Assembly (NCBI RefSeq): GCF_030013205.1
Contig: NZ_CP122648.1
DNA: 64,000 bases
Direction: 5' to 3' (one strand)
Source of the DNA: Escherichia coli
Lineage (GTDB): Bacteria > Pseudomonadota > Gammaproteobacteria > Enterobacterales > Enterobacteriaceae
In this document: positions 1 through 64,000 of the stretch, piece after piece
Position numbering within the stretch: position 1 is the first letter of the stretch
Layout: each line of letters opens with the position of its first letter
Notes under the pieces: model-generated
What the model was told of the DNA's origin: nothing
Databases searched by the model: none
Seen by the model: only the letters and a program-made list of their open reading frames with translations
Made by a program: the position numbers and the translations under genes

Positions 1-83
1 GCTGCGCGGACCCGCATGTTATGCCGGGAGCGGCAACGCTCGACCAGCATGGGGAACAAATTCGCCAGGAGTTCTCATCATAA
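1..83 (+). CDS. yfdE: 3' end of a CoA-transferase family gene (yfdE-like), partial, enters from window edge
   Basis: Open frame from the window start ending at TAA 81-83 (...ATLDQHGEQIRQEFSS); convergent with evgS as in the conserved evgAS neighbourhood. Identity from context and tail peptide only. Confidence 0.4.
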   Translation, partial: CADPHVMPGAATLDQHGEQIRQEFSS

Positions 84-138
84 ATGTAAGATGTGCTGGT
101 AAATAGCTCCCACATTTGAATATTGTGGGAGCCGCTAT

Positions 139-3100
139 TTAGTCATTTTGTTGACAGAAAACAGCTATCTCCTGGTCCAGCTCTGCAATGTGTTCTTTAA
201 CAGAGTTCAGCAACTTAAGAATTTCAGGCTTGCTGTCATCTGAAACGGGCGTTATTTCTAACTGATGGCTAAGATTAATCAACTTTTGCAAATTCAGGAT
301 GTTAGCCGCACCGTGGATGCGATGAATACACTGATGGAAAGTTCTGTTATCGCCAGCTTCTAACGCATGAAACGCAGCGGGTAGATCTTTATGCGTTTCA
401 TGCTGGAAAGTCATGAGAATCTCCTGCATCAGTTGTAGATCGTTCGCCGTATTATTTTTCAGGGCCTCGATATCAAGGTGGCGATACTGAGGTGCAATAG
501 GCGCAACCTGGTGTAACTGACTTAAATGTGTTTTCATTACATCCAGGGTCAACGGTTTGAACAAACATAAGTTCATGCCGCAATTTAACCCTTTTTCACG
601 TTCGTTAGCCTGTGCGTTGGCTGTAAGCCCCCAGATGGGTAAGGAAGAATTTTGCTCACGGAGTTTCCGAGTCAACTCAAAACCATCCATATTCGGCATA
701 TTAACGTCAGTAATAAGCAGATCATAATGTTGCATACTGACTTTGTGTAGCGCTTGCACACCATCAGTGGCTTCATCAACATCATATCCTAATAGGTTTA
801 GCTGGCGTTTGAGTAATAGCCTGTTGGTCGGATGATCATCCGCGATTAATATGCTCAACTTTTCAGGGAGTGTCATGGGTTGTTCTGCTTTTGCCTCGAC
901 AGTCGCCACTTGTTGGGTAATTTCTACCGGGATTGTGATCGTAAATGTCGTTCCTATGCCTGGATGACTTTCTAATGACAAATCGCCCTGCATGTTTTTA
1001 ATTAATTCTTTGCAGATTATTAAGCCTAAACCAGAACCTGTTTGCTGACGACCTGCACTTGTTTGGCTATAACGTTTAAACAGTTGTTGTTGTTCTTCCT
1101 GTGATAATCCACTTCCAGAATCCATAATCGTCATTTTGATTACAGCGTGGTTGTCATCAATGTTAACCAGGGAGGTCGTAATTTTTACTGCACCCTCGGT
1201 GGTAAATTTGAGAGCATTGCTCAGTAAATTAGATAAGACCTGCTTAAACGCCTGAGGGTCGATCTTAACCAGGTAATGTTCAGGAAACGTACTGCTGCAA
1301 CTTAATGCGATCGATTTGCTTGCAGCAATCGCACCGAAAGAGTGACAAGTGTTCTGGACTAAAGTAGGGATGTCGACCCATTGTGGTTGAAGTTGATAGT
1401 TACCCGACTCAATTTTGTCGACATCAAGGATTTCACCAATTAAGCCGAGGAGTGATTGTCCGGTGGCGTAGGCAAGTGAAATCGCCTCCACCCGTTGCTC
1501 CTTGCTAAGACCAGAACCCGACAGAAGTTCCAGGAAGCCCATAATGGAGCTTATTGGTGTTCTTATTTCGTGACTCATTGTTGCCAGAAACTGACTTTTT
1601 GCGACAGTTGCATTGATCGCTTTATTTCTCTCTACTTCGAGAGCGTGAATTAAATCACGCGTCTCGGTAATATCTTGCCAACCACAAATATAAACAGCAT
1701 GATCGCTGGCTGGCAGATTGCATAATGTATGCCAGTGATTAATGCATCTTTTCTCGATGCCATTATCAATTTCAAATACCTGTGTGTATATTGTTCGATT
1801 TTCTTTCGTTTCTGCTGTGACTTCATGCGCATTAGAAAAAACATCTTTAAAGGGTGAGTCACTGTTTTCTAATGGTAACATTGCATTTTTGTAGTAATCC
1901 GCAGTGAAATAATGTTCAAAAGCACTATTATGACTAATGACATTACCTTGCCAGTTTACAACATAAGTTGGATTCGGTAAGGAATCCGAGAGTGCTTTTC
2001 GGAATGATATTTGGTTTTCTAAATCACCCTGAATGACTTTACGACGACGAACTGAGCGTAACAGGTAGAATCCCCATAAAAGGCTACTGCCAACTAATAA
2101 AACGGATAATGTCGTGACAATATAAAATTGCTCGCTATAGAGGTCCCATGTGTCAATGGTCACATTGGGCATTTTAATCCATTTTTCCGTCAGGCGCAGA
2201 ACTTCGCTTGGGGGAATTGCATTCAGTGCTTTATTAATAATATCCTTAAGTTCCGGTTCTCCGCGAGGAAAAGCGAACGAAAGCGATGCATTCGGAACGC
2301 CGGGAATAAGAAAATGATAAAGTTCATTAGGATAGTAATGGTCGATCATGTAACGTGAATTTAACTGTGTCGCGACCAGAGCATCAAGTTCGCCTTCTTT
2401 AACCTTGTGAAATGCAGCGCTTGCGTTATCGACTTTTATCCACTCTACCTCCGGATACATCTCTTTTAATTGCGAATGAAGCTCATAATAATAGGGAATG
2501 GCAACTTTCATTCCTTTTTTTAATGTTTGTTCACTGTCAGGCGCTTTTTGCATGACAAAAACGTAAGGCGTTGTTATGAAGGCTTCAGCAAATAAAACAT
2601 TATTTTCTCTATCTTCACTATAAATAGCGGCGGGCAATATATCCCATCCACCGGGGTTAAGCTGTGTCCCCGCATGAATATTGTGTGAAACGGTGATCGG
2701 AGAAAAATTTAAACCTGTTTGCAAGGTAATAATATTAAGAATATCACCCATCACGCCCCGAACTGAGCCAGTTTCATCTGTCATAGAATAGGGTGGCGAG
2801 TAAGGATTTTCCAGCACCTTTAAATCGGGATGCTGCTTAATCCACTGTTTTTCATGTTCAGTGAGTTCTAATGGTTTGTTCAGAAAGGCCAGGTTTCCTG
2901 TATCAAGCCAATTTTGTGATACTTCATAGCGAACTTCATTTGTTAAAGCATCAACAAATCGATTGAGTACTTCATTAAGAACGACTGAATCTTTTCTGGT
3001 TAAGAAAAAGTTATATTGACGCGGCGAGTTATAATATTTCACTACATTTAAGGAGTGAGTGAAATAGCGGGAAATCATACTGCTGGTAATAATGTTACTA

Positions 3101-3732
3101 CCAATAAAGTAATCATTCTGTCCGGCTGAGACGGATGCTAATGCCTGATATAAATTTGTAAAAGAGATAATTGTTGCTTTTGGAAATGATTGATGAATTA
3201 CCTCATCTGGAGGGTAATTTGCTACCCGAGCAATATTTACTGGTTTTGATGAGGTAAGCGGTCTCATTGAATCGTGAAGGGTGGTGACCAGCGCCGGAAA
3301 GGTAATTATCAGCGGTTTGGTTGCAGCAATGTCATCATTAAGAGGCGGCGAAGCAACTAAATGTGATAACACTATATCGACTTCCCCTTCTGTAAGCGCG
3401 TCCATTGCTTTTTGATGATCTGCGTATTCCCGGAGTGTTAATTTGATATTTAACGCTCTTTTTAAAAGATTTAAATAATCAGCATTAATACCACGAACCC
3501 GTTGCTGCGAATCGGTATGCAACAAAGTAGCCGTTTGGGACTTGTGTACTGCAATCACAAGATTTTTTTTGCTCGCTAACCAACGTAATTCCTTGTTGCT
3601 CAGACGTAGTGGATCAAGCGTGACACGGTTGTTACTACTGATGCCACGATATTCGATGTAATCTTCGTCTGCGAAACTTATGGTCGACCAAAGACCACAA
3701 CAGAGAAGAATAATATAGGGTAAAAACTTCAT
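139..3732 (-). CDS. evgS: Hybrid sensor histidine kinase EvgS (two periplasmic solute-binding domains, HisKA/HATPase, receiver, HPt)
   Basis: 1197-aa ORF with HEIRTP H-box, receiver domain and C-terminal HPt; immediately downstream of evgA on the same strand. Confidence 0.95.
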   Translation of the reverse strand: MKFLPYIILLCCGLWSTISFADEDYIEYRGISSNNRVTLDPLRLSNKELRWLASKKNLVIAVHKSQTATLLHTDSQQRVRGINADYLNLLKRALNIKLTLREYADHQKAMDALTEGEVDIVLSHLVASPPLNDDIAATKPLIITFPALVTTLHDSMRPLTSSKPVNIARVANYPPDEVIHQSFPKATIISFTNLYQALASVSAGQNDYFIGSNIITSSMISRYFTHSLNVVKYYNSPRQYNFFLTRKDSVVLNEVLNRFVDALTNEVRYEVSQNWLDTGNLAFLNKPLELTEHEKQWIKQHPDLKVLENPYSPPYSMTDETGSVRGVMGDILNIITLQTGLNFSPITVSHNIHAGTQLNPGGWDILPAAIYSEDRENNVLFAEAFITTPYVFVMQKAPDSEQTLKKGMKVAIPYYYELHSQLKEMYPEVEWIKVDNASAAFHKVKEGELDALVATQLNSRYMIDHYYPNELYHFLIPGVPNASLSFAFPRGEPELKDIINKALNAIPPSEVLRLTEKWIKMPNVTIDTWDLYSEQFYIVTTLSVLLVGSSLLWGFYLLRSVRRRKVIQGDLENQISFRKALSDSLPNPTYVVNWQGNVISHNSAFEHYFTADYYKNAMLPLENSDSPFKDVFSNAHEVTAETKENRTIYTQVFEIDNGIEKRCINHWHTLCNLPASDHAVYICGWQDITETRDLIHALEVERNKAINATVAKSQFLATMSHEIRTPISSIMGFLELLSGSGLSKEQRVEAISLAYATGQSLLGLIGEILDVDKIESGNYQLQPQWVDIPTLVQNTCHSFGAIAASKSIALSCSSTFPEHYLVKIDPQAFKQVLSNLLSNALKFTTEGAVKITTSLVNIDDNHAVIKMTIMDSGSGLSQEEQQQLFKRYSQTSAGRQQTGSGLGLIICKELIKNMQGDLSLESHPGIGTTFTITIPVEITQQVATVEAKAEQPMTLPEKLSILIADDHPTNRLLLKRQLNLLGYDVDEATDGVQALHKVSMQHYDLLITDVNMPNMDGFELTRKLREQNSSLPIWGLTANAQANEREKGLNCGMNLCLFKPLTLDVMKTHLSQLHQVAPIAPQYRHLDIEALKNNTANDLQLMQEILMTFQHETHKDLPAAFHALEAGDNRTFHQCIHRIHGAANILNLQKLINLSHQLEITPVSDDSKPEILKLLNSVKEHIAELDQEIAVFCQQND

Positions 3733-3736
3733 GTGG

Positions 3737-4351
3737 TTAGCCGATTTTGTTACGTTGTGCGAATGTGTAAAGATCCATCAGTGATTTACATTCTAATTTT
3801 TCCATCAGGCGACTTTTATAAGTGCTGACAGTTTTGTTGCTGATGAACATTTTTTCCGCAATGTCATTATTATCCTTGCCATCAAGAATATATCGCATGA
3901 CACTAATTTCTTGTTTCGATAAGGAGTCGAGTTTTTGCTGGTCGGACGTTAAACTTCCAACAAACCGGTTGAGAGAGAAGGGGAAATAGCAGTAGCCATT
4001 TTTTGCAGCTTCAATAGCCGCAATGATATTGTTCATGCCTTCTTTTTTACTCACGAATCCATTAGCGCCAGCATCAGCACAATGTTTCCCGTAAAAATGG
4101 TCATTTTTAGCGGAGACGATAATAATAATTCCGCTATATTGGCGCTTCCTCAGCGTTTCTAACACCTGGATACCGTTAACTCCGGGGATATCGACATCAA
4201 TGATGACGATATCAGGTTTAAGTGTTTCCACCCGCTGAACGGCACTTCCCCCTTCAGTCAACTCCGCTAAGATTTCAATATCGTTTTTGATCAATAAATT
4301 ACGAATTGCTGCGATAGCAAGAGGATGGTCATCAATAATTATTGCGTTCAT
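3737..4351 (-). CDS. evgA: Response regulator EvgA (receiver + LuxR-type HTH)
   Basis: 204-aa ORF MNAIIIDDHPLAIAAIRNLL... with C-terminal LuxR/FixJ HTH; divergent from emrK. Confidence 0.95.
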   Translation of the reverse strand: MNAIIIDDHPLAIAAIRNLLIKNDIEILAELTEGGSAVQRVETLKPDIVIIDVDIPGVNGIQVLETLRKRQYSGIIIIVSAKNDHFYGKHCADAGANGFVSKKEGMNNIIAAIEAAKNGYCYFPFSLNRFVGSLTSDQQKLDSLSKQEISVMRYILDGKDNNDIAEKMFISNKTVSTYKSRLMEKLECKSLMDLYTFAQRNKIG

Positions 4352-4576
4352 AGATTATTCCCTTTGCAATGAAGCATCTCCCTTCTCCCTGTAGTAATAC
4401 AGACATAAGGCATCATCTCATTTTCTCAATAAAAATAAGAAAATTTGAGCTTCCTTTAAGATAATTCGACAAGTATACCATATAAATAGTCGGCATGAAT
4501 GAAATGTCAACAATAAAATCAGGGATTGTACCGATGATTTATAGTTTCACATTAGCACTATAAGTCTTCTCACTAA

Positions 4577-4594
4577 TCCTACATGCGTAAGAAT
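4577..4594. promoter_or_regulatory. Candidate EvgA-binding inverted repeat in the evgA-emrK divergent promoter region
   Basis: 18-bp near-palindrome TCCTACATGCGTAAGAAT in the 415-bp intergenic region; resembles the EvgA box half-sites TTCYTACA/TGTARGAA as I recall them. Confidence 0.4.
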
Positions 4595-4766
4595 TGTATT
4601 GCAAAAGCCACGGTTTAGTCCTCTGTTGTTTTTTTTGCACCTCATTTAAATTAGGCCTCCAACGTTCCTGGGACAATGTGCAACACATGCACTGTGTTTG
4701 ATATGAAGAATGAATACTCTTTTCATTCAATTCATAAATTTCATCTATGCGAAATGAGAGATAATA

Positions 4767-5930
4767 GTGGAACAGATTAATTCAAATAAAAAACATTCTA
4801 ACAGAAGAAAATACTTTTCTTTATTGGCGGTAGTTTTATTTATTGCGTTTTCAGGTGCCTATGCCTATTGGTCAATGGAATTAGAAGACATGATTAGTAC
4901 AGATGATGCCTATGTCACGGGGAATGCAGATCCAATTTCTGCACAAGTTTCAGGCAGCGTCACTGTCGTTAATCATAAAGATACGAACTACGTTCGACAG
5001 GGTGACATTTTAGTCTCACTGGATAAGACTGATGCCACTATCGCACTCAATAAAGCTAAAAATAATCTGGCCAATATTGTTCGGCAAACGAATAAACTGT
5101 ACTTACAGGATAAACAATACAGTGCCGAAGTCGCTTCAGCACGTATTCAGTATCAACAATCTTTAGAAGATTATAACCGTCGTGTACCTTTAGCGAAGCA
5201 GGGGGTTATTTCAAAAGAAACGCTGGAGCATACCAAAGATACGTTAATAAGTAGCAAAGCGGCATTGAATGCCGCTATCCAGGCTTATAAAGCGAATAAA
5301 GCTTTAGTAATGAACACACCATTAAACCGTCAGCCACAAGTCGTTGAAGCGGCGGATGCAACCAAAGAAGCCTGGTTAGCGCTTAAACGTACGGATATTA
5401 AGAGTCCTGTTACCGGCTATATTGCCCAGCGAAGTGTTCAGGTTGGCGAAACAGTGAGTCCCGGACAATCGTTAATGGCTGTTGTACCGGCACGTCAAAT
5501 GTGGGTTAATGCCAACTTTAAAGAAACACAACTCACGGATGTACGGATTGGTCAATCGGTCAATATTATCAGCGATCTTTATGGTGAAAATGTTGTGTTT
5601 CATGGTCGGGTGACAGGGATCAATATGGGAACCGGCAATGCATTCTCCTTATTACCTGCACAAAATGCGACAGGGAACTGGATCAAAATCGTTCAGCGTG
5701 TACCGGTTGAAGTTTCTCTTGATCCAAAAGAACTCATGGAACATCCCTTACGTATTGGTTTATCGATGACAGCAACTATTGATACGAAGAACGAAGACAT
5801 TGCCGAGATGCCTGAGCTGGCTTCAACCGTGACGTCCATGCCTGCTTATACCAGTAAGGCTTTAGTTATCGATACCAGTCCGATAGAAAAAGAAATTAGC
5901 AACATTATTTCGCATAATGGACAACTTTAA
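4767..5930 (+). CDS. emrK: Multidrug efflux membrane fusion protein EmrK
   Basis: 387-aa ORF with N-terminal TM anchor and HlyD-family periplasmic adaptor features; stop overlaps emrY start. Confidence 0.95.
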   Translation: MEQINSNKKHSNRRKYFSLLAVVLFIAFSGAYAYWSMELEDMISTDDAYVTGNADPISAQVSGSVTVVNHKDTNYVRQGDILVSLDKTDATIALNKAKNNLANIVRQTNKLYLQDKQYSAEVASARIQYQQSLEDYNRRVPLAKQGVISKETLEHTKDTLISSKAALNAAIQAYKANKALVMNTPLNRQPQVVEAADATKEAWLALKRTDIKSPVTGYIAQRSVQVGETVSPGQSLMAVVPARQMWVNANFKETQLTDVRIGQSVNIISDLYGENVVFHGRVTGINMGTGNAFSLLPAQNATGNWIKIVQRVPVEVSLDPKELMEHPLRIGLSMTATIDTKNEDIAEMPELASTVTSMPAYTSKALVIDTSPIEKEISNIISHNGQL

Positions 5931-7468
5931 TGGCAATCACTAAATCAACTCCGGCACCATTAACCGGTGGGACGTTATGGTGCGTCACTATTGCATTGTC
6001 ATTAGCGACGTTTATGCAAATGTTGGATTCCACTATTTCTAACGTCGCAATACCGACAATATCTGGCTTTCTGGGAGCATCAACAGACGAAGGCACCTGG
6101 GTTATCACTTCGTTTGGCGTAGCAAATGCCATTGCGATCCCTGTTACCGGCAGGCTGGCACAAAGAATAGGCGAATTAAGATTATTTTTACTTTCAGTAA
6201 CCTTTTTTTCGCTATCTTCATTAATGTGTAGCCTATCGACCAATCTTGATGTGCTGATATTTTTTAGAGTCGTTCAGGGGTTAATGGCGGGGCCGTTAAT
6301 TCCACTGTCACAGAGTTTATTATTAAGGAATTATCCGCCAGAAAAAAGAACATTTGCTCTGGCATTATGGTCAATGACCGTAATTATCGCGCCGATATGT
6401 GGGCCGATATTGGGTGGCTACATTTGCGATAACTTTAGCTGGGGTTGGATATTTTTAATCAATGTCCCAATGGGGATTATCGTCCTGACATTATGCTTAA
6501 CCTTACTTAAAGGAAGAGAAACTGAGACTTCACCGGTCAAAATGAATCTACCAGGACTGACCCTGTTAGTGCTCGGTGTTGGTGGCTTGCAAATTATGCT
6601 CGATAAAGGGCGCGATCTGGATTGGTTCAACTCGAGTACAATAATAATACTAACAGTAGTGTCAGTTATTTCTCTGATCTCTTTAGTCATTTGGGAGTCG
6701 ACCTCAGAGAACTCGATTCTTGACCTCAGTTTGTTTAAGTCCCGTAATTTCACCATTGGTATTGTGAGTATCACATGCGCGTATTTATTTTACTCTGGGG
6801 CAATAGTCCTTATGCCGCAATTACTCCAGGAAACGATGGGGTATAATGCGATATGGGCCGGACTTGCCTATGCGCCCATCGGCATCATGCCGCTATTAAT
6901 ATCGCCTTTGATAGGACGTTATGGCAACAAAATTGATATGCGGTTGTTGGTGACATTTAGTTTTTTAATGTATGCGGTTTGCTATTACTGGCGTTCTGTG
7001 ACATTTATGCCAACGATTGATTTTACAGGCATCATTTTGCCACAGTTTTTCCAGGGATTCGCCGTCGCCTGTTTCTTTTTACCCTTAACAACGATTTCGT
7101 TTTCAGGTTTGCCAGATAATAAATTTGCCAATGCCTCGAGTATGAGTAATTTTTTTCGTACCTTGTCAGGATCAGTTGGTACGTCGTTGACAATGACGCT
7201 GTGGGGACGACGCGAATCGTTACACCATAGTCAGTTGACAGCAACCATCGATCAATTAAACCCCGTGTTTAATTCATCGTCACAAATTATGGATAAATAC
7301 TATGGTTCGCTTTCAGGGGTTCTTAATGAAATTAATAATGAAATAACTCAGCAGTCACTTTCAATTTCTGCAAATGAGATTTTCCGTATGGCGGCTATTG
7401 CTTTTATCTTACTTACAGTTTTGGTTTGGTTTGCGAAACCGCCGTTTACAGCGAAAGGCGTTGGGTGA
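5930..7468 (+). CDS. emrY: MFS multidrug efflux transporter EmrY (14-TM)
   Basis: 512-aa polytopic membrane ORF, translationally coupled to emrK. Confidence 0.95.
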   Translation: MAITKSTPAPLTGGTLWCVTIALSLATFMQMLDSTISNVAIPTISGFLGASTDEGTWVITSFGVANAIAIPVTGRLAQRIGELRLFLLSVTFFSLSSLMCSLSTNLDVLIFFRVVQGLMAGPLIPLSQSLLLRNYPPEKRTFALALWSMTVIIAPICGPILGGYICDNFSWGWIFLINVPMGIIVLTLCLTLLKGRETETSPVKMNLPGLTLLVLGVGGLQIMLDKGRDLDWFNSSTIIILTVVSVISLISLVIWESTSENSILDLSLFKSRNFTIGIVSITCAYLFYSGAIVLMPQLLQETMGYNAIWAGLAYAPIGIMPLLISPLIGRYGNKIDMRLLVTFSFLMYAVCYYWRSVTFMPTIDFTGIILPQFFQGFAVACFFLPLTTISFSGLPDNKFANASSMSNFFRTLSGSVGTSLTMTLWGRRESLHHSQLTATIDQLNPVFNSSSQIMDKYYGSLSGVLNEINNEITQQSLSISANEIFRMAAIAFILLTVLVWFAKPPFTAKGVG

Positions 7469-7575
7469 TGATAAAAGGAGGGGGTTATAGCAGGTAAGAC
7501 CAGGGACCTTAAGTCTGCGCCATCGGCAGCATCGCTCACCCAGGGAAAGGATGGCGATGCTGAATTGAAAATTAA

Positions 7576-8904
7576 TTAGCGGCCTTTTGCCAGATATTGC
7601 TCCATCTCTTCTTCCGGCACCATTCCACCTCCCGTCGCCCACACCAGATGAGTGGCATTACGCAGTTGTTCTGCGCTGAAACCGTGCATCTGTTGGTAAC
7701 TTACTGATGCGCACACGCGCTGAGGCCCGGCCATACCCGCCAGTGCCGAAGGTTCAAGACGAATGCCTTCTTCCTGCGCCAGCCAGCCAAGCATGTCATA
7801 CATGGTTTGATCGCTAAGGGTATAGAAGCCATCCAGTAGACGCTCCATTGCCCGCCCGACAAAGCCTGATGCGCGACTAACTGCAAGGCCATCCGCTGCG
7901 GTAAGGTTGTCGATACCAATATCCTGAACAGAAATCTGATCGTGTAATCCAGTATGGACGCCTAACAACATACAAGGGGAGTGCGTTGGTTCGGCAAAAA
8001 AGCAGTGAACATGATCGCCAAACGCCAGTTTAAGTCCGAATGCGACGCCACCAGGACCACCGCCAACACCACACGGCAGATAGACAAACAGAGGGTTATC
8101 AGCATCGACGATACGACCTTGCTCGGCAAATTGCGCTTTAAGACGCTGGCCTGCGACGGAGTACCCAAGGAACAACGTGCGGGAATTCTCGTCATCAATA
8201 AAGAAACAGTTCGGGTCAGACTGCGCTGCTTTACGTCCTTCCTCGACGGCAACACCATAATCTTGCTCATATTCCACGACCGTAACGCCATGGCTGCGCA
8301 GTTTCGCTTTTTTCCACGCCCGGGCATCAGCAGACATATGCACTGTCACCTTAAAGCCAATGCGGGCGCTCATAATGCCGATTGATAACCCCAGATTTCC
8401 GGTTGAGCCCACAGCAATGCTGTATTGACTAAAGAACTGTTTAAACTCCGGAGACAGTAGTTTGCTGTAGTCATCTTCAGGCGTCAGCAACCCCGCTTCC
8501 AGAGCCAGTTTTTCTGCGTGTGCCAGGACTTCATAAATCCCGCCGCGTGCTTTTATGGAGCCGGAAATGGGTAAATGGCTATCTTTTTTCAGTAGCAGTT
8601 GCCCGCTGATCGGTTGTTGATATTCCTTTTCCAGCCGTTTTTGCATAGCCGGAATGGCAACCAGTTCTGATTCAATAATCCCCCCAGTGGCAGCAGTTTC
8701 AGGAAATGCTTTTGCCAGATAGGGTGCAAAACGAGATAAGCGCGCATGGGCGTCCTGAACATCCTGTTCGGTCAGGCCAACATAAGGTAAACCTTCAGCC
8801 AATGAGGTCGTGCCAGGATTAAACCAGGTGGTTTCTTGAAGAGCAACCAGATCCTTTACCAACGGATACTGGGCGATGAGCGAATTCATTTTAGCGTTTT
8901 CCAT
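7576..8904 (-). CDS. dsdA: D-serine dehydratase (PLP-dependent)
   Basis: 442-aa [34 protein letters not shown]... matching DsdA. Confidence 0.95.
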
Positions 8905-8921
8905 AGTACGTCTCTTTGCGC

Positions 8922-9145
8922 TTAGATGATAAATGACAGCAGGAATGTGCCCGCCAGAGCGACGACTGAAGCGATAAATGTCGCTGTCGTATAGTATTTA
9001 AATGTTTCATTGAGCGTAGCGCCGCAATATTGCTTCACCAGCCAGAAAAGCGAGTCCGTAACGATCGTGCAGCCAATTGCACTTGAACCGATATCAATCG
9101 TAAAAATTTCCGGGCTGATGTCGGGATACAGCGCCAGCACAATGA
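8922..9145 (-). pseudogene. dsdX: 3' remnant of the D-serine permease gene dsdX (about 75 C-terminal codons only)
   Basis: Minus-strand frame encodes ...LALYPDISPEIFTIDIGSSAIGCTIVTDSLFWLVKQYCG...LLSFII (GntP-family C-terminus) with no upstream coding continuation; csc DNA follows immediately. Confidence 0.75.
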
Positions 9146-9382
9146 TCCATATTTATATTTTCTTCTCCAGATTGGCGATGCCAGTTGGCATGTTTTACCT
9201 ACTTGCCTACATGGTTACTCGTTGGCAAGAACAGAGGCGGAATTGGGTACAATTGTCCGGGAATTATTGTTATTTTTTATTGTATTGCCGTGTCGGGTGA
9301 TAGGGCGTCGAGAATATCGTTGGATCTCGCCAGTGACGTCTGTTTCTGCTACAGTGCCCGTTTTACGGCAAACGGCTTGGGT

Positions 9383-10378
9383 ATGGCTTCATTAAAGGAT
9401 GTCGCACGCCTGGCGGGAGTGTCGATGATGACAGTCTCCCGGGTGATGCATAATGCAGAATCTGTGCGTCCTGCAACGCGTAACCGCGTATTGCAGGCAA
9501 TCCAGACCCTGAATTATGTTCCTGATCTTTCCGCCCGTAAGATGCGCGCTCAAGGACGTAAGCCGTCGACTCTCGCCGTGCTGGCGCAGGACACGGCCAC
9601 CACTCCTTTCTCTGTTGATATTCTGCTTGCCATTGAGCAAACCGCCAGCGAGTTTGGCTGGAATAGTTTTTTAATCAATATTTTTTCTGAAGATGACGCT
9701 GCCCGCGCGGCACGTCAGCTGCTTGCCCACCGTCCGGATGGCATTATCTATACTACAATGGGGCTGCGACATATCACGCTGCCTGAGTCTCTGTATGGTG
9801 AAAATATTGTATTGGCGAACTGTGTGGCGGATGACCCAGCGTTACCCAGTTATATCCCTGATGATTACACTGCACAATATGAATCAACACAGCATTTGCT
9901 CGCGGCGGGCTATCGTCAACCGTTATGCTTCTGGCTACCGGAAAGTGCGTTGGCAACAGGGTATCGTCGGCAGGGATTTGAGCAGGCCTGGCGTGATGCT
10001 GGACGAGATCTGGCTGAGGTGAAACAATTTCACATGGCAACAGGTGATGATCACTACACCGATCTCGCAAGTTTACTCAATGCCCACTTCAAATCGGGCA
10101 AACCAGATTTTGATGTTCTGATATGTGGTAACGATCGCGCAGCCTTTGTGGCTTATCAGGTTCTTTTGGCGAAGGGGGTACGTATCCCGCAGGATGTCGC
10201 CGTAATGGGCTTTGATAATCTGGTTGGCGTCGGGCATCTGTTTTTACCGCCGCTGACCACAATTCAGCTTCCACATGACATTATCGGGCGGGAAGCTGCA
10301 TTGCATATTATTGAAGATCGTGAAGGGGGAAGAGTGACGCGGATCCCTTGCCCGCTGTTGATCCGTTGTTCCACCTGA
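9383..10378 (+). CDS. cscR: LacI-family sucrose operon repressor CscR
   Basis: Start taken at MASLKDVARLAGVSMMTVSRV (HTH); the 66 codons upstream in the ORF track are judged non-coding read-through. 331 aa with a periplasmic-binding-like sugar domain. Confidence 0.9.
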   Translation: MASLKDVARLAGVSMMTVSRVMHNAESVRPATRNRVLQAIQTLNYVPDLSARKMRAQGRKPSTLAVLAQDTATTPFSVDILLAIEQTASEFGWNSFLINIFSEDDAARAARQLLAHRPDGIIYTTMGLRHITLPESLYGENIVLANCVADDPALPSYIPDDYTAQYESTQHLLAAGYRQPLCFWLPESALATGYRRQGFEQAWRDAGRDLAEVKQFHMATGDDHYTDLASLLNAHFKSGKPDFDVLICGNDRAAFVAYQVLLAKGVRIPQDVAVMGFDNLVGVGHLFLPPLTTIQLPHDIIGREAALHIIEDREGGRVTRIPCPLLIRCST

Positions 10379-10385
10379 TATTATG

Positions 10386-11828
10386 TTAACCCAGTTGCCA
10401 GAGTGCTCCATGTTGCAGCACAGCCACTCCGTGGGAGGCATAGAGCGACAGTTCCCGTTCTTCTGGCTGCGGATATATTCGGCTACTCATCACCGCCTCC
10501 CCGTCGTTAATAAATACTTCCACGGATGATGTATCGATAAATATCCTTAGGGCGAGCATGTCACCCTGCGGGAGGGGAATACTACGGTAGCCATCTAAAT
10601 TCTCGTGTGGGTAATACCGCCACAAAACAAGTCGCTCAGATTGGTTATCAATATACAGCCGCATTCCAGTGCCGAGCTGTAATCCGTAATGTTCGGCATC
10701 ACTGTTCTTCAGCGCCCACTGCAACTGAATCTCAACTGCTTGCGCGTTTTCCTGCAAAACATATTTATTGCTGATTGTGCGGGGAGAGATAGATTGATGC
10801 TGCTGGCGTAACGACTCAGCTTCGTGTACCGGGCGTTGTAGAAGTTTGCCATTGCTCTCTGATAGCTCGCGCGCCAGCGTCATGCAGCCTGCCCAGCCTT
10901 CACGTTTTGAGGGCATTGGCGATTCCCACATATCCATCCAGCCGATAACAATACGCCGACCATCCTTCGCTAAAAAGCTTTGTGGTGCATAAAAGTCATG
11001 CCCGTTATCAAGTTCAGTAAAATGCCCGGATTGTGCAAAAAGTCGTCCTGGCGACCACATTCCGGGTATTACGCCACTTTGAAAGCGATTTCGGTAACTG
11101 TATCCCTCGGCATTCATTCCCTGCGGGGAAAACATCAGATAATGCTGATCGCCAAGGCTGAAAAAGTCCGGACATTCCCACATATAGCTTTCACCCGCAT
11201 CAGCGTGGGCCAGTACGCGATCGAAGGTCCATTCACGCAATGAACTGCCGCGATAAAGCAGGATCTGCCCCGTGTTGCCTGGATCTTTCGCCCCGACAAC
11301 CATCCACCATGTGTCGGCTTCACGCCACACTTTAGGATCGCGGAAGTGCATGATTCCTTCTGGTGGAGTGAGGATCACACCCTGTTTCTCGAAATGAATA
11401 CCATCCCGACTGGTAGCCAGACATTGTACTTCGCGAATTGCATCGTCATTACCTGCACCATCGAGCCAGACGTGTCCGGTGTAGATAAGTGAGAGGACAC
11501 CATTGTCATCGACAGCACTACCTGAAAAACACCCGTCTTTGTCATTCTCGTCTCCTGGCGCTAGCGCAATAGGCTCATGCTGCCAGTGGATCATATCGTC
11601 GCTGGTGGCATGTCCCCAGTGCATTGGCCCCCAGTGTTCGCTCATCGGGTGATGTTGATAAAACGCGTGATAACGATCGTTAAACCAGATCAGGCCGTTT
11701 GGATCGTTCATCCACCCGGCAGGAGGCGCGAGGTGAAAATGGGGATAGAAAGTGTTACCTCGGCGCTCGTGAAGTTTTGCTAGTGCGTTTTGCGCCGCAT
11801 GTAATCGAGATTGCGTCATTTTTATCAT
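10386..11828 (-). CDS. cscA: Sucrose-6-phosphate hydrolase / invertase CscA (GH32)
   Basis: GH32 motifs WMNDPNG and FRDP, EC catalytic region; true start may be three codons in (MTQSRL...). Confidence 0.9.
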   Translation of the reverse strand: MIKMTQSRLHAAQNALAKLHERRGNTFYPHFHLAPPAGWMNDPNGLIWFNDRYHAFYQHHPMSEHWGPMHWGHATSDDMIHWQHEPIALAPGDENDKDGCFSGSAVDDNGVLSLIYTGHVWLDGAGNDDAIREVQCLATSRDGIHFEKQGVILTPPEGIMHFRDPKVWREADTWWMVVGAKDPGNTGQILLYRGSSLREWTFDRVLAHADAGESYMWECPDFFSLGDQHYLMFSPQGMNAEGYSYRNRFQSGVIPGMWSPGRLFAQSGHFTELDNGHDFYAPQSFLAKDGRRIVIGWMDMWESPMPSKREGWAGCMTLARELSESNGKLLQRPVHEAESLRQQHQSISPRTISNKYVLQENAQAVEIQLQWALKNSDAEHYGLQLGTGMRLYIDNQSERLVLWRYYPHENLDGYRSIPLPQGDMLALRIFIDTSSVEVFINDGEAVMSSRIYPQPEERELSLYASHGVAVLQHGALWQLG

Positions 11829-12034
11829 CCTGGTTAAGCAAATTTGGTGAATTGTTAACGTTAACTTTTATAAAAATAAAGTCCCTTACTTTCATAAATG
11901 CGATGAATATCACAAATGTTAACGTTAACTATGACGTTTTGTGATCGAATATGCATGTTTTAGTAAATCCATGACGATTTTGCGAAAAAGAGGTTTATCA
12001 CTATGCGTAAGTCAGATGAATTTAAGGGAAAAAA

Positions 12035-12958
12035 ATGTCAGCCAAAGTATGGGTTTTAGGGGATGCGGTCGTAGATCTCTTGCCAGAATCAGACGGGCGG
12101 CTACTGCCTTGTCCTGGCGGCGCGCCAGCTAACGTTGCGGTGGGAATCGCCAGATTAGGCGGAACAAGTGGGTTTATAGGTCGGGTCGGTGATGATCCTT
12201 TTGGTGCGTTAATGCAAAGAACGCTGCTAACTGAGGGTGTCGATATCACGTATCTGAAGCAAGATGAATGGCACCGGACATCCACGGTGCTTGTCGATCT
12301 GAACGATCAAGGAGAACGTTCATTTACGTTTATGGTCCGCCCCAGTGCCGATCTTTTTTTAGAGACGACAGACTTGCCCTGCTGGCGACATGGCGAATGG
12401 TTACATCTCTGTTCAATTGCGTTGTCTGCCGAGCCTTCGCGTACCAGCGCATTTACTGCGATGACGGCGATCCGGCATGCCGGAGGTTTTGTCAGCTTCG
12501 ATCCCAATATTCGTGAAGATCTATGGCAAGACGAGCATTTGTTCCGCTTGTGTTTGCGGCAGGCGCTACAACTGGCGGATGTCGTCAAGCTCTCGGAAGA
12601 AGAATGGCGACTTATCAGTGGAAAAACACAGAACGATCGGGATATATGCGCGCTGGCAAAAGAGTATGAGATCGCCATGCTGTTGGTGACTAAAGGTGCA
12701 GAAGGGGTGGTGGTCTGTTATCGAGGACAAGTTCACCATTTTGCTGGAATGTCTGTGAATTGTGTCGATAGCACTGGGGCGGGAGATGCGTTCGTTGCCG
12801 GGTTACTCACAGGTCTGTCCTCTACGGGATTATCTACAGATGAGAGAGAAATGCGACGAATTATCAATCTCGCTCAACGTTGCGGAGCGCTTGCAGTAAC
12901 AGCGAAAGGGGCAATGACAGCGCTGCCATGTCGACAAGAACTGGAAGGTGAGAAGTAA
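12035..12958 (+). CDS. cscK: Fructokinase CscK (PfkB/ribokinase family)
   Basis: 307-aa ORF with GG and GAGD(A/T) PfkB signatures. Confidence 0.9.
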   Translation: MSAKVWVLGDAVVDLLPESDGRLLPCPGGAPANVAVGIARLGGTSGFIGRVGDDPFGALMQRTLLTEGVDITYLKQDEWHRTSTVLVDLNDQGERSFTFMVRPSADLFLETTDLPCWRHGEWLHLCSIALSAEPSRTSAFTAMTAIRHAGGFVSFDPNIREDLWQDEHLFRLCLRQALQLADVVKLSEEEWRLISGKTQNDRDICALAKEYEIAMLLVTKGAEGVVVCYRGQVHHFAGMSVNCVDSTGAGDAFVAGLLTGLSSTGLSTDEREMRRIINLAQRCGALAVTAKGAMTALPCRQELEGEK

Positions 12959-13019
12959 ACGGCGAGGCCGCTCTTATCTCTAAATAGGACATGAATTTTT
13001 TAACGACAGGCAGGTAATT

Positions 13020-14267
13020 ATGGCACTGAATATTCCATTCAGAAATGCGTACTATCGTTTTGCATCCAGTTACTCATTTCTCTTTTTTATTTCCTGGTCG
13101 CTGTGGTGGTCGTTATACGCTATTTGGCTGAAAGGACATCTAGGATTAACAGGGACGGAATTAGGTACACTTTATTCGGTCAACCAGTTTACCAGCATTC
13201 TATTTATGATGTTCTACGGCATCGTTCAGGATAAACTCGGTCTGAAGAAACCGCTCATCTGGTGTATGAGTTTCATTCTGGTCTTGACCGGACCGTTTAT
13301 GATTTACGTTTATGAACCGTTACTGCAAAGCAATTTTTCTGTAGGTCTAATTCTGGGGGCGCTCTTTTTTGGCCTGGGGTATCTGGCGGGATGCGGTTTG
13401 CTTGACAGCTTCACCGAAAAAATGGCGCGAAATTTTCATTTCGAATATGGAACAGCGCGCGCCTGGGGATCTTTTGGCTATGCTATTGGCGCGTTCTTTG
13501 CCGGTATATTTTTTAGTATCAGTCCCCATATCAACTTCTGGTTGGTCTCGCTATTTGGCGCTGTATTTATGATGATCAACATGCGTTTTAAAGATAAGGA
13601 TCACCAGTGCATAGCGGCGGATGCGGGAGGGGTAAAAAAAGAGGATTTTATCGCAGTTTTCAAGGATCGAAACTTCTGGGTTTTTGTCATATTTATTGTG
13701 GGGACGTGGTCTTTCTATAACATTTTTGATCAACAACTCTTTCCTGTCTTTTATGCAGGTTTATTCGAATCACACGATGTAGGAACGCGCCTGTATGGTT
13801 ATCTCAACTCATTCCAGGTGGTACTCGAAGCGCTGTGCATGGCGATTATTCCTTTCTTTGTGAATCGGGTAGGGCCAAAAAATGCATTACTTATCGGTGT
13901 TGTGATTATGGCGTTGCGTATCCTTTCCTGCGCGTTGTTCGTTAACCCCTGGATTATTTCATTAGTGAAGCTGTTACATGCCATTGAGGTTCCACTTTGT
14001 GTCATATCCGTCTTCAAATACAGCGTGGCAAACTTTGATAAGCGCCTGTCGTCGACGATCTTTCTGATTGGTTTTCAAATTGCCAGTTCGCTTGGGATTG
14101 TGCTGCTTTCAACGCCGACTGGGATACTCTTTGACCACGCAGGCTACCAGACAGTTTTCTTCGCAATTTCGGGTATTGTCTGCCTGATGTTGCTATTTGG
14201 CATTTTCTTCCTGAGTAAAAAACGCGAGCAAATAGTTATGGAAACGCCTGTACCTTCAGCAATATAG
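13020..14267 (+). CDS. cscB: Sucrose:H+ symporter CscB (MFS, LacY-like)
   Basis: 415-aa 12-TM ORF MALNIPFRNAYYRFASSYSFLFFISWSLWWSLYAIW..., oligosaccharide:H+ symporter family. Confidence 0.9.
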   Translation: MALNIPFRNAYYRFASSYSFLFFISWSLWWSLYAIWLKGHLGLTGTELGTLYSVNQFTSILFMMFYGIVQDKLGLKKPLIWCMSFILVLTGPFMIYVYEPLLQSNFSVGLILGALFFGLGYLAGCGLLDSFTEKMARNFHFEYGTARAWGSFGYAIGAFFAGIFFSISPHINFWLVSLFGAVFMMINMRFKDKDHQCIAADAGGVKKEDFIAVFKDRNFWVFVIFIVGTWSFYNIFDQQLFPVFYAGLFESHDVGTRLYGYLNSFQVVLEALCMAIIPFFVNRVGPKNALLIGVVIMALRILSCALFVNPWIISLVKLLHAIEVPLCVISVFKYSVANFDKRLSSTIFLIGFQIASSLGIVLLSTPTGILFDHAGYQTVFFAISGIVCLMLLFGIFFLSKKREQIVMETPVPSAI

Positions 14268-14708
14268 ACGTAAACTTTTTCCGGTTGTTGTCGATATTTC
14301 CATATCCCTCAACCGGAAAATAATAATACAAAAATGCTTAGCCCAACTAATAATCACCTAATCCAAACGCCTCATTCATGTTCTGGTACAGTCGCTCAAA
14401 TGTACTCCGGATACGCGGTTCGCTGATTTCCAGGACATTGTCGTCATTCAGCGACCTGTCCCGAGTATCACGGGCCTGCGAATTCATCAAGGAATGCATT
14501 GCAGAGTGAAGTATCGAGTCACGCCATATTTCGCTATCAGGATTCTGTATGATGGTTACATCGCCCGGCCCAGGGCTGTTTAGTCATCAGCGCTTTCTGA
14601 CAGTGCTGAGATTTCAACCTGTTGCAGTAAAAATGAGTAGATATAGGGCAAGTGTGCTGCCAAACCCATCTTTTACGGGGTGAAGGTAGATATTGTTAGA
14701 AGGGTATC

Positions 14709-14723
14709 TGGTGTCCCCTGCAG
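14709..14723. repeat. argW-derived att core fragment (matches the 3'-terminal 15 nt of argW)
   Basis: TGGTGTCCCCTGCAG is identical to the first 15 nt of the argW gene as read on the + strand at 40640-40654. Confidence 0.7.
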
Positions 14724-14796
14724 ACATCTACTTGAAGCGGCAGGGGATTGATTGGAATGGTGTTTTTTAGGTGTGAGAAATATTTTACCCGCTATT

Positions 14797-14997
14797 TTAC
14801 CCATTGGCGCGGCTTAAGAGCTTATTTTTGAATTCACAATGGTCACGATATAACCATCTTGCTCGCCCGTGGATAACTTTGGCTTTTGGCAGGTCGCCGG
14901 ACTTAATCCGGTCGTAGATGAAGGTTTTACCAAAGCCAGTATCAGCCATGATGAATTTCAAATCAACCAGGGAATCAGGCTGTAGTTCGTGTTGCAT
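14797..14997 (-). CDS. Excisionase / AlpA-family small HTH DNA-binding protein
   Basis: 66-aa ORF ...FIMADTGFGKTFIYDRIKSGDLPKAKVIHGRARWLYRD... fits the Xis/AlpA HTH pattern; sits between two att-core fragments. Confidence 0.6.
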   Translation of the reverse strand: MQHELQPDSLVDLKFIMADTGFGKTFIYDRIKSGDLPKAKVIHGRARWLYRDHCEFKNKLLSRANG

Positions 14998-15016
14998 GAG
15001 TGCTATCTCCGAATAG

Positions 15017-15032
15017 GGAATCGAACCTGCAA
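15017..15032. repeat. Second argW-derived fragment (matches the next 16 nt of the tRNA 3' region)
   Basis: GGAATCGAACCTGCAA is identical to argW 40654-40669; together with 14709-14723 it covers 30 nt of the tRNA 3' end, but the two halves are separated by 293 bp. Confidence 0.6.
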
Positions 15033-15107
15033 ATCAGGCAAGAAAAAACCGCCATCAGGCGGTTTGGTGTTCTTTCAGTTCTTCAATTCGAATATTGGTT
15101 ACGTCTG

Positions 15108-15327
15108 CATGCGCTATCTGCGCCCATATCATCCAGTGGTTATAGCAGTCGTTGATGTCCTCTGCTTCGATAAGGAGAAGAAATTCCCAATTACTCAAGA
15201 GCTATACGAGCGACTGGAAAGCGTCATCCATGATTACGATGGTGAAATCAGTTTATGCGAGGCGATTGGCACACTTGAATTGCTGAAGCAGTCATTGATT
15301 GAAGGCGCGAAAGAGTCCTTAGCCTGA
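15108..15327 (+). CDS. Hypothetical small phage protein upstream of the terS remnant
   Basis: Open frame ending ...ITQELYERLESVIHDYDGEISLCEAIGTLELLKQSLIEGAKESLA; start chosen at the first ATG, uncertain. Confidence 0.3.
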
Positions 15328-15344
15328 AATAACAACTAAGTGAG

Positions 15345-15555
15345 ATGAATATGGCAGCACCAAAGGGCAACCGATTTTGGGAGGCCCGCAGTAGTCATGG
15401 GCGAAATCCTAAATTCGAATCGCCTGAGGCGCTGTGGGCTGCTTGTTGTGAATACTTCGAGTGGGTAGAAGCTAACCCGCTATGGGAGATGAAGGCATTC
15501 TCGTATCAGGGTGAAGTGATACAAGAGCCTATCGCCAAGATGCGAGCGATGACCA
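15345..15555 (+). pseudogene. Small terminase subunit (P22 gp3-like), N-terminal about 70 codons only
   Basis: [71 protein letters not shown] matches the P22 gp3 N-terminus as I recall it; the rest of the 157-aa ORF is out-of-context read-through overlapping the next gene. Confidence 0.7.
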
Positions 15556-15657
15556 TTATCCAAACCGTATGCCTGTTGGTAGCGGTAATCAGTTGGCGAA
15601 GTGGAACGGTTGGAGTTACTTCCAGCGAAAGGAACCTTGCGATAACGGGAGCGAATA

Positions 15658-17076
15658 ATGCCGATTCAGCAACTTCCGCTCATGAAAGGTGTCGGAAAAG
15701 ACTTCCGAAACGCCGACTATATCGACTATCTGCCAGTGAATATGTTGGCTACACCCAAAGAAATCCTGAACAGCAGCGGATATCTTCGCTCATTCCCGGG
15801 CATTGCCAAACGTTCTGATGTGAACGGCGTATCGCGCGGAGTTGAGTACAACATGGCGCAGAGTGCTGTTTATCGCGTGTGTGGCGGCAAGCTGTACAAA
15901 GGAGAAAGTGAGGTCGGTGACGTCGCAGGAAGTGGTCGCGTATCAATGGCGCATGGTCGGACATCACAGGCGGTAGGCGTTAATGGTCAACTGGTCGAGT
16001 ATCGTTATGATGGCGCGGTCAAAACCGTCTCAAACTGGCCTACAGACAGCGGATTCACGCAGTATGAGTTAGGTTCTGTTCGTGACATTACGCGCTTACG
16101 TGGGCGTTATGCGTGGTCAAAAGACGGAACTGATTCATGGTTTATCACTGACCTTGAAGACGAATCGCATCCTGACCGTTACAGCGCACAATATCGTGCC
16201 GAGTCGCAGCCTGACGGCATCATCGGCATCGGAACATGGCGAGACTTCATCGTCTGCTTTGGTTCATCGACGATTGAATATTTCTCCCTGACTGGTGCAA
16301 CCACCGTTGGTGCCGCTTTGTATGTTGCACAGCCATCACTGATGGTGCAGAAAGGTATTGCTGGGACTTACTGCAAAACGCCATTCGCTGATTCTTATGC
16401 GTTCATCAGCAATCCGGCAACAGGTGCGCCGTCTGTATACATCATCGGCTCCGGTCAGGTGTCACCAATCGCCAGCGCGAGCATTGAGAAAATCCTCCGC
16501 TCCTACACTGCTGATGAACTGGCTGATGGCGTGATGGAATCGCTGCGGTTTGATGCGCATGAGTTGCTGATTATCCATCTTCCGCGCCATGTCCTCGTGT
16601 ACGACGCATCTTCAAGCGCCAATGGTCCGCAATGGTGTGTGCTGAAAACAGGCCTGTATGACCATGTGTACCGCGCTATTGACTTCATTTACGAAGGCAA
16701 TCAGATAACGTGCGGCGATAAGCTGGAGTCTGTTACCGGGAAATTGCAGTTCGATATATCTTCACAATACGAAAAACAACAAGAGCATATTTTATATTCC
16801 CCTCTAATAAAGGCAGATAACGCTTTAATAAATGACCTTGAATTAGAAACATCTGGCGGCGTGTGTGATAGAATAGATAAAATATTTATATCAGCCACTA
16901 CAGATGGAATTAGTTACGGTCGTGAGCAAATGGTCGTATTACAAAAACCATTTGTATATGAAAATCGCGTTTTATGGCGAAAGGTTGGTCGAGTTAGACG
17001 CCTCATTGGATTTAAATTCAGAGTTATTGCAAAAGGTCCTGTCACATTATCAGGCCTTTCTATTCGTGTAACATAA
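15658..17076 (+). CDS. P22 gp10-like packaged-DNA stabilization / head completion protein
   Basis: 472-aa [52 protein letters not shown]..., same length and near-identical N-terminal region as P22 gp10 from memory. Confidence 0.85.
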
Positions 17077-17097
17077 ATCGAAACTCAAGGAGTAGAT

Positions 17098-17631
17098 ATG
17101 TTAAGTGAAAACGCAAAAGATATCGAAGGATATGAAGGACTGTACGCCATCACTAATGATGGTAGAGTTTACTCGCATTCAAGAGTAAATTTGAGGGGAC
17201 GTCTTATTAAGGGTAGGTGGCTGAAGCATAATCATAACGTAAATGGATATAAGTATGTGTGTTTATATAAGGATGGCGTAAAAAAGAACATACTAATACA
17301 TAAGCTTGTTGCATCTCACTTTGTTGGTGGATTTGCTGAAGGGTTACAGGTAAATCATATAGATGGTGATAAATATAATAATAACTATCTAAATCTTGAA
17401 TGGGTTACTCCATCAGGAAACATCTCACACTCATATGGATTGGAGTCGAGAGGTAATGTAAAAGGAGAAAGGAATGGTAATTCTAAAATATCTAATGATG
17501 ATGTCATAAAGATAAAAGAAATGGTTGCCAATGGATTTCCTCAGTGTGAAGTTGCTAAATTATTTGGAATTCACAATTCAAAGGTTAGTAGAATTGTAAA
17601 TGGCAAGGCATGGAGGCATGTTAATGGCTGA
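17098..17631 (+). CDS. HNH homing endonuclease (HNH + AP2/NUMOD-like DNA-binding region)
   Basis: 177-aa ORF with [17 protein letters not shown] and HKLVASHFV...[11 protein letters not shown] (HNH) motifs; free-standing between gp10 and the tail needle gene. Confidence 0.8.
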
Positions 17632-18055
17632 TTCGAATCTCAACACCCCTGTTATTGTGCAGGCTACGCGGCTCGATACATCAATACTTCCACGCAATAT
17701 CTTCTCGCAGTCGTATCTGCTTTACGTTATCGCACAGGGCACTGATGTTGGTAACGTGGCTAACAAGGCCAACGAGGCCGGACAGGGCGCTTATGATGCA
17801 CAGGTCAGGAACGATGAGCAGGATGTGATTCTGGTCGATCATGAAGAAAGAATTCGTCAGCTCCGCATTGAAGTAGATGACCATGAAATCCGTATTGCTG
17901 CGAATACTGCGGCAATTGCAGCGCTGGATGTCAGACTAACCACGGCTGAAGGAGAAATAGTCACCTTACAGGCTGACGTCAGCGCTCTTGATGGCCGGGT
18001 TCCCGAGAAATACAAAGAGCAGAATTACAAGAAAAGGCTCTGGACAGACAGATAG
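17624..18055 (+). CDS. Tail needle protein (P22 gp26-like), N-terminal domain conserved, short divergent C-terminus
   Basis: [43 protein letters not shown]...[48 protein letters not shown] matches the gp26 N-terminal coiled coil; only 143 aa versus about 233 in P22. Confidence 0.7.
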
Positions 18056-18582
18056 CCAGAGAAAGCAATCAGTTAAAGCTCGAAGAGCTAAAACAGAAAC
18101 AGGCAGATGTTCGGCAAAAGGCTGACATAGCCCGCGCTGACAGGCAGGCCGCCGCTCAGGGTGCGGTTGATACGTTCAGCACCGCGCTTGATTCTCTCAA
18201 CGAGACAGAGCAAAGCCCCGGCCTTTCAAAAGCAGTAGGAATTCGCTCAGCGTTTCCGACAGTTCCTGGCTCTGATGCGGCTAACTTTGAAGCAAGACTC
18301 GACACCTTTAAAGCTCAAACTTTCCTCCCTATGGTGCAGTCCCTGAAGGGGATGGGGGCTCTTTCAGATGCTGAGGGTAAAAAATTATCTGATGCGGTTG
18401 GTGCTCTAAGTCCCAAAATGAGTGAAAAGGCTTTTCGTGACTCTATCGGAAAGATTCGAAATCAGCTTGAAAGCAAGTTGAGCACTGTTAAAAAACAGTT
18501 TGATTATCAGGAGCCAGTACAGAATACGCCAGGGCAACAATCTACTACTGGCAGTAACTTTTCTTCACTATGGGGTGATTAA
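17986..18582 (+). pseudogene. Start-less coiled-coil ORF fragment (possible 3' part of a tail needle or ejection gene after a deletion or frameshift)
   Basis: Frame open from 17986 with no ATG until 18331; encodes ...LKLEELKQKQADVRQKADIARADRQAAAQGAVDTFSTALDSL...; stop overlaps the start of the next gene (ATGA at 18579-18582). Confidence 0.3.
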
Positions 18583-20579
18583 TGGCTAAAGCATGGAAAG
18601 ATGTTATCGCCTCTCCACAGTATCAGGCGTTAGCACCAGAACAAAAAGCGCAGGCTCAGGAGCAATACTTCAATGAAGTCGTTGCCCCGCAAGCCGGAGA
18701 AAATGCAGAGCAGGCTAAGCAAGCTTTCTATGCTGCCTATCCATTGCCATATGTGCAGCAAGTGGAGACACAGCAACCAGTAGCACAGCAACAACCACAG
18801 CAAAGTGGATTTATGTCTGATCTTGGCGAAGCAGTAAAAGAGACTGGTCGCGGACTGGTGCAGGCTGGCGTGAACGTGGCAAACATACCTGCATCAGTTG
18901 CCGATGCTGTAACAAGCGCGGCGGCTTGGGCTGGCGGTAAACTCGGCATTGGCGATGGTACATATCAACCAGCGCCACGTGTAACAACGCAGGGATTAGA
19001 GCAGGACTTTGGCCTTCAGCAAGGCGCGCTGACTCCACAAACGACAGAGGGAAGGGTATTTGCTGAAGCATTGCCTTACCTCACTCCTGCTGGCGTTGAG
19101 AGAGCGGCAGCACAGGCACCAACACTTGCTGGTCGAATTGCTCATGGGGCAACTCGCCTTCTAGCAGAAAACGCAGTTGGATCACTTGCTGCAAATAGTG
19201 CGAAAGATGATGCGGAAGCACTCGCCACCGATTTGGGCGTTGGTGTGCTGGCTGGCGGTGCTATTAACGCTGCCGGACGTGGATTAGGTGCTGCTTATCG
19301 TGGAGTTCGTGGTGCTATTGCGCCAGAAGCGCAGCAAGCTATCAGATTTGCAGAGCGTGAAGGAGTGCCTCTGCACACCACAGACATGTTACAGCCTACT
19401 TCCCGCGTCGGAAAAATGGCGCAAACGACAGCAGAAAATATCCCCCTGGCGGGCACAAGCGGAATGAGAGCAACGCAACAGGAAGCGAGAAGCCAGTTGG
19501 TTCAGAGATTTGCTGATAAATTCGGTGAGTATGATCCAGCGGTTGTTATTGACAGCCTTAAAGCGAAAACATCAGGAATTCGTCGCGCTGCAGGAAATCG
19601 ACTGGAGCAGGTTCAGAATGCTATGGCGGGAATAAACATTCAGCCTGCAAGAGCAATTCAGCAGATTGATACAGAAATATCTAACCTGCAGAAGCTTGGT
19701 AAGGTTGCTGATAACGAGACTATTTCAAAACTTCAGTCCTATCGTGATGAGCTTGTTCGCAATGCTGGTCCTGATGGTCCGGTAAATCTGGATTTGAAGC
19801 AATTAAGCGATCTGCGCAGCCAGTTCAGAATGGACGTGAAGGGTGAGCGACCAGTGTTACCAAACCGTTCCGATGCTGCAATTCAGCGCGTTTACAAGGC
19901 AATGACCGACGATATCAATGGTGCCATTGGTCAGAATCTTGGCAACGATACTCTCCGTAAATATCAGCAGGCCAATGCCGTCTACGCTGACGAAGCCGCG
20001 AAACTAAAGAATACCAGGCTGAAGAATGTTCTCATGAAAGGCGATCTGACGCCGGAAGTTGTCAACAACATGCTATTCAGCAAGAACAAATCGGAAATTA
20101 AGACGCTGTATAACTCAGTTGGTCGTGTTGGCAGGGCGCAAATGCGCAATGGCATCATTGGAAAGGCGATGGAGAAATCTGGCGGATCCCCTGACCAGTT
20201 CCTTCGGCAGCTTAACATCCTGCAAAACCAGACTGGCATCACATTTAAGGGGCAGGACGCTGCTTATCTGAAAGGATTAAAAAACTACCTGCAATCTACG
20301 CAGCAGGCTGCAAAAGCGGCAGTAACAACACCCACAGGGCAGCAAACTATCCCGTTCATTATTGGGTATGGGACGGCAATGAACCCTGCGACAACTGGCG
20401 CAGCAGTAAGCTACGGACTTCTTACTCGCGCCTATGAGAGCGAGCCATTCAGAAATGCAATGCTCAGAATGGCAAACACCCCACGCGGATCAACAGCGTT
20501 TGAGAAAGCCATGCAGCAGGCACAAAAGGCAATTAACGCTCTGACGCAGGGGGCTAAGTCTGATGCGTTGTCAGAATAG
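18582..20579 (+). CDS. Putative phage DNA-transfer (ejection/injection) protein
   Basis: 665-aa Ala/Gln/Gly-rich protein in the position of the P22 ejection-protein genes (after the tail needle, before mnt); assignment is positional and compositional. Confidence 0.5.
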   Translation: MAKAWKDVIASPQYQALAPEQKAQAQEQYFNEVVAPQAGENAEQAKQAFYAAYPLPYVQQVETQQPVAQQQPQQSGFMSDLGEAVKETGRGLVQAGVNVANIPASVADAVTSAAAWAGGKLGIGDGTYQPAPRVTTQGLEQDFGLQQGALTPQTTEGRVFAEALPYLTPAGVERAAAQAPTLAGRIAHGATRLLAENAVGSLAANSAKDDAEALATDLGVGVLAGGAINAAGRGLGAAYRGVRGAIAPEAQQAIRFAEREGVPLHTTDMLQPTSRVGKMAQTTAENIPLAGTSGMRATQQEARSQLVQRFADKFGEYDPAVVIDSLKAKTSGIRRAAGNRLEQVQNAMAGINIQPARAIQQIDTEISNLQKLGKVADNETISKLQSYRDELVRNAGPDGPVNLDLKQLSDLRSQFRMDVKGERPVLPNRSDAAIQRVYKAMTDDINGAIGQNLGNDTLRKYQQANAVYADEAAKLKNTRLKNVLMKGDLTPEVVNNMLFSKNKSEIKTLYNSVGRVGRAQMRNGIIGKAMEKSGGSPDQFLRQLNILQNQTGITFKGQDAAYLKGLKNYLQSTQQAAKAAVTTPTGQQTIPFIIGYGTAMNPATTGAAVSYGLLTRAYESEPFRNAMLRMANTPRGSTAFEKAMQQAQKAINALTQGAKSDALSE

Positions 20580-20668
20580 CTTTTCAAACACCAGGAACGT
20601 GCAAAAACCAAATATGTAGAATGCAATATTCATCATATCTCTGTGCATAAATCCTCCGTAACGGATGG

Positions 20669-20932
20669 TTATCTGCTGTCTTTTTTATATAGCTCCTTGA
20701 GCGTATCAAAGACAATTTTCTTAACCATATCAGATTGTTGTTCTGCCATACGCTCTGCATCGTCAATGTAAACTGATGCAGAGCTTTGTTTATCCAATGA
20801 TTCTTCAATCGCTGCAATTATCTCTGAGTTCAGCGACCTGTTATTCATCTTCGCACGCAGCTTAATTTTCGCGTGGAGTTCATGCGGAAGTCTCAAGTGA
20901 AACTGCGCCTCATCGTATTTGCTGTACATCAT
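20669..20932 (-). CDS. mnt: Mnt/Arc-family ribbon-helix-helix repressor
   Basis: 87-aa product MMYSKYDEAQFHLRLPHELHAKIKLRAKMNNRSLNSEIIAAIEESL...DMVKKIVFDTLKELYKK resembles P22 Mnt; the longer 244-aa ORF in the track is an upstream read-through. Confidence 0.75.
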   Translation of the reverse strand: MMYSKYDEAQFHLRLPHELHAKIKLRAKMNNRSLNSEIIAAIEESLDKQSSASVYIDDAERMAEQQSDMVKKIVFDTLKELYKKDSR

Positions 20933-21064
20933 CAATGCCTCACCAAATGGGTGGAATGGCATCGTAAAACCCACTGTACAAATCAACAATCGTACCGTTT
21001 CGGTATGTAACAAATTCCAACCGTAGCCATGCTGCGGCCATTCCTTGTATCTGGAGCAAATTAA

Positions 21065-21734
21065 ATGACAGACATTACAGCCAATGTGATCGTATCGATG
21101 CCTTCGCAACTCTTCACTATGGCTCGTTCTTTTAAAGCCGTAGCCAATGGCAAAATTTATATCGGTAAAATTGACACTGACCCGGTAAATCCTGAAAACC
21201 AGATTCAGGTTTATGTGGAGAACGAAGACGGTTCTCACGTTCCTGTTGCACAGCCAATCATCATTAACGCCGCTGGTTATCCTGTATATAACGGACAGAT
21301 TGCCAAGTTCGTTACTGTGCAAGGCCATTCCATGGCTGTTTATGATGCGTATGGGGCGCAGCAGTTCTATTTTCCGAATGTGCTGAAGTACAACCCTGAT
21401 CAATTACGAACAATTCTTGAAGGAAGTATTATTGATTCTTCAGGCGATGTTTTTGGCTCTCCTGTGCGTGATTTTGAATATTTTGGCGCAGTAGGTGATG
21501 GTGTTGCCGATGACACTAATGCAATTAAATCCGCGGCTGCATGGGTTACTTCTGGAAATTATCGGCAAATAACTACCAGAGAACAAAAGATATATCGCGT
21601 AACATCAACCGTTGATTTTAATTTCGCTAACGGCCGCGGTCACTCGATTCTGATGAAGAGTCCAATCCGACCTGATGCTGGAACCGGCACTGCTTTTCTC
21701 ATTCAGAATACTCGAGACTCGGTATTCAATTTGA
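21065..21734 (+). pseudogene. Tailspike gene, 5' part (P22 gp9-type head-binding domain plus start of beta-helix), interrupted by IS1
   Basis: [58 protein letters not shown]... matches the P22 tailspike N-terminal domain; the frame is cut by the IS1 end at 21735. Confidence 0.85.
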
Positions 21735-21749
21735 GGTAATGACTCCAAC

Positions 21750-22253
21750 TTACTGATAGTGTTTTATGTTCAGATAATGCCCGATGACCTTGTCATGCAG
21801 CTCCACCGATTTTGAGAACGACAGTGACTTCCGTCCCAGCCTTGCCAGATGTTGTCTCAGATTCAGGTTATGCCGCTCAATGCGCTGAGTATAACGCTTG
21901 CTGATAACGTGCAGCTTTCCCTTCAGGCGTGATTCATACAGCGGCCAGCCATCCGTCATCCATACCACGACCTCAAAGGCCGACAGCAGGCTCAGAAGAC
22001 GCTCCAGTGTGGCCAGAGTGCGTTCACCGAAGACGTGCGCCACAACCGTCCTCCGCATCCTGTCATACGCGTAAAACAGCCAGCGCTGACGTGATTTAGC
22101 ACCGACGTAGCCCCACTGTTCGTCCATTTCAGCGCAGACAATCACATCACTGCCCGGTTGTATGCGCGAGGTTACCGACTGCGGCCTGAGTTTTTTAAGT
22201 GGCGGAAAATCGTGTTGAGGCCAACGCCAATAATGCGTGCACTGGCGCGACAT
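21750..22253 (-). CDS. insB: IS1 InsB' (transposase made as an InsAB' frameshift fusion)
   Basis: 167-aa ORF ending ...[18 protein letters not shown], overlapping insA in the -1 frame. Confidence 0.95.
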
Positions 22254-22447
22254 CCGACGCCATTCATGGCCATATCAATGATTTTCTGGTGCGTACCGGG
22301 CTGAGAGGCGGCGTAAGTGAACTGTAGTTGCCATGTTTTACGGCAGTGAGAGCAGAGATAGCGCTGATGTCCGGCGGTGCTTTTGCCGTTACGCACCACC
22401 CCGTCAGTAGCTGAACAGGAGGGACAGCTGATAGAAACAGAAGCCAC
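22172..22447 (-). CDS. insA: IS1 InsA
   Basis: 91-aa [46 protein letters not shown]... Confidence 0.95.
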
Positions 22448-22502
22448 TGGAGCACCTCAAAAACACCATCATACACTAAATCAGTAAGTTGGCAGCATCA
22501 CC

Positions 22503-23790
22503 CAATTTGAAAGTAGATGGGGGCGGGGACTCAAATGCGGATTACTATGTTCCTGGAAGCACAAACTTCGTTGACTATAGCCAGGCAGACCCGGCAGGCG
22601 CCCAGACAGCATTTTATATCAGGGGGGTCAGAAATTCTGATATTGATGTGACTGGGCTTAAATTTGCAGGGCGAGTTCTTCGCACCAATGCGTTGGACGT
22701 TGCCGCTGGTGGGATTATCAAAACATCGTTCAATACATTGCGCATTAAGACTGGGGACCAGGGGGCCGGTGAAACTGTACGTTGTGGTCAGGCGTATTAT
22801 CTACAAGGTGATGATTCTGCATGGGGCAAGATTGATCGCGCCTGGCTTAACTGGGACAGGTTTGGCAGTGTGCATTACAAACTAGTGGATGTTACCATTG
22901 GGAATATAGAAGCTGGTTTTGCAGGTAACGGCGGGCTTCAGTTTTATGGGATAGCTACCGCCCACATTGGAACTCTTTCCGTTGGTGATGAGACATTAAC
23001 TAACACTAATATCTTGTTCGCTAACTCAACGGACGGACAAGAATGTATTGCAGTACATATAGACAGAATCTTTACTGGCTCAGGTAATATCGGGGTAGAG
23101 CTAAGGGGTTCTAATGGGGGTGGTGGTGGTAATAGACCAAACTTTGATATCAACAGCATCTACGTAATTACGTGTGCAAACAGCAATGTCATATTGAACG
23201 GAACCAATAATAGCATCATAAGGAATATTCAATCTCAGGGCGGCGCTGTTGCCGTTAGATTGCAGCGGGTTATAAGAAACCTTCATCTCACTATTAATAG
23301 CTCCTCTGAATCAGGATCTAGCATCCTCGCAGACCCAGGTTCAAACATAAATAACTTGTATGTTAATGGCAGGAGTTACGGTAATACAGGAGCAGCTACT
23401 GTAGACCTTTTAGCCGCTACTGGGGGTATGCGCTGTGTGTTTGATGGATATACCGTGCGATCTGGAATGGCAGCGTACGCCATTCCAGTAACAAACTCTG
23501 TCACCATTCAAAATGGTGAAATAGATATATCATCTGGAGGTGTTGCTTTCTCGGTTGGAGTTCCAAGGGTAAACGTAAATAACGTTGGGTTTATTACTAG
23601 GAATAGAGGGTCAGGTTTAATTTTGGCAGGAAACCAGACCATTACTATCTCTCATGGTCTTGCACAACAGCCAACAGAAATATGTGTGACGCCATTATCA
23701 ACAGCAACTGGGTTTAGAGTGCTTAATATTACAGCGACATCATTTGATGTGAGATTATCCTCTGCATTAGGTGGTTCGGATCCAGCTTAG
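22503..23790 (+). pseudogene. Tailspike gene, 3' part (receptor-binding beta-helix domain)
   Basis: Frame continues directly from the 5' part once IS1 and one TSD copy are removed (...DSVFNL|KVDGGGDSNADYY...); Gly/Asn/Thr-rich beta-helix-like repeats. Confidence 0.8.
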
Positions 23791-23828
23791 ACATTCAATT
23801 GGTTTGCATCATGTGAGTATCATTAAAA

Positions 23829-23860
23829 TATTAAGGGGGCGCGCCCCCTTAATATTTTTG
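23829..23860. terminator. Bidirectional intrinsic terminator between tailspike and the glycosylation cassette
   Basis: GC-rich palindrome AAGGGGGCGCGCCCCCTT flanked by A-run and T-run. Confidence 0.6.
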
Positions 23861-23861
23861 C

Positions 23862-24794
23862 TCACTTACCAATACTTAAGTAGAAAAGAGATTTCATCTC
23901 TCTTCTGCTTACAGTTATTGCCTGCAATATGATCCCGCACATAAATGACAGGACTGAAATAAGCATAATTGCACTTGCTGCGACTGCCGTTGGCAATCTT
24001 GGTACCAGTCCTGTTTCTGCAAACTCTTTAACGATAGGCAGGCCAAGAGATAGAGAAATAACCGCAAAAAAGCATGAAAGTATTCCGAAGAAATATATTG
24101 GTCTTTCAATTGCATAAAGCTTTATTATAGTCTTCAGGATTCTGAATCCATCTTTGTAAGTTGAAAGCTTACTTTCAGAACCATCAGGTCTGCTTCCATA
24201 ATATGTATCTACTTCACCATATTTCATACGTAATTCCAGAGCATGAATCGTCAGCTCTGTTTCAGTCTCAAATCCTCTTGACTGGCTTGGAAAAGATTTT
24301 ACATATCGTTTTGTAAAAGCTCTATATCCTGAAAGCATGTCAGTAAATTCACCTTTAAATATTGTCGTAACAGTGCCAGTTAAAACTCTGTTTCCAAACC
24401 TGTGACCAGATCGATATGTTTTTATAGACCCATCATCTTTTCTACATCCAACAACCATATCTAGGTCATCATCAATAAGTTTATCGATGAGTTTTTTTAC
24501 AGCTGCTGCCTCATAGGTATCATCGCCGTCAACCATGATGTAAATGTCAGCATCAACATCAGCAAACATTCGTCTAACAACGTTACCTTTCCCTTTTAAG
24601 TTAACGTGCTTAACTATAGCTCCAGACTGTTTTGCTACATCTCCGGTAGAGTCTGTGGAATTATTGTCAAATACGTAAATATCACCTTCCGGAAGGAACC
24701 TTCTAAAATCTGTGACGACATTAACTATAGAAAGCGCCTCATTATGGCAAGGTATTATAACTGCAACTTTAAAACCTCTGTAGTTATTCATCAC
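23862..24794 (-). CDS. GT2-family polyprenyl-phosphate glycosyltransferase (GtrB-like architecture: GT-A domain plus two C-terminal TM helices)
   Basis: 310-aa ORF with ...AVIIPCHNE... and ...MVDGDD... (DxD) motifs and a hydrophobic C-terminus; N-terminus diverges from canonical GtrB. Confidence 0.7.
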   Translation of the reverse strand: MMNNYRGFKVAVIIPCHNEALSIVNVVTDFRRFLPEGDIYVFDNNSTDSTGDVAKQSGAIVKHVNLKGKGNVVRRMFADVDADIYIMVDGDDTYEAAAVKKLIDKLIDDDLDMVVGCRKDDGSIKTYRSGHRFGNRVLTGTVTTIFKGEFTDMLSGYRAFTKRYVKSFPSQSRGFETETELTIHALELRMKYGEVDTYYGSRPDGSESKLSTYKDGFRILKTIIKLYAIERPIYFFGILSCFFAVISLSLGLPIVKEFAETGLVPRLPTAVAASAIMLISVLSFMCGIILQAITVSRREMKSLFYLSIGK

Positions 24795-24801
24795 ATAACC
24801 T

Positions 24802-26160
24802 CTACATGTAATATCTAGTAATAATGGAAGGAATCATTGCGTTCAACGAAACAATTAACATTATAACTGTGATAATGTACGCAATCATTTGTTTTTTCTT
24901 GTTCTGGCTCATTAACAAGAAGGCGGAAATAATTACAGGAATCACAAAGTATCGCCCCTGAATACCAATTATAACATCGGTAGGAAATTTTGAATATTGC
25001 ACAAGTAATGCGCAAAAAATCAATGCTGCTGACCCAAGTGACACTATAGCCACTGATAAGGAAAAGAATATATGTTTTTTGATTTCCGAATAAGAAATAG
25101 ATAATGATATTAATGCAACTATTACTACAAAAGAAACAATATAAAGATAGGTTGGCATCCATATGTCTAGCCACCCCAACTTCCCTACAAAACTCTTGAA
25201 GTAGAATGAACTGCGACCGTAATCAGAAATGGTATTGTAAATTATACTTAAAATTTCAAATGGATGTTTTAAGTAATATGCTATAACCTCGCCTTGACTT
25301 ATTCCAGGGTGGTTTACCCCTCCATCCACGGTTATTGATATTGTTAATCCTATCCATCCTAGAGATAGCACTGCAGCAAAAAATGGAGGTAACAATCTTA
25401 TTTTTGATTGTGAATAATATGCCGCAATGAATGGTAAAATCAACACTGGTATAAGGTTAGCCCTGCTTGAAACTAGAATAAATGCAATAAATGAAATAAA
25501 TATTAAGCAGGTGTCTCCAATCTCCTTTTTCATTGCCCCTCTTGCAAGTAAGCACATCATAAGAACAGACAATGATGTTGTTATACCATCTATAGTTGTT
25601 GCAATGAACTGAAAAAGCATCATCGGCATGACCATAACACATAAAGCAAGTGCTGGTATTCTATATATGCTATTGGCATATATAATGATTGAGATGCAAG
25701 TTATAAATGCCAGAAATCGCGATATTTTATAAGTGTCTAGGATGGATAAATTAAAAGCTTTACCAAACATAATCCCTATTGACTGAGGGATGTATACAGC
25801 GGGGAAGTAAAATGCTGTGTTTGGTATCTCTTTGTATACTTTGTTATCCCCCCAATTTTTCATATCAATGCCTAACATCATTGAATTGGATATTTTCCCA
25901 ACATGTCCATTATTAAATATTTCAAATGAGTCATTTAGAGACTTATCAATGTAACCACCTGACTTAAAACCATCGTTATTATTTAGGGTTATTACCCCGT
26001 TAGTAAGAAGATAAGCGCGTGAAAAATGATGTGGCTCATCAGGGCTCATAAATGGTGGAGTTACAGAACTTATCGCAATATATAAAACAAAAGAAAAGAT
26101 AAATAAAAATAATTTTTTATGTAATGATTTCATTTGGCAATCACTTATCATTAAAAACAA
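24802..26160 (-). CDS. Polytopic membrane glycosyltransferase (GT-C/GtrC-like, serotype-specific O-antigen modification candidate)
   Basis: 452-aa AT-rich multi-TM ORF between gtrA and the GT2 gene; 20-bp overlap with gtrA. Confidence 0.55.
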   Translation of the reverse strand: MFLMISDCQMKSLHKKLFLFIFSFVLYIAISSVTPPFMSPDEPHHFSRAYLLTNGVITLNNNDGFKSGGYIDKSLNDSFEIFNNGHVGKISNSMMLGIDMKNWGDNKVYKEIPNTAFYFPAVYIPQSIGIMFGKAFNLSILDTYKISRFLAFITCISIIIYANSIYRIPALALCVMVMPMMLFQFIATTIDGITTSLSVLMMCLLARGAMKKEIGDTCLIFISFIAFILVSSRANLIPVLILPFIAAYYSQSKIRLLPPFFAAVLSLGWIGLTISITVDGGVNHPGISQGEVIAYYLKHPFEILSIIYNTISDYGRSSFYFKSFVGKLGWLDIWMPTYLYIVSFVVIVALISLSISYSEIKKHIFFSLSVAIVSLGSAALIFCALLVQYSKFPTDVIIGIQGRYFVIPVIISAFLLMSQNKKKQMIAYIITVIMLIVSLNAMIPSIITRYYM

Positions 26161-26500
26161 TAAATTTTGCGTACAAGAAGCCTATAAATAAGCTTATTGC
26201 TGAAAATATAATGGCGCTAAGCATAGGTGGCGTATAAAGTATGTCTCCAACCCATCCAACGCAAGAGCTGAGTATTCCCATAAATCCCACATAGAGTAGA
26301 TATCGCATTGTTGATGTTCTTGACATAAATGTGAATCTGGCATTTGCAAAGAATGAGAAGCTTACTGCAAAGATAAAACCGGCTAAATTAGATAACGCTT
26401 GGGTTGCGTGCATTGAATAATAACAAAAAGCAAATATAACCCAATGTATGATTGTGTTGATGATGCCAATAGATGTGTACTTAGCGAACAATTTTAACAT
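26141..26500 (-). CDS. gtrA: GtrA-family flippase-like small membrane protein
   Basis: 119-aa ORF MLKLFAKYTSIGIINTIIHWVIFAFCYY...FFANARFTF... matches the GtrA family. Confidence 0.85.
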   Translation of the reverse strand: MLKLFAKYTSIGIINTIIHWVIFAFCYYSMHATQALSNLAGFIFAVSFSFFANARFTFMSRTSTMRYLLYVGFMGILSSCVGWVGDILYTPPMLSAIIFSAISLFIGFLYAKFIVFNDK

Positions 26501-26650
26501 TTTTTTGTCAACTAACTCTTAAAGGGGGGAGTCTATCACTTTAGTCTCAATCGATCGATACTTGCTGTGGTTGATGGGGCAAAACTGAGACACAAAAAGC
26601 TTTGCACTGGATTGCAAGGCTTTGTGCACTTCGATAGTGGTTAAGGTGGA

Positions 26651-27808
26651 TCACTCCACCTTTTCATCAATCCAGTCCGCCCACCACTGCATCATCTCCC
26701 GGCGCTTATCGAGATACTGAGCATGGTTGTAAATCCCGCGCACAGATCCGCCGTTGGCATGTGCCAGTTGCACTTCAATAGCATCAGCAGGCCATTCGTG
26801 CTCGTTCATAATCGTGCTGAATTCATGCCTGAATCCGTGACCGCTTTCCAGACCTTCATAGCCGATTTGTTTGATCACAAGCAGTACAGCGTTCTCGCAG
26901 ATTGGCTTCTTCTTATCGTTGCGCCCGGCAAAAACAAACTCTGATACTGGTTTAGTGATTGAGCTTAGTGTAGTGAGAAGTTCAACCACCTGGTCTGACA
27001 TCGGGACAACATGAATTTTGCGTCCCTTCATCACACTGGCGTCGATGGTGATAATCCTGTTTTCAAAATCGACGTTCTTCCATAGCATGGAACGAAGCTC
27101 TTTTGTTCTTAGGGCTGTGTAGCGTAAAACTTTGGTCGCAATGAGCGATACGATACTTCCTGAAAATGTTGCAAGTGCTTTGTTGAATGCCGGGATCTGG
27201 TCGGCAGGTAAAAACGGGAAGTTCTTCTTGCGGTATCCCTTCATGGCGTCAGCAAGGTCAGGTGCCGGGTTATATTTAGCCCTACCAGTAACAATAGCGT
27301 AACGGAAAACCTCGCCGCATCTTCTGCGTGCTTTGTTGGCTCGCTCCATTGCACCGCGATCTTCAAATCTGCGGATTACTTCCAGAAGTTGCATCGGCTC
27401 AATATCCTGAATTTCAAGGCCGCCGATGATAGGTAAAATGTCGTCATCAAACATTTTTGCAAGTTCATTTGCATAGCCTACTGACCAGACTTGCTTCTTG
27501 TGCTCGTACCATTCCTTGTAAATGGCGCTAAAGGAATTGTTGTTAGACGAAGCCTTTTTCGCCTTTACCGGATCGATGCCAACCGAGATGTCTTTCCTCG
27601 CAGTCCATGCTTTATCCCTTGCCTCTTGCAAAGTCATAAGCGGATATTTTCCGACGGTCAGGATTTTCTCCTTACCGTCAATCTTGTAGCGAAGCTGCCA
27701 TACCTTTTTCCCTGATACAGGGACATAAAGATACAGGCCATTACCATCGAGTAGGCGGTATGGTTTTTCTTTCGGCTTTGCTGCTTCAATCTGCTTAACG
27801 GTGAGCAT
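26651..27808 (-). CDS. intS: Tyrosine integrase, IntS/CP4-57 type (DUF4102 arm-binding N-domain)
   Basis: Start taken at MLTVKQIEAAKPKEKPYRLLDGNGLYLYV...; C-terminal ...HGFRHEFSTIMNE... catalytic region; adjacent to an argW-derived att copy. The track's upstream GTG start is judged less likely. Confidence 0.85.
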   Translation of the reverse strand: MLTVKQIEAAKPKEKPYRLLDGNGLYLYVPVSGKKVWQLRYKIDGKEKILTVGKYPLMTLQEARDKAWTARKDISVGIDPVKAKKASSNNNSFSAIYKEWYEHKKQVWSVGYANELAKMFDDDILPIIGGLEIQDIEPMQLLEVIRRFEDRGAMERANKARRRCGEVFRYAIVTGRAKYNPAPDLADAMKGYRKKNFPFLPADQIPAFNKALATFSGSIVSLIATKVLRYTALRTKELRSMLWKNVDFENRIITIDASVMKGRKIHVVPMSDQVVELLTTLSSITKPVSEFVFAGRNDKKKPICENAVLLVIKQIGYEGLESGHGFRHEFSTIMNEHEWPADAIEVQLAHANGGSVRGIYNHAQYLDKRREMMQWWADWIDEKVE

Positions 27809-27969
27809 GGGTAAAAATCCGGTGGGTAAAATTATTTTATCCACTTTTTACCCGTCATGGAGTGCGGCTGTCAACGATCTGACGCGAACCATGACGAACC
27901 GTGAATATACGGAAGGCTTGATATTCAGGGTATTTTGCGGACTGGTACGGATGGGAGCGAACTGATAAA

Positions 27970-27991
27970 TGGTGTCCCTGCAGAAATCATC
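27970..27991. repeat. argW-derived att copy at the junction of the two tandem islands
   Basis: TGGTGTCCCTGCAGAAATCATC versus argW TGGTGTCCCCTGCAGGAATCGA (one missing C, two mismatches). Confidence 0.7.
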
Positions 27992-28205
27992 TTAATTATT
28001 ATCATATTGATTTATATGTTATTTATTTTAGCCATCTTGTTTTTGTACCCGTTTTGTACCCGTTTTATTCTATTCCCAATTTAAACTTCGATTCTGGAAA
28101 GGTGAGTAGGGGAGGTTATCATTTTATGTATCATTGTTGTAGACACAGAATAATTACTCGCCTATCCTCACTGTATACACACCATAGATACAGGAGTTAA
28201 CCCAC

Positions 28206-28454
28206 ATGCGCACACAGGTTGTATTGCAAAAATGGGGTAACAGCATTGCCCTTCGACTAACGGGAAACCTTAAAACCGTTCCGGGTTTTTCAGTGGGTGA
28301 TATCGTCAACGTTGAAATTAGTGAAAAAGGGCTTTTTGTAGAAAAGCCTGCACGCCGTCGCCTGAGTGAAGCCGAACTACTCGCCGGGATAACGCCAGTT
28401 ACAGCGCACGCTGACGAAATTGCCACCCCATTCAATGAGGAGGTTGATTACTGA
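28206..28454 (+). CDS. MazE/PemI/ChpS-family antitoxin (AbrB/SpoVT fold)
   Basis: 82-aa ORF MRTQVVLQKWGNSIALRLTGNLKTVPGFSVGDIVNVEISEKGLFVEKP... Confidence 0.8.
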   Translation: MRTQVVLQKWGNSIALRLTGNLKTVPGFSVGDIVNVEISEKGLFVEKPARRRLSEAELLAGITPVTAHADEIATPFNEEVDY

Positions 28455-28798
28455 TGTTTGTACCTAAGCGTGGTGATATTTGCTGGCTGGATTTTGAGCC
28501 GCAGAAAGGAAAAGAGATCGGAAAGTATCGCCCGGCACTCATACTATCCCATGAGCAATATAACCGACTCACCGGGCTTGTCATATGCTGCCCCATAAGT
28601 ACGAGCATACGAAATGCTCCCACAGAAGTTCCGGTAACAAATCTGGACGCCCCCAGCGTGGTAGCAACCACACTCATTCAAACCCTTGACTGGCGTCAGC
28701 GGAAAGCGCGCTTAATCACAGAGGCAGAAGATGGGGTATTTAATGATGTGCTTGAAAGAGTCATTACTCTGATTGGTGGAGAGCATCTGCTTAAGTAA
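28454..28798 (+). CDS. MazF/PemK-family endoribonuclease toxin
   Basis: 114-aa ORF MFVPKRGDICWLDFEPQKGKEIGKYRPALILSHEQYNRLTGLVICCPISTS..., start overlapping the antitoxin stop. Confidence 0.8.
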   Translation: MFVPKRGDICWLDFEPQKGKEIGKYRPALILSHEQYNRLTGLVICCPISTSIRNAPTEVPVTNLDAPSVVATTLIQTLDWRQRKARLITEAEDGVFNDVLERVITLIGGEHLLK

Positions 28799-28841
28799 AA
28801 GGAGGGCTGAGAAGCCCTCAACGTTACCGGAAATTTCCTTG

Positions 28842-30113
28842 CTATTCTTTCCAGTCAATCCCATCCAGTAAGCACCCTGCCTCATATTGCCCCACCACCC
28901 AGTCAAGGTTACAGGACTCATAGAACGCGAGGCGATTATACTGAGGCTCGTTTTTTACCAGGCCACGAACGGAACCACGCTGCCAGTACAGACACAGATT
29001 GGCAAGAGGTGTGATCAATACAGCATTGTCCGGGAAAAATGGAACGGTCACAGCCGGGAGATTCCCCAGAACGGGATTTTTAATGATTTCCTCGTTAAGC
29101 AAAATTTCCTGATTCATCTGCGATGGATCAAGACGGTTTATCAAAGGCCATTGTTTACGGACCAGCGTATTGTGACTGCATACGGCCACAATGCCTTCCT
29201 GCCACTGTTCATCAATCATGGATTGCCAGGCATCCAGAACGAGCGCATCTATCGTATGGTGTGTACCGCGTATATTACTTTTCGGTGATGAGACAGAAAG
29301 GCCGCTGATAACCCTTCCCGCCGCTTCATTTCGAAACTTCTGCAACCAGCCCACGCCGCAATCGTCACGCCCCGGATATGTTCCGGGATCTGATACATCG
29401 GCATAGTGCGTACCGTTAAAACCAATCTGAATCAAATCCAGCCATTTCTGGCGTTCAAAAGCAGCCCGGGCGCTTCCTTCAAGACCGTTTGCGGATGCGT
29501 GAGCATCAACATTGTCGTAGTTCAGCGCAAAATCAAAATTAACCTGCTCGCAGCGGTAGCCCCTTGAAACCAGTGAATGCGCCTGTAGTGGCGAGCGGCG
29601 CTCGTGAGGTGGCGATGTACGTGCTAACGGCCCCGAAGCGTCTACCAGCACAACCTGACCTGATATATCCGTAACAGGCACGGGAGTTATTTCAGCAAGG
29701 AAATTTGCCTGCCATCCACTGGCAAGCGTTGCACTCTGGCGGGGGACGGGTTCAACTTCTGACGAATAGCGCGCAGTGTCACCGGAAAAGTGCAAATCCT
29801 TCGGATGCTTTCCGGTTATCGACTCGATAGCGCAATTGAAAACCATCTGAGACTGTTGATTTCGTTGTGATACAACAGAATCAGCAGTGCAATTATAACG
29901 CTCAATGCCGTCGTTATTACCCCCACCGCTTGCAGTATGCAGGGTGTGAAGCTCAAGCTCACGCTCCAGTTTTTGATATTCATTGTCCAGCGCGCGACGC
30001 GTCTCATCGCTTATGCTTGCTGTGTTTGCTTTCAGGCGATTCCGGGACATTAATCCCCTGAGTCGGCTCACTATATCAGCGCCGTGCAAATGTGGAGTAT
30101 TCAGACCGCCCAT
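28842..30113 (-). CDS. P2 gpN-family major capsid protein homologue with divergent N-terminal region
   Basis: Start taken at internal ATG 30113 (TAATG overlap with the upstream gene stop). C-terminal two-thirds align by eye with P2 gpN (...YRCEQVNFDF..., ...GWLQKFRNEAAGRV..., ...GNLPAVTVPFFPDNAVLITPLANL..., ...YESCNLDWVVGQYEAGCL...). Confidence 0.7.
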   Translation of the reverse strand: MGGLNTPHLHGADIVSRLRGLMSRNRLKANTASISDETRRALDNEYQKLERELELHTLHTASGGGNNDGIERYNCTADSVVSQRNQQSQMVFNCAIESITGKHPKDLHFSGDTARYSSEVEPVPRQSATLASGWQANFLAEITPVPVTDISGQVVLVDASGPLARTSPPHERRSPLQAHSLVSRGYRCEQVNFDFALNYDNVDAHASANGLEGSARAAFERQKWLDLIQIGFNGTHYADVSDPGTYPGRDDCGVGWLQKFRNEAAGRVISGLSVSSPKSNIRGTHHTIDALVLDAWQSMIDEQWQEGIVAVCSHNTLVRKQWPLINRLDPSQMNQEILLNEEIIKNPVLGNLPAVTVPFFPDNAVLITPLANLCLYWQRGSVRGLVKNEPQYNRLAFYESCNLDWVVGQYEAGCLLDGIDWKE

Positions 30114-30823
30114 TACTGCCACCCCCGGCAGAGTTCTCTGCCCTCCGCAAGGTCGCGCATTTTTTCTGGATTCTGTCGCGCCGCGCTCCATTGTACAGGT
30201 GAAGGGGCGCTCCTGATTGCGCAGCTTACTGAATCCGGGAGTTTCTCCGGGCAATAACGCAGCGGGCTGGAGGTGTCGCTTTCGGTATCGTTAATCCGGC
30301 CGCGAATCATCCCGACACTTTCAGCAGTATCTGCCGCTTTCAGTGTTTCGCATATTTTCTTTTCTGCGTTATACAGCGGCTGGCCAAGTAGCTCACATAA
30401 ACCACGAATCAATAACAGAACAGGGGTCAGCTCGTTAATCAGTTCGGGAAGTGCTTTTGCAAATATCTCTGCCCGCAACTTATTATCAATGCTTTCGTAA
30501 GCACAACCAGCCTCTGCCGCGTTATAACGACACTCCAGTAGCCTGATGCGCGCTTCATCATGCAATACCCGCAGACGCTCAAGATTTTCTCGCGCCACAC
30601 CCGCCTGAATGGATAATTTCGCGGAGGCTTCCGTTTTTACGCCCAGCGCAGACAGGATTGAGTTCTGCCAGTCACGATCGAGAGATTCCAGCTCCCCTTT
30701 CGTCTGTTCGATAGTCGCTTCCAGATTGGTGATTAATGATTCCTGTTCACTGAGTTTTGCCATGGCTGTATCAAACTGTGCTTTACATACCTGATGTTCG
30801 GCGCTTGCCTGAGTTATATCCAT
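30113..30823 (-). CDS. Coiled-coil protein coupled to the capsid homologue (candidate scaffold, Sid or Psu-like morphogenetic factor)
   Basis: 236-aa helical ORF immediately upstream of and overlapping the capsid gene start; assignment is positional. Confidence 0.4.
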   Translation of the reverse strand: MDITQASAEHQVCKAQFDTAMAKLSEQESLITNLEATIEQTKGELESLDRDWQNSILSALGVKTEASAKLSIQAGVARENLERLRVLHDEARIRLLECRYNAAEAGCAYESIDNKLRAEIFAKALPELINELTPVLLLIRGLCELLGQPLYNAEKKICETLKAADTAESVGMIRGRINDTESDTSSPLRYCPEKLPDSVSCAIRSAPSPVQWSAARQNPEKMRDLAEGRELCRGWQ

Positions 30824-30873
30824 TATTTGCTCCTGTAATACATTTTTTTACTTACGCCGATTTTTTCCATATT

Positions 30874-30934
30874 GCGTAATACATTCCAGCCGATTTTGTT
30901 CTCGTAATACGCTCACAATACTGTTGTATTACGC
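30874..30934. promoter_or_regulatory. Three palindromic operator-like sites GCGTA(A/T)TACGC in the divergent promoter region
   Basis: Sites at 30874-30882, 30903-30912 and 30926-30934 between the coiled-coil gene start (30823) and the RHH gene start (30989); further copies at 31014-31024, 31545-31555 and 31906-31913. Confidence 0.55.
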
Positions 30935-30988
30935 TTTCTTATATCGCGGGTGTTAAATCCCGGCATAAACAATCAGGGAGGCAACACG

Positions 30989-31222
30989 ATGAAAAAACAA
31001 AAGAAAATGCGATGCGTATTACGCTGTATTCGTATCCCGCACGAAATCGACCATAAAATAAATCAGATATGTGAGGACAGAGAGATGAACTACTCCCAGT
31101 GCGTCAGAATGTTTATCAGTCAGGGAATTAAGGCCGGGGAAAAGCAGGAAGAAGACCACAACGGGCGCAATGTAGCGGGGGATGTGTGGGCCTGGGCAAA
31201 TGACCAGAACCACACGACGTAA
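30989..31222 (+). CDS. Small ribbon-helix-helix-like putative transcriptional regulator
   Basis: 77-aa product MKKQKKMRCVLRCIRIPHEIDHKINQICEDREMNYSQCVRMFISQGIKAG...; GGGAGG RBS 8 nt upstream; divergent from the capsid operon. Confidence 0.45.
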   Translation: MKKQKKMRCVLRCIRIPHEIDHKINQICEDREMNYSQCVRMFISQGIKAGEKQEEDHNGRNVAGDVWAWANDQNHTT

Positions 31223-31272
31223 TACAGAAATAACGCAGCCGGTCACACTCGCTGGCTGTGTTATACAAATCA

Positions 31273-31455
31273 CTATGAAGTTTTCGACTTCCTGCGCTTA
31301 GTAATGCGTACAAACGACTCAAGCGTACAAAAACAAGCCCCACACTCAATATTGTTGCACTGGTAATACGTTCTGTAGATGTTTTGTTCGTGTTCTTCCA
31401 ACGAACGACCACGGGTGCGAGCTGAAGCGCCACAGGCCGGGCAAGGGAAAGACAT
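31273..31455 (-). CDS. Ogr/Delta-family zinc-finger late-gene transcriptional activator
   Basis: 60-aa ORF MSFPCPACGASARTRGRSLEEHEQNIYRTYYQCNNIECGACFCTLESF... with the CPxC...RT.R...YxQCxNxxCxxxFxTxES pattern of P2 Ogr. Confidence 0.8.
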   Translation of the reverse strand: MSFPCPACGASARTRGRSLEEHEQNIYRTYYQCNNIECGACFCTLESFVRITKRRKSKTS

Positions 31456-31817
31456 ATCGCGCTCCTCTTACTGGCGTGAAATTTAACCTATTATATCTTC
31501 CGTTGCCTCCTCTGGCTGTATCAAATAAATCCGCGATGGTCGCTGCGTATTACGCGCAGACACACCGTTCCCATGCTCACTCCTCACATTCCCCGTATCA
31601 ATTCTCTCTTGCCGTAAGAACGGCTCTGGCTGGCGATAAAACTAACCCGGTCAGGCATTCCCGCAGTCTTTAGCGAAAGATGTAATTTACCCCCTGAAAC
31701 GCGGGCTGTTCCCCCGTCACCTGCGCGCGAAAAACTCACCGTTTTTTGTGCACGCACGAAATCGCCCTCCGGGCGCGCCAGTACCGGGCCGGATGGGCAA
31801 AAAGTTACTCTAAAAAA

Positions 31818-31845
31818 TTGTGCAAATTTGTGCACTTTTGTGCAG
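31818..31845. promoter_or_regulatory. Three direct TTGTGCA repeats with 10-bp phasing (operator-like)
   Basis: TTGTGCAAATTTGTGCACTTTTGTGCAG; a fourth TTGTGCAC at 31746-31753. Confidence 0.45.
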
Positions 31846-32059
31846 ATGAACAACAGCGTCAAAAAGAGTGCTTTTGAGAGATTTTTTATGGCAACTGCGC
31901 CGCGTGTATTACGTTTTTACCATCCCCGCCGCGCATGTACATACTTCATTTTTCTGCCAAACAACAGGGCAACTCCCCGTGACTGACAGCCCCAAAAAAT
32001 CAATGATTAATGTTGCGTCTTTGTTAGAGGTCAGATCAGTTGTTTTGGGACTCTGCCTC

Positions 32060-32383
32060 AAAATCCGGTAGGGGGTGCGGAAACGGGTTACAAAGGTTAC
32101 ACCCCCCTAAAACACACTATAATCATATGATTTTAAAACATATTTCTTGTAACCTTTTTGAGGTTACAGAAGGTTACACGAGGTTACAGCTCTCAAAAAC
32201 AGATTAATTATCAATTAATTATAAATTTAACCTGTAACCAACAGTAACCACTACATAAAGGTTACATGTAACCCTGTTGTAACCCGTTTGTAACCTTTTA
32301 AATTTATTATAATATATTGATATATAATACGTTTTTCTGTTTGTAACCTTTGTAACCCGTTTCCGCACCCCCCCCCGGATTTT
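32060..32383. repeat. Block of about 14 GGTTACA/TGTAACC repeats flanked by near-perfect inverted repeats of about 40 bp (candidate attP-like or origin region)
   Basis: Left arm AAAATCCGGTAGGGGGTGCGGAAACGGGTTACAAAGGTTACA (32060-32101) is the reverse complement of the right arm (about 32339-32383); AT-rich core with both-orientation GTAACC repeats. Confidence 0.6.
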
Positions 32384-32628
32384 AGCGCGACCCTTTAAAA
32401 TGTTAATTAAACTCACTAACTCTGTATCACTCTCATTAACTCTCTATGATTGAAATGTATCTCACTGCTGTTTAACTCTTTCTGATAATCAAGAAAGGAG
32501 AGCAAAAAACTGATGGCGCTACCGCTGCAATATGGCCACCATCGCATTGCTGTTACCGTTGGCTTTGGCCAACAAAAAAGGCCAGTGGAAAACTGACCTC
32601 TTTTGCTGTGAATGTAGTGTTCTGCGGG

Positions 32629-33630
32629 TTACTCTACTGGCTCTTTTTGTTCAGTGAATGCCATGTTAGCTATCGGGTTAAACCTCATGGCATCCGCCAG
32701 ATAGTCGGGGGAAAAATGCGCATAAGTCATCGTTTGCTGGATAGTCGCATGTCCAAGAATCCGTTGTAATGTAACGATATTCCCACCGTTAATCATAAAG
32801 TGTGTGGCAAATGTATGACGCATGACATGCGTAGCCTGCCCCTTCGGTAAATCCGGCTTCACCTCCTGAAGGATCTCCCGGAACTTCAGATAATCAACCT
32901 GATACAACAACCCCGTCCGGCGGGTCTTAATCAGCGGCACGACCGAATCAGCCACAGGAACCGAACGGGATTTTCCGTTTTTGGTGTTAAAGAACGTCAC
33001 CCGGTTGCCAATGATGTGCTCTCCACGTAGTTCCGATGCTTCACTCCATCGGGCACCAGTAGAAAGACACAGAATGGCAACACGACGCGCATCACCCTCC
33101 AGTCGCTCAAGAAGCCGCTCAATCTCATCATCAGAAAGAAAGGCCATCTCTGTATTCTGAATTTTTAGCTTGCGTATACCGCGTACAGGGTTCGGGTTGT
33201 GAAAGACCTCAGCTTCAATCAGCACCGTGAACATGGTAGACAGAACGCACAAGTCACGATTAATGCTGGATGGCATTAAGCCGGCCTGTAATTTCTCTGA
33301 CCGATACTCAAGCATAAATTTTTGCGTCATCTGGCTGGCACGCGGATCTCCCATTTCACGAATCACTTTCTCCATCCGGATCCTGTAGGTATCACCGTAA
33401 GCCTGGTTACGGCCATCAAGCATCCACCATATATCAAGCAGCTCTGATAATCTCCGTCGATCAGCAGGTTTAGCCAGCCATGGGTTGTTATGGAAATTCT
33501 GTAAAATATGTTCTTTGAAGGCCTCCGCACTCCCTTTCCTGACAAAAATTTTACGTATCCGTTTGCCGTACGCCCCTTGGGGCCTGATATCGAGCAGCCA
33601 TCGCCCATCATCCATCTTTCTGATCGACAT
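32629..33630 (-). CDS. P2-type tyrosine integrase
   Basis: 333-aa ORF MSIRKMDDGRWLLDIRPQGAYGKRIRKIF...LSELLDIWW...INRDLCVLSTMFTVLIEAE...ILCLSTGARWSEA...GQATHVMRHTFATHFMINGGNIVTLQRILGHATIQQTMTYAHF matches P2 Int in length and motifs. Confidence 0.8.
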   Translation of the reverse strand: MSIRKMDDGRWLLDIRPQGAYGKRIRKIFVRKGSAEAFKEHILQNFHNNPWLAKPADRRRLSELLDIWWMLDGRNQAYGDTYRIRMEKVIREMGDPRASQMTQKFMLEYRSEKLQAGLMPSSINRDLCVLSTMFTVLIEAEVFHNPNPVRGIRKLKIQNTEMAFLSDDEIERLLERLEGDARRVAILCLSTGARWSEASELRGEHIIGNRVTFFNTKNGKSRSVPVADSVVPLIKTRRTGLLYQVDYLKFREILQEVKPDLPKGQATHVMRHTFATHFMINGGNIVTLQRILGHATIQQTMTYAHFSPDYLADAMRFNPIANMAFTEQKEPVE

Positions 33631-33632
33631 AC

Positions 33633-36302
33633 TTAAGCCCCCTCCTTGTTACTAAATATCCAGCATTTCAATACCTCCTTCTCTCTGGCCTCGGCTATTC
33701 CCCTCCCGGCGTTCGCCTGTCTGGATACCTCGCTACGGACGGGCTTGTATCCAATCAGCGATCGAGAACGGCCAGCCTTGAGAAGCTTTATCATTTCGGG
33801 ATTGGTTTGGGTCTTCACGTGGTGAACGGCGGCAACCTGCTCAAGTTGCGGGATACTGACGGCAAACTCATTCTGCCGTCCCTTGCCAAAATGATTTACG
33901 CCGTATGCTGTGATGCCGTCCAGATAGTCGAACGCCTCCCAGAACGCCATCACTTCCGGCAAGTCATCCATTACCGCTTTAGCCTGCTCCTCTGCCATTC
34001 GCTCCAGTTCCAGACATGTGGCATCAAGCCATTCATCCGGGATATCAATAACGCATTTCAGCGCCCTGACCAGTGCAATTAGTTGCGCGTGATTTTTGGC
34101 AATACGCTGATGGCGAATATTCTCGCAACCGTAAAGGCGGGTTGTTTCAGAATCCGAGAGTGCCATAAACAGATCCATAATCGCCCGCTCCTGGCTTACT
34201 GCCCGATGGATAAAACCTGATACCTGCTCAACGGGGTAAAGCTCCAGCCGTTTTGCTGCCAGTCGGCTATCTGGTGAGTGGCGTTTTTTATCGGTGTATA
34301 TACGTACCAGACGCTCGATAATTGCCGATGAGGCGTTTACCGTGGCATTCTGCGCAATCACGACAGCCCCTTTAAAAACGGGGTCATATGTGGCGTTATC
34401 ATTAGTTTTAACACCACGTACCCCAATACCACCGCCGTTATAGAGGCTTTTCAGGTTATCAAAGTCAAACGCACCTCTTTTTTGCGCATTGTCCCCCCGG
34501 TCTGCTTCAATCAGAACAACAGGTAATCCGGCGACCTGTCCAAAAGTTCGCTTCCAGCCTGATTCCGATCCTTTGGTTGGATCAACACCTTCATAGTTGT
34601 CACGGCCACACAAACGCCAACAAAAATCAATCAGCGTTGTTTTACCCGTTCCAGGCTCTCCGGTAATCTCAAGAAAAGGGTAAGACGTGTTTTTCTGCCT
34701 GATTTGTTCGCTGAACAACGAACCCAGCCAGAAGGCCAGGGTAATAATTCCCTTTTCACCAAAAGCCAGCCAGAGATCTTCCACCCAGGATATTGTGAAT
34801 TTATCCGGTTTTTTATAGTTAATCTGCAATATTGGTTTTTTATTCAATGGTTTTGCGTTTATGCCATCAATTTCAAAATAATCCTCTTCATTGATTTCGT
34901 AGGTTTTACCATTACAAACCGCGACATCATTAAACAGCCACGCGCCAATCTCTTTGTTGTATCCGATAAAATCCTGACCGATAACATTTTTTATTGCGGG
35001 AAGGTCATTTTTTATTAATGCATCAAGGTGCGCAGTCGTTCCGGTATAAATACCGCCTTTTGCCACATGCAACAGGCGTTTTTTAAATTCAGATGCGGAT
35101 GTTAATTGTCCTGATGTAAAGGTGTTTTTCACCGTCGCACCATCCGGGAACGTAACACGGAAGTAATACCATGCTTCATCCGTGTCATTGTTTCGAATGT
35201 AATAAAGCGGCGCCGGGTTACAGTTTGCGATTTCTTTTACAGCGCCGGATTCCTTAAGTGCAATTTTGCGCGCTTCATCTTCGTCAACATTTCGCTCATT
35301 TATGACGCGTTCAACAGCCTTCATATGGCGCTCAATATCCAGTTTGAACCAGAAAACACGGTTATCAAAAGTAAAATGAAATTCCTTTCGCTCACGAAAG
35401 GAAAACATTATCAGCGCCTTATCTCTCGGAGATTTTGCCAGCAATAAATCACCGTAATAACGGTATCTTTTCACATCATGGCCACGCAGCTTTCCGGCGA
35501 TGTGTAAATCATTCCAGTCGCGTTTATTGCTGTTTTTTCCTGGTAACGCCGCTGCCGTTCTCCAGCCGTCTTCGGCGCTGCGTTCTGCATGTTTTTTCGC
35601 ATAACGCTCACCCGCACGCCCGTTATCCAGCGCCCACACGATAACCGGACGGGGATTATCCCCGCACAGCTTCGCCAGCTCTTCCAGCGCCTTATCAGGG
35701 TAGTTTACGGCAGACATGACAGAAACGGCCGCAATGCCATTCTGGTTAAGGCTGATGGCATCAAAGATACCCTCACAAATCCAGATTTCTTTGGCCTTGC
35801 TTAAATCATCTCCCGGATAAGCCCACCACAACCCCTTGTAGCTGCCGGAAAAATTCGCCTTGCGCGCGAAGCGTTCCGGTCGGTCTATGATGCGCTCCCA
35901 CCACACGCCGTCAGCCAGTGTAAAACGCACAGTAGCGGCCTGTTCGCCGCTTTCCTTGTCCTGGTATCGCTCCTGAGTAAATGCTCCCTTCAGTGGCTCC
36001 ACAGCAATATTGCGTGCTTCCAGAAGATAAGCTGTCGCCGCTGCGTATGGATTGTCTTTCGTGCTGATATAGCGATCTGACCATGATGAAAACACATCCG
36101 GGTAAAGTTCTTTGGTCAACAGGTCTGTACCGCATTTATTTTCGCGCCCACAGTGCACGATGTACGGCCTTTCAAGGCTGGTAAAGAGCTCCTTCTTTCC
36201 ACATTGCGGACAAACACCATACCGGAGGTAGTTATTTTCTTCTTTGAAGTTGTAATCACGGATAAGACGGTTAATAATCTCTTTTCTGGTGTTATGTTTC
36301 AT
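33633..36302 (-). CDS. Primase-helicase replication protein (Cys4 zinc finger + TOPRIM primase + P4/D5-type NTPase)
   Basis: 889-aa ORF with CPQCGKK...HCGRENKCG, TOPRIM-like WICEGIFDAISL and ALDNGRAGERYA, Walker A GEPGTGKT and Walker B VVLIEAD. Confidence 0.75.
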   Translation of the reverse strand: MKHNTRKEIINRLIRDYNFKEENNYLRYGVCPQCGKKELFTSLERPYIVHCGRENKCGTDLLTKELYPDVFSSWSDRYISTKDNPYAAATAYLLEARNIAVEPLKGAFTQERYQDKESGEQAATVRFTLADGVWWERIIDRPERFARKANFSGSYKGLWWAYPGDDLSKAKEIWICEGIFDAISLNQNGIAAVSVMSAVNYPDKALEELAKLCGDNPRPVIVWALDNGRAGERYAKKHAERSAEDGWRTAAALPGKNSNKRDWNDLHIAGKLRGHDVKRYRYYGDLLLAKSPRDKALIMFSFRERKEFHFTFDNRVFWFKLDIERHMKAVERVINERNVDEDEARKIALKESGAVKEIANCNPAPLYYIRNNDTDEAWYYFRVTFPDGATVKNTFTSGQLTSASEFKKRLLHVAKGGIYTGTTAHLDALIKNDLPAIKNVIGQDFIGYNKEIGAWLFNDVAVCNGKTYEINEEDYFEIDGINAKPLNKKPILQINYKKPDKFTISWVEDLWLAFGEKGIITLAFWLGSLFSEQIRQKNTSYPFLEITGEPGTGKTTLIDFCWRLCGRDNYEGVDPTKGSESGWKRTFGQVAGLPVVLIEADRGDNAQKRGAFDFDNLKSLYNGGGIGVRGVKTNDNATYDPVFKGAVVIAQNATVNASSAIIERLVRIYTDKKRHSPDSRLAAKRLELYPVEQVSGFIHRAVSQERAIMDLFMALSDSETTRLYGCENIRHQRIAKNHAQLIALVRALKCVIDIPDEWLDATCLELERMAEEQAKAVMDDLPEVMAFWEAFDYLDGITAYGVNHFGKGRQNEFAVSIPQLEQVAAVHHVKTQTNPEMIKLLKAGRSRSLIGYKPVRSEVSRQANAGRGIAEAREKEVLKCWIFSNKEGA

Positions 36303-36314
36303 ATATAAATCCCC

Positions 36315-36344
36315 CCCACTGCACCTTTTGCAGTGGGTTTTTTA
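36315..36344. terminator. Hairpin plus T-run between the primase gene start and the upstream small ORF
   Basis: CCCACTGCA-CCTTTT-TGCAGTGGG followed by TTTTTTA; reads as a canonical terminator on the + strand. Confidence 0.4.
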
Positions 36345-36348
36345 TTAA

Positions 36349-36648
36349 TTACTCGTTGCTTATTGCTTTGGCAATCCCGGCGGTTTCGGCGCTATGCCAT
36401 GAAAAAATTCCGCCGGATGAATGCATACCAGATTTTATTGATTGTAATTCCCTATAAATAATGTTAGACAGAGATGCAATTTCTTCATTTATAATTTCTG
36501 CTGATGCTCCGCCATTTTTATCGTCAAAAACCACAGATATTAAACTGACGAGATTAATCACATCTGTGAGATCTTCCTTTGCACTTTCTGTAAAAAAGCC
36601 AACATATTCTCTATCTAAAAAATTTTCGCTATTCTGACGTTTAGACAT
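36349..36648 (-). CDS. Hypothetical protein (AT-rich, island-specific)
   Basis: 99-aa ORF, first of a run of small co-oriented genes upstream of the primase gene; no family recognised. Confidence 0.4.
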   Translation of the reverse strand: MSKRQNSENFLDREYVGFFTESAKEDLTDVINLVSLISVVFDDKNGGASAEIINEEIASLSNIIYRELQSIKSGMHSSGGIFSWHSAETAGIAKAISNE

Positions 36649-36715
36649 AAAAACTCCCCGACCCGTTAAGGCCGAAATATAAATTTAATTCAGTTATCAG
36701 TTGGTAATTCGGGAA

Positions 36716-36934
36716 TCAGGCGGAAAGCTGCGTCACCTTCAACGCCCTGAAATGTGTCATTCCCAGCTCTTCCAGCCCTTCGGCTGCGCGGCGTATGGCT
36801 TCGCCCGGTCCCGTTCCGTATACCGTTGCATGTGCATGTTTGGTTAACCCACGTTTATTAACGGCATAACCCAACACAAAGAAACGTTTTTCACCACTGC
36901 CATTATTTTTACGGGATGTTGAACGGGTTTTCAT
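36716..36934 (-). CDS. Hypothetical small protein
   Basis: 72-aa ORF; start overlaps the stop of the upstream gene (4-nt overlap). Confidence 0.35.
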   Translation of the reverse strand: MKTRSTSRKNNGSGEKRFFVLGYAVNKRGLTKHAHATVYGTGPGEAIRRAAEGLEELGMTHFRALKVTQLSA

Positions 36935-37119
36935 TTCTTCACCTTTACCACTGATGCTGTGAGTTCTTCTTCTGGCAACTGATATTTCGGCGCAATTTCT
37001 TCCGTATACCTGATAGCGTCCCTTGCCGCTTTTCCTTTTGATTTATATTTATATGTGGTCCGGTAGTTTTCTTCCTCTCCTGTTACCACATTACGCAATT
37101 TAATATGAATCTCGTACAT
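36931..37119 (-). CDS. Hypothetical small protein
   Basis: Start taken at MYEIHIKLRNVVTGEEENYRTTYKYKSKGKAARDAIRYTEE...; the track ORF extends 10 codons further upstream. Confidence 0.35.
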   Translation of the reverse strand: MYEIHIKLRNVVTGEEENYRTTYKYKSKGKAARDAIRYTEEIAPKYQLPEEELTASVVKVKK

Positions 37120-37121
37120 CG

Positions 37122-37304
37122 TTACCCCTCCATGATTTTTACTGCGCATTTGTGGGTTAATCGCCCCTGTTCATTCGTGCGGCTGTACTCCATGCGGCTG
37201 GCAGCACGCAGGGCATCATCACAGGTCTGATATTCCCTGACATGAAAAAACTGACGAACGTCGCCGCTCTGGCAGTTAATCAGGGTGATAAGGAGCTTAA
37301 ACAT
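37122..37304 (-). CDS. Hypothetical small protein
   Basis: Start taken at MFKLLITLINCQSGDVRQFFHVREYQTCDDALRAASRMEY...; the longer track ORF overlaps the upstream gene. Confidence 0.3.
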   Translation of the reverse strand: MFKLLITLINCQSGDVRQFFHVREYQTCDDALRAASRMEYSRTNEQGRLTHKCAVKIMEG

Positions 37305-37824
37305 TGCACGCCTCCCGGATACGAATACGGGCAACAGAGACCAGACGGGATGCCGGAAGCAGGGCGCGCGCTTCGCGCTCACTGGCGGCGGTAACGGTAT
37401 GAAGGCGGATATTTTTACCGTGGCACTGCATAAAGCGCCAGATAAAATCAGGGCGTGTTGATATAGCCATTTTGGCGGCTCCTTTGTCTAATTTACGGAG
37501 TCTCGCCAGCACGCTGCTAAACATGGTGGCGGGACGTAACAGGGTTAGCAGACTGGTGACAAAGAAACCAGCAGGCCTTACGGCCTCCCCATTACGCCCC
37601 GCCATAATACGGGAAAGGGTGGTATTACGGGCACAAAAAAACCGCATTACGGAAATATAGCGGCTACCCGCTTTGTCAATCAGGCTGCTAAACCCGGCAC
37701 CCGCTTTATGAGGTGCGGGCAAACGATACGCCATGACAAAAAAGCGAGTCAAGCAATATTGCAAATTATTTTTGCGTGATTGCGCTGAGTAATTGATTTT
37801 TAAGAGTAAAAAAGCCATAATCAT
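37297..37824 (-). CDS. Hypothetical protein (basic, Arg/Ala-rich)
   Basis: 175-aa ORF, first gene downstream of alpA; true start may be the internal MAYRLPAPHKAG... Confidence 0.35.
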   Translation of the reverse strand: MIMAFLLLKINYSAQSRKNNLQYCLTRFFVMAYRLPAPHKAGAGFSSLIDKAGSRYISVMRFFCARNTTLSRIMAGRNGEAVRPAGFFVTSLLTLLRPATMFSSVLARLRKLDKGAAKMAISTRPDFIWRFMQCHGKNIRLHTVTAASEREARALLPASRLVSVARIRIREACNV

Positions 37825-37885
37825 TTCTGCCTATTATTTCTTATTGTTGGTTTCAGGTGCACTAAATGCACATCCTTGACTGGTT

Positions 37886-37917
37886 GGCTCGCTAGCTTTA
37901 GCGAGCTTCTTTTTTGC
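37886..37917 (+). terminator. Plus-strand intrinsic terminator-like hairpin with no annotated plus-strand gene upstream
   Basis: GCTCGCTA-GCTT-TAGCGAGC followed by TTCTTTTTTG; a second hairpin GGTGCACTAAATGCACATCC lies about 20 nt upstream. Confidence 0.4.
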
Positions 37918-38377
37918 TCTGCAGCCAGTACCCGGCCTCCTTCCCTCACATGTAGTCATGTGCTCATTCCAGTCAGGTGGATAATGCTGTATTACCGGAC
38001 ATCCGGTTATGATGTTTAAAGCGTTTGTTTGTTTATGCCACGTGGAGAATATACCCACGCCGCCATTACTTGTATTTATCATAACAGTTCATCCAATTCG
38101 GTTAATGTAACCGGAATAACTCAATTTCATACACTGTAAATAAATGCTGATTTTAAACTTAGCTCCTTGGAATATATTTCTTACGTGTGACGTACAGGTG
38201 AAAATATCCCTCTGATAGTCCATTTTCTTTTATTGGGTCACATCTTTTTACTCCGGTTCCCTTAACAAGGGTAGAGCATCTTTTAAACCATGAATGCATC
38301 TTTGGTTAAGTGATGTTTCTTATTGAATGAAATGTTTAGGCGCATATCGCGCCATGCTGACTATAAAGTGAAAATAA

Positions 38378-50190: not shown

Positions 50191-50392
50191 GAAGGTCAAA
50201 GCTATATGAATCCGCGCTGAATGGCGGAGTGTTGCTCAAAATGTGAACGCATATTGACTATACTTACGCCATTGAGGTAAAAAACAGCGTTTCATTCGGT
50301 GAATGGATAAGGCACAATGCCGGCCACCGTTTTCTTTCTCTGGTTTCAGATGAAAGAAAACGGGCGAATCTGGTTAACAAAAGCGGTGCAAT

Positions 50393-50878
50393 ATGCAAGT
50401 TTTTATCATGCGTCACGGCGACGCAGCCCTCGATGCCGCCAGTGATTCGGTTCGTCCTCTGACCACTAACGGTTGTGACGAATCTCGCCTGATGGCGAAC
50501 TGGCTGAAAGGTCAAAAAGTGGAAATCGAACGCGTTCTGGTGAGCCCGTTCCTGCGAGCCGAGCAAACACTGGAAGAAGTAGGGGATTGTCTGAACCTGC
50601 CTTCCAGTGCAGAAGTTCTGCCGGAGTTAACGCCCTGCGGCGATGTTGGTCTGGTCAGTGCCTATTTGCAGGCGTTGACCAATGAAGGTGTTGCTTCGGT
50701 ACTGGTGATCTCCCACTTACCCTTAGTCGGGTATCTGGTTGCCGAGTTATGTCCGGGCGAAACGCCGCCTATGTTTACCACCTCGGCCATTGCCAGCGTA
50801 ACGCTTGATGAAAGCGGAAACGGCACATTCAATTGGCAGATGAGCCCATGTAATCTGAAGATGGCAAAGGCGATTTAA
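50393..50878 (+). CDS. sixA: Phosphohistidine phosphatase SixA
   Basis: 161-aa ORF MQVFIMRHGDA... with the RHG motif. Confidence 0.9.
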   Translation: MQVFIMRHGDAALDAASDSVRPLTTNGCDESRLMANWLKGQKVEIERVLVSPFLRAEQTLEEVGDCLNLPSSAEVLPELTPCGDVGLVSAYLQALTNEGVASVLVISHLPLVGYLVAELCPGETPPMFTTSAIASVTLDESGNGTFNWQMSPCNLKMAKAI

Positions 50879-51536
50879 TACGCATGCACAAGGCCCGCTG
50901 GTGTAAGCTATCGGGCCTTTATTTTCTGGCAATGTTGAATTTTTTTAATCTTATTGTACTAACAATGATCCGCTTGTGATCGAATAGTCATAATTTTATA
51001 CGGTATGACGCTTTTATTTGTGGAAATTTACATATTGAAAGAAAATTTACTTTTATTCATAAATTATTTTTCTGGAAGCATTTTTAGGTAAATAATGACT
51101 AAAGTGAAAAATATTATTGGGTCTTGATTTTATATTAATTATAGTGTTTTAATATTATATCGTTGCGAAATTAATATCACAAGATAGTCATTGCCATGTG
51201 ATTGTTTTTGACTTTGATTTATTCACTGAATTTTTGCATTTGCTGTTTTTTTGAACTCATTCTTCATAACTGAGATGAAAAATTTCAGTAATTATTATCC
51301 CCGTCCATTAATTAAGTATTTCTAACTTTTAATGTTAGAAAATTTAAATTGCATCAGTCATATTAAAATATCAACATGTTCGGCACGCCAAAGAATATTA
51401 TATCAAGGAACCTGTTTTTTCAGGAGCTGAAAATCTGTTCATTGGCTGCTTAAAAGTCGCTGTAAAAATTGAAGAAGCTCTGCGTCAATATTTCAGTTGG
51501 CTTATATTATAATTATTTATGATTTAAGGACAAATA

Positions 51537-52103
51537 ATGAGTAAGTTTGTAAAAGCAGCAGTTGCCACGGCAATGCTCATGGGGGCGCTGACTTCAGCAT
51601 CAGTCGTTGCCGCAGGGAATAACGGTACAGTGAGATTTTACGGCACAATTGAAGACTCCCCGTGCTCAATTGTTCCTGACGATCATAAACTGGAAGTGGA
51701 TATGGGCAGCATCGGTACGGGTTCTTTAACCGGCGGCAAAACAACCACACCAAAAGATTTCCAGATTCGTTTACAGGACTGTAATTTCAATACTGAAACG
51801 ACAATGTCTACCACATTCACCGGTAATCCATACTCCACTAACGCAGATAACTATTCTCTGTCTAACATGGATAATGGAACTGAAATTCCAAACGTTAGCC
51901 TGGTTATCGGTGACCAGCACGGTACAGGTTATGCTCTGGGAGCAGAGATTAAGCAACCTATCGTGAGGGACAGTTCAACGGGAAAAGGCAAACCTAAACA
52001 AACTCTGAACTTTAAAGCATGGTTAGTGGGTGAAACGGCTGCTGTAACACCAACACCGGCACCGTTTGAAACGCTGACGACGTTCCAGATCACGTATCTC
52101 TAA
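51537..52103 (+). CDS. yfcV: Fimbrial major subunit (chaperone-usher pilin)
   Basis: 188-aa ORF with signal peptide and C-terminal pilin beta-strand (...TFQITYL). Confidence 0.85.
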   Translation: MSKFVKAAVATAMLMGALTSASVVAAGNNGTVRFYGTIEDSPCSIVPDDHKLEVDMGSIGTGSLTGGKTTTPKDFQIRLQDCNFNTETTMSTTFTGNPYSTNADNYSLSNMDNGTEIPNVSLVIGDQHGTGYALGAEIKQPIVRDSSTGKGKPKQTLNFKAWLVGETAAVTPTPAPFETLTTFQITYL

Positions 52104-52173
52104 TGTATTTCCCCCATAGCTGCAAAGTTATGGGGTTATAACTACCAAATAACTAAATTATAAAAAATCATGG

Positions 52174-54825
52174 ATGGATACGCCGATGCCAGAACATTCT
52201 TTTCTCCGTTTACGGGGGCTTTCGTGGTGGATTGCTCTGGCAATTTCTGGAAGTCCATTTAATGCCCTGGCTGACGATACCATTCAGTTTGATGGCCGAT
52301 TTCTTGATTTAAAAGGCAATACCAAAATTGATTTGGGCCGTTTTTCGCAAAAAGGCTATGTAGAACCGGGAAAATATAACTTACGCGTTCATGTAAATAA
52401 TCAGCCGTTACCTGACGAATACGATATCTACTGGTACGCAACTGAAAACGATCCGAATAAATCATATGCCTGCTTATCGCCAGAGCTGGTTGCCCAGTTT
52501 GGTCTGAAGGAAGATATTGCGAAAAATGTGCAATGGATCCGCGATGGTCAGTGTCTGAATACGGCACTTTTAGCAGGTACAGAAATTAGCGGCGATTTAG
52601 GCCAGTCTGCACTCCTTGTTTCTGTACCGCAGGCTTATCTGGAATATACCGACAGCGAGTGGGACCCGCCTTCGCGCTGGGATGACGGTATCCCTGGGCT
52701 TATTGCCGATTACAGTATCAACGCGCAAACCCGACATGAAAATGGGGGTGATGACACTAACGACATCAGCGGTAATGGTACGGTCGGCGTTAACGTGGGG
52801 CCGTGGCGCTTACGAGCTGACTGGCAGAGCGATTATCAGCATACGCGCAGTAACGATGACGGCGACACCGACGATAGCGGTACGCAAAAAAACTGGGAGT
52901 GGAGCCGTTACTACGCCTGGCGCGCCTTGCCGTCATTAAAAGCCAAACTTTCGCTGGGCGAAGATTACCTCAACTCCGATATTTTTGATGGTTTCAGTTA
53001 CATTGGCGGCAGCATCAGTACCGATGATCAAATGTTACCGCCAAACCTGCGCGGCTACGCCCCCGATATTTCAGGTGTTGCACACACTACCGCTAAAGTG
53101 ACTGTAACCCAAATGGGCCGTGTCATTTACGAAACCCAGGTGCCCGCAGGGCCATTCCGCATTCAGGATATTGGCGATTCCGTCTCTGGCACGCTGCATG
53201 TCCGCATTGAAGAACAAAACGGCCAGGTACAAGAATACGACGTCAGCACGGCGTCCATGCCATTCCTGACTCGCCCCGGCCAGGTGCGTTATAAAGTGAC
53301 AATGGGGCGTCCACAAAACTGGGACCATCAGGTTGCAGGTAGCTTCTTCTCGGGCGGCGAGGCATCGTGGGGGATTGCCAATGGCTGGTCGCTCTACGGC
53401 GGTGCGTTAGCCGATGAAAACTACCAGTCGGCGGCGCTGTGCCTCGGTCGTGACCTGGCGCTGTTAGGCGCGTTAGCGTTTGATGTCACTCACTCTCGTG
53501 TTCAACTCGACGATAACAGCGTGTATGGCAACAAAACGCTGGACGGCAACTCTTATCGCGTCAGCTATGCCAAAGATTTTGATGAACTCAACAGTCGGGT
53601 GACGTTTGCTGGATACCGCTTCTCTGAAAAAAACTACATGACCATGAGCGAGTATCTGGATGCGAACGACGACGACCGGGCGCGCACCGGTAACGACAAA
53701 GAGATGTATACGGTCACCTATAACCAGAACTTCACGGATGCGCGCGTTTCGGTCTATCTCAACTATTCCCACCATACCTACTGGGATCGCCAGGATCAGA
53801 CCAACTACAACATGATGCTTTCTCATTATTTCAATTTAGGAAACCTTCGTAACTTGAGCGTTTCTCTGACTGGTTATCGCTACGAATACGATAAAAGTGC
53901 CGACAAGGGTGTTTATCTGTCCTTAAGTTTGCCGTGGGGCGACAACAGCACCATCAGTTACAACGGCAACTATGGCAGCGGTGCCGACAGCAATCAGGTG
54001 AGCCTGTACCACCGCATTGATGACGCCAGCCACTACACGTTAAGCGCCGGAACCAGCGAAAACCACAGCAGCGTGGATGGCTACTACAGCCACGATGGTA
54101 CTCTGGCAAAAGTTGATCTCAGTGCCAACTACCATGAAGGGCAATACACCTCAGCAGGGATCTCTTTACAGGGCGGGGCAACGTTGACCGCTCACGGCGG
54201 GGCGCTGCATCGTACACAAAACATGGGCGGTACACGTCTGTTAATCGACGCTGATGGCGTTGCTAATGTGCCGGTTGAAGGTAATGGTTCCGCCGTTTAT
54301 ACCAACATGTTCGGCAAAGCGGTGGTGGCAGATGTTAATGATTACTACCGCAACCAGGCTTATATCGATTTGACCAAACTGCCGGAAAACGCCGAAGCCA
54401 CGAAATCAGTGGTTCAGGCAACGCTGACGGAAGGCGCTATTGGCTACCGTAAATTTGCGGTGATCAGCGGTGAGAAGGCGATGGCAGTGCTGCGCTTGCA
54501 GGATGGCAGCCATCCGCCATTTGGGGCGGAAGTGAAAAACGATAATCAACAACAAGTTGGATTGGTTGATGACGAAGGTAATGTTTATCTGGCAGGCGTT
54601 AAACCGGGTGAACATATGACCGTTTCTTGGGAGGGTGAATCTCACTGCGATATCAGCCTGCCAGACCCGTTACCGAATGACCTGTTCAATGGCTTGTTGT
54701 TGCCATGCCAGCAAAAGGGGGGAAGTTCTCCCGTCATACCGCATGATATTCAACCTGTCATTCAGGAGCAGACACAACAGGTGGCACCAATGGAACCGCC
54801 GATGTCTGTTTCATCGAACCAATAA
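52174..54825 (+). CDS. yfcU: Fimbrial outer membrane usher, full length
   Basis: 883-aa continuous ORF with usher-family features throughout. Confidence 0.85.
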   Translation: MDTPMPEHSFLRLRGLSWWIALAISGSPFNALADDTIQFDGRFLDLKGNTKIDLGRFSQKGYVEPGKYNLRVHVNNQPLPDEYDIYWYATENDPNKSYACLSPELVAQFGLKEDIAKNVQWIRDGQCLNTALLAGTEISGDLGQSALLVSVPQAYLEYTDSEWDPPSRWDDGIPGLIADYSINAQTRHENGGDDTNDISGNGTVGVNVGPWRLRADWQSDYQHTRSNDDGDTDDSGTQKNWEWSRYYAWRALPSLKAKLSLGEDYLNSDIFDGFSYIGGSISTDDQMLPPNLRGYAPDISGVAHTTAKVTVTQMGRVIYETQVPAGPFRIQDIGDSVSGTLHVRIEEQNGQVQEYDVSTASMPFLTRPGQVRYKVTMGRPQNWDHQVAGSFFSGGEASWGIANGWSLYGGALADENYQSAALCLGRDLALLGALAFDVTHSRVQLDDNSVYGNKTLDGNSYRVSYAKDFDELNSRVTFAGYRFSEKNYMTMSEYLDANDDDRARTGNDKEMYTVTYNQNFTDARVSVYLNYSHHTYWDRQDQTNYNMMLSHYFNLGNLRNLSVSLTGYRYEYDKSADKGVYLSLSLPWGDNSTISYNGNYGSGADSNQVSLYHRIDDASHYTLSAGTSENHSSVDGYYSHDGTLAKVDLSANYHEGQYTSAGISLQGGATLTAHGGALHRTQNMGGTRLLIDADGVANVPVEGNGSAVYTNMFGKAVVADVNDYYRNQAYIDLTKLPENAEATKSVVQATLTEGAIGYRKFAVISGEKAMAVLRLQDGSHPPFGAEVKNDNQQQVGLVDDEGNVYLAGVKPGEHMTVSWEGESHCDISLPDPLPNDLFNGLLLPCQQKGGSSPVIPHDIQPVIQEQTQQVAPMEPPMSVSSNQ

Positions 54826-54844
54826 CGTGATTAAGGAATGATCC

Positions 54845-55594
54845 ATGATTAAACATCTCTCTGCCAAAACATTGACAACGGTACTGTCGTTGCTGGCAGC
54901 AACGGTAAGTTTTTCTGCCCAGGCGTCAGTAACGCCCGATCGTACCCGGCTGATTTTCAATGAAAGCGATAAATCTATCAGCGTGACGCTGCGTAATAAC
55001 GACCCCAAACTGCCTTATCTGGCGCAAAGCTGGATTGAAGATGAAAAGGGCGTCAAGATCAGCTCGCCGCTGGCGGTATTGCCGCCCGTACAGCGCATTG
55101 ATGCAATGATGAATGGTCAGGTTAAAATTCAGGGCCTGCCGGATATTCATAAATTACCTGCCGATCGGGAATCGATGTTCTATTTCAACGTGCGCGAAAT
55201 TCCGCCGAAATCGAACAAATCCAACACGCTGCAAATCGCCCTCCAGACGCGTATCAAACTTTTCTGGCGACCGAAAGCCCTGGAAAAAACCACTACGCAA
55301 AACCCGTGGCAGCATAAAGTGACCTTAACCCGCAACGGTCAGGAATTTACCGTTAATAACCCGACGCCGTATTACGTCATTTTCAGTAATGCCAGCGCAC
55401 AGAAAAATGGCAATCCGGCAGCCGGTTTCTCGCCAATAGTGATGTCGCCGAAAACCTCTGCACCGCTGAATGTGAAGATGGGTAGCGTGCCGGTACTGAC
55501 CTATGTCAACGACTATGGCGCTCGGATGCCGCTCTTTTTCACCTGCAACGGTAACAGTTGCCAGGTTGATGAAGAGCAGAGCCGCAAAGGCTGA
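54845..55594 (+). CDS. yfcS: Fimbrial periplasmic chaperone (PapD-like)
   Basis: 249-aa ORF with signal peptide and PapD-fold motifs. Confidence 0.85.
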   Translation: MIKHLSAKTLTTVLSLLAATVSFSAQASVTPDRTRLIFNESDKSISVTLRNNDPKLPYLAQSWIEDEKGVKISSPLAVLPPVQRIDAMMNGQVKIQGLPDIHKLPADRESMFYFNVREIPPKSNKSNTLQIALQTRIKLFWRPKALEKTTTQNPWQHKVTLTRNGQEFTVNNPTPYYVIFSNASAQKNGNPAAGFSPIVMSPKTSAPLNVKMGSVPVLTYVNDYGARMPLFFTCNGNSCQVDEEQSRKG

Positions 55595-55609
55595 GGCCGG
55601 GAGTGTGAG

Positions 55610-56101
55610 ATGAAACGACTACTTTTGGCCGGGTTGGGAGGAGTGCTGCTTACGGGCAGTGCTCTTGCCGGTGAAACGAAAAGTGTGCCATTAACATTGC
55701 ACGTGCTGGTAGATCCACCACCTCCATGTACCGTAAAAGGCAGTAACGTCGATTTTGGTGATGTGATCATCAAAAAAATCAATGGTACTGAATATCGCAA
55801 AGATGCAGGTTATACCCTGAACTGTGCCAATAGCCTGAGCGATGACCTTCAGATGCAGTTTAAGGGCACAACCACCACGATCAATGGCGAAACGGTGTTA
55901 AGCACGGGAATTACCGGGTTTGGCATTCGTATTGAAAATGCAGCAGATAACTCTCTGTTTGCGATTGGCGACAATACCTGGACTCCATTTAGTGTCAGTA
56001 GCCAGCCACAACTCAAAGCAGTGCCAGTCAAACAGAATGGCGTGACGCTGACAGGCGCACAGTTTAACGCCAGCATGACAATGGTGGTGGATTACCAATG
56101 A
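55610..56101 (+). CDS. yfcR: Fimbrial minor subunit
   Basis: 163-aa pilin-like ORF with signal peptide and conserved Cys pair. Confidence 0.8.
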   Translation: MKRLLLAGLGGVLLTGSALAGETKSVPLTLHVLVDPPPPCTVKGSNVDFGDVIIKKINGTEYRKDAGYTLNCANSLSDDLQMQFKGTTTTINGETVLSTGITGFGIRIENAADNSLFAIGDNTWTPFSVSSQPQLKAVPVKQNGVTLTGAQFNASMTMVVDYQ

Positions 56102-56577
56102 AACGACTCTCGTTAATTTTATTATCCGCTTTTTGCACCATAACGCATGCCGCACCGGAAGATATCACCTTCACGGGTACGCTGATCGAACCTCCGGTCT
56201 GCACCGTCAGCAATGGTGATGATATTGAGATCCAGTTTATCGACGTCATTATCGACAATATTGACGGGGTTAATTACCGCAAAGATGTTCCGTACCAGAT
56301 AACGTGTGACCCTGATATTACCGATGACGCCTGGGTAATGACGCTAACCTGGACCGGTACACAGACCAGCTATAACGATGCGGCGATTCAGACGGATGTG
56401 ACGGGTTTAGGGATTGAACTCCAGCAAAACGGTCAGCCCTTTAAGCTGAATACCCCGCTTAACGTGACACCCGCCAACCTGCCGAAGTTGAAGGCCGCAC
56501 CTGTAAAAGCTTCCGATGCCACGCTGACTGACGGTAACTTTTCCGCTTACGCCACATTGCAGGTGGATTATCAATGA
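56098..56577 (+). CDS. yfcQ: Fimbrial minor subunit
   Basis: 159-aa pilin-like ORF ending ...TLQVDYQ. Confidence 0.8.
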   Translation: MKRLSLILLSAFCTITHAAPEDITFTGTLIEPPVCTVSNGDDIEIQFIDVIIDNIDGVNYRKDVPYQITCDPDITDDAWVMTLTWTGTQTSYNDAAIQTDVTGLGIELQQNGQPFKLNTPLNVTPANLPKLKAAPVKASDATLTDGNFSAYATLQVDYQ

Positions 56578-57119
56578 ACAAACTGAAGAAATATCAATGT
56601 ATCAGGGTGCAAACCCTTCTGTTGGGCGGTGTGCTGGTGCTGGTGAGTCATTCAGCACTGGCAGCTAATAATTTGCATTTTTACGGCAACCTGATGAGCA
56701 AAACCTGTACTCCGGTGGAACAGGCTGGAACGTTGGCAGAGGTACAGTTTGCTGATATCAGCTACAAAGATTTGATGGTGCGCGGTCAGTCCGATCGTGT
56801 ACCGGTGGTTTTTCGCCTGAAAGATTGCCATGGGCCAGCGCAGTACAGCGTAAAAGTTACTCTGACCGGAACAGAAGACAGTGGGCAACCGGGATTTCTG
56901 GCTCTGGATGATACCTCCGGTGCACAGGGCGTAGGCATTGGTATGGAAACTACTGACGGTACTGCGGTTGCTATTAATAACACGACGGGGGTGACCTTTG
57001 TGCTGAATGATGGCAATAACAGTCTTAATTTCAGGGCCTGGTTACAGGCGAAAGAAGGGCGTGCAGTAACGCCCGGTAATTTTACTGCCCAGTTAACCGC
57101 CACGTTTGAGTACATTTAA
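56574..57119 (+). CDS. yfcP: Fimbrial minor subunit
   Basis: 181-aa pilin-like ORF ending ...TATFEYI. Confidence 0.8.
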   Translation: MNKLKKYQCIRVQTLLLGGVLVLVSHSALAANNLHFYGNLMSKTCTPVEQAGTLAEVQFADISYKDLMVRGQSDRVPVVFRLKDCHGPAQYSVKVTLTGTEDSGQPGFLALDDTSGAQGVGIGMETTDGTAVAINNTTGVTFVLNDGNNSLNFRAWLQAKEGRAVTPGNFTAQLTATFEYI

Positions 57120-57984
57120 GATGAAAAAAATACGCTGGATTTTTGGCCTGATAATGTTGTTTTTTTTCAGTACAGCAGTACAGGCGAATACCATTGTTGC
57201 CACATTGTATACTCCCGTTGGATATTCAACGCATACTACAAAGATTGTTTATTATCTCGATGTTCTCACTCCCGAGTCCGTCAACCACGGTAGCTATAAA
57301 CCACCAGATGGTTATGGGGTGATCACGGGATGGATGGATAAAATCAGTTGGACAGGATCGGGGACTGCACCATCATTAAAAATTATATCTTTGACCAAGA
57401 TCGGTAAATCATCATGCCCCGGGCTTGACGAGTTTGATAGTCGTTCTGGTTATAGTGACTGGACTTGTTATGAAGCGCGAATTGAAGTCTGGAAGGAAGA
57501 CTCCAGCGTCCATGGTTGCCCGTGGCTGGTTTCGACACATGCTGATAGCCGTCTACCTTTAGACCCTGGTCCAGGAACCTATTCCGGACCTACAGTCAGT
57601 AACTCTTCTTGTCCACCTATACCGTTAGGGCCTTATGATGTGTCCTGGAATGAAAGTCGGGTTGTGCGTGATAAGACGTTAACTCTCCAGTCTACCGGCG
57701 GGATAATTGAAAAAACGCTCTCCACCTACCTGATGAAAGACGGCAAACTGTGTGATGGCAGCAAATTTGGCGATACTGACGATCGTGGTGCTTATTGTCG
57801 TTGGGTGTCGCAAATGCTCACCTTCACCTCATCGGGCTGTGACAATGCCAAAGTGACGGTAACACCAAATCGTCACCCCGTTACCGACAAAGAGCTTCAC
57901 GATATGGTGCTTCGCGTGGATACCACCTCGCGGCAACCTATTGATTCTACCTGTCGATTCCAGTACGTGCTGAATATGCTGTAG
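57106..57984 (+). CDS. yfcO: Fimbrial operon terminal protein (putative tip adhesin)
   Basis: 292-aa secreted Cys-containing ORF at the operon end; start may be 57121 (MKKIRW...). Confidence 0.7.
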   Translation: MSTFKMKKIRWIFGLIMLFFFSTAVQANTIVATLYTPVGYSTHTTKIVYYLDVLTPESVNHGSYKPPDGYGVITGWMDKISWTGSGTAPSLKIISLTKIGKSSCPGLDEFDSRSGYSDWTCYEARIEVWKEDSSVHGCPWLVSTHADSRLPLDPGPGTYSGPTVSNSSCPPIPLGPYDVSWNESRVVRDKTLTLQSTGGIIEKTLSTYLMKDGKLCDGSKFGDTDDRGAYCRWVSQMLTFTSSGCDNAKVTVTPNRHPVTDKELHDMVLRVDTTSRQPIDSTCRFQYVLNML

Positions 57985-58005
57985 TAGTTCGTCGTTGTGC
58001 ACTGA

Positions 58006-58040
58006 TGCCTGATGCGACGCTGAAGCGTCTTATCAGGCAT
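58006..58040. repeat. REP (repetitive extragenic palindromic) element
   Basis: ATGCCTGATGCGACGCTGAAGCGTCTTATCAGGCAT, a typical enterobacterial REP palindrome between convergent genes. Confidence 0.8.
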
Positions 58041-58053
58041 TCGATGCCAGCAT

Positions 58054-58605
58054 TCACGGTAATTCCGGCGGCAACCACTCATCCACTTCAATCAACACCA
58101 GCAATGCCGCATCACCACCGTACTCTTTTGGTGCCTGGTGAAATGCCATGACATGTGGATGCTGCGCCAGCCACAGCGGCGTTTGCTGCTTCAAAATATG
58201 CTTCCCATGACCATGCATCACGCAGGCACAAAACACATGTTCGCGGCGGCAGGCAGCAATCAATGCGCCTAATTCCTGCTTGGCTTGCAGCTGCGTCAAA
58301 CCGTGCAAATCCAAAAACAGCTCCGGTGAATAATCGCCACGGCGTAACTTCTTCGCCTCAAAATGGCTTACATCCGGGCGAACATATTTCACCGGACCTT
58401 CGGTATTCAATAACGGCTGAAACTCATCGGAAAAATAATGGCTGGCATCGGCCTGCTCCTGAATCAACCGCTTCACCGGCACTTCGCTGATTTTTTTACG
58501 CTGCGGTCGGTGGACAATCGTGTCCTGCTTAATCTTGCGAGTCCCCGCCATCAACTGGCGAAACAGAGCCTGGTCCTCCTCGCTAAGTGTTGTTTTCTTT
58601 TTCAT
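58054..58605 (-). CDS. smrB: Smr-domain ribosome rescue endonuclease SmrB
   Basis: 183-aa ORF with C-terminal Smr domain (...[23 protein letters not shown]...VMHGHGK...). Confidence 0.9.
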
Positions 58606-58770
58606 TTATCTGTCTCTATTTCTAATTTTCCTACAGTTTACCCGACTCGTAGCACAATCGATCGTTTTAAACGTATTTTTCCTCACTCACCGCGCGTGAA
58701 TGCTGATTTATCGTCATCTTCATGGCAAACTAGCCGCCGAAATTATTGCGATCATGCCCTGGAGGAATAC

Positions 58771-59703
58771 GTGGATAAAATTTTCGTTGATGAAGCAGTA
58801 AATGAGCTGCAAACCATTCAGGACATGTTGCGCTGGTCGGTGAGCCGCTTCAGCGCGGCGAATATCTGGTACGGCCACGGCACTGACAACCCGTGGGATG
58901 AAGCCGTGCAACTGGTGTTGCCTTCGCTCTACCTGCCGCTGGATATCCCGGAAGATATGCGCACCGCGCGTCTGACCTCCAGCGAAAAACACCGTATTGT
59001 TGAGCGCGTGATTCGCCGCGTCAACGAGCGCATTCCGGTGGCCTACCTGACCAACAAAGCCTGGTTCTGCGGTCATGAATTTTACGTCGATGAACGTGTG
59101 CTGGTGCCGCGCTCGCCGATTGGTGAACTGATTAACAATAAATTTGCCGGACTCATCAGCAAGCAACCGCAGCACATTCTGGATATGTGCACCGGAAGCG
59201 GCTGCATTGCAATTGCCTGTGCTTATGCCTTCCCGGAAGCGGAAGTCGACGCGGTAGATATCTCTCCCGACGCGCTGGCGGTGGCTGAACAGAACATCGA
59301 AGAACACGGTCTGATCCACAACGTCATCCCAATTCGCTCCGATCTGTTCCGTGATTTGCCGAAAGTACAGTACGACCTGATCGTCACTAACCCGCCGTAC
59401 GTCGATGCGGAAGATATGTCCGACCTGCCAAATGAATACCGCCACGAGCCGGAACTGGGCCTGGCATCTGGCACCGACGGCCTGAAACTGACGCGTCGCA
59501 TTCTCGGTAACGCGGCAGATTACCTCGCTGATGATGGCGTGCTGATTTGTGAAGTGGGCAACAGCATGGTACATCTTATGGAACAATATCCGGATGTTCC
59601 GTTCACCTGGCTGGAGTTTGATAACGGCGGCGATGGTGTGTTTATGCTCACCAAAGAGCAACTGCTGGCGGCCCGTGAACATTTCGCGATTTATAAAGAT
59701 TAA
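58771..59703 (+). CDS. prmB: Ribosomal protein L3 glutamine N5-methyltransferase PrmB
   Basis: GTG start giving 310 aa; methyltransferase motifs [13 protein letters not shown] and NPPY; the long ORF in the track is an upstream extension. Confidence 0.9.
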
Positions 59704-59737
59704 GTAAACACGCAAACACAACAATAACGGAGCCGTG

Positions 59738-60823
59738 ATGGCTGGAAACACAATTGGACAACTCTTTCGCGTAACCACCTTCGGCGAATCGCACGGGCTG
59801 GCGCTCGGCTGCATCGTCGATGGTGTTCCGCCAGGTATTCCGCTCACGGAAGCGGACCTGCAACATGACCTCGACCGTCGTCGCCCTGGGACATCGCGCT
59901 ATACCACCCAGCGCCGCGAGCCGGATCAGGTCAAAATACTCTCCGGTGTTTTTGAAGGTGTTACTACCGGCACCAGCATTGGCTTGTTGATCGAAAATAC
60001 CGACCAGCGTTCTCAGGATTACAGCGCCATTAAAGACGTTTTCCGTCCAGGCCATGCCGATTACACCTATGAACAAAAATACGGTCTGCGCGATTATCGC
60101 GGCGGTGGACGTTCTTCCGCCCGTGAAACCGCTATGCGCGTGGCGGCAGGGGCGATTGCCAAAAAATATCTCGCCGAGAAATTTGGCATTGAGATTCGCG
60201 GCTGCCTGACCCAGATGGGCGACATTCCGCTGGAAATCAAAGACTGGTCGCAGGTCGAGCAAAATCCATTCTTCTGCCCGGACCCGGACAAAATCGACGC
60301 GTTAGATGAACTGATGCGCGCGCTGAAAAAAGAGGGCGACTCTATTGGCGCGAAAGTCACCGTCGTTGCCAGTGGCGTACCCGCCGGACTTGGCGAGCCG
60401 GTCTTTGACCGCCTGGATGCCGACATCGCCCATGCGCTGATGAGCATCAACGCGGTGAAAGGCGTGGAAATTGGCGACGGTTTTGACGTGGTGGCGCTGC
60501 GTGGCAGCCAGAACCGCGACGAAATTACCAAAGACGGTTTCCAGAGCAACCATGCAGGCGGCATTCTTGGCGGCATCAGCAGCGGGCAGCAAATCATTGC
60601 CCATATGGCGCTGAAACCGACCTCCAGCATTACCGTGCCAGGGCGCACAATCAACCGCTTTGGCGAAGAAGTTGAGATGATCACCAAAGGCCGTCACGAT
60701 CCTTGTGTCGGGATCCGTGCGGTGCCGATCGCAGAAGCGATGCTGGCGATCGTTTTGATGGATCACCTGTTACGGCAACGGGCGCAAAATGCCGATGTGA
60801 AGACTGATATTCCACGCTGGTAA
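59738..60823 (+). CDS. aroC: Chorismate synthase
   Basis: [36 protein letters not shown]... Confidence 0.95.
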
Positions 60824-60826
60824 AAA

Positions 60827-61651
60827 ATGAACAAAACCGCGATTGCGCTGCTGGCCCTGCTTGCCAGTAGCGCCAGCCTGGCAGCGACGCCGTGGCAAAA
60901 AATAACCCAACCTGTGCCGGGTAGCGCACAATCGATAGGCAGTTTTTCTAATGGTTGTATCGTCGGCGCTGACACGCTGCCGATACAGTCCGAACATTAT
61001 CAGGTCATGCGTACCGATCAGCGTCGCTATTTCGGACATCCGGATCTGGTGATGTTTATCCAGCGTCTGAGTAGCCAGGTGAGCAATCTGGGCTTGGGCA
61101 CGGTGCTGATTGGCGATATGGGGATGCCTGCTGGTGGGCGTTTCAACGGCGGTCACGCCAGCCACCAGACCGGACTGGATGTCGATATCTTCCTGCAACT
61201 GCCAAAAACACGCTGGACCTCCGCGCAGCTCTTGCGCCCACAAGCGTTAGATTTAGTTTCCCGCGACGGTAAACACGTTGTCTCCACGCTGTGGAAGCCG
61301 GAAATTTTCAGCTTGATCAAACTCGCCGCCCAGGACAAAGACGTCACGCGCATTTTTGTTAATCCGGCGATTAAACAACAACTTTGCCTTGATGCGGGCA
61401 CCGATCGCGACTGGTTGCGCAAAGTGCGACCCTGGTTCCAGCATCGCGCACATATGCATGTACGATTACGTTGTCCTGCCGATAGTCTGGAGTGTGAAGA
61501 TCAACCTTTACCGCCACCGGGCGATGGTTGCGGGGCAGAACTGCAAAGCTGGTTTGAACCTCCAAAACCGGGAACAACAAAGCCTGAGAAGAAGACACCG
61601 CCTCCGTTGCCGCCTTCCTGCCAGGCGCTACTGGATGAGCACGTGATCTAA
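60827..61651 (+). CDS. mepA: Penicillin-insensitive murein DD-endopeptidase MepA
   Basis: 274-aa ORF with signal peptide, immediately after aroC. Confidence 0.9.

Positions 61652-64000: not shown

What the first reader, a model, noticed from the sequence alone, without database searches (positions are those of the whole stretch)
17624..18582. Tail needle gene diverges after residue 125 and is followed by a start-less coiled-coil ORF
The gp26-like product ends only 18 residues after the conserved N-terminal coiled coil. A 199-codon frame with no ATG until codon 116 follows in the +2 phase and is coupled to the next gene (ATGA). This is either a frameshifted or deleted tail needle, or a fusion with the first ejection-protein gene.
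Basis: seen in the sequence. Interest (0 to 1): 0.3.

Follow-up and report, generated by a model that had tools for sequence, protein, structure and literature searches.

The report
Deletion scar at a recurrent breakpoint
The short tail-needle gene and the start-less frame after it are the two sides of a 2.2-kb deletion in a decayed P22/Sf6-like prophage of pig-associated E. coli, which is ordinary, but the same base of the needle gene has been the deletion endpoint at least six separate times, which points to a site-specific DNA break.

Summary
The needle ORF (17624-18055) matches intact 233-aa needles for 126 codons, then reads 17 junk codons. The following frame has no ATG, GTG or TTG until 18331.

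It is not a frameshift or sequencing error. From 18001 the DNA is the last 193 codons of the second ejection-protein gene (Sf6 gene 12, the P22 gene 20 homologue; 98% identity to residues 239-431). It is joined out of frame to needle nt 378 through a 2-nt TT overlap. About 2.2 kb is missing: the needle C-terminus, the gp14 and gp7 homologues and the first half of gp12.

The host element is a degraded prophage at argW. It also carries a terS'::gp4' deletion and an IS1 in the tailspike. RefSeq already marks both pieces as partial pseudogenes, and 14 complete genomes share the junction.

The unexpected result is that needle nt 376-378 (...GGCCGGGTT^A) is the left endpoint of at least six different deletions. 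Four sit in near-identical pig-strain backgrounds (partners gp7', gp12', gp13', arc). Two are in unrelated prophages. Four of the six use the terminal TT.

An intact I-HmuI-like HNH nicking-endonuclease gene lies directly upstream. A nick-anchored deletion hotspot is my leading hypothesis for this, and it is untested.

The parts
15345..15558 (+). 5' remnant of the small terminase gene (terS'). It ends at a deletion junction with a TTA overlap at 15556-15558.
   Evidence: RefSeq annotates it as 'terminase small subunit, missing C-terminus'. Alignment with CUVET19-1937 and with the intact terS of L015 places the junction.
15556..15658 (+). Last ~100 nt of the gp4 (tail adaptor) gene (gp4'). This is the right side of the terS'::gp4' deletion that removed terL, portal, scaffold and coat.
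   Evidence: The same right endpoint (...CCGGT|TATCC) is used by a different deletion in strain CUVET19-1937 (L014).
15658..17076 (+). Intact gp10-type gene (472 aa), which encodes the protein the needle plugs into.
   Evidence: Pfam PF11134 Phage_stabilise, E 1e-280. Annotated as 'packaged DNA stabilization protein'.
17098..17631 (+). Intact free-standing homing-endonuclease gene (177 aa) with NUMOD4, HNH_3 and a C-terminal HTH. It overlaps the needle start codon by 8 nt.
   Evidence: Pfam NUMOD4 5e-13 and HNH_3 5e-10. Full-length homology to the nicking endonuclease I-HmuI, PDB 1U3E, E 8e-21. The gene is absent from HEG-less relatives, where gp10 abuts the needle gene.
17624..18001 (+). Tail needle (P22 gp26-type) gene, codons 1-126 only. 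It ends ...GATGGCCGGGTT.
   Evidence: 126/126 identical to an intact 233-aa needle. DNA matches to other needles stop at nt 378. RefSeq lists it as 'phage tail protein, missing C-terminus'.
18000..18001 (+). Deletion junction. The TT is shared by the needle (GGGTT|A) and gp12 (CTCTT|TCCC), a 2-nt microhomology.
   Evidence: Comparison of the window with the intact needle and intact gp12.
18002..18055 (+). 17 out-of-frame codons plus a TAG. Here the needle frame runs on into gp12 DNA.
18001..18582 (+). 3' part of the second ejection-protein gene (Sf6 gene 12 / P22 gene 20 type), codons 239-431. It has no start codon and is a pseudogene.
   Evidence: 190/193 identical to Sf6 gp12 residues 239-431. 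97.6% DNA identity to Sf6 10975-12175. RefSeq marks it partial, 'missing N-terminus', but names it 'acyltransferase'.
18582..20579 (+). Intact third ejection-protein gene (Sf6 gene 13 / P22 gene 16 type, 665 aa).
   Evidence: DNA match to Sf6 gene 13. The precomputed Pfam PF26808 Phage_P22_gp16 hits the same gene in L009.
20669..20929 (-). arc-family repressor gene. Its stop codon lies in GGTTA|TCTG, which is the right endpoint of the larger EC556-type deletion.
21735..22502 (-). IS1 (768 bp) inserted in the tailspike gene. It is absent from sister alleles.
   Evidence: InsA and InsB ORFs. Annotated 'IS1 family transposase'. A 768-nt insertion relative to L004, L008 and L009, with an 8-nt overlap between the aligned flanks consistent with a target duplication.

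Best explanation
The region is a deletion scar in a decayed P22/Sf6-like (Lederbergvirus-type) prophage at the argW/intS site of a pig-associated E. coli lineage.

An illegitimate recombination event joined needle-gene nt 378 to codon 239 of the second ejection-protein gene through a 2-nt TT overlap. Relative to the intact gene order this removed about 2.2 kb: the needle C-terminal domain, the gp14 homologue, the gp7-type ejection gene and the first 238 codons of the gp20-type gene.

The join is out of frame. The needle frame therefore stops after 17 junk codons, and the ejection-gene remnant is a start-less open frame that still keeps its original TAATG overlap with the intact gp16-type gene.

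Shown: the identity of both halves, the junction and its population spread. Inferred: neither remnant makes a functional product, and the event was a deletion inside one prophage.
For: - Left half: 126/126 residues identical to an intact 233-aa needle, then no similarity.
- Right half: 190/193 identical to Sf6 gp12 residues 239-431. The DNA is colinear with Sf6 10975-12175, running into gene 13.
- Intact relatives carry needle, gp14, gp7, gp20 and gp16 in this order.
- The junction is GGGTT|CCCGAG. Both parents have TT at the crossover.
- 14 complete genomes carry the identical junction.
- RefSeq annotates two abutting partial pseudogenes at 18001.
- The prophage has other scars: terS'::gp4' and an IS1 in the tailspike.
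- A sister allele (L009-L011) in the same chromosomal background keeps the whole gp12-gp13 block. It differs from the window by 2 mismatches in 2699 nt, so the window equals that allele minus 817 nt.
Against: - No intact-needle version of this particular remnant was found, so the immediate parent is inferred, not observed. It could be an intact needle or the needle::gp7' allele.
- Expression of the 143-aa needle fragment cannot be excluded. It keeps its start codon, its coupling to the upstream genes and an intact gp10 partner.
- Pfam gives no hit for the 143-aa product or for the 193-aa remnant above threshold. Identification therefore rests on direct homology, not on family models.
Confidence: 0.96

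Rival explanations
1. The recurrent endpoint is a site-specific nick or break made by the I-HmuI-like HNH homing endonuclease encoded just upstream (17098-17631). The enzyme would leave a fixed 3' end, ...GGGTT-3', at needle nt 378. After replication run-off or 5' resection, that end is rejoined to downstream DNA through 0-4 nt of terminal microhomology. If the recognition site lies on the retained side, the junction stays cleavable and the prophage is deleted progressively in one direction. This adds to the best explanation and does not replace it.
For: - Six different right partners share the left endpoint nt 376-378.
- Four of them lie in backgrounds that differ by 0-3 SNPs per 10 kb.
- Four of the six use the terminal TT, and one uses GGGT.
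- Among complete genomes with this allele, 17 of 40 are cut exactly at nt 378 and none carries the right half only.
- The neighbouring gene is an intact full-length homologue of I-HmuI.
- I-HmuI nicks one strand, has a degenerate ~24-bp site and nicks DNA with and without its own gene (PMC3017599).
- Free-standing endonucleases act hundreds to thousands of bp from their gene, and HNH Mob enzymes nick (PMC2988022).
Against: - Two of the six events (L006/7 and L012) have no endonuclease gene between gp10 and the needle. L006/7 has no close homologue elsewhere in the stretch read. Those events would need the enzyme in trans.
- Intact prophages with an endonuclease gene at the same position keep a whole needle with the same sequence at nt 378. 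That enzyme is only 50% identical to the window's.
- No cleavage data exist.
- Other fixed endpoints (gp4, and a second needle allele) are not next to this gene.
Confidence: 0.3
2. The recurrent endpoint comes from some other sequence-directed process at GGTT^A, independent of the neighbouring endonuclease. Candidates are another nuclease or recombinase, a strong topoisomerase site, or fork stalling at the boundary of the 63-nt heptad repeat.
For: - GGTTA, or its complement TAACC, sits on every fixed endpoint seen. These are needle nt 375-379, gp4 (CCGGTTATCC), the second-allele needle site shared by the Q::needle and terL::needle fusions ((G)TAACCGAA), and the L022 site (TAACCACGG).
- The arc and cro partner sites also carry the motif.
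- nt 379 is the first base of the second copy of a diverged 63-nt repeat, and natural 212-aa needles lack 21 aa there.
Against: - GGTTA/TAACC occurs about twice per kb, so it cannot be the whole determinant.
- The motif was noticed after the fact.
- Single-strand folding around the site is unremarkable, z -2.05 and -1.49.
- I could match no known enzyme to the motif.
Confidence: 0.3
3. It is a sequencing or assembly error: an indel in a homopolymer near 17990-18060 splits one gene into two frames.
For: The two frames overlap by about 67 nt, which is what first suggested a frameshift.
Against: - The two frames are not homologous to one gene. The left is needle and the right is gp12 from codon 239.
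- The same sequence is found in 14 complete genomes from several laboratories.
Confidence: 0.01
4. It is a functional arrangement: a naturally short needle plus a downstream protein made by programmed frameshifting or internal initiation.
For: The 143-aa ORF keeps its start and the N-terminal plug domain. The downstream frame keeps its coupling to the next gene. An ATG exists at 18331.
Against: - No intact phage has this arrangement.
- Sister strains carry different partners at the same point, in frame or out of frame, so the downstream sequence is not conserved.
- The head genes are gone, so no virion can be built.
Confidence: 0.02

Closest known systems
P22 gp26 / Sf6 gp9 tail needle
   Same: The first 126 residues, comprising the N-terminal gp10-binding tip and most of the coiled-coil shaft, are identical to intact E. 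coli prophage needles. The gene order gp10 then needle is kept.
   Different: It lacks the last 107 residues (the end of the shaft and the C-terminal tip). The product ends in 17 foreign residues. An endonuclease gene is inserted between gp10 and the needle.
Sf6 gp12 / P22 gp20 ejection protein
   Same: 98% identical over residues 239-431, with the same overlap with the following gp16-type gene.
   Different: The first 238 codons and the start codon are missing. RefSeq calls the fragment 'acyltransferase', which the homology does not support.
Small P22-like prophage remnants in E. coli genomes
   Same: Leavitt et al. 2013 note more than 100 E. coli genomes carrying a several-gene remnant that includes a needle gene (PMC3741392). 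The window's element is likewise a several-gene remnant kept in the chromosome, with needle-region genes and the gtr and int genes retained.
   Different: That paper calls the needle genes of those remnants unexceptional. Here the needle is cut, and cut at the same base in several alleles.
Deletions anchored at a site-specific nick (rolling-circle origins of M13 and pC194; Michel and Ehrlich, 1986; cited from my own knowledge, not checked here)
   Same: One endpoint is fixed to the nucleotide, the other is variable, and there is little or no homology at the join.
   Different: No rolling-circle origin or Rep gene is present. The nick is only inferred, and the candidate nickase is a homing endonuclease.
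I-HmuI, the HNH nicking homing endonuclease of phage SPO1 (PDB 1U3E)
   Same: The neighbouring 177-aa protein aligns over its full length (E 8e-21) and has NUMOD4, HNH and HTH modules.
   Different: It is free-standing rather than intron-encoded. Its target and its activity are unknown.

Membership tests
Tail needle (P22 gp26 type) | N-terminal tip and coiled-coil sequence homologous to known needles | tested here: met
   126/126 identity to an intact 233-aa needle. 527 homologues at E<=1e-10.
Tail needle (P22 gp26 type) | Complete gene with a C-terminal tip or knob domain (about 212-282 aa in intact phages) | tested here: not met
   The product is 143 aa and similarity ends at residue 126. 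It is a gene fragment, not a functional family member.
Ejection protein, Sf6 gp12 / P22 gp20 type | Sequence homology and position directly upstream of the gp16-type gene | tested here: met
   190/193 identity to Sf6 gp12 239-431, with the TAATG overlap with the next gene preserved.
Ejection protein, Sf6 gp12 / P22 gp20 type | Full-length ORF (about 431-471 aa) with its own start codon | tested here: not met
   No ATG, GTG or TTG before 18331. The first 238 codons are absent.
Programmed ribosomal frameshift or fusion gene | The junction and both frames are conserved among relatives | tested here: not met
   Sister alleles join the same needle position to gp7', gp13', arc or other gp12 positions, in or out of frame.
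IS-mediated adjacent deletion | An insertion sequence sits at the fixed endpoint | tested here: not met
   No IS lies at 18001 in any allele. The only IS1 is 3.7 kb away and is present only in the window type.
I-HmuI-like HNH homing endonuclease (for the gene at 17098-17631) | NUMOD4 and HNH domains plus a C-terminal HTH, homologous to I-HmuI | tested here: met
   Pfam hits. PDB 1U3E at E 8e-21 over residues 7-174.
I-HmuI-like HNH homing endonuclease (for the gene at 17098-17631) | Present or absent between the same conserved genes in related genomes (a free-standing mobile cassette) | tested here: met
   Present in the window, L005 and L008-L011. Absent in L003, L006, L012, L014 and L015, where gp10 abuts the needle.
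I-HmuI-like HNH homing endonuclease (for the gene at 17098-17631) | Site-specific nicking of a target near its insertion site, here proposed at needle nt 378 | not testable with these tools
   Needs in vitro cleavage mapping. Only the indirect pattern of deletion endpoints is available.
Nick-anchored illegitimate recombination | One endpoint fixed to the nucleotide, with variable partners and terminal microhomology | tested here: met
   Six partners at nt 376-378. Microhomologies are TT x4, GGGT x1 and none x1. A mirror event also goes through GGTTACG.
Nick-anchored illegitimate recombination | A demonstrated nick at the fixed endpoint | not testable with these tools
   No biochemical data.

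The most novel reading that the evidence does not exclude
Needle-gene nt 378 (...GGCCGGGTT^ACG) is the cleavage point of a site-specific nickase, most likely the I-HmuI-like homing endonuclease encoded 0.4 kb upstream. In a prophage no longer under selection, that nick seeds repeated one-directional deletions. A selfish endonuclease would then be the engine of nucleotide-precise, stepwise prophage decay. The GGTTA-marked fixed endpoints in gp4 and in other needle alleles may be further sites of the same kind.
Probability: 0.3. Interest if true: 0.65.

Novelty: new member of a known kind. Interest (0 to 1): 0.38.

Why it matters
Taken alone, the finding is routine prophage decay and is already flagged as two partial pseudogenes in RefSeq. 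Its only annotation value is that the 'acyltransferase' label is wrong: the fragment is the 3' part of a gp20-type ejection gene.

The reuse of one nucleotide as a deletion endpoint matters more. It occurs at least six times, and four of those are inside one nearly clonal lineage. Prophage degradation is usually treated as random deletion filtered by selection. Here the breakpoints look mechanistically directed, with a nicking homing endonuclease next door.

If the link holds, it gives a concrete, testable mechanism for how prophages are whittled down. It would also show a cost or side effect of free-standing homing endonucleases in lysogens. The natural allelic series (needle::gp7', ::gp12', ::gp13', ::arc) could be used to measure the process.

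Tried and rejected
- Exact-pattern scans for other junctions (GCTGACGTCAGCGCTCTTGATGGCCGGGTNB) in metagenome and viral contigs gave 0 hits. The extra alleles came from protein clusters instead.
- Hairpin or cruciform at the site: single-strand DNA folding of both strands gave z -2.05 and -1.49, with nt 378 at no notable position.
- Replication direction from GC skew was inconclusive in this mosaic window.
- IS-mediated adjacent deletion: there is no IS at the junction.
- Immunity polymorphism: intact needles with and without the endonuclease gene have identical DNA around nt 378. This does not refute the hypothesis, because I-HmuI also nicks its own genome.
- Candidate motifs checked by eye and dropped: a Chi-like sequence, Ter, an EcoP15I site at distance, CCGG-type sites, BstEII and MaeIII sites, IS608 TTAC cleavage, integron GTT cores, an argW-like att core, and P22 pac similarity of the arc-side site. 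None fitted all junctions.
- L013, a possible seventh event in a different needle allele, was set aside. Its 47-nt gap cannot be placed unambiguously and the contig has 1.3x coverage.
- A literature search found no report of this hotspot.

Full report
**What is in the sequence**

The needle-like ORF starts at 17624 and stops at TAG 18053-18055, giving 143 codons. A second frame, in the +2 phase, is open from 17989 to TAA 18580-18582. It has no ATG, GTG or TTG before 18331. The next gene starts at 18582, overlapping the stop as TAATG, not ATGA.

**What the two halves are**

The 143-aa product is 126/126 identical to an intact 233-aa needle of an E. coli P22-like prophage, then loses all similarity.

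Translated from 18001, the second frame is 190/193 identical to residues 239-431 of Sf6 gp12, the homologue of P22 gp20. At the DNA level, window 18000-19200 is colinear with Sf6 10975-12175 at 97.6% identity and runs into Sf6 gene 13, the P22 gp16 homologue.

Intact relatives have the order gp10, needle, gp14, gp7, gp20, gp16. The window therefore lacks about 2.2 kb; measured on locus L003 the figure is 2198 nt.

The join is GGGTT|CCCGAG. The needle parent reads GGGTT|ACG and the gp12 parent reads CTCTT|TCCCG, so the two share a 2-nt TT. The join is out of frame, which explains both the early stop and the start-less frame.

**Context**

The window is 100% identical to the chromosomes of porcine ETEC and O139:H1 strains. 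14 complete genomes carry the same 2.2-kb stretch. RefSeq annotates two abutting partial pseudogenes that meet at 18001. The second is misnamed 'acyltransferase'.

The element lies between torI and intS. From my knowledge of the K-12 map this is the argW site occupied by KpLE1/CPS-53. It is heavily decayed:
- terS' is fused to the last ~100 nt of gp4, so terL, portal, scaffold and coat are gone.
- A 768-bp IS1 splits the tailspike gene.

What remains intact is gp10, a homing-endonuclease gene, the gp16-type gene, arc, the gtr genes and the integrase.

This settles the finding as given. It is a deletion scar, not a frameshift, not a sequencing error and not a functional fusion.

**The unexpected part: the same endpoint is reused**

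Strains EC556, EC571 and EC581 carry the same remnant, but their needle is joined at the same base to the stop codon of arc (GGGTT|TCTGCTG).

A protein search with the 143-aa product, followed by a look at its cluster, turned up further alleles. All have an identical ...SALDGRV126 followed by different sequence. Reading their contigs gave the following set.

| Allele | Locus | Junction | Right partner | Frame | Overlap |
|---|---|---|---|---|---|
| V1 | L009-L011 | GGGTT\|GCCGG | gp7 type, last 30 codons | in frame | TT |
| V2 | the window | GGGTT\|CCCGAG | gp12, codon 239 | out of frame | TT |
| V3 | L008 | GGGT\|ATGGG | gp13, last ~66 codons | out of frame | GGGT |
| V4 | EC556 type (L004) | GGGTT\|TCTGCTG | arc stop codon | non-coding | none |
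| E5 | L006/L007 | GGGTT\|CAGGGG | another gp7 allele, last 77 codons | in frame | TT |
| E6 | L012 | GGGTT\|GCAGC | another gp12 allele | in frame | TT |

V1 to V4 lie in the same chromosomal background. They differ by 0-3 SNPs per 10 kb upstream and are equally close downstream. V1 and the window differ by 2 of 2699 nt across gp12'-gp13-arc.

E5 and E6 have different synonymous haplotypes in the needle 5' part and no endonuclease gene next to the needle. They are independent events.

Among complete E. coli genomes that carry this allele block, 23 are intact and 17 stop exactly at nt 378. None carries only the right half.

Other aberrant needles found in the same searches are mostly frameshifts at a C-run, or they end at contig ends. 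Only two fusion junctions that retain the N-terminus lie elsewhere, at residues 117 and 162.

Six different joins at one base of a 700-nt gene cannot be chance, and selection does not act with single-base precision. Four of the six partners are preceded by TT, which shows that the retained end really includes ...GGGTT. It behaves like a physical 3' end that anneals by its last bases.

**Related fixed endpoints**

A search with the needle C-terminal half found fusions in the opposite direction:
- cro::needle, crossing within GGTTACG, which spans nt 375-381.
- Q::needle and terL::needle, in two different prophages. They share one right endpoint, (G)TAACCGAATCG, in another needle allele.
- A junction at TAACCACGG, at the start of the first heptad-repeat copy (L022).

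The window's own terS'::gp4' scar shares its right endpoint (CCGGT|TATCC) with a different deletion in strain CUVET19-1937.

GGTTA or its complement lies on every one of these fixed ends. The arc-side partner of V4 is the only top-strand GGTTA in the 3.5 kb downstream of the needle junction.

The motif occurs about twice per kb, and I noticed it after the fact. I record it as unexplained and do not count it as established.

**Most likely mechanism for the hotspot (hypothesis)**

The gene at 17098-17631 is intact in all four V alleles. It has NUMOD4, HNH_3 and HTH modules and aligns over its full length with I-HmuI, PDB 1U3E, at E 8e-21.

What is published about this family:
- I-HmuI nicks one strand, recognises a degenerate ~24-bp site, and nicks DNA both with and without its own gene. 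Replication is thought to turn the nick into a break (PMC3017599).
- Free-standing phage endonucleases act hundreds to thousands of bp from their gene, and the HNH-type MobA and MobE nick (PMC2988022).

A nick at nt 378, 0.4 kb from the gene, would give a fixed 3' end. If recognition lies on the retained side, the junction stays sensitive and deletions can extend stepwise. That is the V1-V4 pattern.

From the K-12 map and the assembly coordinates I infer that replication runs left to right through the locus. The nascent leading strand would then end in ...GGGTT at a template nick. This is inference only, because GC skew in the window was uninformative.

Points against:
- E5 and E6 lack the gene in cis, and L006/7 has only distant HNH relatives.
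- Intact prophages with a 50%-identical endonuclease at the same position keep whole needles with the same target sequence.
- The gp4 and second-allele endpoints are not explained.

I put this hypothesis at about 0.3. About the same weight goes to some other GGTT^A-directed or structure-directed process.

**Comparison with what is known**

The two gene fragments belong by homology to the gp26 needle family and the gp20/Sf6 gp12 ejection family. They fail the full-length criteria, so they are pseudogenes.

Small P22-like remnants in E. coli are known (PMC3741392). Deletions with one end fixed at a nick are classical for rolling-circle origins; I cite that from my own knowledge. I found no report of a needle-gene hotspot or of homing-endonuclease-anchored prophage deletions.

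**Verdict**

As given, the finding is ordinary and already annotated. The recurrent endpoint is a real and unexplained observation, and it is the reason for the interest score.

Caveats:
- V3 rests on one short-read assembly.
- E6 is a 781-nt metagenome contig at 4x coverage.
- L013, a possible seventh event, is ambiguous.
- No biochemical evidence exists.

Noticed in passing
window 15534-15565 and L014 9405-9440: The terS'::gp4' deletion junction (...GATGACCA[TTA]TCCAAACC) has the same right endpoint in gp4 (CCGGT|TATCC) as a different deletion in the otherwise fuller prophage of strain CUVET19-1937 (terS ...CCTGA[TA]TCC). This is a second fixed endpoint with variable partners.
   Followed up: partly
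window 17098-17631: An intact free-standing I-HmuI-like HNH endonuclease gene is inserted between gp10 and the needle and overlaps the needle start by 8 nt. It is absent from many relatives. The gene at the same position in strain BS15R-A (L005) is only 50% identical.
   Followed up: yes
window 17997-18001, 15553-15558, 20667-20671; L019 8229-8236; L021 1087-1093; L022 706-712: GGTTA, or its complement TAACC, lies on every recurrent or fixed deletion endpoint seen: the needle, gp4, the second needle allele, the first heptad repeat, and the arc and cro partner sites. The motif occurs about twice per kb, so it cannot be the whole signal. It is unexplained.
   Followed up: partly
L019 8001-8498 and L021 892-1356: Two unrelated prophages carry in-frame fusions of the antiterminator Q gene and of the large terminase gene to the same point of another needle allele (...KV|TESQS and ...QI|TESQS). 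Each has lost many kb of late genes.
   Followed up: partly
window 21735-22502: A 768-bp IS1 is inserted in the tailspike gene; the aligned flanks overlap by 8 nt, consistent with a target duplication. It is present only in the window-type allele. Sister alleles have an intact 649-aa tailspike.
   Followed up: yes
window 18001-18582: RefSeq names this partial pseudogene 'acyltransferase'. By homology it is the 3' part of the gp20 / Sf6 gp12-type ejection gene.
   Followed up: yes
L004 6343-6636: In the EC556-type allele the deletion removes the arc stop codon, so the arc ORF runs 11 codons into antisense needle DNA (97 aa instead of 86).
   Followed up: partly
needle nt 316-441 (window 17939-18001 for the first copy): The needle shaft holds two diverged 63-nt (21-aa) tandem copies, [21 protein letters not shown] and TTAESNISALQDDYVSKTA. 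Natural 212-aa needles lack exactly 21 aa here. The hotspot at nt 378/379 is the boundary between the two copies.
   Followed up: partly
window about 28200-30100 (L002 23205-25112): Just beyond intS, RefSeq annotates a MazE/MazF-type toxin-antitoxin pair followed by P2-family capsid genes. This looks like a second, unrelated prophage or satellite next to the remnant.
   Followed up: no

Follow-up and report, generated by a model that had tools for sequence, protein, structure and literature searches.

P22 gp9, Sf6 gp14, HK620 gp9, and the CUS-3 tailspike begin with a conserved head-binding domain that is followed by a right-handed beta-helix, and the tailspike described here resembles them in having a conserved N-terminal head-binding domain and then a predicted right-handed beta-helix. 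The gene also lies where it does in P22-like podoviruses, 3' of a gp16 homologue and mnt and ahead of O-antigen modification genes and int. At the level of the whole prophage, the closest counterpart is CPS-53 (KplE1), a cryptic prophage of Escherichia coli K-12 that occupies argW and carries intS, yfdGHI (gtrABC), and torI. The locus analysed here is like it in its argW (tRNA-Arg CCU) site, in having intS and torI at its two ends, and in having kept the gtr genes while its morphogenesis genes decay. This locus appears to differ from CPS-53 in that it is Sf6-like, has a complete or IS1-split tailspike gene together with gp10 and gp16 homologues, and, in the IS1-bearing strains, has a P4-like island in tandem behind it. 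IS1 transposes through staggered cuts in its target, and repair of the resulting gaps duplicates the target bases; the length of this duplication is reported as 8 or 9 bp (PMC12428005).

In this study, we analysed a window of 64,000 nucleotides from the E. coli contig NZ_CP122648.1. The interrupted tailspike gene within it is very probably the result of a simple, recent IS1 transposition into a defective Sf6/P22-like remnant at argW in porcine edema-disease E. coli O139:H1 (ST1).

RESULTS

An earlier note on this DNA had proposed that a tailspike gene was disrupted by IS1 with an 8-bp target duplication, and this was borne out by a 768-bp element with CAATTTGA on either side (Table 1). The ends of the element, GGTAATGACTCCAACTTACTGAT and GGTGATGCTGCCAACTTACTGAT, are imperfect inverted repeats of approximately 23 bp that agree at 18 of 23 positions, and the left-end motif has a single occurrence in the window versus 0 expected in shuffles. 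AAAAAAC (A6C), the -1 frameshift motif that joins insA and insB', lies at element position 307, and RefSeq labels the element in strain ETEC1748 as "IS1 family transposase, programmed frameshift" (WP_236281370.1). Annotated IS1 elements have the same size, ends, frames, and A6C motif, and the window copy is 90 to 99% identical to thousands of them. The left junction reads ...TCAATTTGA/GGTAATGAC and the right junction ...GCATCACC/CAATTTGAAAG; the target duplication is 8 bp, not 9, since the adjoining bases mismatch on either side, and the chance of an 8/8 repeat match at fixed boundaries is 4^-8, or approximately 1.5 x 10^-5. Eight base pairs is the less usual of the two duplication lengths reported for IS1.

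The insertion point is codon 223/224 of the tailspike gene. The disrupted 5' frame runs into IS1 (...FNL-R-stop), giving a 224-aa ORF (21065-21739) whose product comprises the head-binding domain and the first beta-helix turns and stops after one IS-encoded codon; the other 426 codons were left without their start once IS1 had inserted. RefSeq lists the 3' part as a 427-aa "hypothetical protein" that starts with TTG at position 22507, and we infer that the interrupted gene is null. When positions 21065-21734 were joined to 22511-23790, they formed 1,950 nt, a length divisible by 3, encoding 649 aa, with no stop other than the terminal one and with ...DSVFNL/KVDGGG... across the junction, in agreement with the in-frame ORF of about 650 aa that the earlier note had predicted on removal of the element. 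Both halves were retranslated, a refutation test set beforehand, and no further frameshifts or stops were found. The reconstruction agrees at every nucleotide with the genes of the O139:H1 strains W13-16 and ETEC4068, which are uninterrupted and in which the empty site is CGGTATTCAATTTGAAAGTAG, holding one CAATTTGA; therefore, the empty site exists in nature.

Table 1. Features of the tailspike locus (positions are those of the window)
Feature	Position	Strand	Description	Evidence
Sf6/P22-like prophage remnant at argW	14709..27988		~13 kb	RefSeq annotations, BLAST map onto Sf6, Pfam, att cores
mnt-like Arc-family repressor gene	20669..20929	minus	Directly upstream of tailspike, divergent	RefSeq (ETEC1748), ORF translation
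Tailspike, 5' part	21065..21734	plus	Codons 1-223 and first base of codon 224	ORF list, Pfam, Sf6 gp14 match
Target-site duplication CAATTTGA, left copy	21727-21734		8 bp; single copy in empty sites of W13-16, ETEC4068, EC556, ETEC6333
IS1	21735-22502	minus (transposase genes)	768 bp	ORF list, sequence inspection, RefSeq, identical copies elsewhere in same genomes
IS1 terminal inverted repeats	21735-21757 and 22480-22502
insB' frame	22253-21750	minus	167 aa	ORF list
A6C frameshift motif of IS1	22196-22190	minus
insA	22447-22172	minus	91 aa	ORF list
Target-site duplication CAATTTGA, right copy	22503-22510		8 bp
Tailspike, 3' part	22511..23790	plus	Remainder of codon 224 to stop; most of predicted beta-helix and C-terminal domain	ORF list, RefSeq, AlphaFold, Foldseek
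Terminator-like hairpin, bidirectional	23834..23850		Between converging tailspike and gtrB
gtrB, DUF2142 (gtrC-type), gtrA	23862..26500	minus	O-antigen glucosylation (serotype-conversion) cassette; intact in all genomes inspected

The remnant that surrounds the gene consists, in order, of an attL core, torI, fragments of the small terminase and gp4 genes, a gp10 homologue, an HNH/NUMOD4 endonuclease gene, a needle fragment, a fragment of a gp20 homologue, a gp16 homologue, mnt, the IS1-interrupted tailspike gene, gtrB, gtrC (DUF2142), gtrA, intS, and an att core. Its common genes are 96 to 97% identical to those of Sf6, and the BLAST map showed that the Sf6 parts that were kept are attP/torI, the end of gene 68, gene 8, the needle N-terminus, the end of gene 12 with gene 13, the tailspike N-terminus, and int. 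According to RefSeq and the Sf6 map, the remnant has nothing of the early and lysis region, no large terminase, portal, scaffold, or coat gene, and neither a gp14 nor a gp7 homologue. Approximately 13 of approximately 39 kb of phage genome is left, about two thirds having been lost, and the genes for replication, lysis, packaging, and the head no longer form a full set. RefSeq annotates the same fragments in ETEC1748, K_EC180, W13-16, and ETEC4068, strains with an intact tailspike included; since intact-tailspike strains have the same deletions, the tailspike gene was already an orphan when IS1 inserted. Judged by its gene content, the prophage would have been unable to make virus particles before that insertion. 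The receptor-binding protein that the earlier note described as otherwise intact is therefore intact as a gene, but it is not part of a working phage. Separate decay steps were seen in sister strains, namely, a 2.67-kb deletion in EC556 and, in ETEC6333, an IS3-family element within the HNH endonuclease gene.

The intact gene encodes a P22-type tailspike in which a conserved head-binding adaptor is joined to a rare receptor-binding module with a predicted right-handed beta-helix. Residues 1 to 113 match the Pfam family PF09008 (Head_binding; E = 2.6e-66), residues 1 to 116 are approximately 90% identical to Sf6 gp14 (E = 1.5e-63 for the N-terminus in the PDB sequence search), and PHROG tailspike families gave the same assignment. 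The AlphaFold model is all beta, with pLDDT mostly above 80 for residues 130 to 570; its best Foldseek matches were the Sf6, P22, HK620, and CBA120 tailspikes, polygalacturonases, and AlgE4, with low global TM-scores (0.25 to 0.36) that support the fold class and nothing finer. The earlier note had placed IS1 between a head-binding/early helix part and a receptor-binding part; however, the insertion coincides with no domain boundary, and in the model the insertion codon lies within a beta-strand of the helix domain, approximately 110 residues beyond the end of the head-binding domain.

The view that the C-terminal part differs from that of P22 was upheld, in that the PDB and Pfam matches cover residues 1 to 116 only. 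The receptor-binding part (residues ~120 to 649) had no sequence similarity to any solved tailspike in the PDB search, matched no Pfam family above threshold, and was absent from the records of the phage collection. The nearest IMG/VR contig is 66% identical, and 5.8 billion proteins yielded only 25 relatives, the nearest distinct one being 61% identical; some relatives bear other N-terminal adaptors, for example, PF18668. A characterised relative that might indicate the substrate was sought in the PDB, Pfam, the phage collection, and IMG/VR, and none was close enough. Five acidic residues (D250, D339, D350, E357, and E384) are invariant in the family alignment and are candidates only for a putative role in O-antigen binding or endoglycosidase activity.

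The tailspike gene was detected in 17 of 5,426 complete E. coli genomes, every one of which came from a pig or wild boar and carries the O139 wzy gene (ETEC1748 has annotated O139 wzy and wzx genes); two genomes with O139 wzy lack the tailspike gene. The lineage is O139:H1 ST1 (PMC8798679). Because this is a single clonal lineage, the O139 association is confounded by clonality and amounts to one phylogenetic event. The intact tailspike presumably bound, or plausibly cleaved, the O139 O-antigen of the ancestral phage's host; homology and structure prediction, from which the earlier note had hoped to read the O-antigen specificity, gave no readout beyond this lineage-confounded association. The gene is uninterrupted in 10 of the 17 genomes (99.9 to 100% identity) and carries IS1 at the same position in the other 7. 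With no more than 1 nt of variation in this gene across the 17 genomes, there is no power to analyse selection on it. Many of them match the query at a second place (ETEC1748 has one place and ETEC4067 two, in chromosomes differing by 9 bp), which probably represents borderline similarity to a short stretch of another head-binding-domain fragment and not a second full prophage. A literature search found no papers naming the ETEC17xx and ETEC40xx strains.

Two IS1-bearing loci, those of ETEC1748 and K_EC180, were examined directly and have the same IS1 start in the locus, the same CAATTTGA, and identical junctions. The match in K_EC180 is 3 nt shorter, and a separate insertion in this strain was considered; it was rejected on the basis of the common IS1 start and repeat and the many frameshifted housekeeping genes in that assembly. 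The window, ETEC1748, and K_EC180 also have in common a 12.65-kb island (27989-40638) that is missing from all four intact-allele loci inspected. This island of the IS1-bearing strains is P4-like and lies at argW, in tandem after the remnant; PADLOC returned no matches for four of its genes. Flanking SNPs numbered 1 to 2 between the window and ETEC1748 or K_EC180, versus 4 to 9 between the window and intact-allele strains. Among public contigs, 30 contain the exact 427-aa 3' fragment, 24 a second partial form of 427 aa, and 70 the intact protein, and draft assemblies independently gave the exact 224-aa and 427-aa fragment proteins. The disrupted allele was seen in Belgium and Korea, and the intact alleles belong to several diverged sublineages (France, Japan, the Netherlands, and Belgium), each with private changes.

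IS1 sequences 100% identical to the window copy occupy 12 to 22 places per chromosome in the O139:H1 strains, in which the isoform has expanded, and a plasmid of these strains carries another. The isoform, taken at 99% identity or more, is uncommon: 150 of 9,595 IS1-positive records contain it, and among the matches listed all were from pigs or wild boar; it is also found on O139:H1 plasmids, including pW1316-2, the F18/hly plasmid of W13-16 (PMC8798679). The number of places with identical copies varies among sister genomes, which implies that the isoform was recently active; this does not extend to the window copy itself. The insertion itself appears to be recent, as the earlier note had also suggested, given that its IS1 matches others in the same genomes at 100% identity and that the gene halves are identical to the sisters' intact allele.

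DISCUSSION

The arrangement of the locus is most simply explained by a single transposition event. The InsAB' transposase would have cut CAATTTGA with an 8-bp stagger at codon 223/224, and gap repair would have copied these 8 bp to give the duplication on either side of IS1. The insertion would then have arisen once, in a sub-clade that also has the P4-like argW island, and have been inherited by descent; the island common to the IS1-bearing loci and the fewer flanking SNPs among them argue for this single origin. Since phage genes had already been lost in all the relatives, these deletions suggest that the insertion changed nothing in phage production, and we infer that it was most likely a neutral step of decay. 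The disrupted allele is common in public assemblies, an observation that counts against neutrality and leaves room for a selective advantage.

We consider it unlikely that selection favoured either the absence of the tailspike or the making of the 224-aa head-binding fragment. Such selection might be envisioned if an O-antigen-degrading enzyme harmed the host's own LPS or if the fragment acted as a decoy that blocks P22-like tail assembly, and it would fit the frequency of the disrupted allele and its presence in both Belgium and Korea. However, the position and the target duplication are the same in every inspected case, as a single inherited event would predict, the gene is intact in 10 of the 17 complete genomes, and independent decay elsewhere in the sister remnants fits relaxed selection. 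Two draft assemblies break inside the tailspike gene at a second position, approximately window position 22849, and these breaks could mark an independent IS insertion, but no IS sequence is present at them; P0003, a 306-aa fragment considered as a possible marker of a second IS site, comes from a contig that stops within native tailspike sequence and shows no IS end. The decoy role itself is very unlikely. In it, a 224-aa product expressed from the remnant, having approximately 110 residues beyond the head-binding domain but no receptor-binding module, would act as a dominant negative, taking up the sites at which co-resident or superinfecting P22-like phages dock their tailspikes and lowering their infectious yield. 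The 5' fragment does keep the complete head-binding domain, and the P22 counterpart has been crystallised alone (PDB 1lkt). Were this so, a dead structural gene would have become a defence factor through the IS insertion, and selection would account for how frequent the disrupted allele is and for the possible second break point.

The direction of the change could also be the reverse, with IS1 ancestral at the site and the intact alleles derived by precise excision, because loss between the 8-bp repeats would recreate exactly the empty site observed. Precise excision of IS1 is rare, several excisions would be needed to account for intact alleles spread over several diverged sublineages with private changes, and the IS1-bearing strains are near-identical to one another and have a common derived island; we regard this history as highly improbable. 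Hardly any weight can be given to a misplaced IS1 copy in the assembly of a repeat-rich genome. Each chromosome has 12 to 22 IS1 places and the K_EC180 assembly is error-prone, but seven independently assembled complete genomes are interrupted at the same gene coordinates, with identical junctions in ETEC1748 and K_EC180, the element is surrounded by a perfect target-site duplication, and the fragment proteins of 224 and 427 aa were recovered independently from draft assemblies.

Recent IS1 transposition followed by descent is therefore the reading that we favour. The event itself is of little weight, being ordinary prophage decay; it is, however, a clean example of the IS-mediated decay of a cryptic prophage, in which the empty site, the filled site, and sister decay steps are all kept in close relatives. 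It also explains why annotation pipelines split this gene into a pseudogene and a "hypothetical protein", and the IS1 junction and the neighbouring argW island provide simple PCR markers for a sub-clade of O139:H1 ST1. Phage-based prophylaxis is being explored for edema-disease E. coli. The protein encoded by the intact allele (WP_063086732.1), which belongs to a rare and uncharacterised family of beta-helix proteins, is a candidate for a receptor-binding protein or depolymerase specific to O139 and could serve in the typing or targeting of these strains.

The IS1 insertion

The element, its boundaries set by script, is exactly 768 bp long, ends in GGTAATGACTCCAACTTACTGAT and GGTGATGCTGCCAACTTACTGAT, contains the A6C frameshift motif and is labeled by RefSeq as an intact programmed-frameshift IS1 transposase. 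Its left-end motif was found at one place in the 64-kb window and at none in 100 shuffles. The earlier note had described a tailspike gene disrupted by IS1 with an 8-bp target duplication; the disruption is real and was accurately described, with CAATTTGA present on both sides. Because the adjoining bases mismatch on either side of these repeats, the duplication stops at 8 bp and does not reach 9 bp; both lengths have been reported for IS1 (PMC12428005). In the split gene, a premature stop lies one codon into IS1, the 3' part has no start of its own, and the flanks are collinear. In silico excision, joining 21065-21734 to 22511-23790, gave 1950 nt encoding a 649-amino-acid protein, in agreement with the predicted in-frame ORF of about 650 amino acids; its sole stop is terminal, leaving neither half with further frameshifts or stops, and the junction joins ...DSVFNL to KVDGGG... 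exactly as the note had given it. From established IS1 biology, InsAB' would have cleaved the target with an 8-bp stagger, followed by gap repair. A promoter and terminator scan revealed a bidirectional terminator after the tailspike gene and nothing else of note.

Features of the tailspike locus and its surroundings
Feature	Position	Strand	Remark
5' tailspike ORF	21065-21739	+	224 aa, starts MTDITANV...; ORF listing over 20700-24200
Target duplication	21727-21734, 22503-22510
IS1	21735-22502
insB' frame	22253-21750	-	ORF listing
insA frame	22447-22172	-	ORF listing
3' tailspike ORF	ends 23790	+	ORF listing
Prophage remnant	14709-27988
Retained 1			att core, torI
Retained 2			180 bp matching end of Sf6 gene 68
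Retained 3			small-terminase fragment fused to gp4 fragment
Retained 4			gp10 homologue
Retained 5	17098-17631		HNH/NUMOD4 endonuclease gene
Retained 6			needle gene, first ~220 nt
Retained 7			end of gp20 homologue, whole gp16 homologue
Retained 8			mnt-like repressor
Retained 9			tailspike
Retained 10			gtrB, gtrC (DUF2142), gtrA
Retained 11			intS
att cores	14709, 27970, 40640		1-nt deletion at 27970
Integrative island	27989-40638		12.65 kb

Empty and occupied sites

A search of 5,426 complete E. coli genomes with the reconstructed gene found at least 80% of it in 17. It is uninterrupted, at 99.9 to 100% identity, in 10 of the 17 (W13-16 and P15-25, both O139:H1, ETEC4068, ETEC4075, EC556, EC571, EC581, ETEC6333, ETEC6334, and ETEC1701) and lies in two pieces around an IS1 in the other 7 (ETEC1748, 4067, 4069, 4070, 4071, 4079, and K_EC180). 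The unoccupied insertion site occurs naturally: the W13-16 and ETEC4068 genes equal the reconstruction at every nucleotide, with one CAATTTGA at the empty site, and the EC556 and ETEC6333 genes are each 1 nt away from it. The window itself is close to the ETEC1748 chromosome (2 mismatches and 1 gap over 42.7 kb). The K_EC180 match is 3 nt shorter; a second insertion event was rejected in favor of sequencing error, since the IS1 start coordinate is unchanged and the assembly is rich in frameshifts (evgA, emrK, emrY, and dsdA). Most of the 17 genomes, although not ETEC1748 and ETEC4069, have a second partial tailspike match, probably a small piece of a head-binding domain at another chromosomal location.

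An exact-sequence look-up in approximately 15 billion proteins found the intact 649-amino-acid protein in 70 contigs, the 427-amino-acid 3' fragment in 30, a second 427-amino-acid partial form in 24 more, and the 224-amino-acid 5' fragment in 6. These counts of fragment proteins indicate that the disrupted allele is a hallmark of a sizeable sublineage.

A prophage already in decay

The earlier note did not place the gene in its prophage remnant, which we defined by combining the RefSeq annotation of this DNA with BLAST matches placed along the Sf6 genome (39 kb). The remnant lacks the early, replication, nin, Q, and lysis region (~20 kb), the large terminase, portal, scaffold, and coat genes, and the needle C terminus and gp14 and gp7 homologues. 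W13-16 and ETEC4068, whose tailspike genes are intact, carry the identical set of deletions; the phage was therefore already defunct by the time of the IS1 insertion. Tailspike function would have been lost with the insertion; phage production would be unaffected, because the remnant is incapable of making particles. Independent, lineage-specific decay of the same remnant continues in sister strains: the EC556 locus (L005, 19230-19865; Japanese strains) has lost a further 2.67 kb, including the gp20-homologue fragment and the gp16 homologue, and in the ETEC6333 locus (L006, 14765-15993; Dutch strains) an IS3-family element splits the HNH/NUMOD4 gene. At all loci inspected, both the gtr cassette and intS have remained intact. 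The HNH/NUMOD4 homing-endonuclease gene separates the gp10 homologue from the needle-gene fragment, two neighbors that abut directly in Sf6 (Sf6 positions 8254/8254).

The att cores read TGGTGTCCCCTGCAG, and the one at 40640 is the 3' end of tRNA-Arg(CCU). Compared with W13-16, homopolymer lengths differ at 26523-26530 and 27979 (G6 versus G7 and C3 versus C4), one immediately 5' of intS and one within the middle att core; the latter may reflect secondary integration of the island. That integrative island, in tandem with the remnant at argW, encodes a MazE/MazF-type toxin-antitoxin pair, two integrases, and a toprim primase and has ogr/Delta-like and Icd-like genes, together with a P2-family major capsid gene (PF05125) whose product is extended N-terminally by ~130 amino acids; it looks like a P4-like satellite with its own capsid-family gene. 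PADLOC returned no matches for four island proteins.

Recency and probable single origin

The tailspike IS1 is 100% identical to further copies in the same genomes, in keeping with the recent insertion that had been proposed. IS1 occupies 12 to 22 places per chromosome, the number differing among O139 (wzy-positive) strains, and the same isoform is found on plasmids of these strains, including pW1316-2, and on the 86,378-bp plasmid of the O141:H4 strain P13-6; these two are the F18/hly plasmids of W13-16 and P13-6 (PMC8798679). Of 9,595 IS1-containing records, only 150 have a copy that is at least 99% identical, and among the matches listed, the sources are pig or wild boar throughout. Pig-associated E. 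coli account for nearly all occurrences of the exact isoform. Judged by sequence, the isoform appears lineage associated and recently active, and its link to pigs, variable number of chromosomal places, and plasmid copies together suggest a recent, plasmid-seeded expansion.

Flanking SNPs relative to the window number 1 to 2 in ETEC1748 and K_EC180, 4 to 5 in ETEC4068 and W13-16, and 8 to 9 in EC556 and ETEC6333. The island is common to the window, ETEC1748, and K_EC180 and is absent from all four intact-allele loci inspected. A single IS1 insertion in the ancestor of the subclade is the parsimonious reading of these patterns. It is very unlikely that the inactivation was adaptive or that it left a head-binding decoy. 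An IS1 ancestral at the site, with the intact alleles arising by later precise excision, is less likely still, and an assembly artifact, for an insertion seen in seven complete genomes, is the most remote of these readings. What speaks for them is the allele frequency and a contig break near 22849 in two draft assemblies (e.g., GCA_021998945.1), nothing else. There, the contig ends inside the tailspike gene and not at the IS1 site (L009, 1-22), leaving a 306-amino-acid 3' ORF; the contig end shows no IS sequence and could reflect either an independent repeat insertion or a plain assembly break.

Tailspike module and candidate receptor

Residues 1 to 113 form a P22-type head-binding domain (PF09008; E = 2.6e-66), and the head-binding part is ~90% identical to Sf6 gp14. 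DNA similarity to every phage record ends at ~nt 350 of the gene, and past approximately residue 116, a PDB sequence search gave no match and Pfam none above threshold, consistent with the earlier statement that the C-terminal part differs from P22. When residues 110 to 649 were queried against 5.8 billion proteins, only 25 relatives emerged, the closest distinct one being 61% identical. Some bear other N-terminal adaptors (PF18668 and PF26208), a well-known pattern in which receptor-binding modules are swapped.

An AlphaFold model made from 22 sequences had a mean pLDDT of 73, with a poor head-binding part and all-beta residues 130 to 570 mostly above 80. Foldseek against the PDB ranked the Sf6, P22, and HK620 tailspikes, CBA120 TSP1, polygalacturonases, and AlgE4 first, at global TM-scores of only 0.25 to 0.36; this ranking supports a right-handed beta-helix for the receptor-binding part. 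The note had placed IS1 between the head-binding/early beta-helix part and the receptor-binding part; in the model, codon 223/224 falls in beta-strand E219-226, so that the predicted cut interrupts the helix and not a domain boundary.

The annotation of ETEC1748 includes the O139 versions of wzy and wzx. Among complete genomes, 19 have O139 wzy, namely, all 17 that bear the tailspike plus VG12A2 and Z1323HEC0010, which do not. W13-16 and P15-25 are O139:H1 ST1 edema-disease strains (PMC8798679). The 17 genomes are one clone; therefore, their O139 association counts as a single event. The tailspike of a temperate phage normally recognizes the O-antigen of the lysogenized host, which makes the O139 O-antigen the obvious candidate receptor, and the receptor-binding module may be O139 specific.

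Biologically, the disruption is ordinary: in a lineage rich in IS1, a single hop landed in an orphan gene of a prophage undergoing decay. Mild novelty is confined to the receptor-binding module, a rare, uncharacterized member of the beta-helix tailspike class.

Follow-up and report, generated by a model that had tools for sequence, protein, structure and literature searches.

An integrase-adjacent gtrA-DUF2142-GT2 cassette in Escherichia coli O139, a putative variant of the phage modules for periplasmic glycosylation

The window, a stretch of 64,000 nucleotides from E. coli contig NZ_CP122648.1 (assembly GCF_030013205.1), contains three consecutive intact minus-strand ORFs in the order gtrA, DUF2142 GT-C gene and GT2 gene (A-C-B), next to the phage integrase gene intS (Table 1). 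All three components of the Gtr-like cassette proposed in a preliminary description were therefore present and co-located, and the order is indeed non-canonical, with the GT-C gene between gtrA and the GT2 gene instead of gtrA-gtrB-gtrC. The same description reported a 20-bp overlap of the DUF2142 gene with gtrA, which proved to be an artefact of choosing the longest ORF. The overlap requires a TTG start at 26160, whereas RefSeq and all close homologues use a conserved ATG (MKSL...) at 26133, 7 nt past the gtrA stop. The intergenic spacings within the cassette are thus 7 nt and 10 nt, and a GAGG Shine-Dalgarno sequence precedes the GT2 gene. Frameshifts, which had been named as a possible objection, were found in none of the three ORFs. 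The block is AT-rich, as first described: GC content is 0.35 in gtrA, 0.33 in the DUF2142 gene, and 0.37 in the GT2 gene relative to 0.466 for the window, and a 500-nt composition profile falls to 0.33-0.37 over 24000-26499.

Table 1. Position and assignment of the cassette genes and adjoining features in the window.
Feature	Position	Strand	Description
GC-rich hairpin	23833..23849	.	Between the convergent GT2 and tailspike genes
GT2 polyprenyl-phosphate glycosyltransferase	23862..24791	-	309 aa; presumed Und-P-sugar donor synthase
DUF2142 polytopic membrane protein	24802..26133	-	443 aa when begun at the conserved ATG; GT-C by prediction
gtrA	26141..26500	-	119 aa GtrA-family small membrane protein; presumed Und-P-sugar flippase
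intS-gtrA intergenic region	26501..26650	-	Probable promoter/regulatory region
intS prophage integrase	26651..27808	-	RefSeq "prophage integrase IntS"; ORF present; directly upstream of gtrA, same strand

The cassette belongs to a degraded P22-like prophage inserted at argW (the CPS-53 site), with intS 150 nt upstream; the argW 3' end is repeated in degenerate form at ~27970-27988. Its neighbours include P22-like gp16, Arc, and a tailspike gene towards which the operon is convergent. Most of the prophage genes have been lost, the tailspike gene is split by IS1, and neighbouring phage genes are truncated. Neither a canonical gtrB or gtrC elsewhere within the window nor a meaningful match to anti-phage defence systems (PADLOC) was detected.

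The GtrA protein matched the phage profile phrog_2224, "GtrA-like O-antigen conversion" (E 2.3e-52), and Pfam GtrA_DPMS_TM (PF04138; E 2.4e-13), and it shares 64% identity with P22 GtrA. By these sequence matches it is a canonical member of the GtrA family of small four-helix membrane proteins, orthologous to phage GtrA. Comparison with a Citrobacter-like orthologue (locus L002) gave a pN/pS of ~0.18 for gtrA.

The GT2 protein matched Pfam Glycos_transf_2 (E 8e-16), yet BLASTP aligned it with P22 GtrB at only 25% identity over 130 residues, it scored 54 bits against the phage GtrB profile phrog_841 (P22 GtrB itself, 563 bits), and a tblastn search of the window with P22 GtrB returned no match. 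The GtrB families of Salmonella are ~90% identical among themselves (PMC3688519). Judged from these alignments, the GT2 is no orthologue of GtrB and falls within a widespread RfbJ/AglJ-like subfamily with >8,000 database relatives, S. flexneri rfbJ included. The earlier view of a divergent enzyme with a retained architecture was upheld, although the divergence extends over the whole length and is not confined to the N-terminus as then stated.

A structural model of the GT2 (AF2, pLDDT 84.4) supports this retained architecture. In Foldseek, ArnC, DPMS, and GtrB matched it over the full length (E 1e-15 to 1e-12), and the sole PDB sequence match was Pyrococcus DPMS (5mlz), in which the DGDD motif aligned to DAD. 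Two C-terminal hydrophobic helices span residues 227-245 and 262-280, and the modelled architecture is that of a membrane-anchored GT-A polyprenyl-phosphate glycosyltransferase. HMM classification, which the preliminary description had suggested for both transferases, gave DUF2142 for the membrane protein and Glycos_transf_2 for the GT2; the best-scoring NCBIfam of the GT2, TIGR04182 (207.5 bits), fell under the 325-bit cut-off. TIGR04182 represents AglJ, the Dol-P-hexose synthase of S-layer N-glycosylation. A search for the donor sugar in NCBIfam and PDB gave AglJ, Dol-P-hexose, PpgS, and DPMS as best matches, all weak or below cut-off, and the genomic surroundings of relatives pointed to no particular sugar. 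The only phage matches of the GT2 were 46% identical and came from "Listeria phage" fragments in a record marked UNVERIFIED_ORG. The flanking genes encode peptidase, thioredoxin-like, and stress proteins, and the fragments look like Firmicute chromosomal DNA, so they were rejected as phage relatives and not used to infer the sugar.

The central protein gave a full-length match to DUF2142 (PF09913; E 4.1e-42, model positions 1-392/395) and was modelled confidently as a GT-C glycosyltransferase fold, with Pmt4 and Pmt1/2 among the best structural neighbours and ArnT also strong. An invariant PDE..H motif lies just after TM1, and the protein thus shows both the GT-C fold and the acidic first-extracytoplasmic-loop motif expected of the transferase in three-component periplasmic glycosylation systems. 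From the model, we predict that it plays the type-specific "GtrC" role. No similarity to P22 GtrC was found, a tblastn search of 50,697 phage records revealed no DUF2142 relatives, and a narrow alignment search of IMG/VR recovered one locus, bearing a solo DUF2142 gene. The literature on DUF2142 that we found contains nothing concerning Gram-negative O-antigens.

Genes of the GtrA, DUF2142, and GT2 families also stand side by side in seven independent contexts: a Cronobacter trio next to a Mu-like prophage, a Citrobacter amalonaticus trio on an island, the Citrobacter-like orthologues of L002, a trio in L021, the arrangement int-gtrA-GT2-DUF2142-tailspike (A-B-C) in L009, a Buttiauxella trio inside an O-antigen gene cluster, and an Erwinia locus in which the flippase is swapped, an EamA-type small membrane protein taking the place of GtrA beside GT2 and DUF2142. 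Cronobacter, Citrobacter, and a relative at 38% identity also have the A-C-B order, which is a conserved layout of the DUF2142/RfbJ-like subfamily across genera, not a local peculiarity. We found no well-characterised Gtr family with this order; placement of the three proteins in one had been named as the other possible objection. Since A-B-C (L009) and C-A-B (L008) relatives also exist, the order carries no evident mechanistic meaning. Conservation is graded as in the classic gtr pattern, with 83-87% for the GT2, 75-77% for GtrA, and 63% for the GT-C protein, and at pN/pS values of 0.1-0.3 the family is under strong purifying selection.

We consider it probable that the cassette is a three-component periplasmic glycosylation operon, the lysogenic-conversion module of the degraded P22-like prophage, acting most likely on the O139 O-antigen. 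In the proposed mechanism, the GT2, anchored by its two C-terminal helices, would charge undecaprenyl phosphate at the cytoplasmic face with a sugar taken from a nucleotide-sugar; catalysis would fall to its GT-A domain, in which DGDD would be the metal-binding motif. GtrA would then flip the Und-P-sugar to the periplasmic face, where the DUF2142 GT-C would move the sugar onto a specific position of a periplasmic glycan. Catalysis in this last step could involve the invariant D32, E33, and H36 of the first periplasmic loop. A very different activity was suggested by the Lactococcus and Pseudolactococcus papers, which predict polymerase or PSP-transferase roles for DUF2142 proteins; by analogy with the proposal for lactococcal WpsI and WpsJ, the E. 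coli protein could act like a polymerase or ligase on entire lipid-linked oligosaccharides instead of transferring single sugars. We regard this as highly improbable, given that the partners of DUF2142, here and in the seven related loci, are a GtrA flippase and a synthase of a monosaccharide Und-P-sugar, not Wzx or oligosaccharide-assembly genes, and that the host already has its own O139 wzy.

Among 5,426 complete E. coli genomes, the cassette was found in 17, all of them O139. The 17 blocks are 100% identical and all come from swine, and the association with O139 is confounded because of this clonality. The host genome of the window has O139 wzy and wzx. Of the 19 O139-wzy genomes, 17 carry the cassette and two lack it; in one cassette-negative genome, VG12A2, the argW site is empty. 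No literature linking O139 or edema disease to gtr was found.

Expression signals were sought around the operon. An upstream block, GTATCGATCGATTGAGACT..GTGATAGACT, is kept in the Salmonella Cotham locus L014 and partly in P22. The intS-gtrA region has one GATC ~55 nt upstream of the gtrA ATG, with one more in the 3' end of intS, whereas the P22 gtr upstream region has GATC at 214/227 and 278/291. The four paired GATC sites upstream of P22 gtrA constitute a Dam/OxyR phase-variation signature (PMC2909390), and paired sites of the P22 type are absent upstream of the cassette gtrA. A terminator scan returned AGGGGGCGCGCCCCCTT followed by a T-run on both strands, and from its sequence the hairpin at 23833..23849 is likely a bidirectional terminator at the operon 3' end.

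Given the heavy decay of the prophage, the operon may not be expressed. Taken further, this would make the cassette an inert relic, unexpressed or non-functional and intact only through the youth of its lineage. The loss of most prophage genes and the IS1-split tailspike are compatible with such an outcome, as are the identity of all 17 copies, which offers no within-lineage evidence of selection, and a search of 26501..26650 in which no strong sigma-70 consensus promoter was found. Nevertheless, the three ORFs are intact while adjacent phage genes are truncated; the starts, the 7- and 10-nt spacing, and the terminator hairpin are all preserved; the upstream block is conserved with Salmonella loci; and selection on the family is strongly purifying. 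Moreover, gtr modules typically survive in prophage remnants such as CPS-53. We therefore judge a relic improbable.

The choice of acceptor rests in part on position, and the O-antigen is the usual receptor of P22-like phages. Also in favour of the O-antigen, the O139 rfb cluster encodes only four glycosyltransferases for the six linkages not made by WecA (O-unit composition: PMC4906484). The O-unit contains Glc:GlcNAc:Rha:GalA at 1:1:4:1; its only reported glucose is beta-linked and occupies the terminal position of the synthetic heptasaccharide (PMC4906484). With inversion by both the GT2 and then the GT-C, an alpha linkage would be expected, and hence the cassette is not an obvious source of any published O139 residue.

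The same machinery could instead serve another acceptor, such as the enterobacterial common antigen, the LPS core, or colanic acid or capsule; a protein of the periplasm or outer membrane is a further candidate, as in PMT-type O-glycosylation. The rank of the protein O-mannosyltransferases among the neighbours of the DUF2142 model is in keeping with this idea, as are the very different cell-wall polysaccharides on which Gram-positive DUF2142 proteins are proposed to act and the published O139 unit, where no residue clearly requires the cassette (PMC4906484). Against it, the cassette occupies the classic gtr position, integrase-adjacent and convergent with the tailspike, the Buttiauxella relative sits within a cluster of O-antigen genes, and a 65%-identical GT2 sits within the O13/O129/O135 rfb cluster. 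An acceptor other than the O-antigen thus seems unlikely, and the O139 O-antigen remains our preferred candidate.

The suggestion that the cassette may use a different sugar or acceptor than known Gtr systems is plausible from sequence, because the synthase subfamily is distinct. A broader and speculative proposal, to which we assign little probability, is that an RfbJ/AglJ-like synthase with a DUF2142 GT-C defines a second, unrecognised lineage of phage-borne serotype-conversion modules in Enterobacteriaceae, maybe for sugars other than alpha-glucose. If so, such modules would have been missed by BLAST surveys seeded on P22 gtr genes. Retaining GT-C enzymes exist, AftB being one, and in an extreme version of this proposal the cassette may install the O139 beta-D-glucose through a retaining GT-C; the cassette would then help to define the O139 antigen in edema-disease E. 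coli.

Side-chain additions to the O-antigen alter serotype, phage susceptibility, and antibody recognition, and the cassette is confined to a swine O139 lineage tied to edema disease and post-weaning diarrhoea. Cassette-positive and cassette-negative O139-wzy strains form a natural pair in which to ask whether "O139" covers two chemically different antigens, a question of relevance to vaccines and serotyping. For two of the three components, the family lacks a characterised Gram-negative member, and a sugar assignment for the GT2 subfamily would annotate many loci at once.

Comparison with known systems places the cassette among several with partial resemblance. The Gram-positive CsbB/GtcA/YfhO-type systems and the rhamnose-polysaccharide loci of streptococci and lactococci share the DUF2142 family, a GtrA/GtcA flippase, and a GT2 synthase with it, but their acceptors are teichoic acids or rhamnan, and what DUF2142 does there is itself only a prediction. 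The pentofuranose system of Citrobacter youngae, ORF12-15 (GT136), also carries out post-polymerisation periplasmic O-antigen modification from a lipid-linked donor with a GT-C enzyme, and differs in its PRPP-dependent synthase, MATE flippase, and GT-C family (PMC11127046). The aminoarabinose pathway of lipid A (ArnC, ArnE-ArnF, ArnT) follows the same synthase-flippase-GT-C logic. In structure, the cassette GT2 is matched best over its full length by ArnC, and the DUF2142 model strongly by ArnT; the pathway differs in having another flippase family, L-Ara4N as its sugar, and lipid A as its acceptor, and sequence similarity is undetectable.

Closer in sequence is rfbI-rfbJ-SF2091, at the end of the S. 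flexneri and E. coli O13/O129/O135 cluster, for which we found no described function. Its GT2, of the same subfamily (65% identical), is accompanied by a large membrane protein as well as a member of the GtrA family. In contrast to the cassette, its third component is PF27383 (SF2091), not DUF2142, the locus is a chromosomal rfb cluster, and the order is A-B-C. Salmonella Cotham L014 (int-gtrA-GT2-385-aa protein at yfdC/argW) is inserted at the same site, likewise has gtrA beside the integrase, and shares the conserved block upstream as well as an RfbJ-like GT2 (66% identical), but its third gene encodes an unrelated 385-aa protein with no Pfam match on record, and the order is again A-B-C.

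The closest counterparts in setting are GtrABC of P22, epsilon34, and the Shigella flexneri Sf phages, and yfdG-yfdH-yfdI of K-12. Canonical GtrABC adds alpha-glucose to the O-antigen from Und-P-glucose. These systems share the integrase-adjacent position in a P22-like or CPS-53-type element, the synthase-flippase-GT-C logic, and the low GC; the K-12 CPS-53 operon occupies the same argW site, and yfdG in other E. coli has 77% DNA identity to the cassette gtrA region. The cassette differs by its non-GtrB synthase, DUF2142 GT-C, A-C-B order, and lack of the P22 four-GATC block. It represents a variant, itself uncharacterised, of a familiar system and not a novel type; the underlying logic is not new.

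ORF calling revealed three consecutive ORFs on the minus strand within 23862–26500, and the order of the preliminary description (GtrA, polytopic membrane protein, GT2) holds, with all three frames intact. Its AT-rich character was likewise borne out: GC content is 0.35, 0.33, and 0.37 in the three genes versus 0.466 in the whole window, and a 500-nt profile falls to 0.33–0.37 exactly across 24000–26499. The 20-bp overlap with gtrA described earlier depends on choosing the longest ORF (TTG at 26160); in RefSeq and in all close homologues the start is a conserved ATG (MKSL...) at 26133, 7 nt past the gtrA stop. A Shine-Dalgarno GAGG is present for GT2.

Coordinates of the cassette and neighbouring features in the window
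Feature	Position	Strand	Remark
GtrA-family protein, 119 aa	26141-26500	-	uninterrupted ORF
Polytopic membrane protein (DUF2142), 443-452 aa	24802-26133 (longest ORF: to 26160)	-	uninterrupted ORF
GT2, 309/310 aa	23862-24791 (or to 24794)	-	uninterrupted ORF
GC-rich hairpin, T-runs on both strands	23833-23849	both	between GT2 stop codon and convergent tailspike gene
P22-like tailspike, head-binding N-terminal part	21065-21739
IS1	21750-22476		splits tailspike
Tailspike, C-terminal part	22489-23790
Prophage gene fragments	15351-18582		small terminase, gp4, tail protein, 'acyltransferase' (18001-18582)
NUMOD4-domain ORF	17098-17631		intact
Degenerate copy of argW 3' end	~27970-27988		TGGTGTCCCTGCAGAAATC
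MazE/AbrB-like antitoxin gene	28206-28454
MazF/PemK-like toxin gene	28454-28798
P2-family capsid gene	28842-30113		P4-like satellite
Integrase	~39201-40463		P4-like satellite
tRNA-Arg(CCT) gene	40640-40714

GtrA is canonical: it is assigned to phrog_2224 ('GtrA-like O-antigen conversion', E 2.3e-52) and to Pfam GtrA_DPMS_TM, and shares 64% identity with P22 GtrA. GT2 has the sequence and predicted fold of a polyprenyl-phosphate glycosyltransferase. Among PDB sequences it matches Pyrococcus dolichyl-phosphate mannose synthase alone, in an alignment that pairs DGDD with the DAD motif; its model (pLDDT 84.4) gives full-length structural matches to ArnC, DPMS, and GtrB, and two hydrophobic helices close the C-terminus. 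The earlier view that the N-terminus of GT2 departs from the GtrB sequence while the architecture is kept agrees with this fold, but the divergence runs through the entire protein; identity to P22 GtrB is 25% over 130 residues. GT2 scores 54 bits against phrog_841, versus 563 bits for P22 GtrB, and is no GtrB orthologue. The best curated family was archaeal AglJ (TIGR04182; 207 bits, under the 325-bit cut-off).

GT2 belongs to a very large subfamily: at least 8,000 matches were obtained at E < 1e-20. One ~65%-identical copy is part of the E. coli O13/O129/O135 rfb cluster (Shigella flexneri-type), where a GtrA-like gene precedes it and a gene for an SF2091-family membrane protein follows; the GtrA-like and GT2 genes there, downstream of wzy, are named rfbI and rfbJ (PMC11813082, PMC5011829). 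At the gnd end of this cluster (locus L011, 4564–7725) the GtrA-like gene, the GT2 (65% identical to that of the window), and the 589-aa membrane protein (PF27383) look like a complete three-component system. P22-like prophages of Salmonella are the second setting of a ~65%-identical GT2; they occupy the same yfdC/argW site, and the gene after GT2 encodes an unrelated 385-aa protein. No described function was found for the L011 set or, in the searchable literature, for the RfbJ-like subfamily. A Salmonella gtr survey used BLASTn seeded with P22 genes, and its GtrB families are ~90% identical to each other (PMC3688519); RfbJ-like enzymes would escape such a survey. For this very common subfamily, the cassette is a useful, testable annotation lead. 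A stand-alone GT2 also occurs in a short record from the phage collection (OR847138.1, 'Listeria phage LM 4-11-1', marked UNVERIFIED_ORG), amid universal stress protein, thioredoxin-like, M42 peptidase, and dipeptidase genes; this record resembles bacterial chromosomal DNA and is probably not from a phage.

The membrane protein is a full-length member of Pfam DUF2142 (E 4e-42). PHROG, NCBIfam, and PDB sequences gave no match to it, it shows no resemblance to P22 GtrC, and tblastn against 50,697 phage records returned nothing; literature searches found no characterised Gram-negative DUF2142 enzyme. With 27 homologues as input, AlphaFold gave a confident model (pLDDT 91.9, pTM 0.92). Among homologues down to ~21% identity, P26, D32, E33, and H36, directly past the first helix, are invariant, as are Y114, D182, W260, and QGRY392–395. 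GT-C enzymes are expected to carry an acidic motif in the first extracytoplasmic loop, and a catalytic role is predicted for that of DUF2142.

The best-supported reading of the cassette is a three-component periplasmic glycosylation system. GT2 would form an undecaprenyl-phosphate-sugar, GtrA would flip it over the membrane, and the DUF2142 GT-C enzyme would move the sugar onto a periplasmic glycan. O-antigen is the likely acceptor, judging by the phage position, the neighbouring tailspike gene, and relatives inside O-antigen clusters.

Close relatives of the DUF2142 protein are few, with 32 returned at E < 1e-5 by a word-indexed search. Writing A for the gtrA-type gene, B for the synthase, and C for the type-specific transferase, the A-C-B order recurs in five other contexts: adjoining Mu-like baseplate genes in Cronobacter sakazakii, on an integrase-bearing island in Citrobacter amalonaticus, at L002/L003 (where gtrA had simply been missed in gene calling), and at a chromosomal locus (L021, 38% identical). 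The canonical A-B-C order appears at L009 (int-gtrA-GT2-DUF2142-tailspike; GT2 67% and DUF2142 ~40% identical), and a Buttiauxella O-antigen cluster has DUF2142-gtrA-GT2 between wzt and gnd. Relative to same-order orthologues, amino acid identity is 83–87% for GT2, 75–77% for GtrA, and 63% for DUF2142; pN/pS is 0.1–0.3, with synonymous sites saturated. These values follow the familiar gtr pattern, in which A and B are conserved and the type-specific C varies. In Erwinia rhapontici (L004, 3833–7335), GT2 and a 112-aa EamA-type protein are divergent from a 48%-identical DUF2142 gene and GtrA is missing, which suggests that the flippase was swapped for an ArnE/F-like small transporter. In a myovirus-like IMG/VR contig (UViG_3300031237_000265; L018, 4860–6320), a lone DUF2142 gene (33% identical) lies between tail-fibre assembly and endolysin genes; neither GtrA nor GT2 adjoins it, and it may be a 'GtrC-only' moron using host-made lipid-linked sugar.

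Within the heavily deleted remnant of a P22-like prophage, intS is followed 150 nt downstream by the cassette. The integration site is argW, which in K-12 harbours CPS-53, and the intS-yfdG-yfdH-yfdI operon of that element is laid out alike; homology to yfdG-type loci of other E. coli is limited to the gtrA part (77% DNA identity). Genes for the small terminase, gp4, and a tail protein are truncated and the tailspike is split by IS1, while the gp16-type DNA-transfer protein and Arc are intact. The C-terminal receptor-binding part of the tailspike had no PHROG match whatsoever and may thus represent a receptor-binding or depolymerase domain not yet described. The NUMOD4-domain ORF, inserted among head-completion genes, is possibly a homing-endonuclease-like gene. 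The degenerate argW copy bounds the intS remnant, and a P4-like satellite, which also encodes a toprim primase and ogr/Delta, occupies the space from there to the tRNA-Arg gene; two mobile elements are in tandem at argW (27970–40714), with the antitoxin and toxin genes at their junction.

Of 5,426 complete E. coli genomes, 17 carry the entire block, each at 100% identity and each from swine. The rfb cluster of one, ETEC1748, is annotated with O139 wzy and wzx, and O139 wzy is present in 19 genomes: these 17 and two others. In VG12A2, one of the two, the argW site is empty and csc genes directly adjoin the tRNA-Arg gene and yfdC. This distribution and the empty site show that the cassette came in with a horizontally acquired insert, which is restricted to a single O139 lineage. 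Its link to O139 is real, though confounded by clonality. The chemistry of the O139 antigen is a further subject for which the cassette is a useful, testable annotation lead. With an inverting GT2 and then an inverting GT-C, the expected linkage is alpha. A beta-linked product would require a retaining GT-C, and AftB is the sole precedent cited (PMC11127046). The O139 repeat (Glc:GlcNAc:Rha:GalA = 1:1:4:1) is reported to contain beta-D-Glc (PMC4906484); crediting the cassette with that residue is tempting but, for this reason, a low-probability, testable idea. The O139 rfb cluster encodes 4 glycosyltransferases versus 6 linkages not made by WecA, a shortfall covered at least in part by a multifunctional rhamnosyltransferase, according to an E. 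coli O-antigen review (PMC7685785).

The region upstream of gtrA has a conserved block in common with Salmonella and P22 gtr loci, and a scan of this region gave no consensus sigma-70 promoter. In P22, Dam/OxyR phase variation works through four paired GATC sites (PMC2909390); these are missing here, and a single GATC is left, ~55 nt before the gtrA start. The cassette thus lacks the P22-type phase-variation signature. It resembles GtrABC in its working logic but departs from it in two defining features, GtrB orthology and A-B-C gene order, while showing every feature of generic three-component systems. To a specialist the cassette would come as no surprise.

Follow-up and report, generated by a model that had tools for sequence, protein, structure and literature searches.

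A gene pair resembling an antitoxin and a MazF/PemK-type toxin lies at the tRNA-distal end of an island in the Escherichia coli chromosome, and upstream of it an 11-bp sequence is duplicated in tandem. The locus raises two questions: whether the repeat belongs to the toxin–antitoxin (TA) unit, and what the pair does for the element that carries it. Comparison of the window (the whole 64-kb stretch of chromosomal DNA that was analysed) with related loci points to two adjacent, independent features, a reading to which we assign a probability of roughly 0.78: a self-contained MazEF cassette with its own control, and a repeat that would form the inner edge of the attR module.

The island at argW

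The island occupies 27970-40659 (12.7 kb) and is integrated at argW; it is delimited by the 3′ end of this tRNA gene (TGGTGTCCCCTGCAGGAATC) and by an imperfect repetition of that end. Its landmarks are as follows.

27970-27988, plus strand: attR core TGGTGTCCCTGCAGAAATC, an imperfect copy of the argW 3′ end in direct reading
28842-30113, minus strand: P2-family MCP-like gene (423 aa), about 37% identical to the 186 and PSP3 capsid proteins
30113-30823, minus strand: gene for a 236-aa protein, paired with the MCP-like gene
38378-38599: gene for an AlpA/Vis-like protein (AlpA family, Pfam)
39199-40461, minus strand: island tyrosine integrase (Pfam Arm-DNA-bind_3, 89 bits, N-terminal; Phage_int_M; Phage_integrase)
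40640-40659, plus strand: attL core in the 3′ end of tRNA-Arg(CCT) argW (ARAGORN, Rfam, sequence)
40640-40714, minus strand: tRNA-Arg(CCT) argW gene (ARAGORN, Rfam)

A CPS-53/KpLE1-like element, with its intS and gtr-type genes, lies to the left of 27970, so that the island sits between argW and this older prophage. Homology to islands in other flanking contexts begins at 27963-27970; strain ECCNB12-2 carries the same island with a different left flank, and there the homology begins at the same point. Between the attR copy and the CPS-53/KpLE1-like intS, a 10-bp tandem repeat at 27885-27904 (CGAACCATGA, two copies with one mismatch) may be a recombination-protein site of the older prophage's attL.

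The island encodes the integrase with its arm-binding domain, AlpA, a Toprim primase (PHROG 1139, 1005 bits; alpha-like), a second tyrosine recombinase, an Ogr/Delta zinc finger and, according to PGAP, an Icd-like gene. Measured against the core set of P4-like satellites (int, alpA, alpha, delta, sid, psu, epsilon), the island possesses a P4-type int and AlpA, together with the alpha-like primase, Ogr/Delta, a CI (C4-family) immunity RNA and the Icd-like gene, whereas neither psu nor sid is annotated by PGAP. Where P4 has sid and psu, there is instead the capsid-like pair, formed by the MCP homologue and the 236-aa protein, the latter with no phage match and no family in Pfam, PHROG or NCBIfam. 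By its gene content the island is thus a P4-related satellite that lacks recognisable psu and sid. We found no description, in the literature searched, of a satellite type with a P2-type capsid homologue and without psu/sid; such satellites are carried by about 1.2% of the complete E. coli genomes, and a satellite with such a capsid homologue of its own is, judged from its genes, a more unusual object than the TA pair. A provisional 19-mer query for the P2/P4 cos site had no match at ≤3 mismatches, a result that carries no weight.

Three further regions of the island deserve description. The stretch at 37522-37716, inside or beside the Icd-like ORF, matches C4 antisense RNA (Rfam, 79.7 bits) and isrK (52.1 bits) and is a P4-type RNA immunity region. 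Four iteron-like tandem arrays of 10-11 bp (AAATTTGTGC, AGGTTACAGA, ATTAATTATAA, TGTAACCCGGT) at 31814-32295, flanked by the Ogr/Delta gene and the second tyrosine recombinase, may constitute an ori/crr-type replication origin for the alpha-like primase. The second recombinase itself (32629-33630; 333 aa, Int_N and Phage_integrase) lies directly downstream of the primase gene and is kept across the whole satellite family, being truncated in strain K_EC180 (locus L001).

The TA pair is the last coding unit of the island, just inside attR, in agreement with the tRNA-distal location originally given for it. It is also, as had been predicted, the sole plus-strand coding unit at that end; one other small plus-strand ORF occurs inside the island (30989-31222).

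The MazEF cassette and its control region

The conserved cassette extends from approximately 28122, where the match to islands of the hpt type starts, to 28800. The elements in it and directly behind it are as follows.

28127-28192, plus strand: TA promoter and operator region (promoter scan, inverted repeat, cross-genus conservation)
28127-28132, plus strand: operator-like half-site TGTATC (inverted repeat / alignment)
28138-28146, plus strand: operator-like half-site TGTAGACAC (paired 9-mer)
28140-28145, plus strand: -35 element TAGACA (promoter scan)
28163-28168, plus strand: -10 element TATCCT (promoter scan)
28172-28180, plus strand: operator-like half-site TGTATACAC (paired 9-mer)
28184-28192, plus strand: operator-like half-site ATAGATACA (inverted repeat / alignment)
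28206-28454, plus strand: mazE-like antitoxin gene (82 aa), with an N-terminal half of the SpoVT/AbrB DNA-binding type and an acidic, toxin-binding tail at the C-terminus
28454-28798, plus strand: mazF-like endoribonuclease toxin gene (114 aa)
28802-28819, minus strand: GC-rich hairpin that separates mazF from the convergent capsid-like genes (terminator scan)

Matches in Pfam, the PDB and NCBIfam bear out the assignment of the pair to the MazEF/PemIK type. The toxin matches Pfam PemK_toxin (PF02452) with 88.5 bits (E = 4e-25; cutoff 23.1), residues 5-105 covering profile positions 1-107 of 109, and finds MazF structures in the PDB with a best E of 9e-20 (8e-17 for E. coli MazF). Its closest NCBIfam model is MazF (NF007386), at 92.1 bits against an equivalog cutoff of 120. 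These comparisons place the toxin in a distinct MazF subfamily, common to Salmonella, Yersinia, Vibrio and Shewanella, and not as an orthologue of the chromosomal MazF of E. coli. In the phage database there was no close phage-borne copy, the best match being 44% identical. With PemIK and Kis-Kid (plasmids R100 and R1) the cassette has in common PF02452 and the logic of addiction on a mobile element, although these systems are more distant (1e-6 for Kid, 1m1f, versus 1e-16 to 1e-19 for MazFs), and 'MazEF-type' is therefore a better label than 'PemIK'.

Against Pfam MazE_antitoxin (PF04014) the antitoxin scores 13 bits, under the gathering score of 24.7, the best of six homologues reaching E = 4e-4, and against the NCBIfam MazE model it gives 3.5e-4. 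A PDB search with the antitoxin alone retrieved solved MazE chains at 9e-5 (7d2n_E) to 3e-4, whilst a six-sequence profile reached 1mvf_D/1ub4_C at 4e-6, with query residues 7-80 aligned to residues 6-81 of the chain, so that the similarity to solved MazE runs over the full length and includes the toxin-binding tail. PGAP labels the two proteins AbrB/MazE/SpoVT family protein and PemK/MazF, respectively.

At the toxin active site, R26 corresponds to the catalytic Arg29 of E. coli MazF in the PDB alignment and is invariant across 21 aligned sequences. S49 occupies the position of Thr52, a conservative replacement and not an identity, with serine near-invariant within the subfamily. The subfamily alignment with E. 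coli MazF and the alignment to PDB entries give the same residue correspondence. The original prediction would have been weakened by a toxin without catalytic residues, and on this point it holds.

The organisation of the operon is that of a type II TA system: the antitoxin gene comes first, it overlaps the toxin gene by 1 nt (the TGA stop and the ATG start have A28454 in common, TGATG), and the pair has its own promoter with inverted-repeat operators, from which autoregulation is predicted. Shine-Dalgarno sequences precede both the mazE-like gene (AGGAG, 28192-28196) and the mazF-like gene (GAGGAGG, 28437-28443). The T-tract of the hairpin at 28802-28819 is on the minus strand, and the hairpin is therefore chiefly a terminator of the capsid-like operon. 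The island scan against Rfam gave no RNA family in the TA region. ACA occurs 8 times in the operon versus ~11 expected, a count that says nothing by itself, as this subfamily may cleave at another motif.

The mazE promoter sits within an imperfect inverted repeat. The paired 9-mers TGTA[G/T]A[C/T]AC, which start in the window at 28138 and 28172, are kept together with the -10 element upstream of mazE in Salmonella, Brenneria and Yersinia, and in Yersinia and Brenneria the 9-mers appear as the inverted pair GTATCTAC / GTAGATAC. From this conservation we infer that MazE binds the 9-mers as operators.

Relative to E. coli MazE-MazF (chpA; PDB 1ub4, 1mvf, 5ck9), the cassette has the same two folds and operon logic, with the antitoxin first, an overlap and a palindromic operator; the catalytic arginine is kept and MazE aligns end to end. 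The toxin is, however, only about 31% identical and falls short of the equivalog score, the serine stands in for Thr52, and both the operator sequence and the signature motifs KGKEIGKYRP and CCPISTSIR differ. The chpA pair is next to relA, whilst the window cassette is on a mobile satellite.

Relatives of the cassette do decay. In an hpt-type E. coli island with a capsid-like gene only 48% identical (GCA_020005525.1; L015, 7425-7800), mazE is intact and 95% identical whereas mazF is deleted down to a few codons, leaving a TA without toxin; in a Salmonella locus next to tRNA-Met (GCA_006159425.1; L004, 7274-8345), the N-terminal half of mazE has given way to an inserted relB/parE pair, and an apparently orphan mazF remains. 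The window toxin, moreover, has N54 where the subfamily nearly always has glycine. That the window pair is likewise a non-functional remnant, with a non-toxic toxin or a silent operon, nevertheless seems improbable, given that both ORFs are intact, the catalytic arginine and the Ser/Thr position are conserved, and promoter and operator are in place. Islands of the argW and hpt types also encode an identical toxin protein (WP_000497967.1). Across genera, pN stays at 0.14-0.27 with pS saturated at 0.71-0.90 (for the antitoxin gene, pN 0.18-0.27 with pS saturated), and both genes are therefore under purifying selection. As far as these comparisons go, the pair is a genuine but ordinary type II TA system of the MazE/MazF family; it is already annotated by PGAP and adds little that is new to TA biology.

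The tandem repeat and the attachment sites

The duplication upstream of the cassette is real and exact, although the coordinates first assigned to it (28044-28067) were one base off. The repeats of the two att arms are listed here.

28045-28066, plus strand: tandem GTACCCGTTTT, two copies (units 28045-28055 and 28056-28066), proposed integrase arm-type (P′-arm) sites of attR
40480-40529, plus strand: attL-side arm repeat region, which includes an inverted GGGTAC at 40480-40485
40506-40517, plus strand: attL-side att arm repeat ATACCCGTTTTT
40518-40529, plus strand: attL-side att arm repeat ATACCCATTTTA

TRF reports the array at 28041-28066 (period 11, 2.4 copies, 100% match, score 52), and it is the top-scoring array in the window. 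In the 64 kb there are just three exact copies of the 10-mer TACCCGTTTT (28046, 28057 and 40507), each within about 150 bp of one of the two att cores of the island; a one-mismatch copy is found at 40519, and all four copies are on one strand. Of these, the attL-side pair precedes the int start codon by 45-68 bp.

As it precedes mazE by 140-160 bp on the same strand, the repeat might be taken for an operator or other regulatory element of the mazEF operon, and the original prediction had placed it with the TA unit. Comparison across loci rules this out as far as such a comparison can, and we regard the idea as having next to no chance of being right. The repeat lies outside the cassette and is absent upstream of the identical or homologous mazEF of hpt-type E. 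coli islands; the regions upstream of mazE in Salmonella, Brenneria and Yersinia contain nothing like GTACCCGTTTT. It is present, conversely, beside unrelated cargo in strain STEC316, and the operon has its separate conserved promoter and operator at 28127-28192.

What the repeat does follow is the type of integrase and attachment site. Islands at argW with MazEF (the window, L001 and L010) have two copies of TACCC[G/A]TTT at both ends, and so does the argW island of STEC316 (L003), which carries Hok/Gef and the integrase DNA of which is 87% identical. Islands at hpt have two copies of ATTGATACAC at both ends instead, again irrespective of cargo (MazEF in ETEC6333, L002; Hok/Gef in strain 52F4, L011). 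At attR, the window and STEC316 are homologous across the core and onward to the end of the repeat, directly behind which the similarity breaks off. The 59 places at which the TA cassette was found in complete E. coli genomes divide into 19 argW-type and 40 hpt-type attR arms. K-mer sharing between the two att-proximal 200-bp stretches is marginal, being equalled by about 4% of random pairs, and the argument for arm sites therefore rests on the comparative data. These data indicate that the repeat belongs to the attR/integration module, outside the TA cassette, and tracks the integrase/att type and not the cargo.

Within that module, the repeats are most likely a pair of integrase arm-type sites: they are found in both att arms, they co-vary with the integrase type, and the integrase has an arm-binding domain, for which binding is predicted. 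Arm-type sites overlapping the int promoter are known for KplE1 IntS, also at argW (PMC2951348), and this precedent at the same tRNA, together with the Arm-DNA-bind_3 domain of the island integrase, makes Int sites the best reading. As in KplE1/CPS-53 IntS and lambda Int, short direct repeats occur in both arms, tens of bp from the core, with one set overlapping the int promoter region and an N-terminal arm-binding domain in the enzyme (PMC2951348); unlike in those systems, the sites here are putative, and the repeat GTACCC[G/A]TTT is specific to the island integrase.

The same repeats could be sites for an excisionase (recombination directionality factor, RDF) such as the AlpA/Vis-like protein, an alternative that we consider unlikely. 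Their period of 11-12 bp comes close to one helical turn, a spacing also reported for RDF sites (PMC7498355), and the island encodes a protein of the AlpA family. The AlpA-type HTH gene, furthermore, differs between argW-type and hpt-type islands along with the integrase, so that co-variation fits an RDF equally well and does not separate Int from RDF. In lambda and KplE1, Int arm-type sites occur on both arms whereas RDF sites are usually clustered on one. The presence of the motif on both att arms of the island is the typical Int pattern and, together with the dedicated arm-binding domain of the integrase, argues against the excisionase and for Int arm-type sites.

The cargo slot and the role of the cassette

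Among 5426 complete E. coli genomes, the TA cassette was found in 56, at 59 places and two integration sites, and never on a plasmid. It is always on this satellite and always beside the capsid-like gene pair. The pair itself was found, by megablast and by a more sensitive blastn, only in the same 56 genomes, all of which have the TA. Three strains (ETEC4067, ETEC1732 and ETEC1734) have two MazEF-bearing satellites each, at argW and at hpt-gcd. The scarcity of the cassette and its two integration sites confirm it as island cargo and not core. An origin within the CPS-53/KpLE1-like prophage, or the core chromosome, was also rejected, as the attR copy at 27970 separates the two, the flank differs in ECCNB12-2, and the island occurs at the hpt-gcd site too.

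The original prediction had further placed the pair at a variable island end, of the kind that usually holds anti-phage or addiction cargo. At the scale of the family this stands. The family primase is present in 65 complete E. coli genomes, at 71 places; about five in six family members carry MazEF, and the two examined members without it (L003, L011) are laid out differently and end in Hok/Gef. Type I toxin genes of the Hok/Gef type were observed at the att-proximal end at L003 10601-10744, L011 6733-6879 and L017 8034-8174. The slot is empty in a Klebsiella relative, holds Hok/Gef in another E. coli lineage, has received RelB/ParE in the Salmonella locus described above, and retains mazE without mazF in the L015 island; in an Erwinia relative it holds GmrSD, which neighbours a type I restriction subunit. 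A Salmonella homologue with a 79% identical toxin has the same convergent position, beside a capsid-like gene only 50% identical. The slot repeatedly recruits TA modules of unrelated types. Within the E. coli lineage that carries the capsid-like pair, however, the claim of variability fails, since the cassette is fixed there (56/56).

Outside any satellite, the mazEF cassette is found alone in Brenneria and Yersinia. In two such loci (L008/L009, 7753-8363; ERR024938 and SRR28288615), the toxin of which NCBI labels Yersinia frederiksenii, it lies between mlaA and a fadL-type (Toluene_X) gene, with neither satellite nor tRNA. The mlaA/fadL-type neighbourhood contains argW in E. coli, and the lone cassette may be the relic of an old insertion.

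The arrangement resembles the psu-int hotspot of P4-like satellites, in which cargo that varies among relatives occupies the interval from the last morphogenesis gene to att/int, and in which P4 itself has a putative TA (gop/beta) (PMC9122126). It differs in that the window satellite has the P2-family capsid homologue and the 236-aa protein in place of recognisable psu or sid, and in that its slot shows, in E. coli, essentially two states and not hundreds. The survey of Rousset et al. 2022 was anchored on psu (PMC9122126), and elements like the window satellite would therefore not have been sampled. In these terms the TA is a module of a familiar type, located where one would look for it.

A working model for the locus can be outlined. 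The cassette would fill the cargo slot that separates attR from the last morphogenesis gene; there a sigma-70 promoter flanked by operator repeats would drive a translationally coupled mazE-mazF operon, MazE, alone or complexed with MazF, would repress the promoter, and the C-terminal tail of MazE would neutralise MazF. If the island were lost, or a phage shut off host expression, replenishment of MazE would end; the remaining MazE would be degraded, and free MazF would cleave cellular RNA, such that growth stops. Separately, the island integrase would contact the GTACCCGTTTT pair through its N-terminal arm-binding domain, with the two further copies in attL, next to the int promoter, as the match to the attR pair. 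In MazEF and Kis-Kid, the antitoxin or the complex represses the promoter, and the labile antitoxin is degraded once its synthesis stops, upon which the toxin cleaves RNA. The proposed mechanism is taken from that biology, and the sequence features at this locus are consistent with it.

The most likely selected role of the cassette is, on present comparisons, stabilisation of the satellite (addiction), with abortive-infection defence as a second role that does not exclude the first. Stabilisation is favoured because the slot otherwise holds modules of the addiction type in E. coli and Salmonella, and because TA modules stabilise integrative elements (e.g. PMC11062541). A cassette that serves primarily in abortive infection, excluding competing phages in parallel to the P4 defence hotspot, is plausible by analogy, though less likely than not. 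The position of the TA is analogous to the psu-int hotspot (PMC9122126; PMC8628076), the Erwinia relative has GmrSD in the same slot, and a published report describes MazEF as a defence element (PMC12151602). Against this, neither TA protein matched a model of PADLOC-DB v2 at E ≤ 0.01, the alternative cargo of the slot in E. coli and Salmonella again consists of addiction modules (Hok/Gef, RelB/ParE), and Brenneria and Yersinia have the cassette without a satellite. A functional integration of MazEF with the capsid-like module can also be imagined, for example if MazF were released upon helper induction or infection and cleaved host or helper transcripts, biasing assembly toward satellite particles. 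Although it would explain why the cassette has been kept convergent with the capsid-like pair (59/59 places in E. coli, and the Salmonella relatives) despite swapped integrase/att and primase, we hold this idea to be a long shot, and retain stabilisation as the likeliest role.

For the family, the analysis maps the cargo slot of a rare satellite lineage without psu and sid, and finds that it holds TA or defence genes. It also provides testable arm-site motifs, GTACCC[G/A]TTT for the argW-type integrase and ATTGATACAC for the hpt-type, and defines a conserved operator motif for this MazEF subfamily. Should the cassette prove to be an anti-phage or helper-manipulating device, the concept of satellite defence hotspots would extend beyond canonical P4-like elements.

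Follow-up and report, generated by a model that had tools for sequence, protein, structure and literature searches.

The window analysed here was a 64,000-nt stretch of Escherichia coli DNA (contig NZ_CP122648.1, assembly GCF_030013205.1). Within it lay a ~12.7-kb element, integrated at a tRNA-Arg gene and bounded by att sites, in which a gene for a 236-aa protein was directly followed by a gene for a 423-aa homologue of gpN, the major capsid protein of phage P2. The features of the locus are listed in Table 1. The att copy was recognised by reading the sequences (a search for long direct repeats gave nothing), and the length of ~12.7 kb follows from this partial copy of the tRNA-Arg 3′ end. 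The element was also seen at a second location in the chromosome, where its integrase is a different one.

Table 1. Features of the integrated element and its att sites (positions are those of the 64,000-nt window).
Feature	Position	Strand	Evidence or remark
attR, partial copy of tRNA-Arg 3′ end	27970..27988	+	
MazE/MazF toxin-antitoxin cargo, between capsid gene and attR	28206..28798	+	phrog_1936 3.3e-27; PGAP names
Terminator-like hairpin and T-run directly after capsid stop	28802..28819	-	
Satellite gpN-family major capsid protein homologue, 423 aa incl. stop	28842..30113	-	residues ~88-423 correspond to full-length gpN
Clade-specific N-terminal extension of capsid protein, residues 1-88	29850..30113	-	conserved helical segment, then variable low-complexity linker
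Distant Sid homologue (Sid/Psu fold), 236 aa	30113..30823	-	C-terminal motif APSPVQ...LAEGRELCRG
P2-late-promoter-like dyad, TGT-N12-AGA (one mismatch to TGT-N12-ACA)	30900..30917	-	94 nt upstream of Sid-like ATG
Divergently transcribed 77-aa ORF, conserved	30989..31222	+	matching-position ORF in relatives
Ogr/Delta-like zinc-finger late-gene activator, 60 aa	31273..31455	-	phrog_603 2.8e-10; PGAP 'ogr/Delta-like'; Pfam Ogr_Delta in relatives
Conserved non-coding block, four TGCACAA repeats and GCGCGCAGGTGACGGGGGAACAGCCC	31691..31865	-	candidate P88-type cos or terminase recognition site
Second tyrosine recombinase, 333 aa, in variable region after primase	32629..33630	-	phrog_1 3.5e-69
Primase/helicase, 889 aa (Zn-ribbon primase, Toprim, DUF927)	33633..36302	-	phrog_1139 4e-302; Pfam in relatives
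C4/CI-type antisense RNA (37522-37609) and isrK (37635-37716)	37522..37716	-	P4-type immunity region
AlpA-like excisionase/regulator	38378..38599	-	phrog_2790 3.4e-09; 36% identity to P4 orf88
P4-type integrase	39199..40461	-	52% identical to P4 Int
tRNA-Arg(CCU)	40640..40714	-	tRNA 3′ end is attL

The core of P4-like satellites, as defined by SatelliteFinder, comprises int, alpA, alpha, epsilon, sid, delta and psu. Genes for an integrase, an AlpA-type regulator and a Delta/Ogr activator were all present in the element, and the C4/isrK region gave Rfam matches above the gathering score (RF01695, 79.7 bits; RF01394, 52.1 bits). The primase-helicase matched P4 alpha only over a P-loop stretch of 27 residues. 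A homologue of epsilon was not seen in the window copy of the element, and relatives carried homologues of P4 epsilon that were 41–51% identical. A tblastn search with P4 Psu gave no match in the element, nor was a PHROG or Pfam match to Psu seen among the proteins scanned. The slot of the second tyrosine recombinase was occupied by HicAB, AIPR or DUF4238 in relatives, and that of MazE/MazF was likewise variable (UDG, none or others). The divergent 77-aa ORF had no PHROG match; an ORF of 55–107 aa in the matching position and orientation was found in the full-context family loci, and it is possibly a regulator. No portal, terminase, protease or other head gene was found in the 12.7 kb, which confirmed the original prediction of an element lacking the remaining head genes.

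Both ORFs of the pair were intact at the coordinates of Table 1, and RefSeq/PGAP called both CDSs identically in a 100%-identical E. coli copy. The junction read ...GGCAG TAATG GGC..., and the stop codon of the 236-aa ORF (30113–30115) thus overlapped the ATG of the 423-aa ORF by one base, as had been predicted. Junctions in relatives varied between an overlap of 8 nt and a gap of 19 nt, and in one relative a 78-aa ORF intervened. As judged from these junctions, tight operon linkage is conserved but the TAATG itself is not. A promoter scan upstream of the Sid-like gene found no sigma-70 consensus promoter. P4 Psid and three relatives had exact copies of TGT-N12-ACA, from which the dyad of Table 1 deviates by its single mismatch, located at −90 to −101. 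At the other end, the hairpin and T-run after the capsid stop codon probably mark the end of the operon.

The 423-aa protein matched Pfam PF05125 (Phage_cap_P2, 6.5e-73; residues 132–419 against model positions 38–327 of 327), phrog_70 (3.4e-76) and the solved gpN structure PDB 7jw1_A (2e-55), with residues 110–419 forming an unbroken alignment with gpN 24–340. By these profile matches the homology to gpN is far beyond chance, and the gpN-family assignment of the original prediction was borne out. Identity was 34.5% to P2 gpN and 35% to the P88 major capsid protein (MCP). The TIGR01551 score of 131.6 bits was below the curated cutoff of 219.65, and by this measure the protein is a homologue, not an equivalog, of gpN. 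All regions of the HK97-type gpN fold, including those aligning with the N-arm, P-domain and A-domain, were kept and conserved, and every one aligned without breaks to 7jw1, a check on the capsid fold that the original prediction had suggested. A direct AF2 model of the protein was poor (pLDDT 48, from a 19-sequence alignment) and was not used for a fold search; the HK97-type fold that we infer for it therefore rests on sequence homology to the solved structure. The protein shares family and fold with P2 gpN and P88 MCP over essentially the whole of gpN, but differs from them in its low identity (34–35%), in falling into a separate satellite-only clade, in having an N-terminal extension of ~85 residues and no C-terminal tail, in a shortened, clade-specific ‘sir loop’ region (GLSVSS for KVTDEEG), and in its clade-invariant cysteines.

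The original prediction had left the first ~100 residues without a gpN counterpart. Its C-terminal match stood, but the unmatched part was shortened to ~85 residues, because in the alignment with P2 gpN the match reaches ~residue 88. Helices were predicted by AF2 in this extension at residues 14–29 and 36–61 (pLDDT ~80), and its length in relatives was 62–161 aa. By hhalign or blastp it did not match gpO (of P2 or P88), gpN or the Sid-like protein. Since it has no detectable relative, any role given to it is a guess.

The 236-aa protein was described in the original prediction as a helical, coiled-coil protein. It is indeed helical, but that description missed a homology to Sid, the external size-determining scaffold of P4, that came to light in profile-profile and structure comparison. 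On hhalign, its family aligned with the Sid family over 111 columns (96.4%, E 1.4e-9). The Sid profile phrog_6165 matched a family member at 8.2e-5 and, colinearly, the window protein at 0.038, and a profile of the 236-aa family retrieved bona fide Sid at 1.5e-4 among 1.8e9 proteins. The long helical hairpin stem and small helical body of the Sid/Psu fold were both found in the 236-aa protein, which is a distant homologue of Sid, recognisable at the profile-profile and structure level and not by the standard Sid profile. An hhalign comparison of the family with Psu gave no match. The capsid-binding helix at the C-terminus of Sid comprises residues 219–224 (TPAQRK). At the equivalent position the 236-aa family had an SPSxxQ motif, almost invariant, with a helix after it; the profile alignment stops before the C-terminus. 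Searches of Pfam, NCBIfam and PDB sequences with the 236-aa protein returned only noise. A word-indexed homologue search gave only close E. coli relatives, so that an exhaustive profile search was needed.

The non-coding block upstream of the ogr-like gene was conserved in all six family loci compared. Over ~160 bp it had 78–82% identity to the region of P88-like Peduoviridae that lies next to the portal gene, at the cos position, and it shared a 45-nt identical stretch with P88. No P2/P4 cos was found in the element, either by a 19-nt search allowing up to 3 mismatches or by blastn of the P4 and P2 cos regions. The P88-type sequence matched the P2 cohesive end at 13 of 19 positions and differed at six. 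GGTGACGGGGGAACAGCCC is therein a candidate cohesive end, and the 160-bp block is a candidate cos from its position and the 13/19 resemblance; alternatively, the block may be an origin of replication with iterons. The original prediction had missed this helper-type cos-like block, which points to P88-like rather than P2 helpers, and we consider P88-like Peduoviridae, not P2, the likely helpers of the satellite. Head modules of the P88 type were present in 1140 of 5426 E. coli genomes (21% of complete genomes), and at least three genomes among the matches listed had both such a module and the satellite.

The pair was syntenic across E. coli, Salmonella, Klebsiella, Erwinia and Pectobacterium. 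Seven further loci with full context (from Klebsiella, Salmonella, Erwinia, Pectobacterium, E. coli and one further assembly; Ogr_Delta was inverted in one) showed Ogr_Delta, the reverse ORF, the ~240-aa protein and the gpN-like gene in this order, and the cargo flanking this conserved module varied among them. In an eighth, more distant locus the Sid-like and gpN-like genes were both kept, separated by an additional ORF of 78 aa. The pair does therefore occur in other satellite-like islands, where the original prediction had proposed to look for it. Both ORFs were intact in 55 of 56 E. coli copies, and dN/dS was 0.12–0.30 for both genes (0.12–0.24 for the capsid gene); both are under purifying selection. 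The satellite capsids split from all phage gpN sequences tested with 89% bootstrap, and on this tree they are long-term residents of satellites, not recent captures. The Sid-like/gpN-like pair is a conserved, selected core module of a satellite family without Psu. The E. coli copy K_EC180 had lost the cos-like block along with a portion of ogr, but its pair was 100% intact, which is compatible with a role independent of transfer.

Capsid-size hijacking is known in its textbook form from P2 and P4, where Sid re-shapes the helper's own gpN. Like P4, the element is integrative, ~12 kb long and sited at a tRNA gene; its integrase is of the P4 type, and it also has AlpA, a primase-helicase, an activator of the Ogr/Delta type and immunity RNA of the C4/CI type. 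Its Sid-fold protein equals that of P4 in length, and portal, terminase and tail presumably come from a helper of the P2 family; some relatives of the element also have homologues of P4 epsilon and ORF106. It differs from P4 in its gene order (cos, delta, sid-like, capsid), in its Sid homologue, which is detectable by profile and structure comparison only and has another conserved C-terminal motif, in having its own gpN-family capsid protein and no Psu, in a P88-type block in place of the P2/P4 cos, and in a primase-helicase nearly unlike P4 alpha; DNA similarity between the two is essentially limited to the integrase gene. Capsid-forming PICIs (cf-PICIs) reportedly encode a whole head module (capsid, portal, protease, head-tail connectors and small terminase) and take only tails. 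Like them, the element has its own HK97-fold capsid protein and would obtain other virion parts from a helper, but its own contribution is limited to the shell protein and a homologue of an external scaffold. It also resembles SaPIbov5, a satellite without portal and terminase genes whose Ccm is a diverged HK97-fold homologue of the major capsid protein of its helper, phi12. Ccm occupies the pentamers of small capsids (PMC8569155). SaPIbov5 is a cos-type satellite, as the present element would be, and its Ccm goes into small capsids, as the present capsid homologue may do; SaPIbov5 differs in its Gram-positive host, its unrelated capsid lineage, its prolate-to-isometric redirection and its lack of an external scaffold partner. 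Unlike Ccm, the capsid homologue described here has a Sid homologue as partner and an N-terminal extension.

Taken together, we lean towards the reading that the two genes are a capsid-remodelling operon of a 12.7-kb P4-like satellite with P88-like P2-family helpers. The module most likely supplies the satellite's own shell protein, in analogy to Ccm of SaPIbov5. The evidence thus favours the ‘size-redirecting capsid variant or scaffold pair’ of the original prediction as a reading, the function itself being one that we infer. On helper induction, Ogr/Delta-type activators would turn on the operon. The satellite capsid protein would then build a small shell, wholly or in part, whose size (probably T=4) would suit 12.7 kb, or might occupy specific capsomers as Ccm does in SaPIbov5; its N-terminal extension may lie inside the procapsid as a tethered scaffold or adaptor, and the Sid-like protein may bridge hexamers on the outside via its conserved C-terminal helix. 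The helper would give portal, protease, terminase and tail, and the satellite would be packaged via the shared cos. The capsid protein is only ~35% identical to the presumed helper MCP and yet would have to fit the helper's portal, protease/scaffold and head-completion proteins, an observation that counts against a remodelling role.

A more specific version is put forward tentatively, and in its full detail it may well not hold: a branch of P4-like satellites would have specialised on P88-like Peduoviridae, building the small capsid from its own MCP with a fused, delta-domain-like internal scaffold and a cage of the Sid homologue, with the helper contributing no more than portal, protease, terminase and tail. 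If so, this branch would stand between the theft of a whole head, as in P4, and the making of one, as in the capsid-forming PICIs.

Several other explanations were weighed. The pair could be a decoy in interference or defence, poisoning or misdirecting the assembly of P2-family phages by dominant-negative capsomers and guarding the host population, without being needed for the element's own packaging. Variable cargo slots with toxin-antitoxin and other accessory genes adjoin the pair, the cos-deleted copy retains it intact, co-assembly with an MCP of 35% identity could be abortive, and a block on the helper is also known for remodelling proteins of satellites, Ccm among them (PMC8569155). However, the pair is a fixed core module whose position is conserved, in contrast to the turnover of the true cargo on either side; PADLOC found no defence family in the pair and its neighbours; and the linkage to Ogr/Delta and a helper-type cos-like block is what is expected of a morphogenesis operon. 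Interference and self-packaging are, moreover, not mutually exclusive in known satellites, and a decoy role is judged unlikely. Less probable still is that redirection of helper capsids is, as in P4, the work of the Sid-like protein alone and that the gpN-like protein has a Psu-like stabilising or regulatory role outside the shell lattice. Its gene does sit after the sid-like gene in an element without Psu, and Sid of P4 with helper gpN alone can form small capsids (PMC6893505). But the retention and conservation of all gpN fold regions would be hard to explain for a non-lattice protein, and Psu is an all-helical Sid paralogue and hence has no structural relation to the gpN-like protein.

A cellular HK97-fold nanocompartment, encapsulin-like and unrelated to phage particles, would account for an HK97-fold protein encoded without other virion genes. 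The gene was, however, always found within a P4-like integrative element, with Ogr/Delta, the Sid homologue and the helper-type cos-like block, and no cargo enzyme gene was found; we regard this explanation as very improbable. The original prediction had also considered a decayed P2 head-gene fragment and feared misread frameshifts, and a lone capsid gene without portal or terminase, scoring below the TIGR01551 cutoff, might suggest a prophage head remnant or a mis-called ORF. A decayed fragment was ruled out by the intact ORFs in 55 of the 56 copies, the dN/dS of 0.12–0.30, the synteny in five genera and the 89% bootstrap split; the same intact copies dispel the fear of frameshifts. With the clade monophyletic and far from any phage gpN and the whole fold aligning unbroken, a remnant or mis-called ORF is the least credible of these explanations.

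In the literature searched, in which subscription journals were thinly covered, no description was found of a gpN-like gene in P4-like satellites or of P88 satellites. As far as searched, we could not find a Sid-like gene and an own capsid gene in one operon, together with a P88-type candidate packaging site, described for P4-like satellites. If the remodelling reading is correct, these relatives of P4 solved the size problem differently, keeping a Sid-type cage, adding their own shell protein and dropping Psu. This bears on how satellites shift between ‘stealing’ and ‘making’ capsids, and on how far capsid proteins of 35% identity can share portal, protease and terminase. Because this family would be expected to fail standard P4-like models on Psu and Sid, satellites may be undercounted. 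A further implication of the P88-type block is that a very common group of E. coli prophages may serve as satellite helpers.

The 3′ end of a tRNA-Arg gene, TGGTGTCCCCTGCAGGAATC, was repeated as TGGTGTCCCTGCAGAAATC at 27970–27988, and these two sequences bounded a 12.7-kb P4-like island. Its integrase was of the P4 type (52% identical to P4 Int). The integrase, an AlpA-like regulator and an Icd-like ORF region lay nearest the tRNA, in this order; small ORFs separated them from the 889-aa primase-helicase, which was followed by a second tyrosine recombinase and a long stretch without coding sequence. Then came the 60-aa Ogr/Delta-like zinc finger, a divergently oriented 77-aa ORF, the pair (a Sid-like gene followed by a gpN-like capsid gene) and, last, MazEF. 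The C4 and isrK RNAs indicated a P4-type RNA immunity. Neither the island nor the rest of the window had a gene for a portal, a terminase, a protease or a further capsid protein, confirming that the element lacked other head genes, as had been noticed originally. The 99-aa ORF had no detectable similarity to epsilon and belonged to a different small family, shared with two relatives (related satellite loci with the same gene pair); clear homologues of P4 epsilon (41–51% identity) and of P4 ORF106 were present in some relatives.

Features of the island and the pair in the window
Feature	Coordinates	Strand	Evidence or context
gpN-like capsid ORF, 423 aa	28842–30113	minus	PF05125, phrog_70 and 7jw1_A matches
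Sid-like ORF, 236 aa	30113–30823	minus	Profile and structure comparison with Sid
Tyrosine recombinase no. 2, XerC/D-like	32629–33630	minus	Directly after primase
99-aa ORF	36349–36648	minus	Just upstream of primase, in the slot of P4 epsilon-like derepression proteins in relatives
C4 antisense RNA (C4/CI-type; 79.7 bits) and isrK (52.1 bits)	37522–37716	minus	Rfam, both above gathering score; in or beside Icd-like ORF
tRNA-Arg(CCU)	40640–40714	minus	3′ end TGGTGTCCCCTGCAGGAATC

Outside attR lay an intS/gtrABC prophage remnant, and the elements at argW therefore formed a tandem array. This remnant (24802–27844 and upstream; 1–12967 of L001, the locus of strain K_EC180) contained gtrA/gtrB-like and DUF2142 O-antigen modification genes, P22-like head and tail gene fragments and an IS1. 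The same island was also present between gcd and hpt in further E. coli strains, there with a different integrase and with the pair 97–98% identical. Among 5426 complete E. coli genomes, 56 carried the pair (≥95% identity), at several chromosomal positions. The K_EC180 copy had a ~1.6-kb deletion (window ~31400–33005 versus L001 16432–17131), which truncated ogr/delta and the 333-aa recombinase and removed a cos-like block, with the pair still 100% identical.

As read in GGCAGTAATGGGC, the TAA stop of the 236-aa ORF and the ATG of the 423-aa ORF overlapped by one base, and PGAP annotated both CDSs likewise in an E. coli chromosome of 100% identity, in agreement with the TAATG overlap noticed originally. 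The 423-aa protein matched Pfam PF05125 (6.5e-73, model positions 38–327 of 327), phrog_70 (3.4e-76) and 7jw1_A, the gpN chain in the solved P4 procapsid structure (2e-55, residues 110–419 versus gpN 24–340), and scored 131.6 with the NCBI equivalog model, under the cutoff of 219.65. Homology to the P2 capsid protein was thus upheld; the unmatched N-terminus, originally put at roughly 100 residues, was revised to ~85, because P2 gpN and other phage capsids aligned with the protein from about residue 88 (about gpN residue 10) onwards. The protein was 35% identical to the P88 MCP and 34.5% to P2 gpN, P88 and P2 sharing 41%. In the satellite-linked capsid clade, the “sir loop” region, which Sid contacts, was GLSVSS and shorter than in phage gpN, the C-terminal tail of phage gpN was absent, and three cysteines were invariant, unlike phage gpN. 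Judged by its sequence, the 423-aa protein is a diverged gpN homologue and not an ordinary phage gpN.

The 236-aa protein had no matches in Pfam, NCBIfam or PDB sequences. In the same place, related islands encoded full-length homologues (18–34% identity), which shared with it a C-terminal motif, SPSxxQ...LAxGxExCKG. An exhaustive family-profile search of 1.8 billion representatives matched only 25 clusters, one of which was a genuine Sid (phrog_6165, 3.9e-72), and the Sid PHROG aligned colinearly with the family (E-values of 8.2e-5 with a Klebsiella member and 0.038 with the window protein). When profiles of 19 aligned family members and 16 aligned Sid proteins were compared, the probability was 96.4% and the E-value 1.4e-9 (family residues 23–133 versus Sid 30–140). 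The AlphaFold2 model (pLDDT 94.6) was a long helical hairpin with small helices, for which Foldseek ranked Sid first over the full length (TM 0.49). The 236-aa protein is a distant Sid homologue; of Sid and Psu, both named originally for comparison, only Sid was matched, the profile-profile comparison with Psu giving no match. The main gpN contact of Sid is residues 219–224 (TPAQRK), at the start of helix α6 (PMC7552001). Sid, Psu (FTPAQN) and the Sid-like family (SPSxxQ, nearly invariant) each had [ST]P[AS]xQ at the equivalent position, with a helix after it, and at this motif the family may retain a capsid-binding helix.

In islands of Klebsiella, Salmonella, Erwinia, Pectobacterium and other E. 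coli, a ~890-aa primase and the variable slot after it were again followed by Ogr_Delta, the small ORF in reverse, a ~240-aa protein and the gpN-like gene, so that the pair was indeed found in other satellite-like islands, in the same order and in several genera. The slot on one side of this module turned over (tyrosine recombinase in several relatives, not all; HicAB, AIPR or DUF4238 elsewhere), as did that on the other (MazEF, UDG or empty). The arrangement extended to far more distant Sid-like proteins, such as one of 259 aa with a 366-aa capsid gene after it. Between alleles within E. coli, dN/dS was 0.12–0.24 for the capsid gene and 0.12–0.30 for the Sid-like gene. The pair is a conserved module under selection in a family of P4-like satellites that lacks Psu. 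A neighbour-joining tree of 69 sequences split all capsids linked to satellites from all phage and canonical gpN (89% bootstrap), and their closest identity to any phage protein was ~45%; the capsid gene is therefore an old satellite resident, neither recently captured nor a decaying fragment. Decay or artefact was excluded by the dN/dS values (0.12–0.30), the conserved module and the bootstrap-supported split, and the decayed P2 head-gene fragment considered originally was rejected.

Across the clade, the N-terminal extension of the capsid protein (~60 to 160 residues) consisted of a conserved ~45-residue segment, M.F..RI..LI.RN....ASPE.R..LE.EN.KLE.EL, and a low-complexity linker. The segment was modelled as two helices (pLDDT ~80, AF2). 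The HK97 gp5 delta domain is a model for a tethered scaffold, and by analogy we guess that the extension could be a scaffold of this type. No similarity of the extension to gpO, gpN or the Sid-like protein was detected. The gpO protease cuts off the N-terminus of gpN, which is inside the procapsid (PMC7552001), and an internal position would therefore be expected for the extension. At L020 (956–3028), a distant locus with a variant of the pair, a separate ORF of 78 aa stood between the gene for a 253-aa Sid-like protein and a 350-aa capsid gene lacking the extension; this ORF might be the free-standing counterpart of that extension. A small Terminase_5 ORF was near this module.

The 19-nt P2/P4 cos was not found in the window, and the element had no similarity to the P4 and P2 cos regions. 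DNA-level comparison of the family islands identified one non-coding block common to all those compared (31691–31865, minus strand), across which PGAP called a hypothetical ORF in some genomes. It contained four TGCACAA repeats and a G-rich core, the repeats being followed by GCGCGCAGGTGACGGGGGAACAGCCC; alternatively to a cos, it may be an iteron-type origin. In a phage collection, the block matched Peduoviridae including Escherichia phage P88 (Xuanwuvirus), 500465-2 (Gemsvirus) and Citrobacter Shae_phiSM (78–82% over 160 nt), and Klebsiella phages more weakly; a 45-nt stretch was identical between the window and P88. In P88 it lay in a non-coding gap just past the 3′ end of the portal gene, and in 500465-2 at nt 133–293 of the linear record, adjoining the portal gene; P2 cos is at the equivalent position. 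Read directly, GGTGACGGGGGAACAGCCC and the P2 cohesive end GGCGAGGCGGGGAAAGCAC were equal at 13 of 19 positions. The block of the Klebsiella island best matched Klebsiella phages, and that of the Salmonella island an Enterobacter phage and the P88 group. At the sequence level, the block is thus homologous to the cos-position region of P88-like phages, and we conclude that the satellites carry a candidate packaging site of these phages, which are probably their helpers. Of the 5426 complete E. coli genomes, 1140 had P88-type head modules, and the satellite was also present in at least three of these.

The operon would make or re-shape a small capsid to hold the 12.7-kb genome: all or some capsomers would be formed by the gpN-type protein that the satellite encodes, the Sid-like protein would bridge hexamers on the outside, and the helper would provide everything else. 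Of the readings proposed originally, a size-redirecting capsid variant or scaffold pair is the one favoured, with the role in capsid size a likely one. In function, the nearest precedent is Ccm of SaPIbov5, a capsid homologue encoded by that satellite and occupying pentamers of small capsids (PMC8569155); by descent, P4-like satellites are closest. In the main rival explanation, the pair would be mainly defensive and poison assembly, which is favoured by the K_EC180 copy, cos-deleted with the pair intact; against this, the position of the pair is fixed and non-cargo, and defence-family matches were absent.

In the literature on P4-like satellite diversity and capsid piracy the hijacking module is given as psu-delta-sid, with no mention of a capsid gene in the accessible part, and one paper reported that Sid-like proteins were not found in phages. 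Accessible literature on the Pfam capsid family, P88 satellites and satellite capsid homologues held nothing relevant. A satellite with a Sid-like protein and its own capsid gene is thus a variant, undescribed in accessible literature, of a known kind of system.

No sigma-70 consensus promoter was found upstream of the Sid-like gene, and a terminator-like hairpin was located just after the capsid stop. Three relatives had a TGT-N12-ACA dyad, a type of site that Ogr/Delta binds, 90–101 nt before the Sid-like ATG, and P4 had one 90 nt before sid; at the same place the window had TGT-N12-AGA (30917–30900). These signals are suggestive of a helper-activated late operon. A 7-mer, GTAATAC/GTATTAC, occurred at 20 sites in the 64-kb window, nine of them in 30835–31906, flanking the divergent 77-aa ORF/Sid-like promoter region and the ogr/delta upstream region; it was also present 5′ of the Sid-like genes in two relatives and may be an operator.

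Follow-up and report, generated by a model that had tools for sequence, protein, structure and literature searches.

In P4, the textbook satellite, late genes are described as activated by Ogr/delta and, to our knowledge, as having promoters without a repressor; in the P2/P4 literature that we searched, we found no repressor at P2/P4 late promoters. P2 Cox activates the P4 promoter PLL and Ogr activates Psid, so that P4 promoters respond to the helper. The P2/P4 late promoters (PP/PO, Psid, PLL) are served by Ogr/delta via TGT-N12-ACA at about -55, whereas at the locus described here a similar box with one mismatch is flanked by, and in the lineage studied encloses, putative operators of an extra regulator. 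In the P2-like phage Smp131, one box has been proposed to serve two divergent promoters (PMC3931495), and we propose the same here. Satellite-encoded regulators that gate expression relative to the helper, as suggested below, include SaPI Stl and the PICI activator AlpA. Stl, however, is an HTH repressor of early excision-replication genes that is relieved by helper proteins, whereas here a ribbon-helix-helix (RHH) protein would act at late promoters and, unlike Stl, itself appears to be expressed late.

The great majority of RHH proteins regulate transcription, and a dyad of 7-11 bp in one major groove suits an RHH beta-ribbon, not two helix-turn-helix units (Arc, MetJ, CopG, omega). The 77-aa protein considered here has no above-threshold sequence family relationship to Arc/Mnt of P22 immI. 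Arc acts as a tetramer on one 21-bp operator with two abutting half-sites, whereas here single palindromes of 9-11 bp lie 22-41 bp apart; the target of Arc/Mnt is an antirepressor gene, and here it would be a late morphogenetic operon of a satellite, with sites interleaved with an activator box. Omega of pSM19035 (inc18 family) binds contiguous heptad arrays cooperatively, in contrast to the isolated palindromes here, several of which, unlike omega sites, lie beside cos and far from recognizable promoters. The copy-to-copy spacing of the intergenic palindromes (22, 28 and 41 bp) is wider than that seen with cooperatively bound RHH subsites, which typically abut, and this counts against RHH operators here. 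Among RHH antitoxins, the 77-aa protein has weak profile matches to RelB/DinJ, VapB and CopG, and its operator word resembles what we take to be the TGTAAT-type hexads of relO. RelB-relO has a toxin partner, however, whereas the RHH gene here has no toxin gene beside it, and mazEF is a separate module lacking the motif. The RHH protein and the palindromes most likely constitute a previously undescribed regulator-operator pair of a familiar type.

The window, that is, the whole 64,000-nucleotide stretch of Escherichia coli DNA that was analysed, includes a P4-like satellite at tRNA-Arg, and the region of interest is its late-gene and cos part. Hallmarks of such satellites are present: an integrase at the tRNA gene, an alpha primase-helicase, an AlpA/Vis-like regulator, an Icd-like gene with a C4/isrK-type RNA, and a delta/Ogr-like activator. 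The relevant features are as follows.

28842..30823, minus strand: late operon of two genes under the divergent promoter
28842-30113, minus strand: homologue of the P2-family major capsid protein (phrog_70, 3.4e-76)
30113-30823, minus strand: weakly Sid-like protein of 236 aa, in the late operon
30989..31222, plus strand: gene of the 77-aa RHH protein, the proposed repressor
31273..31455, minus strand: ogr/delta-like zinc-finger late activator, 60 aa
31690..31845: cos region common to P2-like prophages, given as context and outside the operator set

In position and length, the 236-aa protein corresponds to Sid. It aligned with P4 Sid over 134 colinear columns in hhalign (E 5.9e-4, probability 29%) and at E 1.3 in BLASTP, and had no family match in PHROG or Pfam. 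The place that follows the Sid-like gene is taken by the capsid protein homologue, and a psu-like product was absent from the PGAP annotation of the island and from the PHROG/NCBIfam matches of ten island proteins. The Ogr-like protein is divergent, with a Cys spacing of X24 instead of X22. The RHH gene is monocistronic and convergent with ogr, and no toxin gene adjoins it. The cos region aligns with the portal-gene neighbourhood of P2-like prophages in ~1070 E. coli genomes and holds four TTGTGCA repeats (at 31746, 31818, 31828 and 31838); being part of cos, these were ruled out as a component of the operator system. An invertible switch at the 42-nt inverted repeats beside the second recombinase was also considered and rejected, with no inversion in eight loci.

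The original prediction had described at least six palindromes of 9-11 bp within 1 kb around the Ogr, RHH and capsid-operon genes. The six that it listed were found where they had been placed, three more cores had been overlooked (30835, 31219 and 31363), and the total is nine; four copies, not three, lie between the capsid operon and the RHH gene. The stated length held for some copies, with perfect 11-mers at 31014 and 31545 only (expected 0.05) and perfect 9-mers CGTAWTACG at 30903, 31015 and 31546, but the element common to all copies of the cluster in the window is a 7-bp core, GTAWTAC. Non-random clustering was borne out: nine cores lie in 30824-31960 against 0.21 expected (Poisson p 1.7e-12) and eleven in the other 62.9 kb of the window, and GTAWTAC ranks first among the over-represented 7-mers of 30824-31960. 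Across the window, GTAWTACG has 16 matches against 2.6 expected, a count reached by no shuffle. Three of the nine cores are in coding sequence and six are non-coding. At these six sites, none of 42 core columns varied among 12 alleles, against 98 of 718 other non-coding columns (Fisher p 0.004). When 100,044 species genomes were scanned for three consecutive motif copies, 101 matches came back; the listed ones were unrelated repeats from other phyla, with no enterobacterial case among them, and the scan was uninformative.

Structural and profile evidence on the 77-aa protein points, with modest confidence, to an RHH fold. Its model shows a strand-helix-helix arrangement of ~45 residues (pLDDT 68, itself a modest value). 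Matches in Pfam (CopG_antitoxin 0.094, RelB 0.25) were below threshold and those in NCBIfam (RelB_DinJ 0.0039, VapB 0.0043, ORF56 0.0075) far below cut-offs, and such sub-threshold matches were exclusively to RHH families. The PHROG 'Arc-like repressor' was matched by the homologue P0023 at 2.7e-4 and by the window protein and P0026 at 0.04-0.05. A sequence search against solved structures gave nothing meaningful, and Foldseek of the first model gave nothing significant. Arg12, Arg15 and Pro17 are invariant in the beta strand across RHH homologues, and both these residues and the odd palindromes of 7-11 bp would be consistent with a dimer whose two-stranded beta-ribbon enters the major groove.

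A full HMMER search identified four distant RHH homologues (31-37% identical), and the lineages that carry them all have the gene order capsid gene, ~240-aa gene, RHH, ogr, cos. Word-indexed searches that used the RHH, 236-aa and Ogr-like proteins as queries returned near-identical E. coli sequences only, a metagenome scan with three RHH sequences returned window-type alleles only, and an IMG/VR search returned close relatives only. An apparent 53%-identical relative (L002) was discarded as a noisy long-read assembly of the window allele. Across the five lineages there are four motif types, each an odd palindrome of 9-11 bp at equivalent positions: GTAWTAC with CG or with TA flanks, CTGTATAACAG, and TGTCWGACA. 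TGTAWTACA occurs six times in L167 (0.11 expected), GTAWTAC seven times in L163 (1.1 expected) and TGTCWGACA three times in L162 (0.05 expected); the L161 motif CTGTATAACAG, which is not a perfect palindrome, has eight matches with at most two mismatches (2.0 expected).

The beta-strand residues pair with the motifs as CVLRC with CGTAWTACG, SVLRT with TGTAWTACA and SIRRT with TGTCWGACA, and co-vary with the flank and centre-proximal bases of the palindromes. Palindromes and RHH protein change together across lineages while positions are kept, the pattern of cognate pairs. The Ogr-like protein is also different in every lineage, so co-variation alone cannot separate it from the RHH protein, and matrices of overall identity did not discriminate between the two. 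The argument for the RHH protein over the Ogr-like protein therefore draws on the separate Ogr box, the geometry of the sites and a nonsense codon in the L167 ogr gene.

The interval between the RHH gene and the capsid operon would be organized around the following elements, of which the -10 hexamers and transcription starts are predictions.

30860..30865, minus strand: predicted -10 AAAAAT of the capsid-operon (Psid-like) late promoter, start at ~30853
30900..30917: Ogr/delta-type box TCT-N12-ACA with one mismatch, centre 30908.5, putatively common to two divergent late promoters
30953..30958, plus strand: predicted -10 TTAAAT of the RHH gene promoter, start at ~30964-30965

An exact TGT-N12-ACA lies between the palindromes of L167, L163 and L161 at the same place as the window box. 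The window lineage and L162 have one-mismatch boxes, and an exact TGT-N12-ACA occurs nowhere in the window island. The distance from the Ogr box to -10-like hexamers is 55.5 bp on both sides in all five lineages, and that from the box to the first late gene is 85.5 bp here compared with 81.5 bp to the sid ATG in P4 Psid. On the capsid side, the mirror position holds a hexamer whose second base is A and whose sixth is T in five of five lineages. On the RHH side, L163 and L161 have GATAAT and L167 has GACAAT at an identical distance from the box; the hexamers of L162 and the window fit only with a 1-bp shift. A consensus sigma-70 scan returned no promoter in the control region, which fits activator dependence without supporting it directly. 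Because a separate Ogr box sits between the palindromes, these, as judged from sequence, are not Ogr sites.

The nine copies of the core are distributed as follows.

30834..30842, core 30835-30841: S0, TGTAATACA, ~+14/+15 of the predicted capsid-operon promoter
30874..30884, core 30876-30882: S1, GCGTAATACAT, ~-26 of the predicted capsid-operon promoter
30902..30912: S2, TCGTAATACGC, with the perfect 9-mer CGTAATACG at 30903-30911
30924..30934, core 30926-30932: S3, TTGTATTACGC, ~-35 of the predicted RHH promoter
31014..31024: S4, GCGTATTACGC, within the RHH coding sequence, at codons Cys-Val-Leu-Arg
31217..31227: S5, ACGTAATACAG, core copy at the RHH stop codon
31361..31371: S6, TGGTAATACGT, core copy within the ogr-like coding sequence, at Tyr-Tyr codons
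31545..31555: S7, GCGTATTACGC, with the ogr ATG 95 bp downstream and the cos homology ~140 bp to the right
31904..31914: S8, GTGTATTACGT, 68 bp to the right of the last cos repeat

Four of these sites lie in the control region, at positions that recur in other lineages for all but S2. S0, just 5' of the ribosome-binding site of the 236-aa gene, has a core without variation in 12 alleles, and L161 has its own palindrome at the corresponding position, +12. S1, placed between the -10 and the Ogr box, has as counterparts the own palindromes of L167 (-27) and L162 (-25). S2 sits within the N12 spacer of the Ogr box at ~-54, a position filled only in the window lineage. S3, also at ~-76 of the capsid promoter, is followed by the RHH ATG 60 bp downstream; in four lineages a palindrome lies 60-61 bp 5' of the RHH ATG, at -34/-35 relative to the start of the predicted RHH promoter; L162 has none at this position.

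The copies in coding sequence are less convincing as operators. S4, named in the original prediction, is present, but its codons explain it without an operator role: GTATTAC encodes Val-Leu-Arg in L161 and L167 as well, and L161 has a different operator. On that ground S4 is probably a by-product of coding, one that may nonetheless be used as an operator. S5, whose core is lost by a G to A change in three of 12 alleles, is probably a chance copy.

The two outer sites are conserved. The 9-mer of S7 is invariant while 16 of 80 columns of its flanks vary, and S8 persists in L009 despite the exchange of the segment around it for unrelated sequence. To the left of cos, other lineages have one or two of their own palindromes each, at no constant distance from ogr, except for L161, which has none. 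To the right, own palindromes at +54 to +64 in L167, L163 and L161 are the counterparts of S8, and the L162 copy is window-type, unlike the operators of L162 itself. The promoter search gave no consistent promoter relationship for S7 or S8 and no convincing promoter at S8. As S8 adjoins cos, its role may not be transcriptional. We suggest that the RHH protein probably also binds the copies 5' of the ogr-like gene and to either side of cos.

We consider it probable that the palindromes are operators of the 77-aa RHH protein, which would exert negative feedback on the late promoters. The interval between the RHH gene and the capsid operon would hold a pair of divergent late promoters, both using one Ogr/delta box centred ~55 bp from each start in the style of P2/P4. 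The Ogr of the helper or the Ogr-like protein of the satellite would turn both promoters on, such that the capsid operon and the RHH gene would be transcribed together. RHH dimers may then bind the palindromes that separate the box from the -10 of either promoter (~-26 for capsid, -35 for RHH), a further one at ~+15 of the capsid transcript and, in the window lineage only, one within the Ogr box. Bound RHH protein would obstruct RNA polymerase or the activator, so that both the late genes and the RHH gene would come under negative feedback. With a palindrome at -34/-35 of its predicted promoter, the RHH gene may be autoregulated.

An operator set for a dimeric RHH repressor had been the original proposal, and it is the reading best supported here, through lineage-specific palindromes beside RHH homologues. 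Further backing comes from the separate Ogr box, the likely RHH fold, and a motif that does not track other island or helper proteins. With regard to the genes controlled, the evidence supports the morphogenetic operon; control of the ogr-like gene, which had also been proposed, is not established, because S7, predicted ~90 bp upstream and measured at 95 bp, has no consistent promoter relationship. S8 does lie near the TTGTGCA repeats, as had been claimed, but the repeats are unrelated to the motif.

A role in packaging for S7, S8 and their counterparts would be compatible with RHH operators at the late promoters: a protein bound beside cos could mark or shield it for the helper terminase. That four lineages have a palindrome 54-68 bp to the right of the last cos repeat, despite unrelated flanks, is suggestive, as are the one or two palindromes left of cos at variable distance from ogr and the lack of a convincing promoter at S8. 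Nothing links the palindromes to terminase, however, L161 lacks a left-hand copy, the right-hand copy of the chimaera L162 differs from its own operators, and the usual business of RHH proteins is transcription; we regard this role as unlikely. A more speculative extension, to which we would give rather long odds, is that the RHH-palindrome system does two jobs, shutting down the late promoters and making cos distinguishable or temporarily inaccessible to helper terminase. If true, this would be a lineage-specific packaging switch, encoded by a satellite that provides a capsid protein of its own as well.

Recognition by a helper-phage or host protein (for example, a Cox-like protein or a repressor), with motifs adapted to different helpers, could account for motif changes between lineages that perhaps use different helpers, and would suit both the known response of P4 promoters to helper proteins and the copies on either side of cos, the site of the helper terminase. 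Yet one helper-type P2-like prophage with this cos has eight scattered cores and no cluster in a 48-kb stretch, the late regions of 46 P2-like phage loci have almost no core copies, and the palindrome upstream of the RHH gene in four lineages occupies the classic place for self-regulation. We therefore find recognition by a helper or host protein quite improbable.

The Ogr/delta-like activator of the satellite might itself recognize the palindromes, its specificity having shifted from TGT-N12-ACA to GTAWTAC. The absence of an exact TGT-N12-ACA from the island would fit such a shift, as would the divergence of the protein, which varies per lineage as the motif does, and the location of S2 at the expected place of the box. 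Against this, in three sister lineages an exact box coexists with the lineage's own palindromes, at a box-gene distance as in P4 Psid, and the window retains a one-mismatch box around S2. Moreover, a compact dyad of 7-11 bp is unlike the 18-bp hyphenated dyad, -26 and +15 are positions of repressors rather than activators, and the ogr genes of L167, L168 and L169 stop in frame at codon 6 while the full palindrome set is kept. A shifted Ogr specificity thus seems very unlikely.

Four other proteins encoded in the island (the AlpA/Vis-like HTH protein, the second tyrosine recombinase, the alpha primase and MazE) are available as binders, but we hold any of them to be highly improbable. All nine sites recur unchanged in L058, whose AlpA-like HTH protein is only 27% identical and whose integrase is different, and the HTH protein of L167 has no significant similarity. 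The motif is kept in alleles with different iterons and replication modules, and the alpha-type iterons GGTTACA form a separate repeat family. L163 and L167 share GTAWTAC but have hicAB or parE/relB, not mazEF, and the mazEF promoter has no motif copies. Finally, a functionless cluster arising by chance or coding constraint, to which the three coding copies, the Val-Leu-Arg codons of S4 and the poor conservation of S5 might point, is scarcely credible and is refuted for the six non-coding copies by their enrichment, by invariant cores among variable flanks and by different palindromes at equivalent positions in four other lineages.

The practical value of a putative RHH repressor at these promoters is modest, namely that a protein family without a name and a promoter type can be better annotated, and no principle is overturned. 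If confirmed, the five lineages would form a small natural collection of RHH-operator specificity variants in which residue-to-base changes are identifiable. The locus points to a P4-like sub-family, represented by these lineages, that has its own P2-type capsid gene and seems to put a small repressor directly at activator-dependent late promoters, with an operator code specific to each lineage. Confirmation would suggest that satellites themselves restrict or time their late expression and do not only follow the helper.

The palindromes lie within a ~12.5-kb P4-like satellite, inserted at tRNA-Arg beside the CPS-53 integrase in sequence that is identical (100%) to Escherichia coli strain ETEC1748. 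The satellite stands in tandem with a CPS-53-type element (intS, gtrA-family genes; 26651-27844 and 39199-40714), and comprises the following features, those without coordinates being listed in no particular order.

28206-28798, mazEF
28842-30823, minus strand, capsid operon: gene for a 236-aa protein, then a P2-family major capsid protein homologue
30989-31222, plus strand, gene for the 77-aa ribbon-helix-helix (RHH) protein
60-aa ogr/delta-like gene (ogr)
31690-31845, cos region
non-coding stretch of 1.2 kb
32060-32383, inverted repeat of 42 nt, with arms 240 bp apart and 95% complementary, flanking GGTTACA iterons
alpha-type primase gene
32629-33630, second tyrosine recombinase, directly after the primase gene and adjoining the inverted repeat
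37522-37716, minus strand, two Rfam matches (C4 antisense RNA, 79.7 bits; isrK, 52.1 bits), inside or adjoining an Icd-like gene
AlpA/Vis-like HTH protein gene
integrase gene

The C4/isrK region is presumably a P4 cI-type immunity RNA region, and an isolated GTATTACG lies between the two matches, at 37622. A segment invertible between the 42-nt repeats was rejected, the inner part having the same orientation in 8/8 related loci.

The original prediction of six palindromic sites clustered within 1 kb holds at every coordinate and slightly understates the clustering. The element common to the sites is a 7-bp core, GTAWTAC, with nine copies in 1.1 kb (starting at 30835, 30876, 30904, 30926, 31016, 31219, 31363, 31547 and 31906) compared with eleven across the remaining 62.9 kb. 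An unbiased k-mer count placed it first (p 1.7e-12; 0.21 expected), with TTGTGCA as the next enriched word family. The perfect 9-mer CGTAWTACG occurs at three sites, and the perfect 11-mer GCGTATTACGC only at 31014-31024 and 31545-31555 (expected 0.05 per window). Across 12 distinct alleles, none of the 42 core columns at six non-coding sites varied, against 98 of 718 other non-coding columns (Fisher p 0.004). The copy at 31219 is probably due to chance, because three of these alleles lack it. Additionally, in the related satellite locus L009 unrelated sequence replaces the segment right of cos, yet GCGTATTACGTTTTTA is kept at the position of 31904-31914.

All four TTGTGCA repeats fall within 31690-31845. 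Of 5426 complete E. coli genomes, about 1070 contain P2-like prophages in which an unannotated region beside the portal gene aligns with this segment at 80-84% identity. The segment is the cos site common to the satellite and helper phages; because the repeats lie inside this shared region, we reject them as part of the motif system. The middle of cos, some 28 bp (about 31766-31793), is entirely different between satellite and helper-type sequences.

The late module is present in 56 of the 5426 E. coli genomes, always at least 95% identical, and word-indexed searches with the RHH, 236-aa and Ogr-like proteins returned near-identical relatives only. A full HMMER search with the 77-aa protein as query, covering 1.84 billion representatives, yielded four homologues (31-37% identity), each within the same gene order, which runs from the capsid gene through the ~240-aa gene, the divergent small gene, ogr, cos and the iterons to alpha. 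Each lineage carries its own motif, at positions alike in all: intergenic, left of cos or upstream of ogr, and right of cos, the last 54-68 bp from the final cos repeat.

RHH strand, motif (observed versus expected matches) and predicted promoter hexamers (small-gene side; capsid side) in the window and four related satellite loci.
Window: RCVLRCIRIP; CGTAWTACG; TTAAAT (after 1-bp shift); AAAAAT
L167: KSVLRTMRIP; TGTAWTACA (6 versus 0.11); GACAAT; AAAGAT
L163: RSVLRTIRIP; TGTAWTAC(A/G), with GTAWTAC, mostly T/A-flanked (7 versus 1.1); GATAAT; GAGGAT
L162: KSIRRTIRIP; TGTCWGACA (3 versus 0.05); CAGAAT; AAAAAT (both with box start corrected 1 bp)
L161: CTGTATAACAG (8 with up to 2 mismatches versus 2.0); GATAAT; AAATAT

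L162 is a chimera, with a window-like cos and right flank that bear a window-type motif copy. Left of its cos (about 3820-4080) is a tandem direct repeat of ~130 bp with one TGTCAGACA palindrome per copy. In other genomes the late module goes with different integrases; it sits between hpt and gcd in L058, and near rpoD/mug in L167.

All five lineages share the layout of a 236-aa-type gene and a capsid gene of their own, of which the survey literature on P4-like satellites that we examined makes no mention. The window's capsid protein (423 aa, ~118 extra N-terminal residues) is only 34-38% identical to those of real P2-like phages, and the 236-aa protein resembles Sid only weakly (E 5.9e-4 and probability 29% in hhalign); satellite annotation and family matches contain no psu-like product. 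At the end of the island, following the capsid gene, is a slot that holds mazEF in the window, hicAB in L163 (434-1026) and parE/relB in L167 (5179-5734), and that behaves like a cargo hotspot.

P2 and P4 late promoters canonically carry TGT-N12-ACA (PMC3931495), and in P4 the sid gene is preceded by such boxes at distances of 81.5 and 43.5 bp. The window island contains no exact box; L167, L163 and L161 each have one, intergenic and between their own palindromes, and one-mismatch boxes occupy the same place in the window (TCT-N12-ACA, 30900-30917) and L162 (TGT-N12-AGA). The ATG of the ~240-aa gene is 85.5-101.5 bp away from the box centre, and the small-gene ATG 79.5-82.5 bp. With starts set on both sides at 55.5 bp from the box centre, the hexamers read at -12 to -7 (table) indicate two divergent, activator-dependent predicted promoters with one box in common. 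A palindrome falls at -34/-35 of the predicted small-gene promoter in four lineages, with 60-61 bp separating it from the ATG in each; at -25 to -27 of the predicted capsid-operon promoter in the window, L167 and L162; at +12 to +15 of the predicted capsid transcript in the window and L161; and within the box spacer in the window only (30902-30912). Relative to these predicted starts, such placements are repressor positions. The copies beside cos and those upstream of ogr stand in no fixed relation to a promoter.

A dyad of 7-11 bp within one major groove is the established target of the RHH beta-ribbon in Arc, MetJ, CopG and omega, and the palindromes fit this geometry by analogy. The RHH strand also varies together with the motif across lineages (table); however, the Ogr-like protein likewise diverges in every lineage. 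As Ogr sites the palindromes are rejected, since separate Ogr boxes sit amid them in sister lineages, and as their binder the Ogr-like protein is rejected, since L167, L168 and L169 keep the full palindrome set with ogr stopped at codon 6. This stop is an in-frame TAA (FPCP*CG; about 8443-8445 in L167), and the rest of the late module is intact in all three. An AlpA-like HTH protein or integrase fails as binder, L058 keeping nine of nine sites with a different integrase and an HTH at only 27% identity, and L167 having an HTH without significant similarity to that of the window. Toxin-antitoxin proteins differ between lineages with the same core, and a helper-type phage factor is unlikely, given that 46 late regions of P2-like phages, as well as a complete helper-type prophage, lack any cluster.

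One copy lies inside the RHH gene itself. Val-Leu-Arg of the DNA-reading strand is encoded in all lineages by the rare codons GTA TTA (or TTG) CGN, and therefore a GTATTAC-like word arises within the proposed repressor's own coding sequence whatever the lineage's operator (window 31014-31024; L161 2359-2365; L167 8025-8031). Because these codons spell GTATTAC in L161 although its operator differs, the window copy is probably explained, on codon comparison, by coding.

The proposal that the cluster is an operator set for the adjacent RHH repressor at the morphogenetic genes is thus supported by the lineage comparison, the distinct Ogr box and the failure of other binders. Neither the 77-aa protein family nor a repressor at P2/P4-type late promoters appeared in the literature searched. 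The palindromes and RHH protein belong to a well-known kind of system, and we consider it fairly likely, from sequence comparison, that the palindromes serve as operators for an RHH repressor, itself expressed late, at a shared, Ogr-activated divergent late promoter in a capsid-encoding P4-like satellite.
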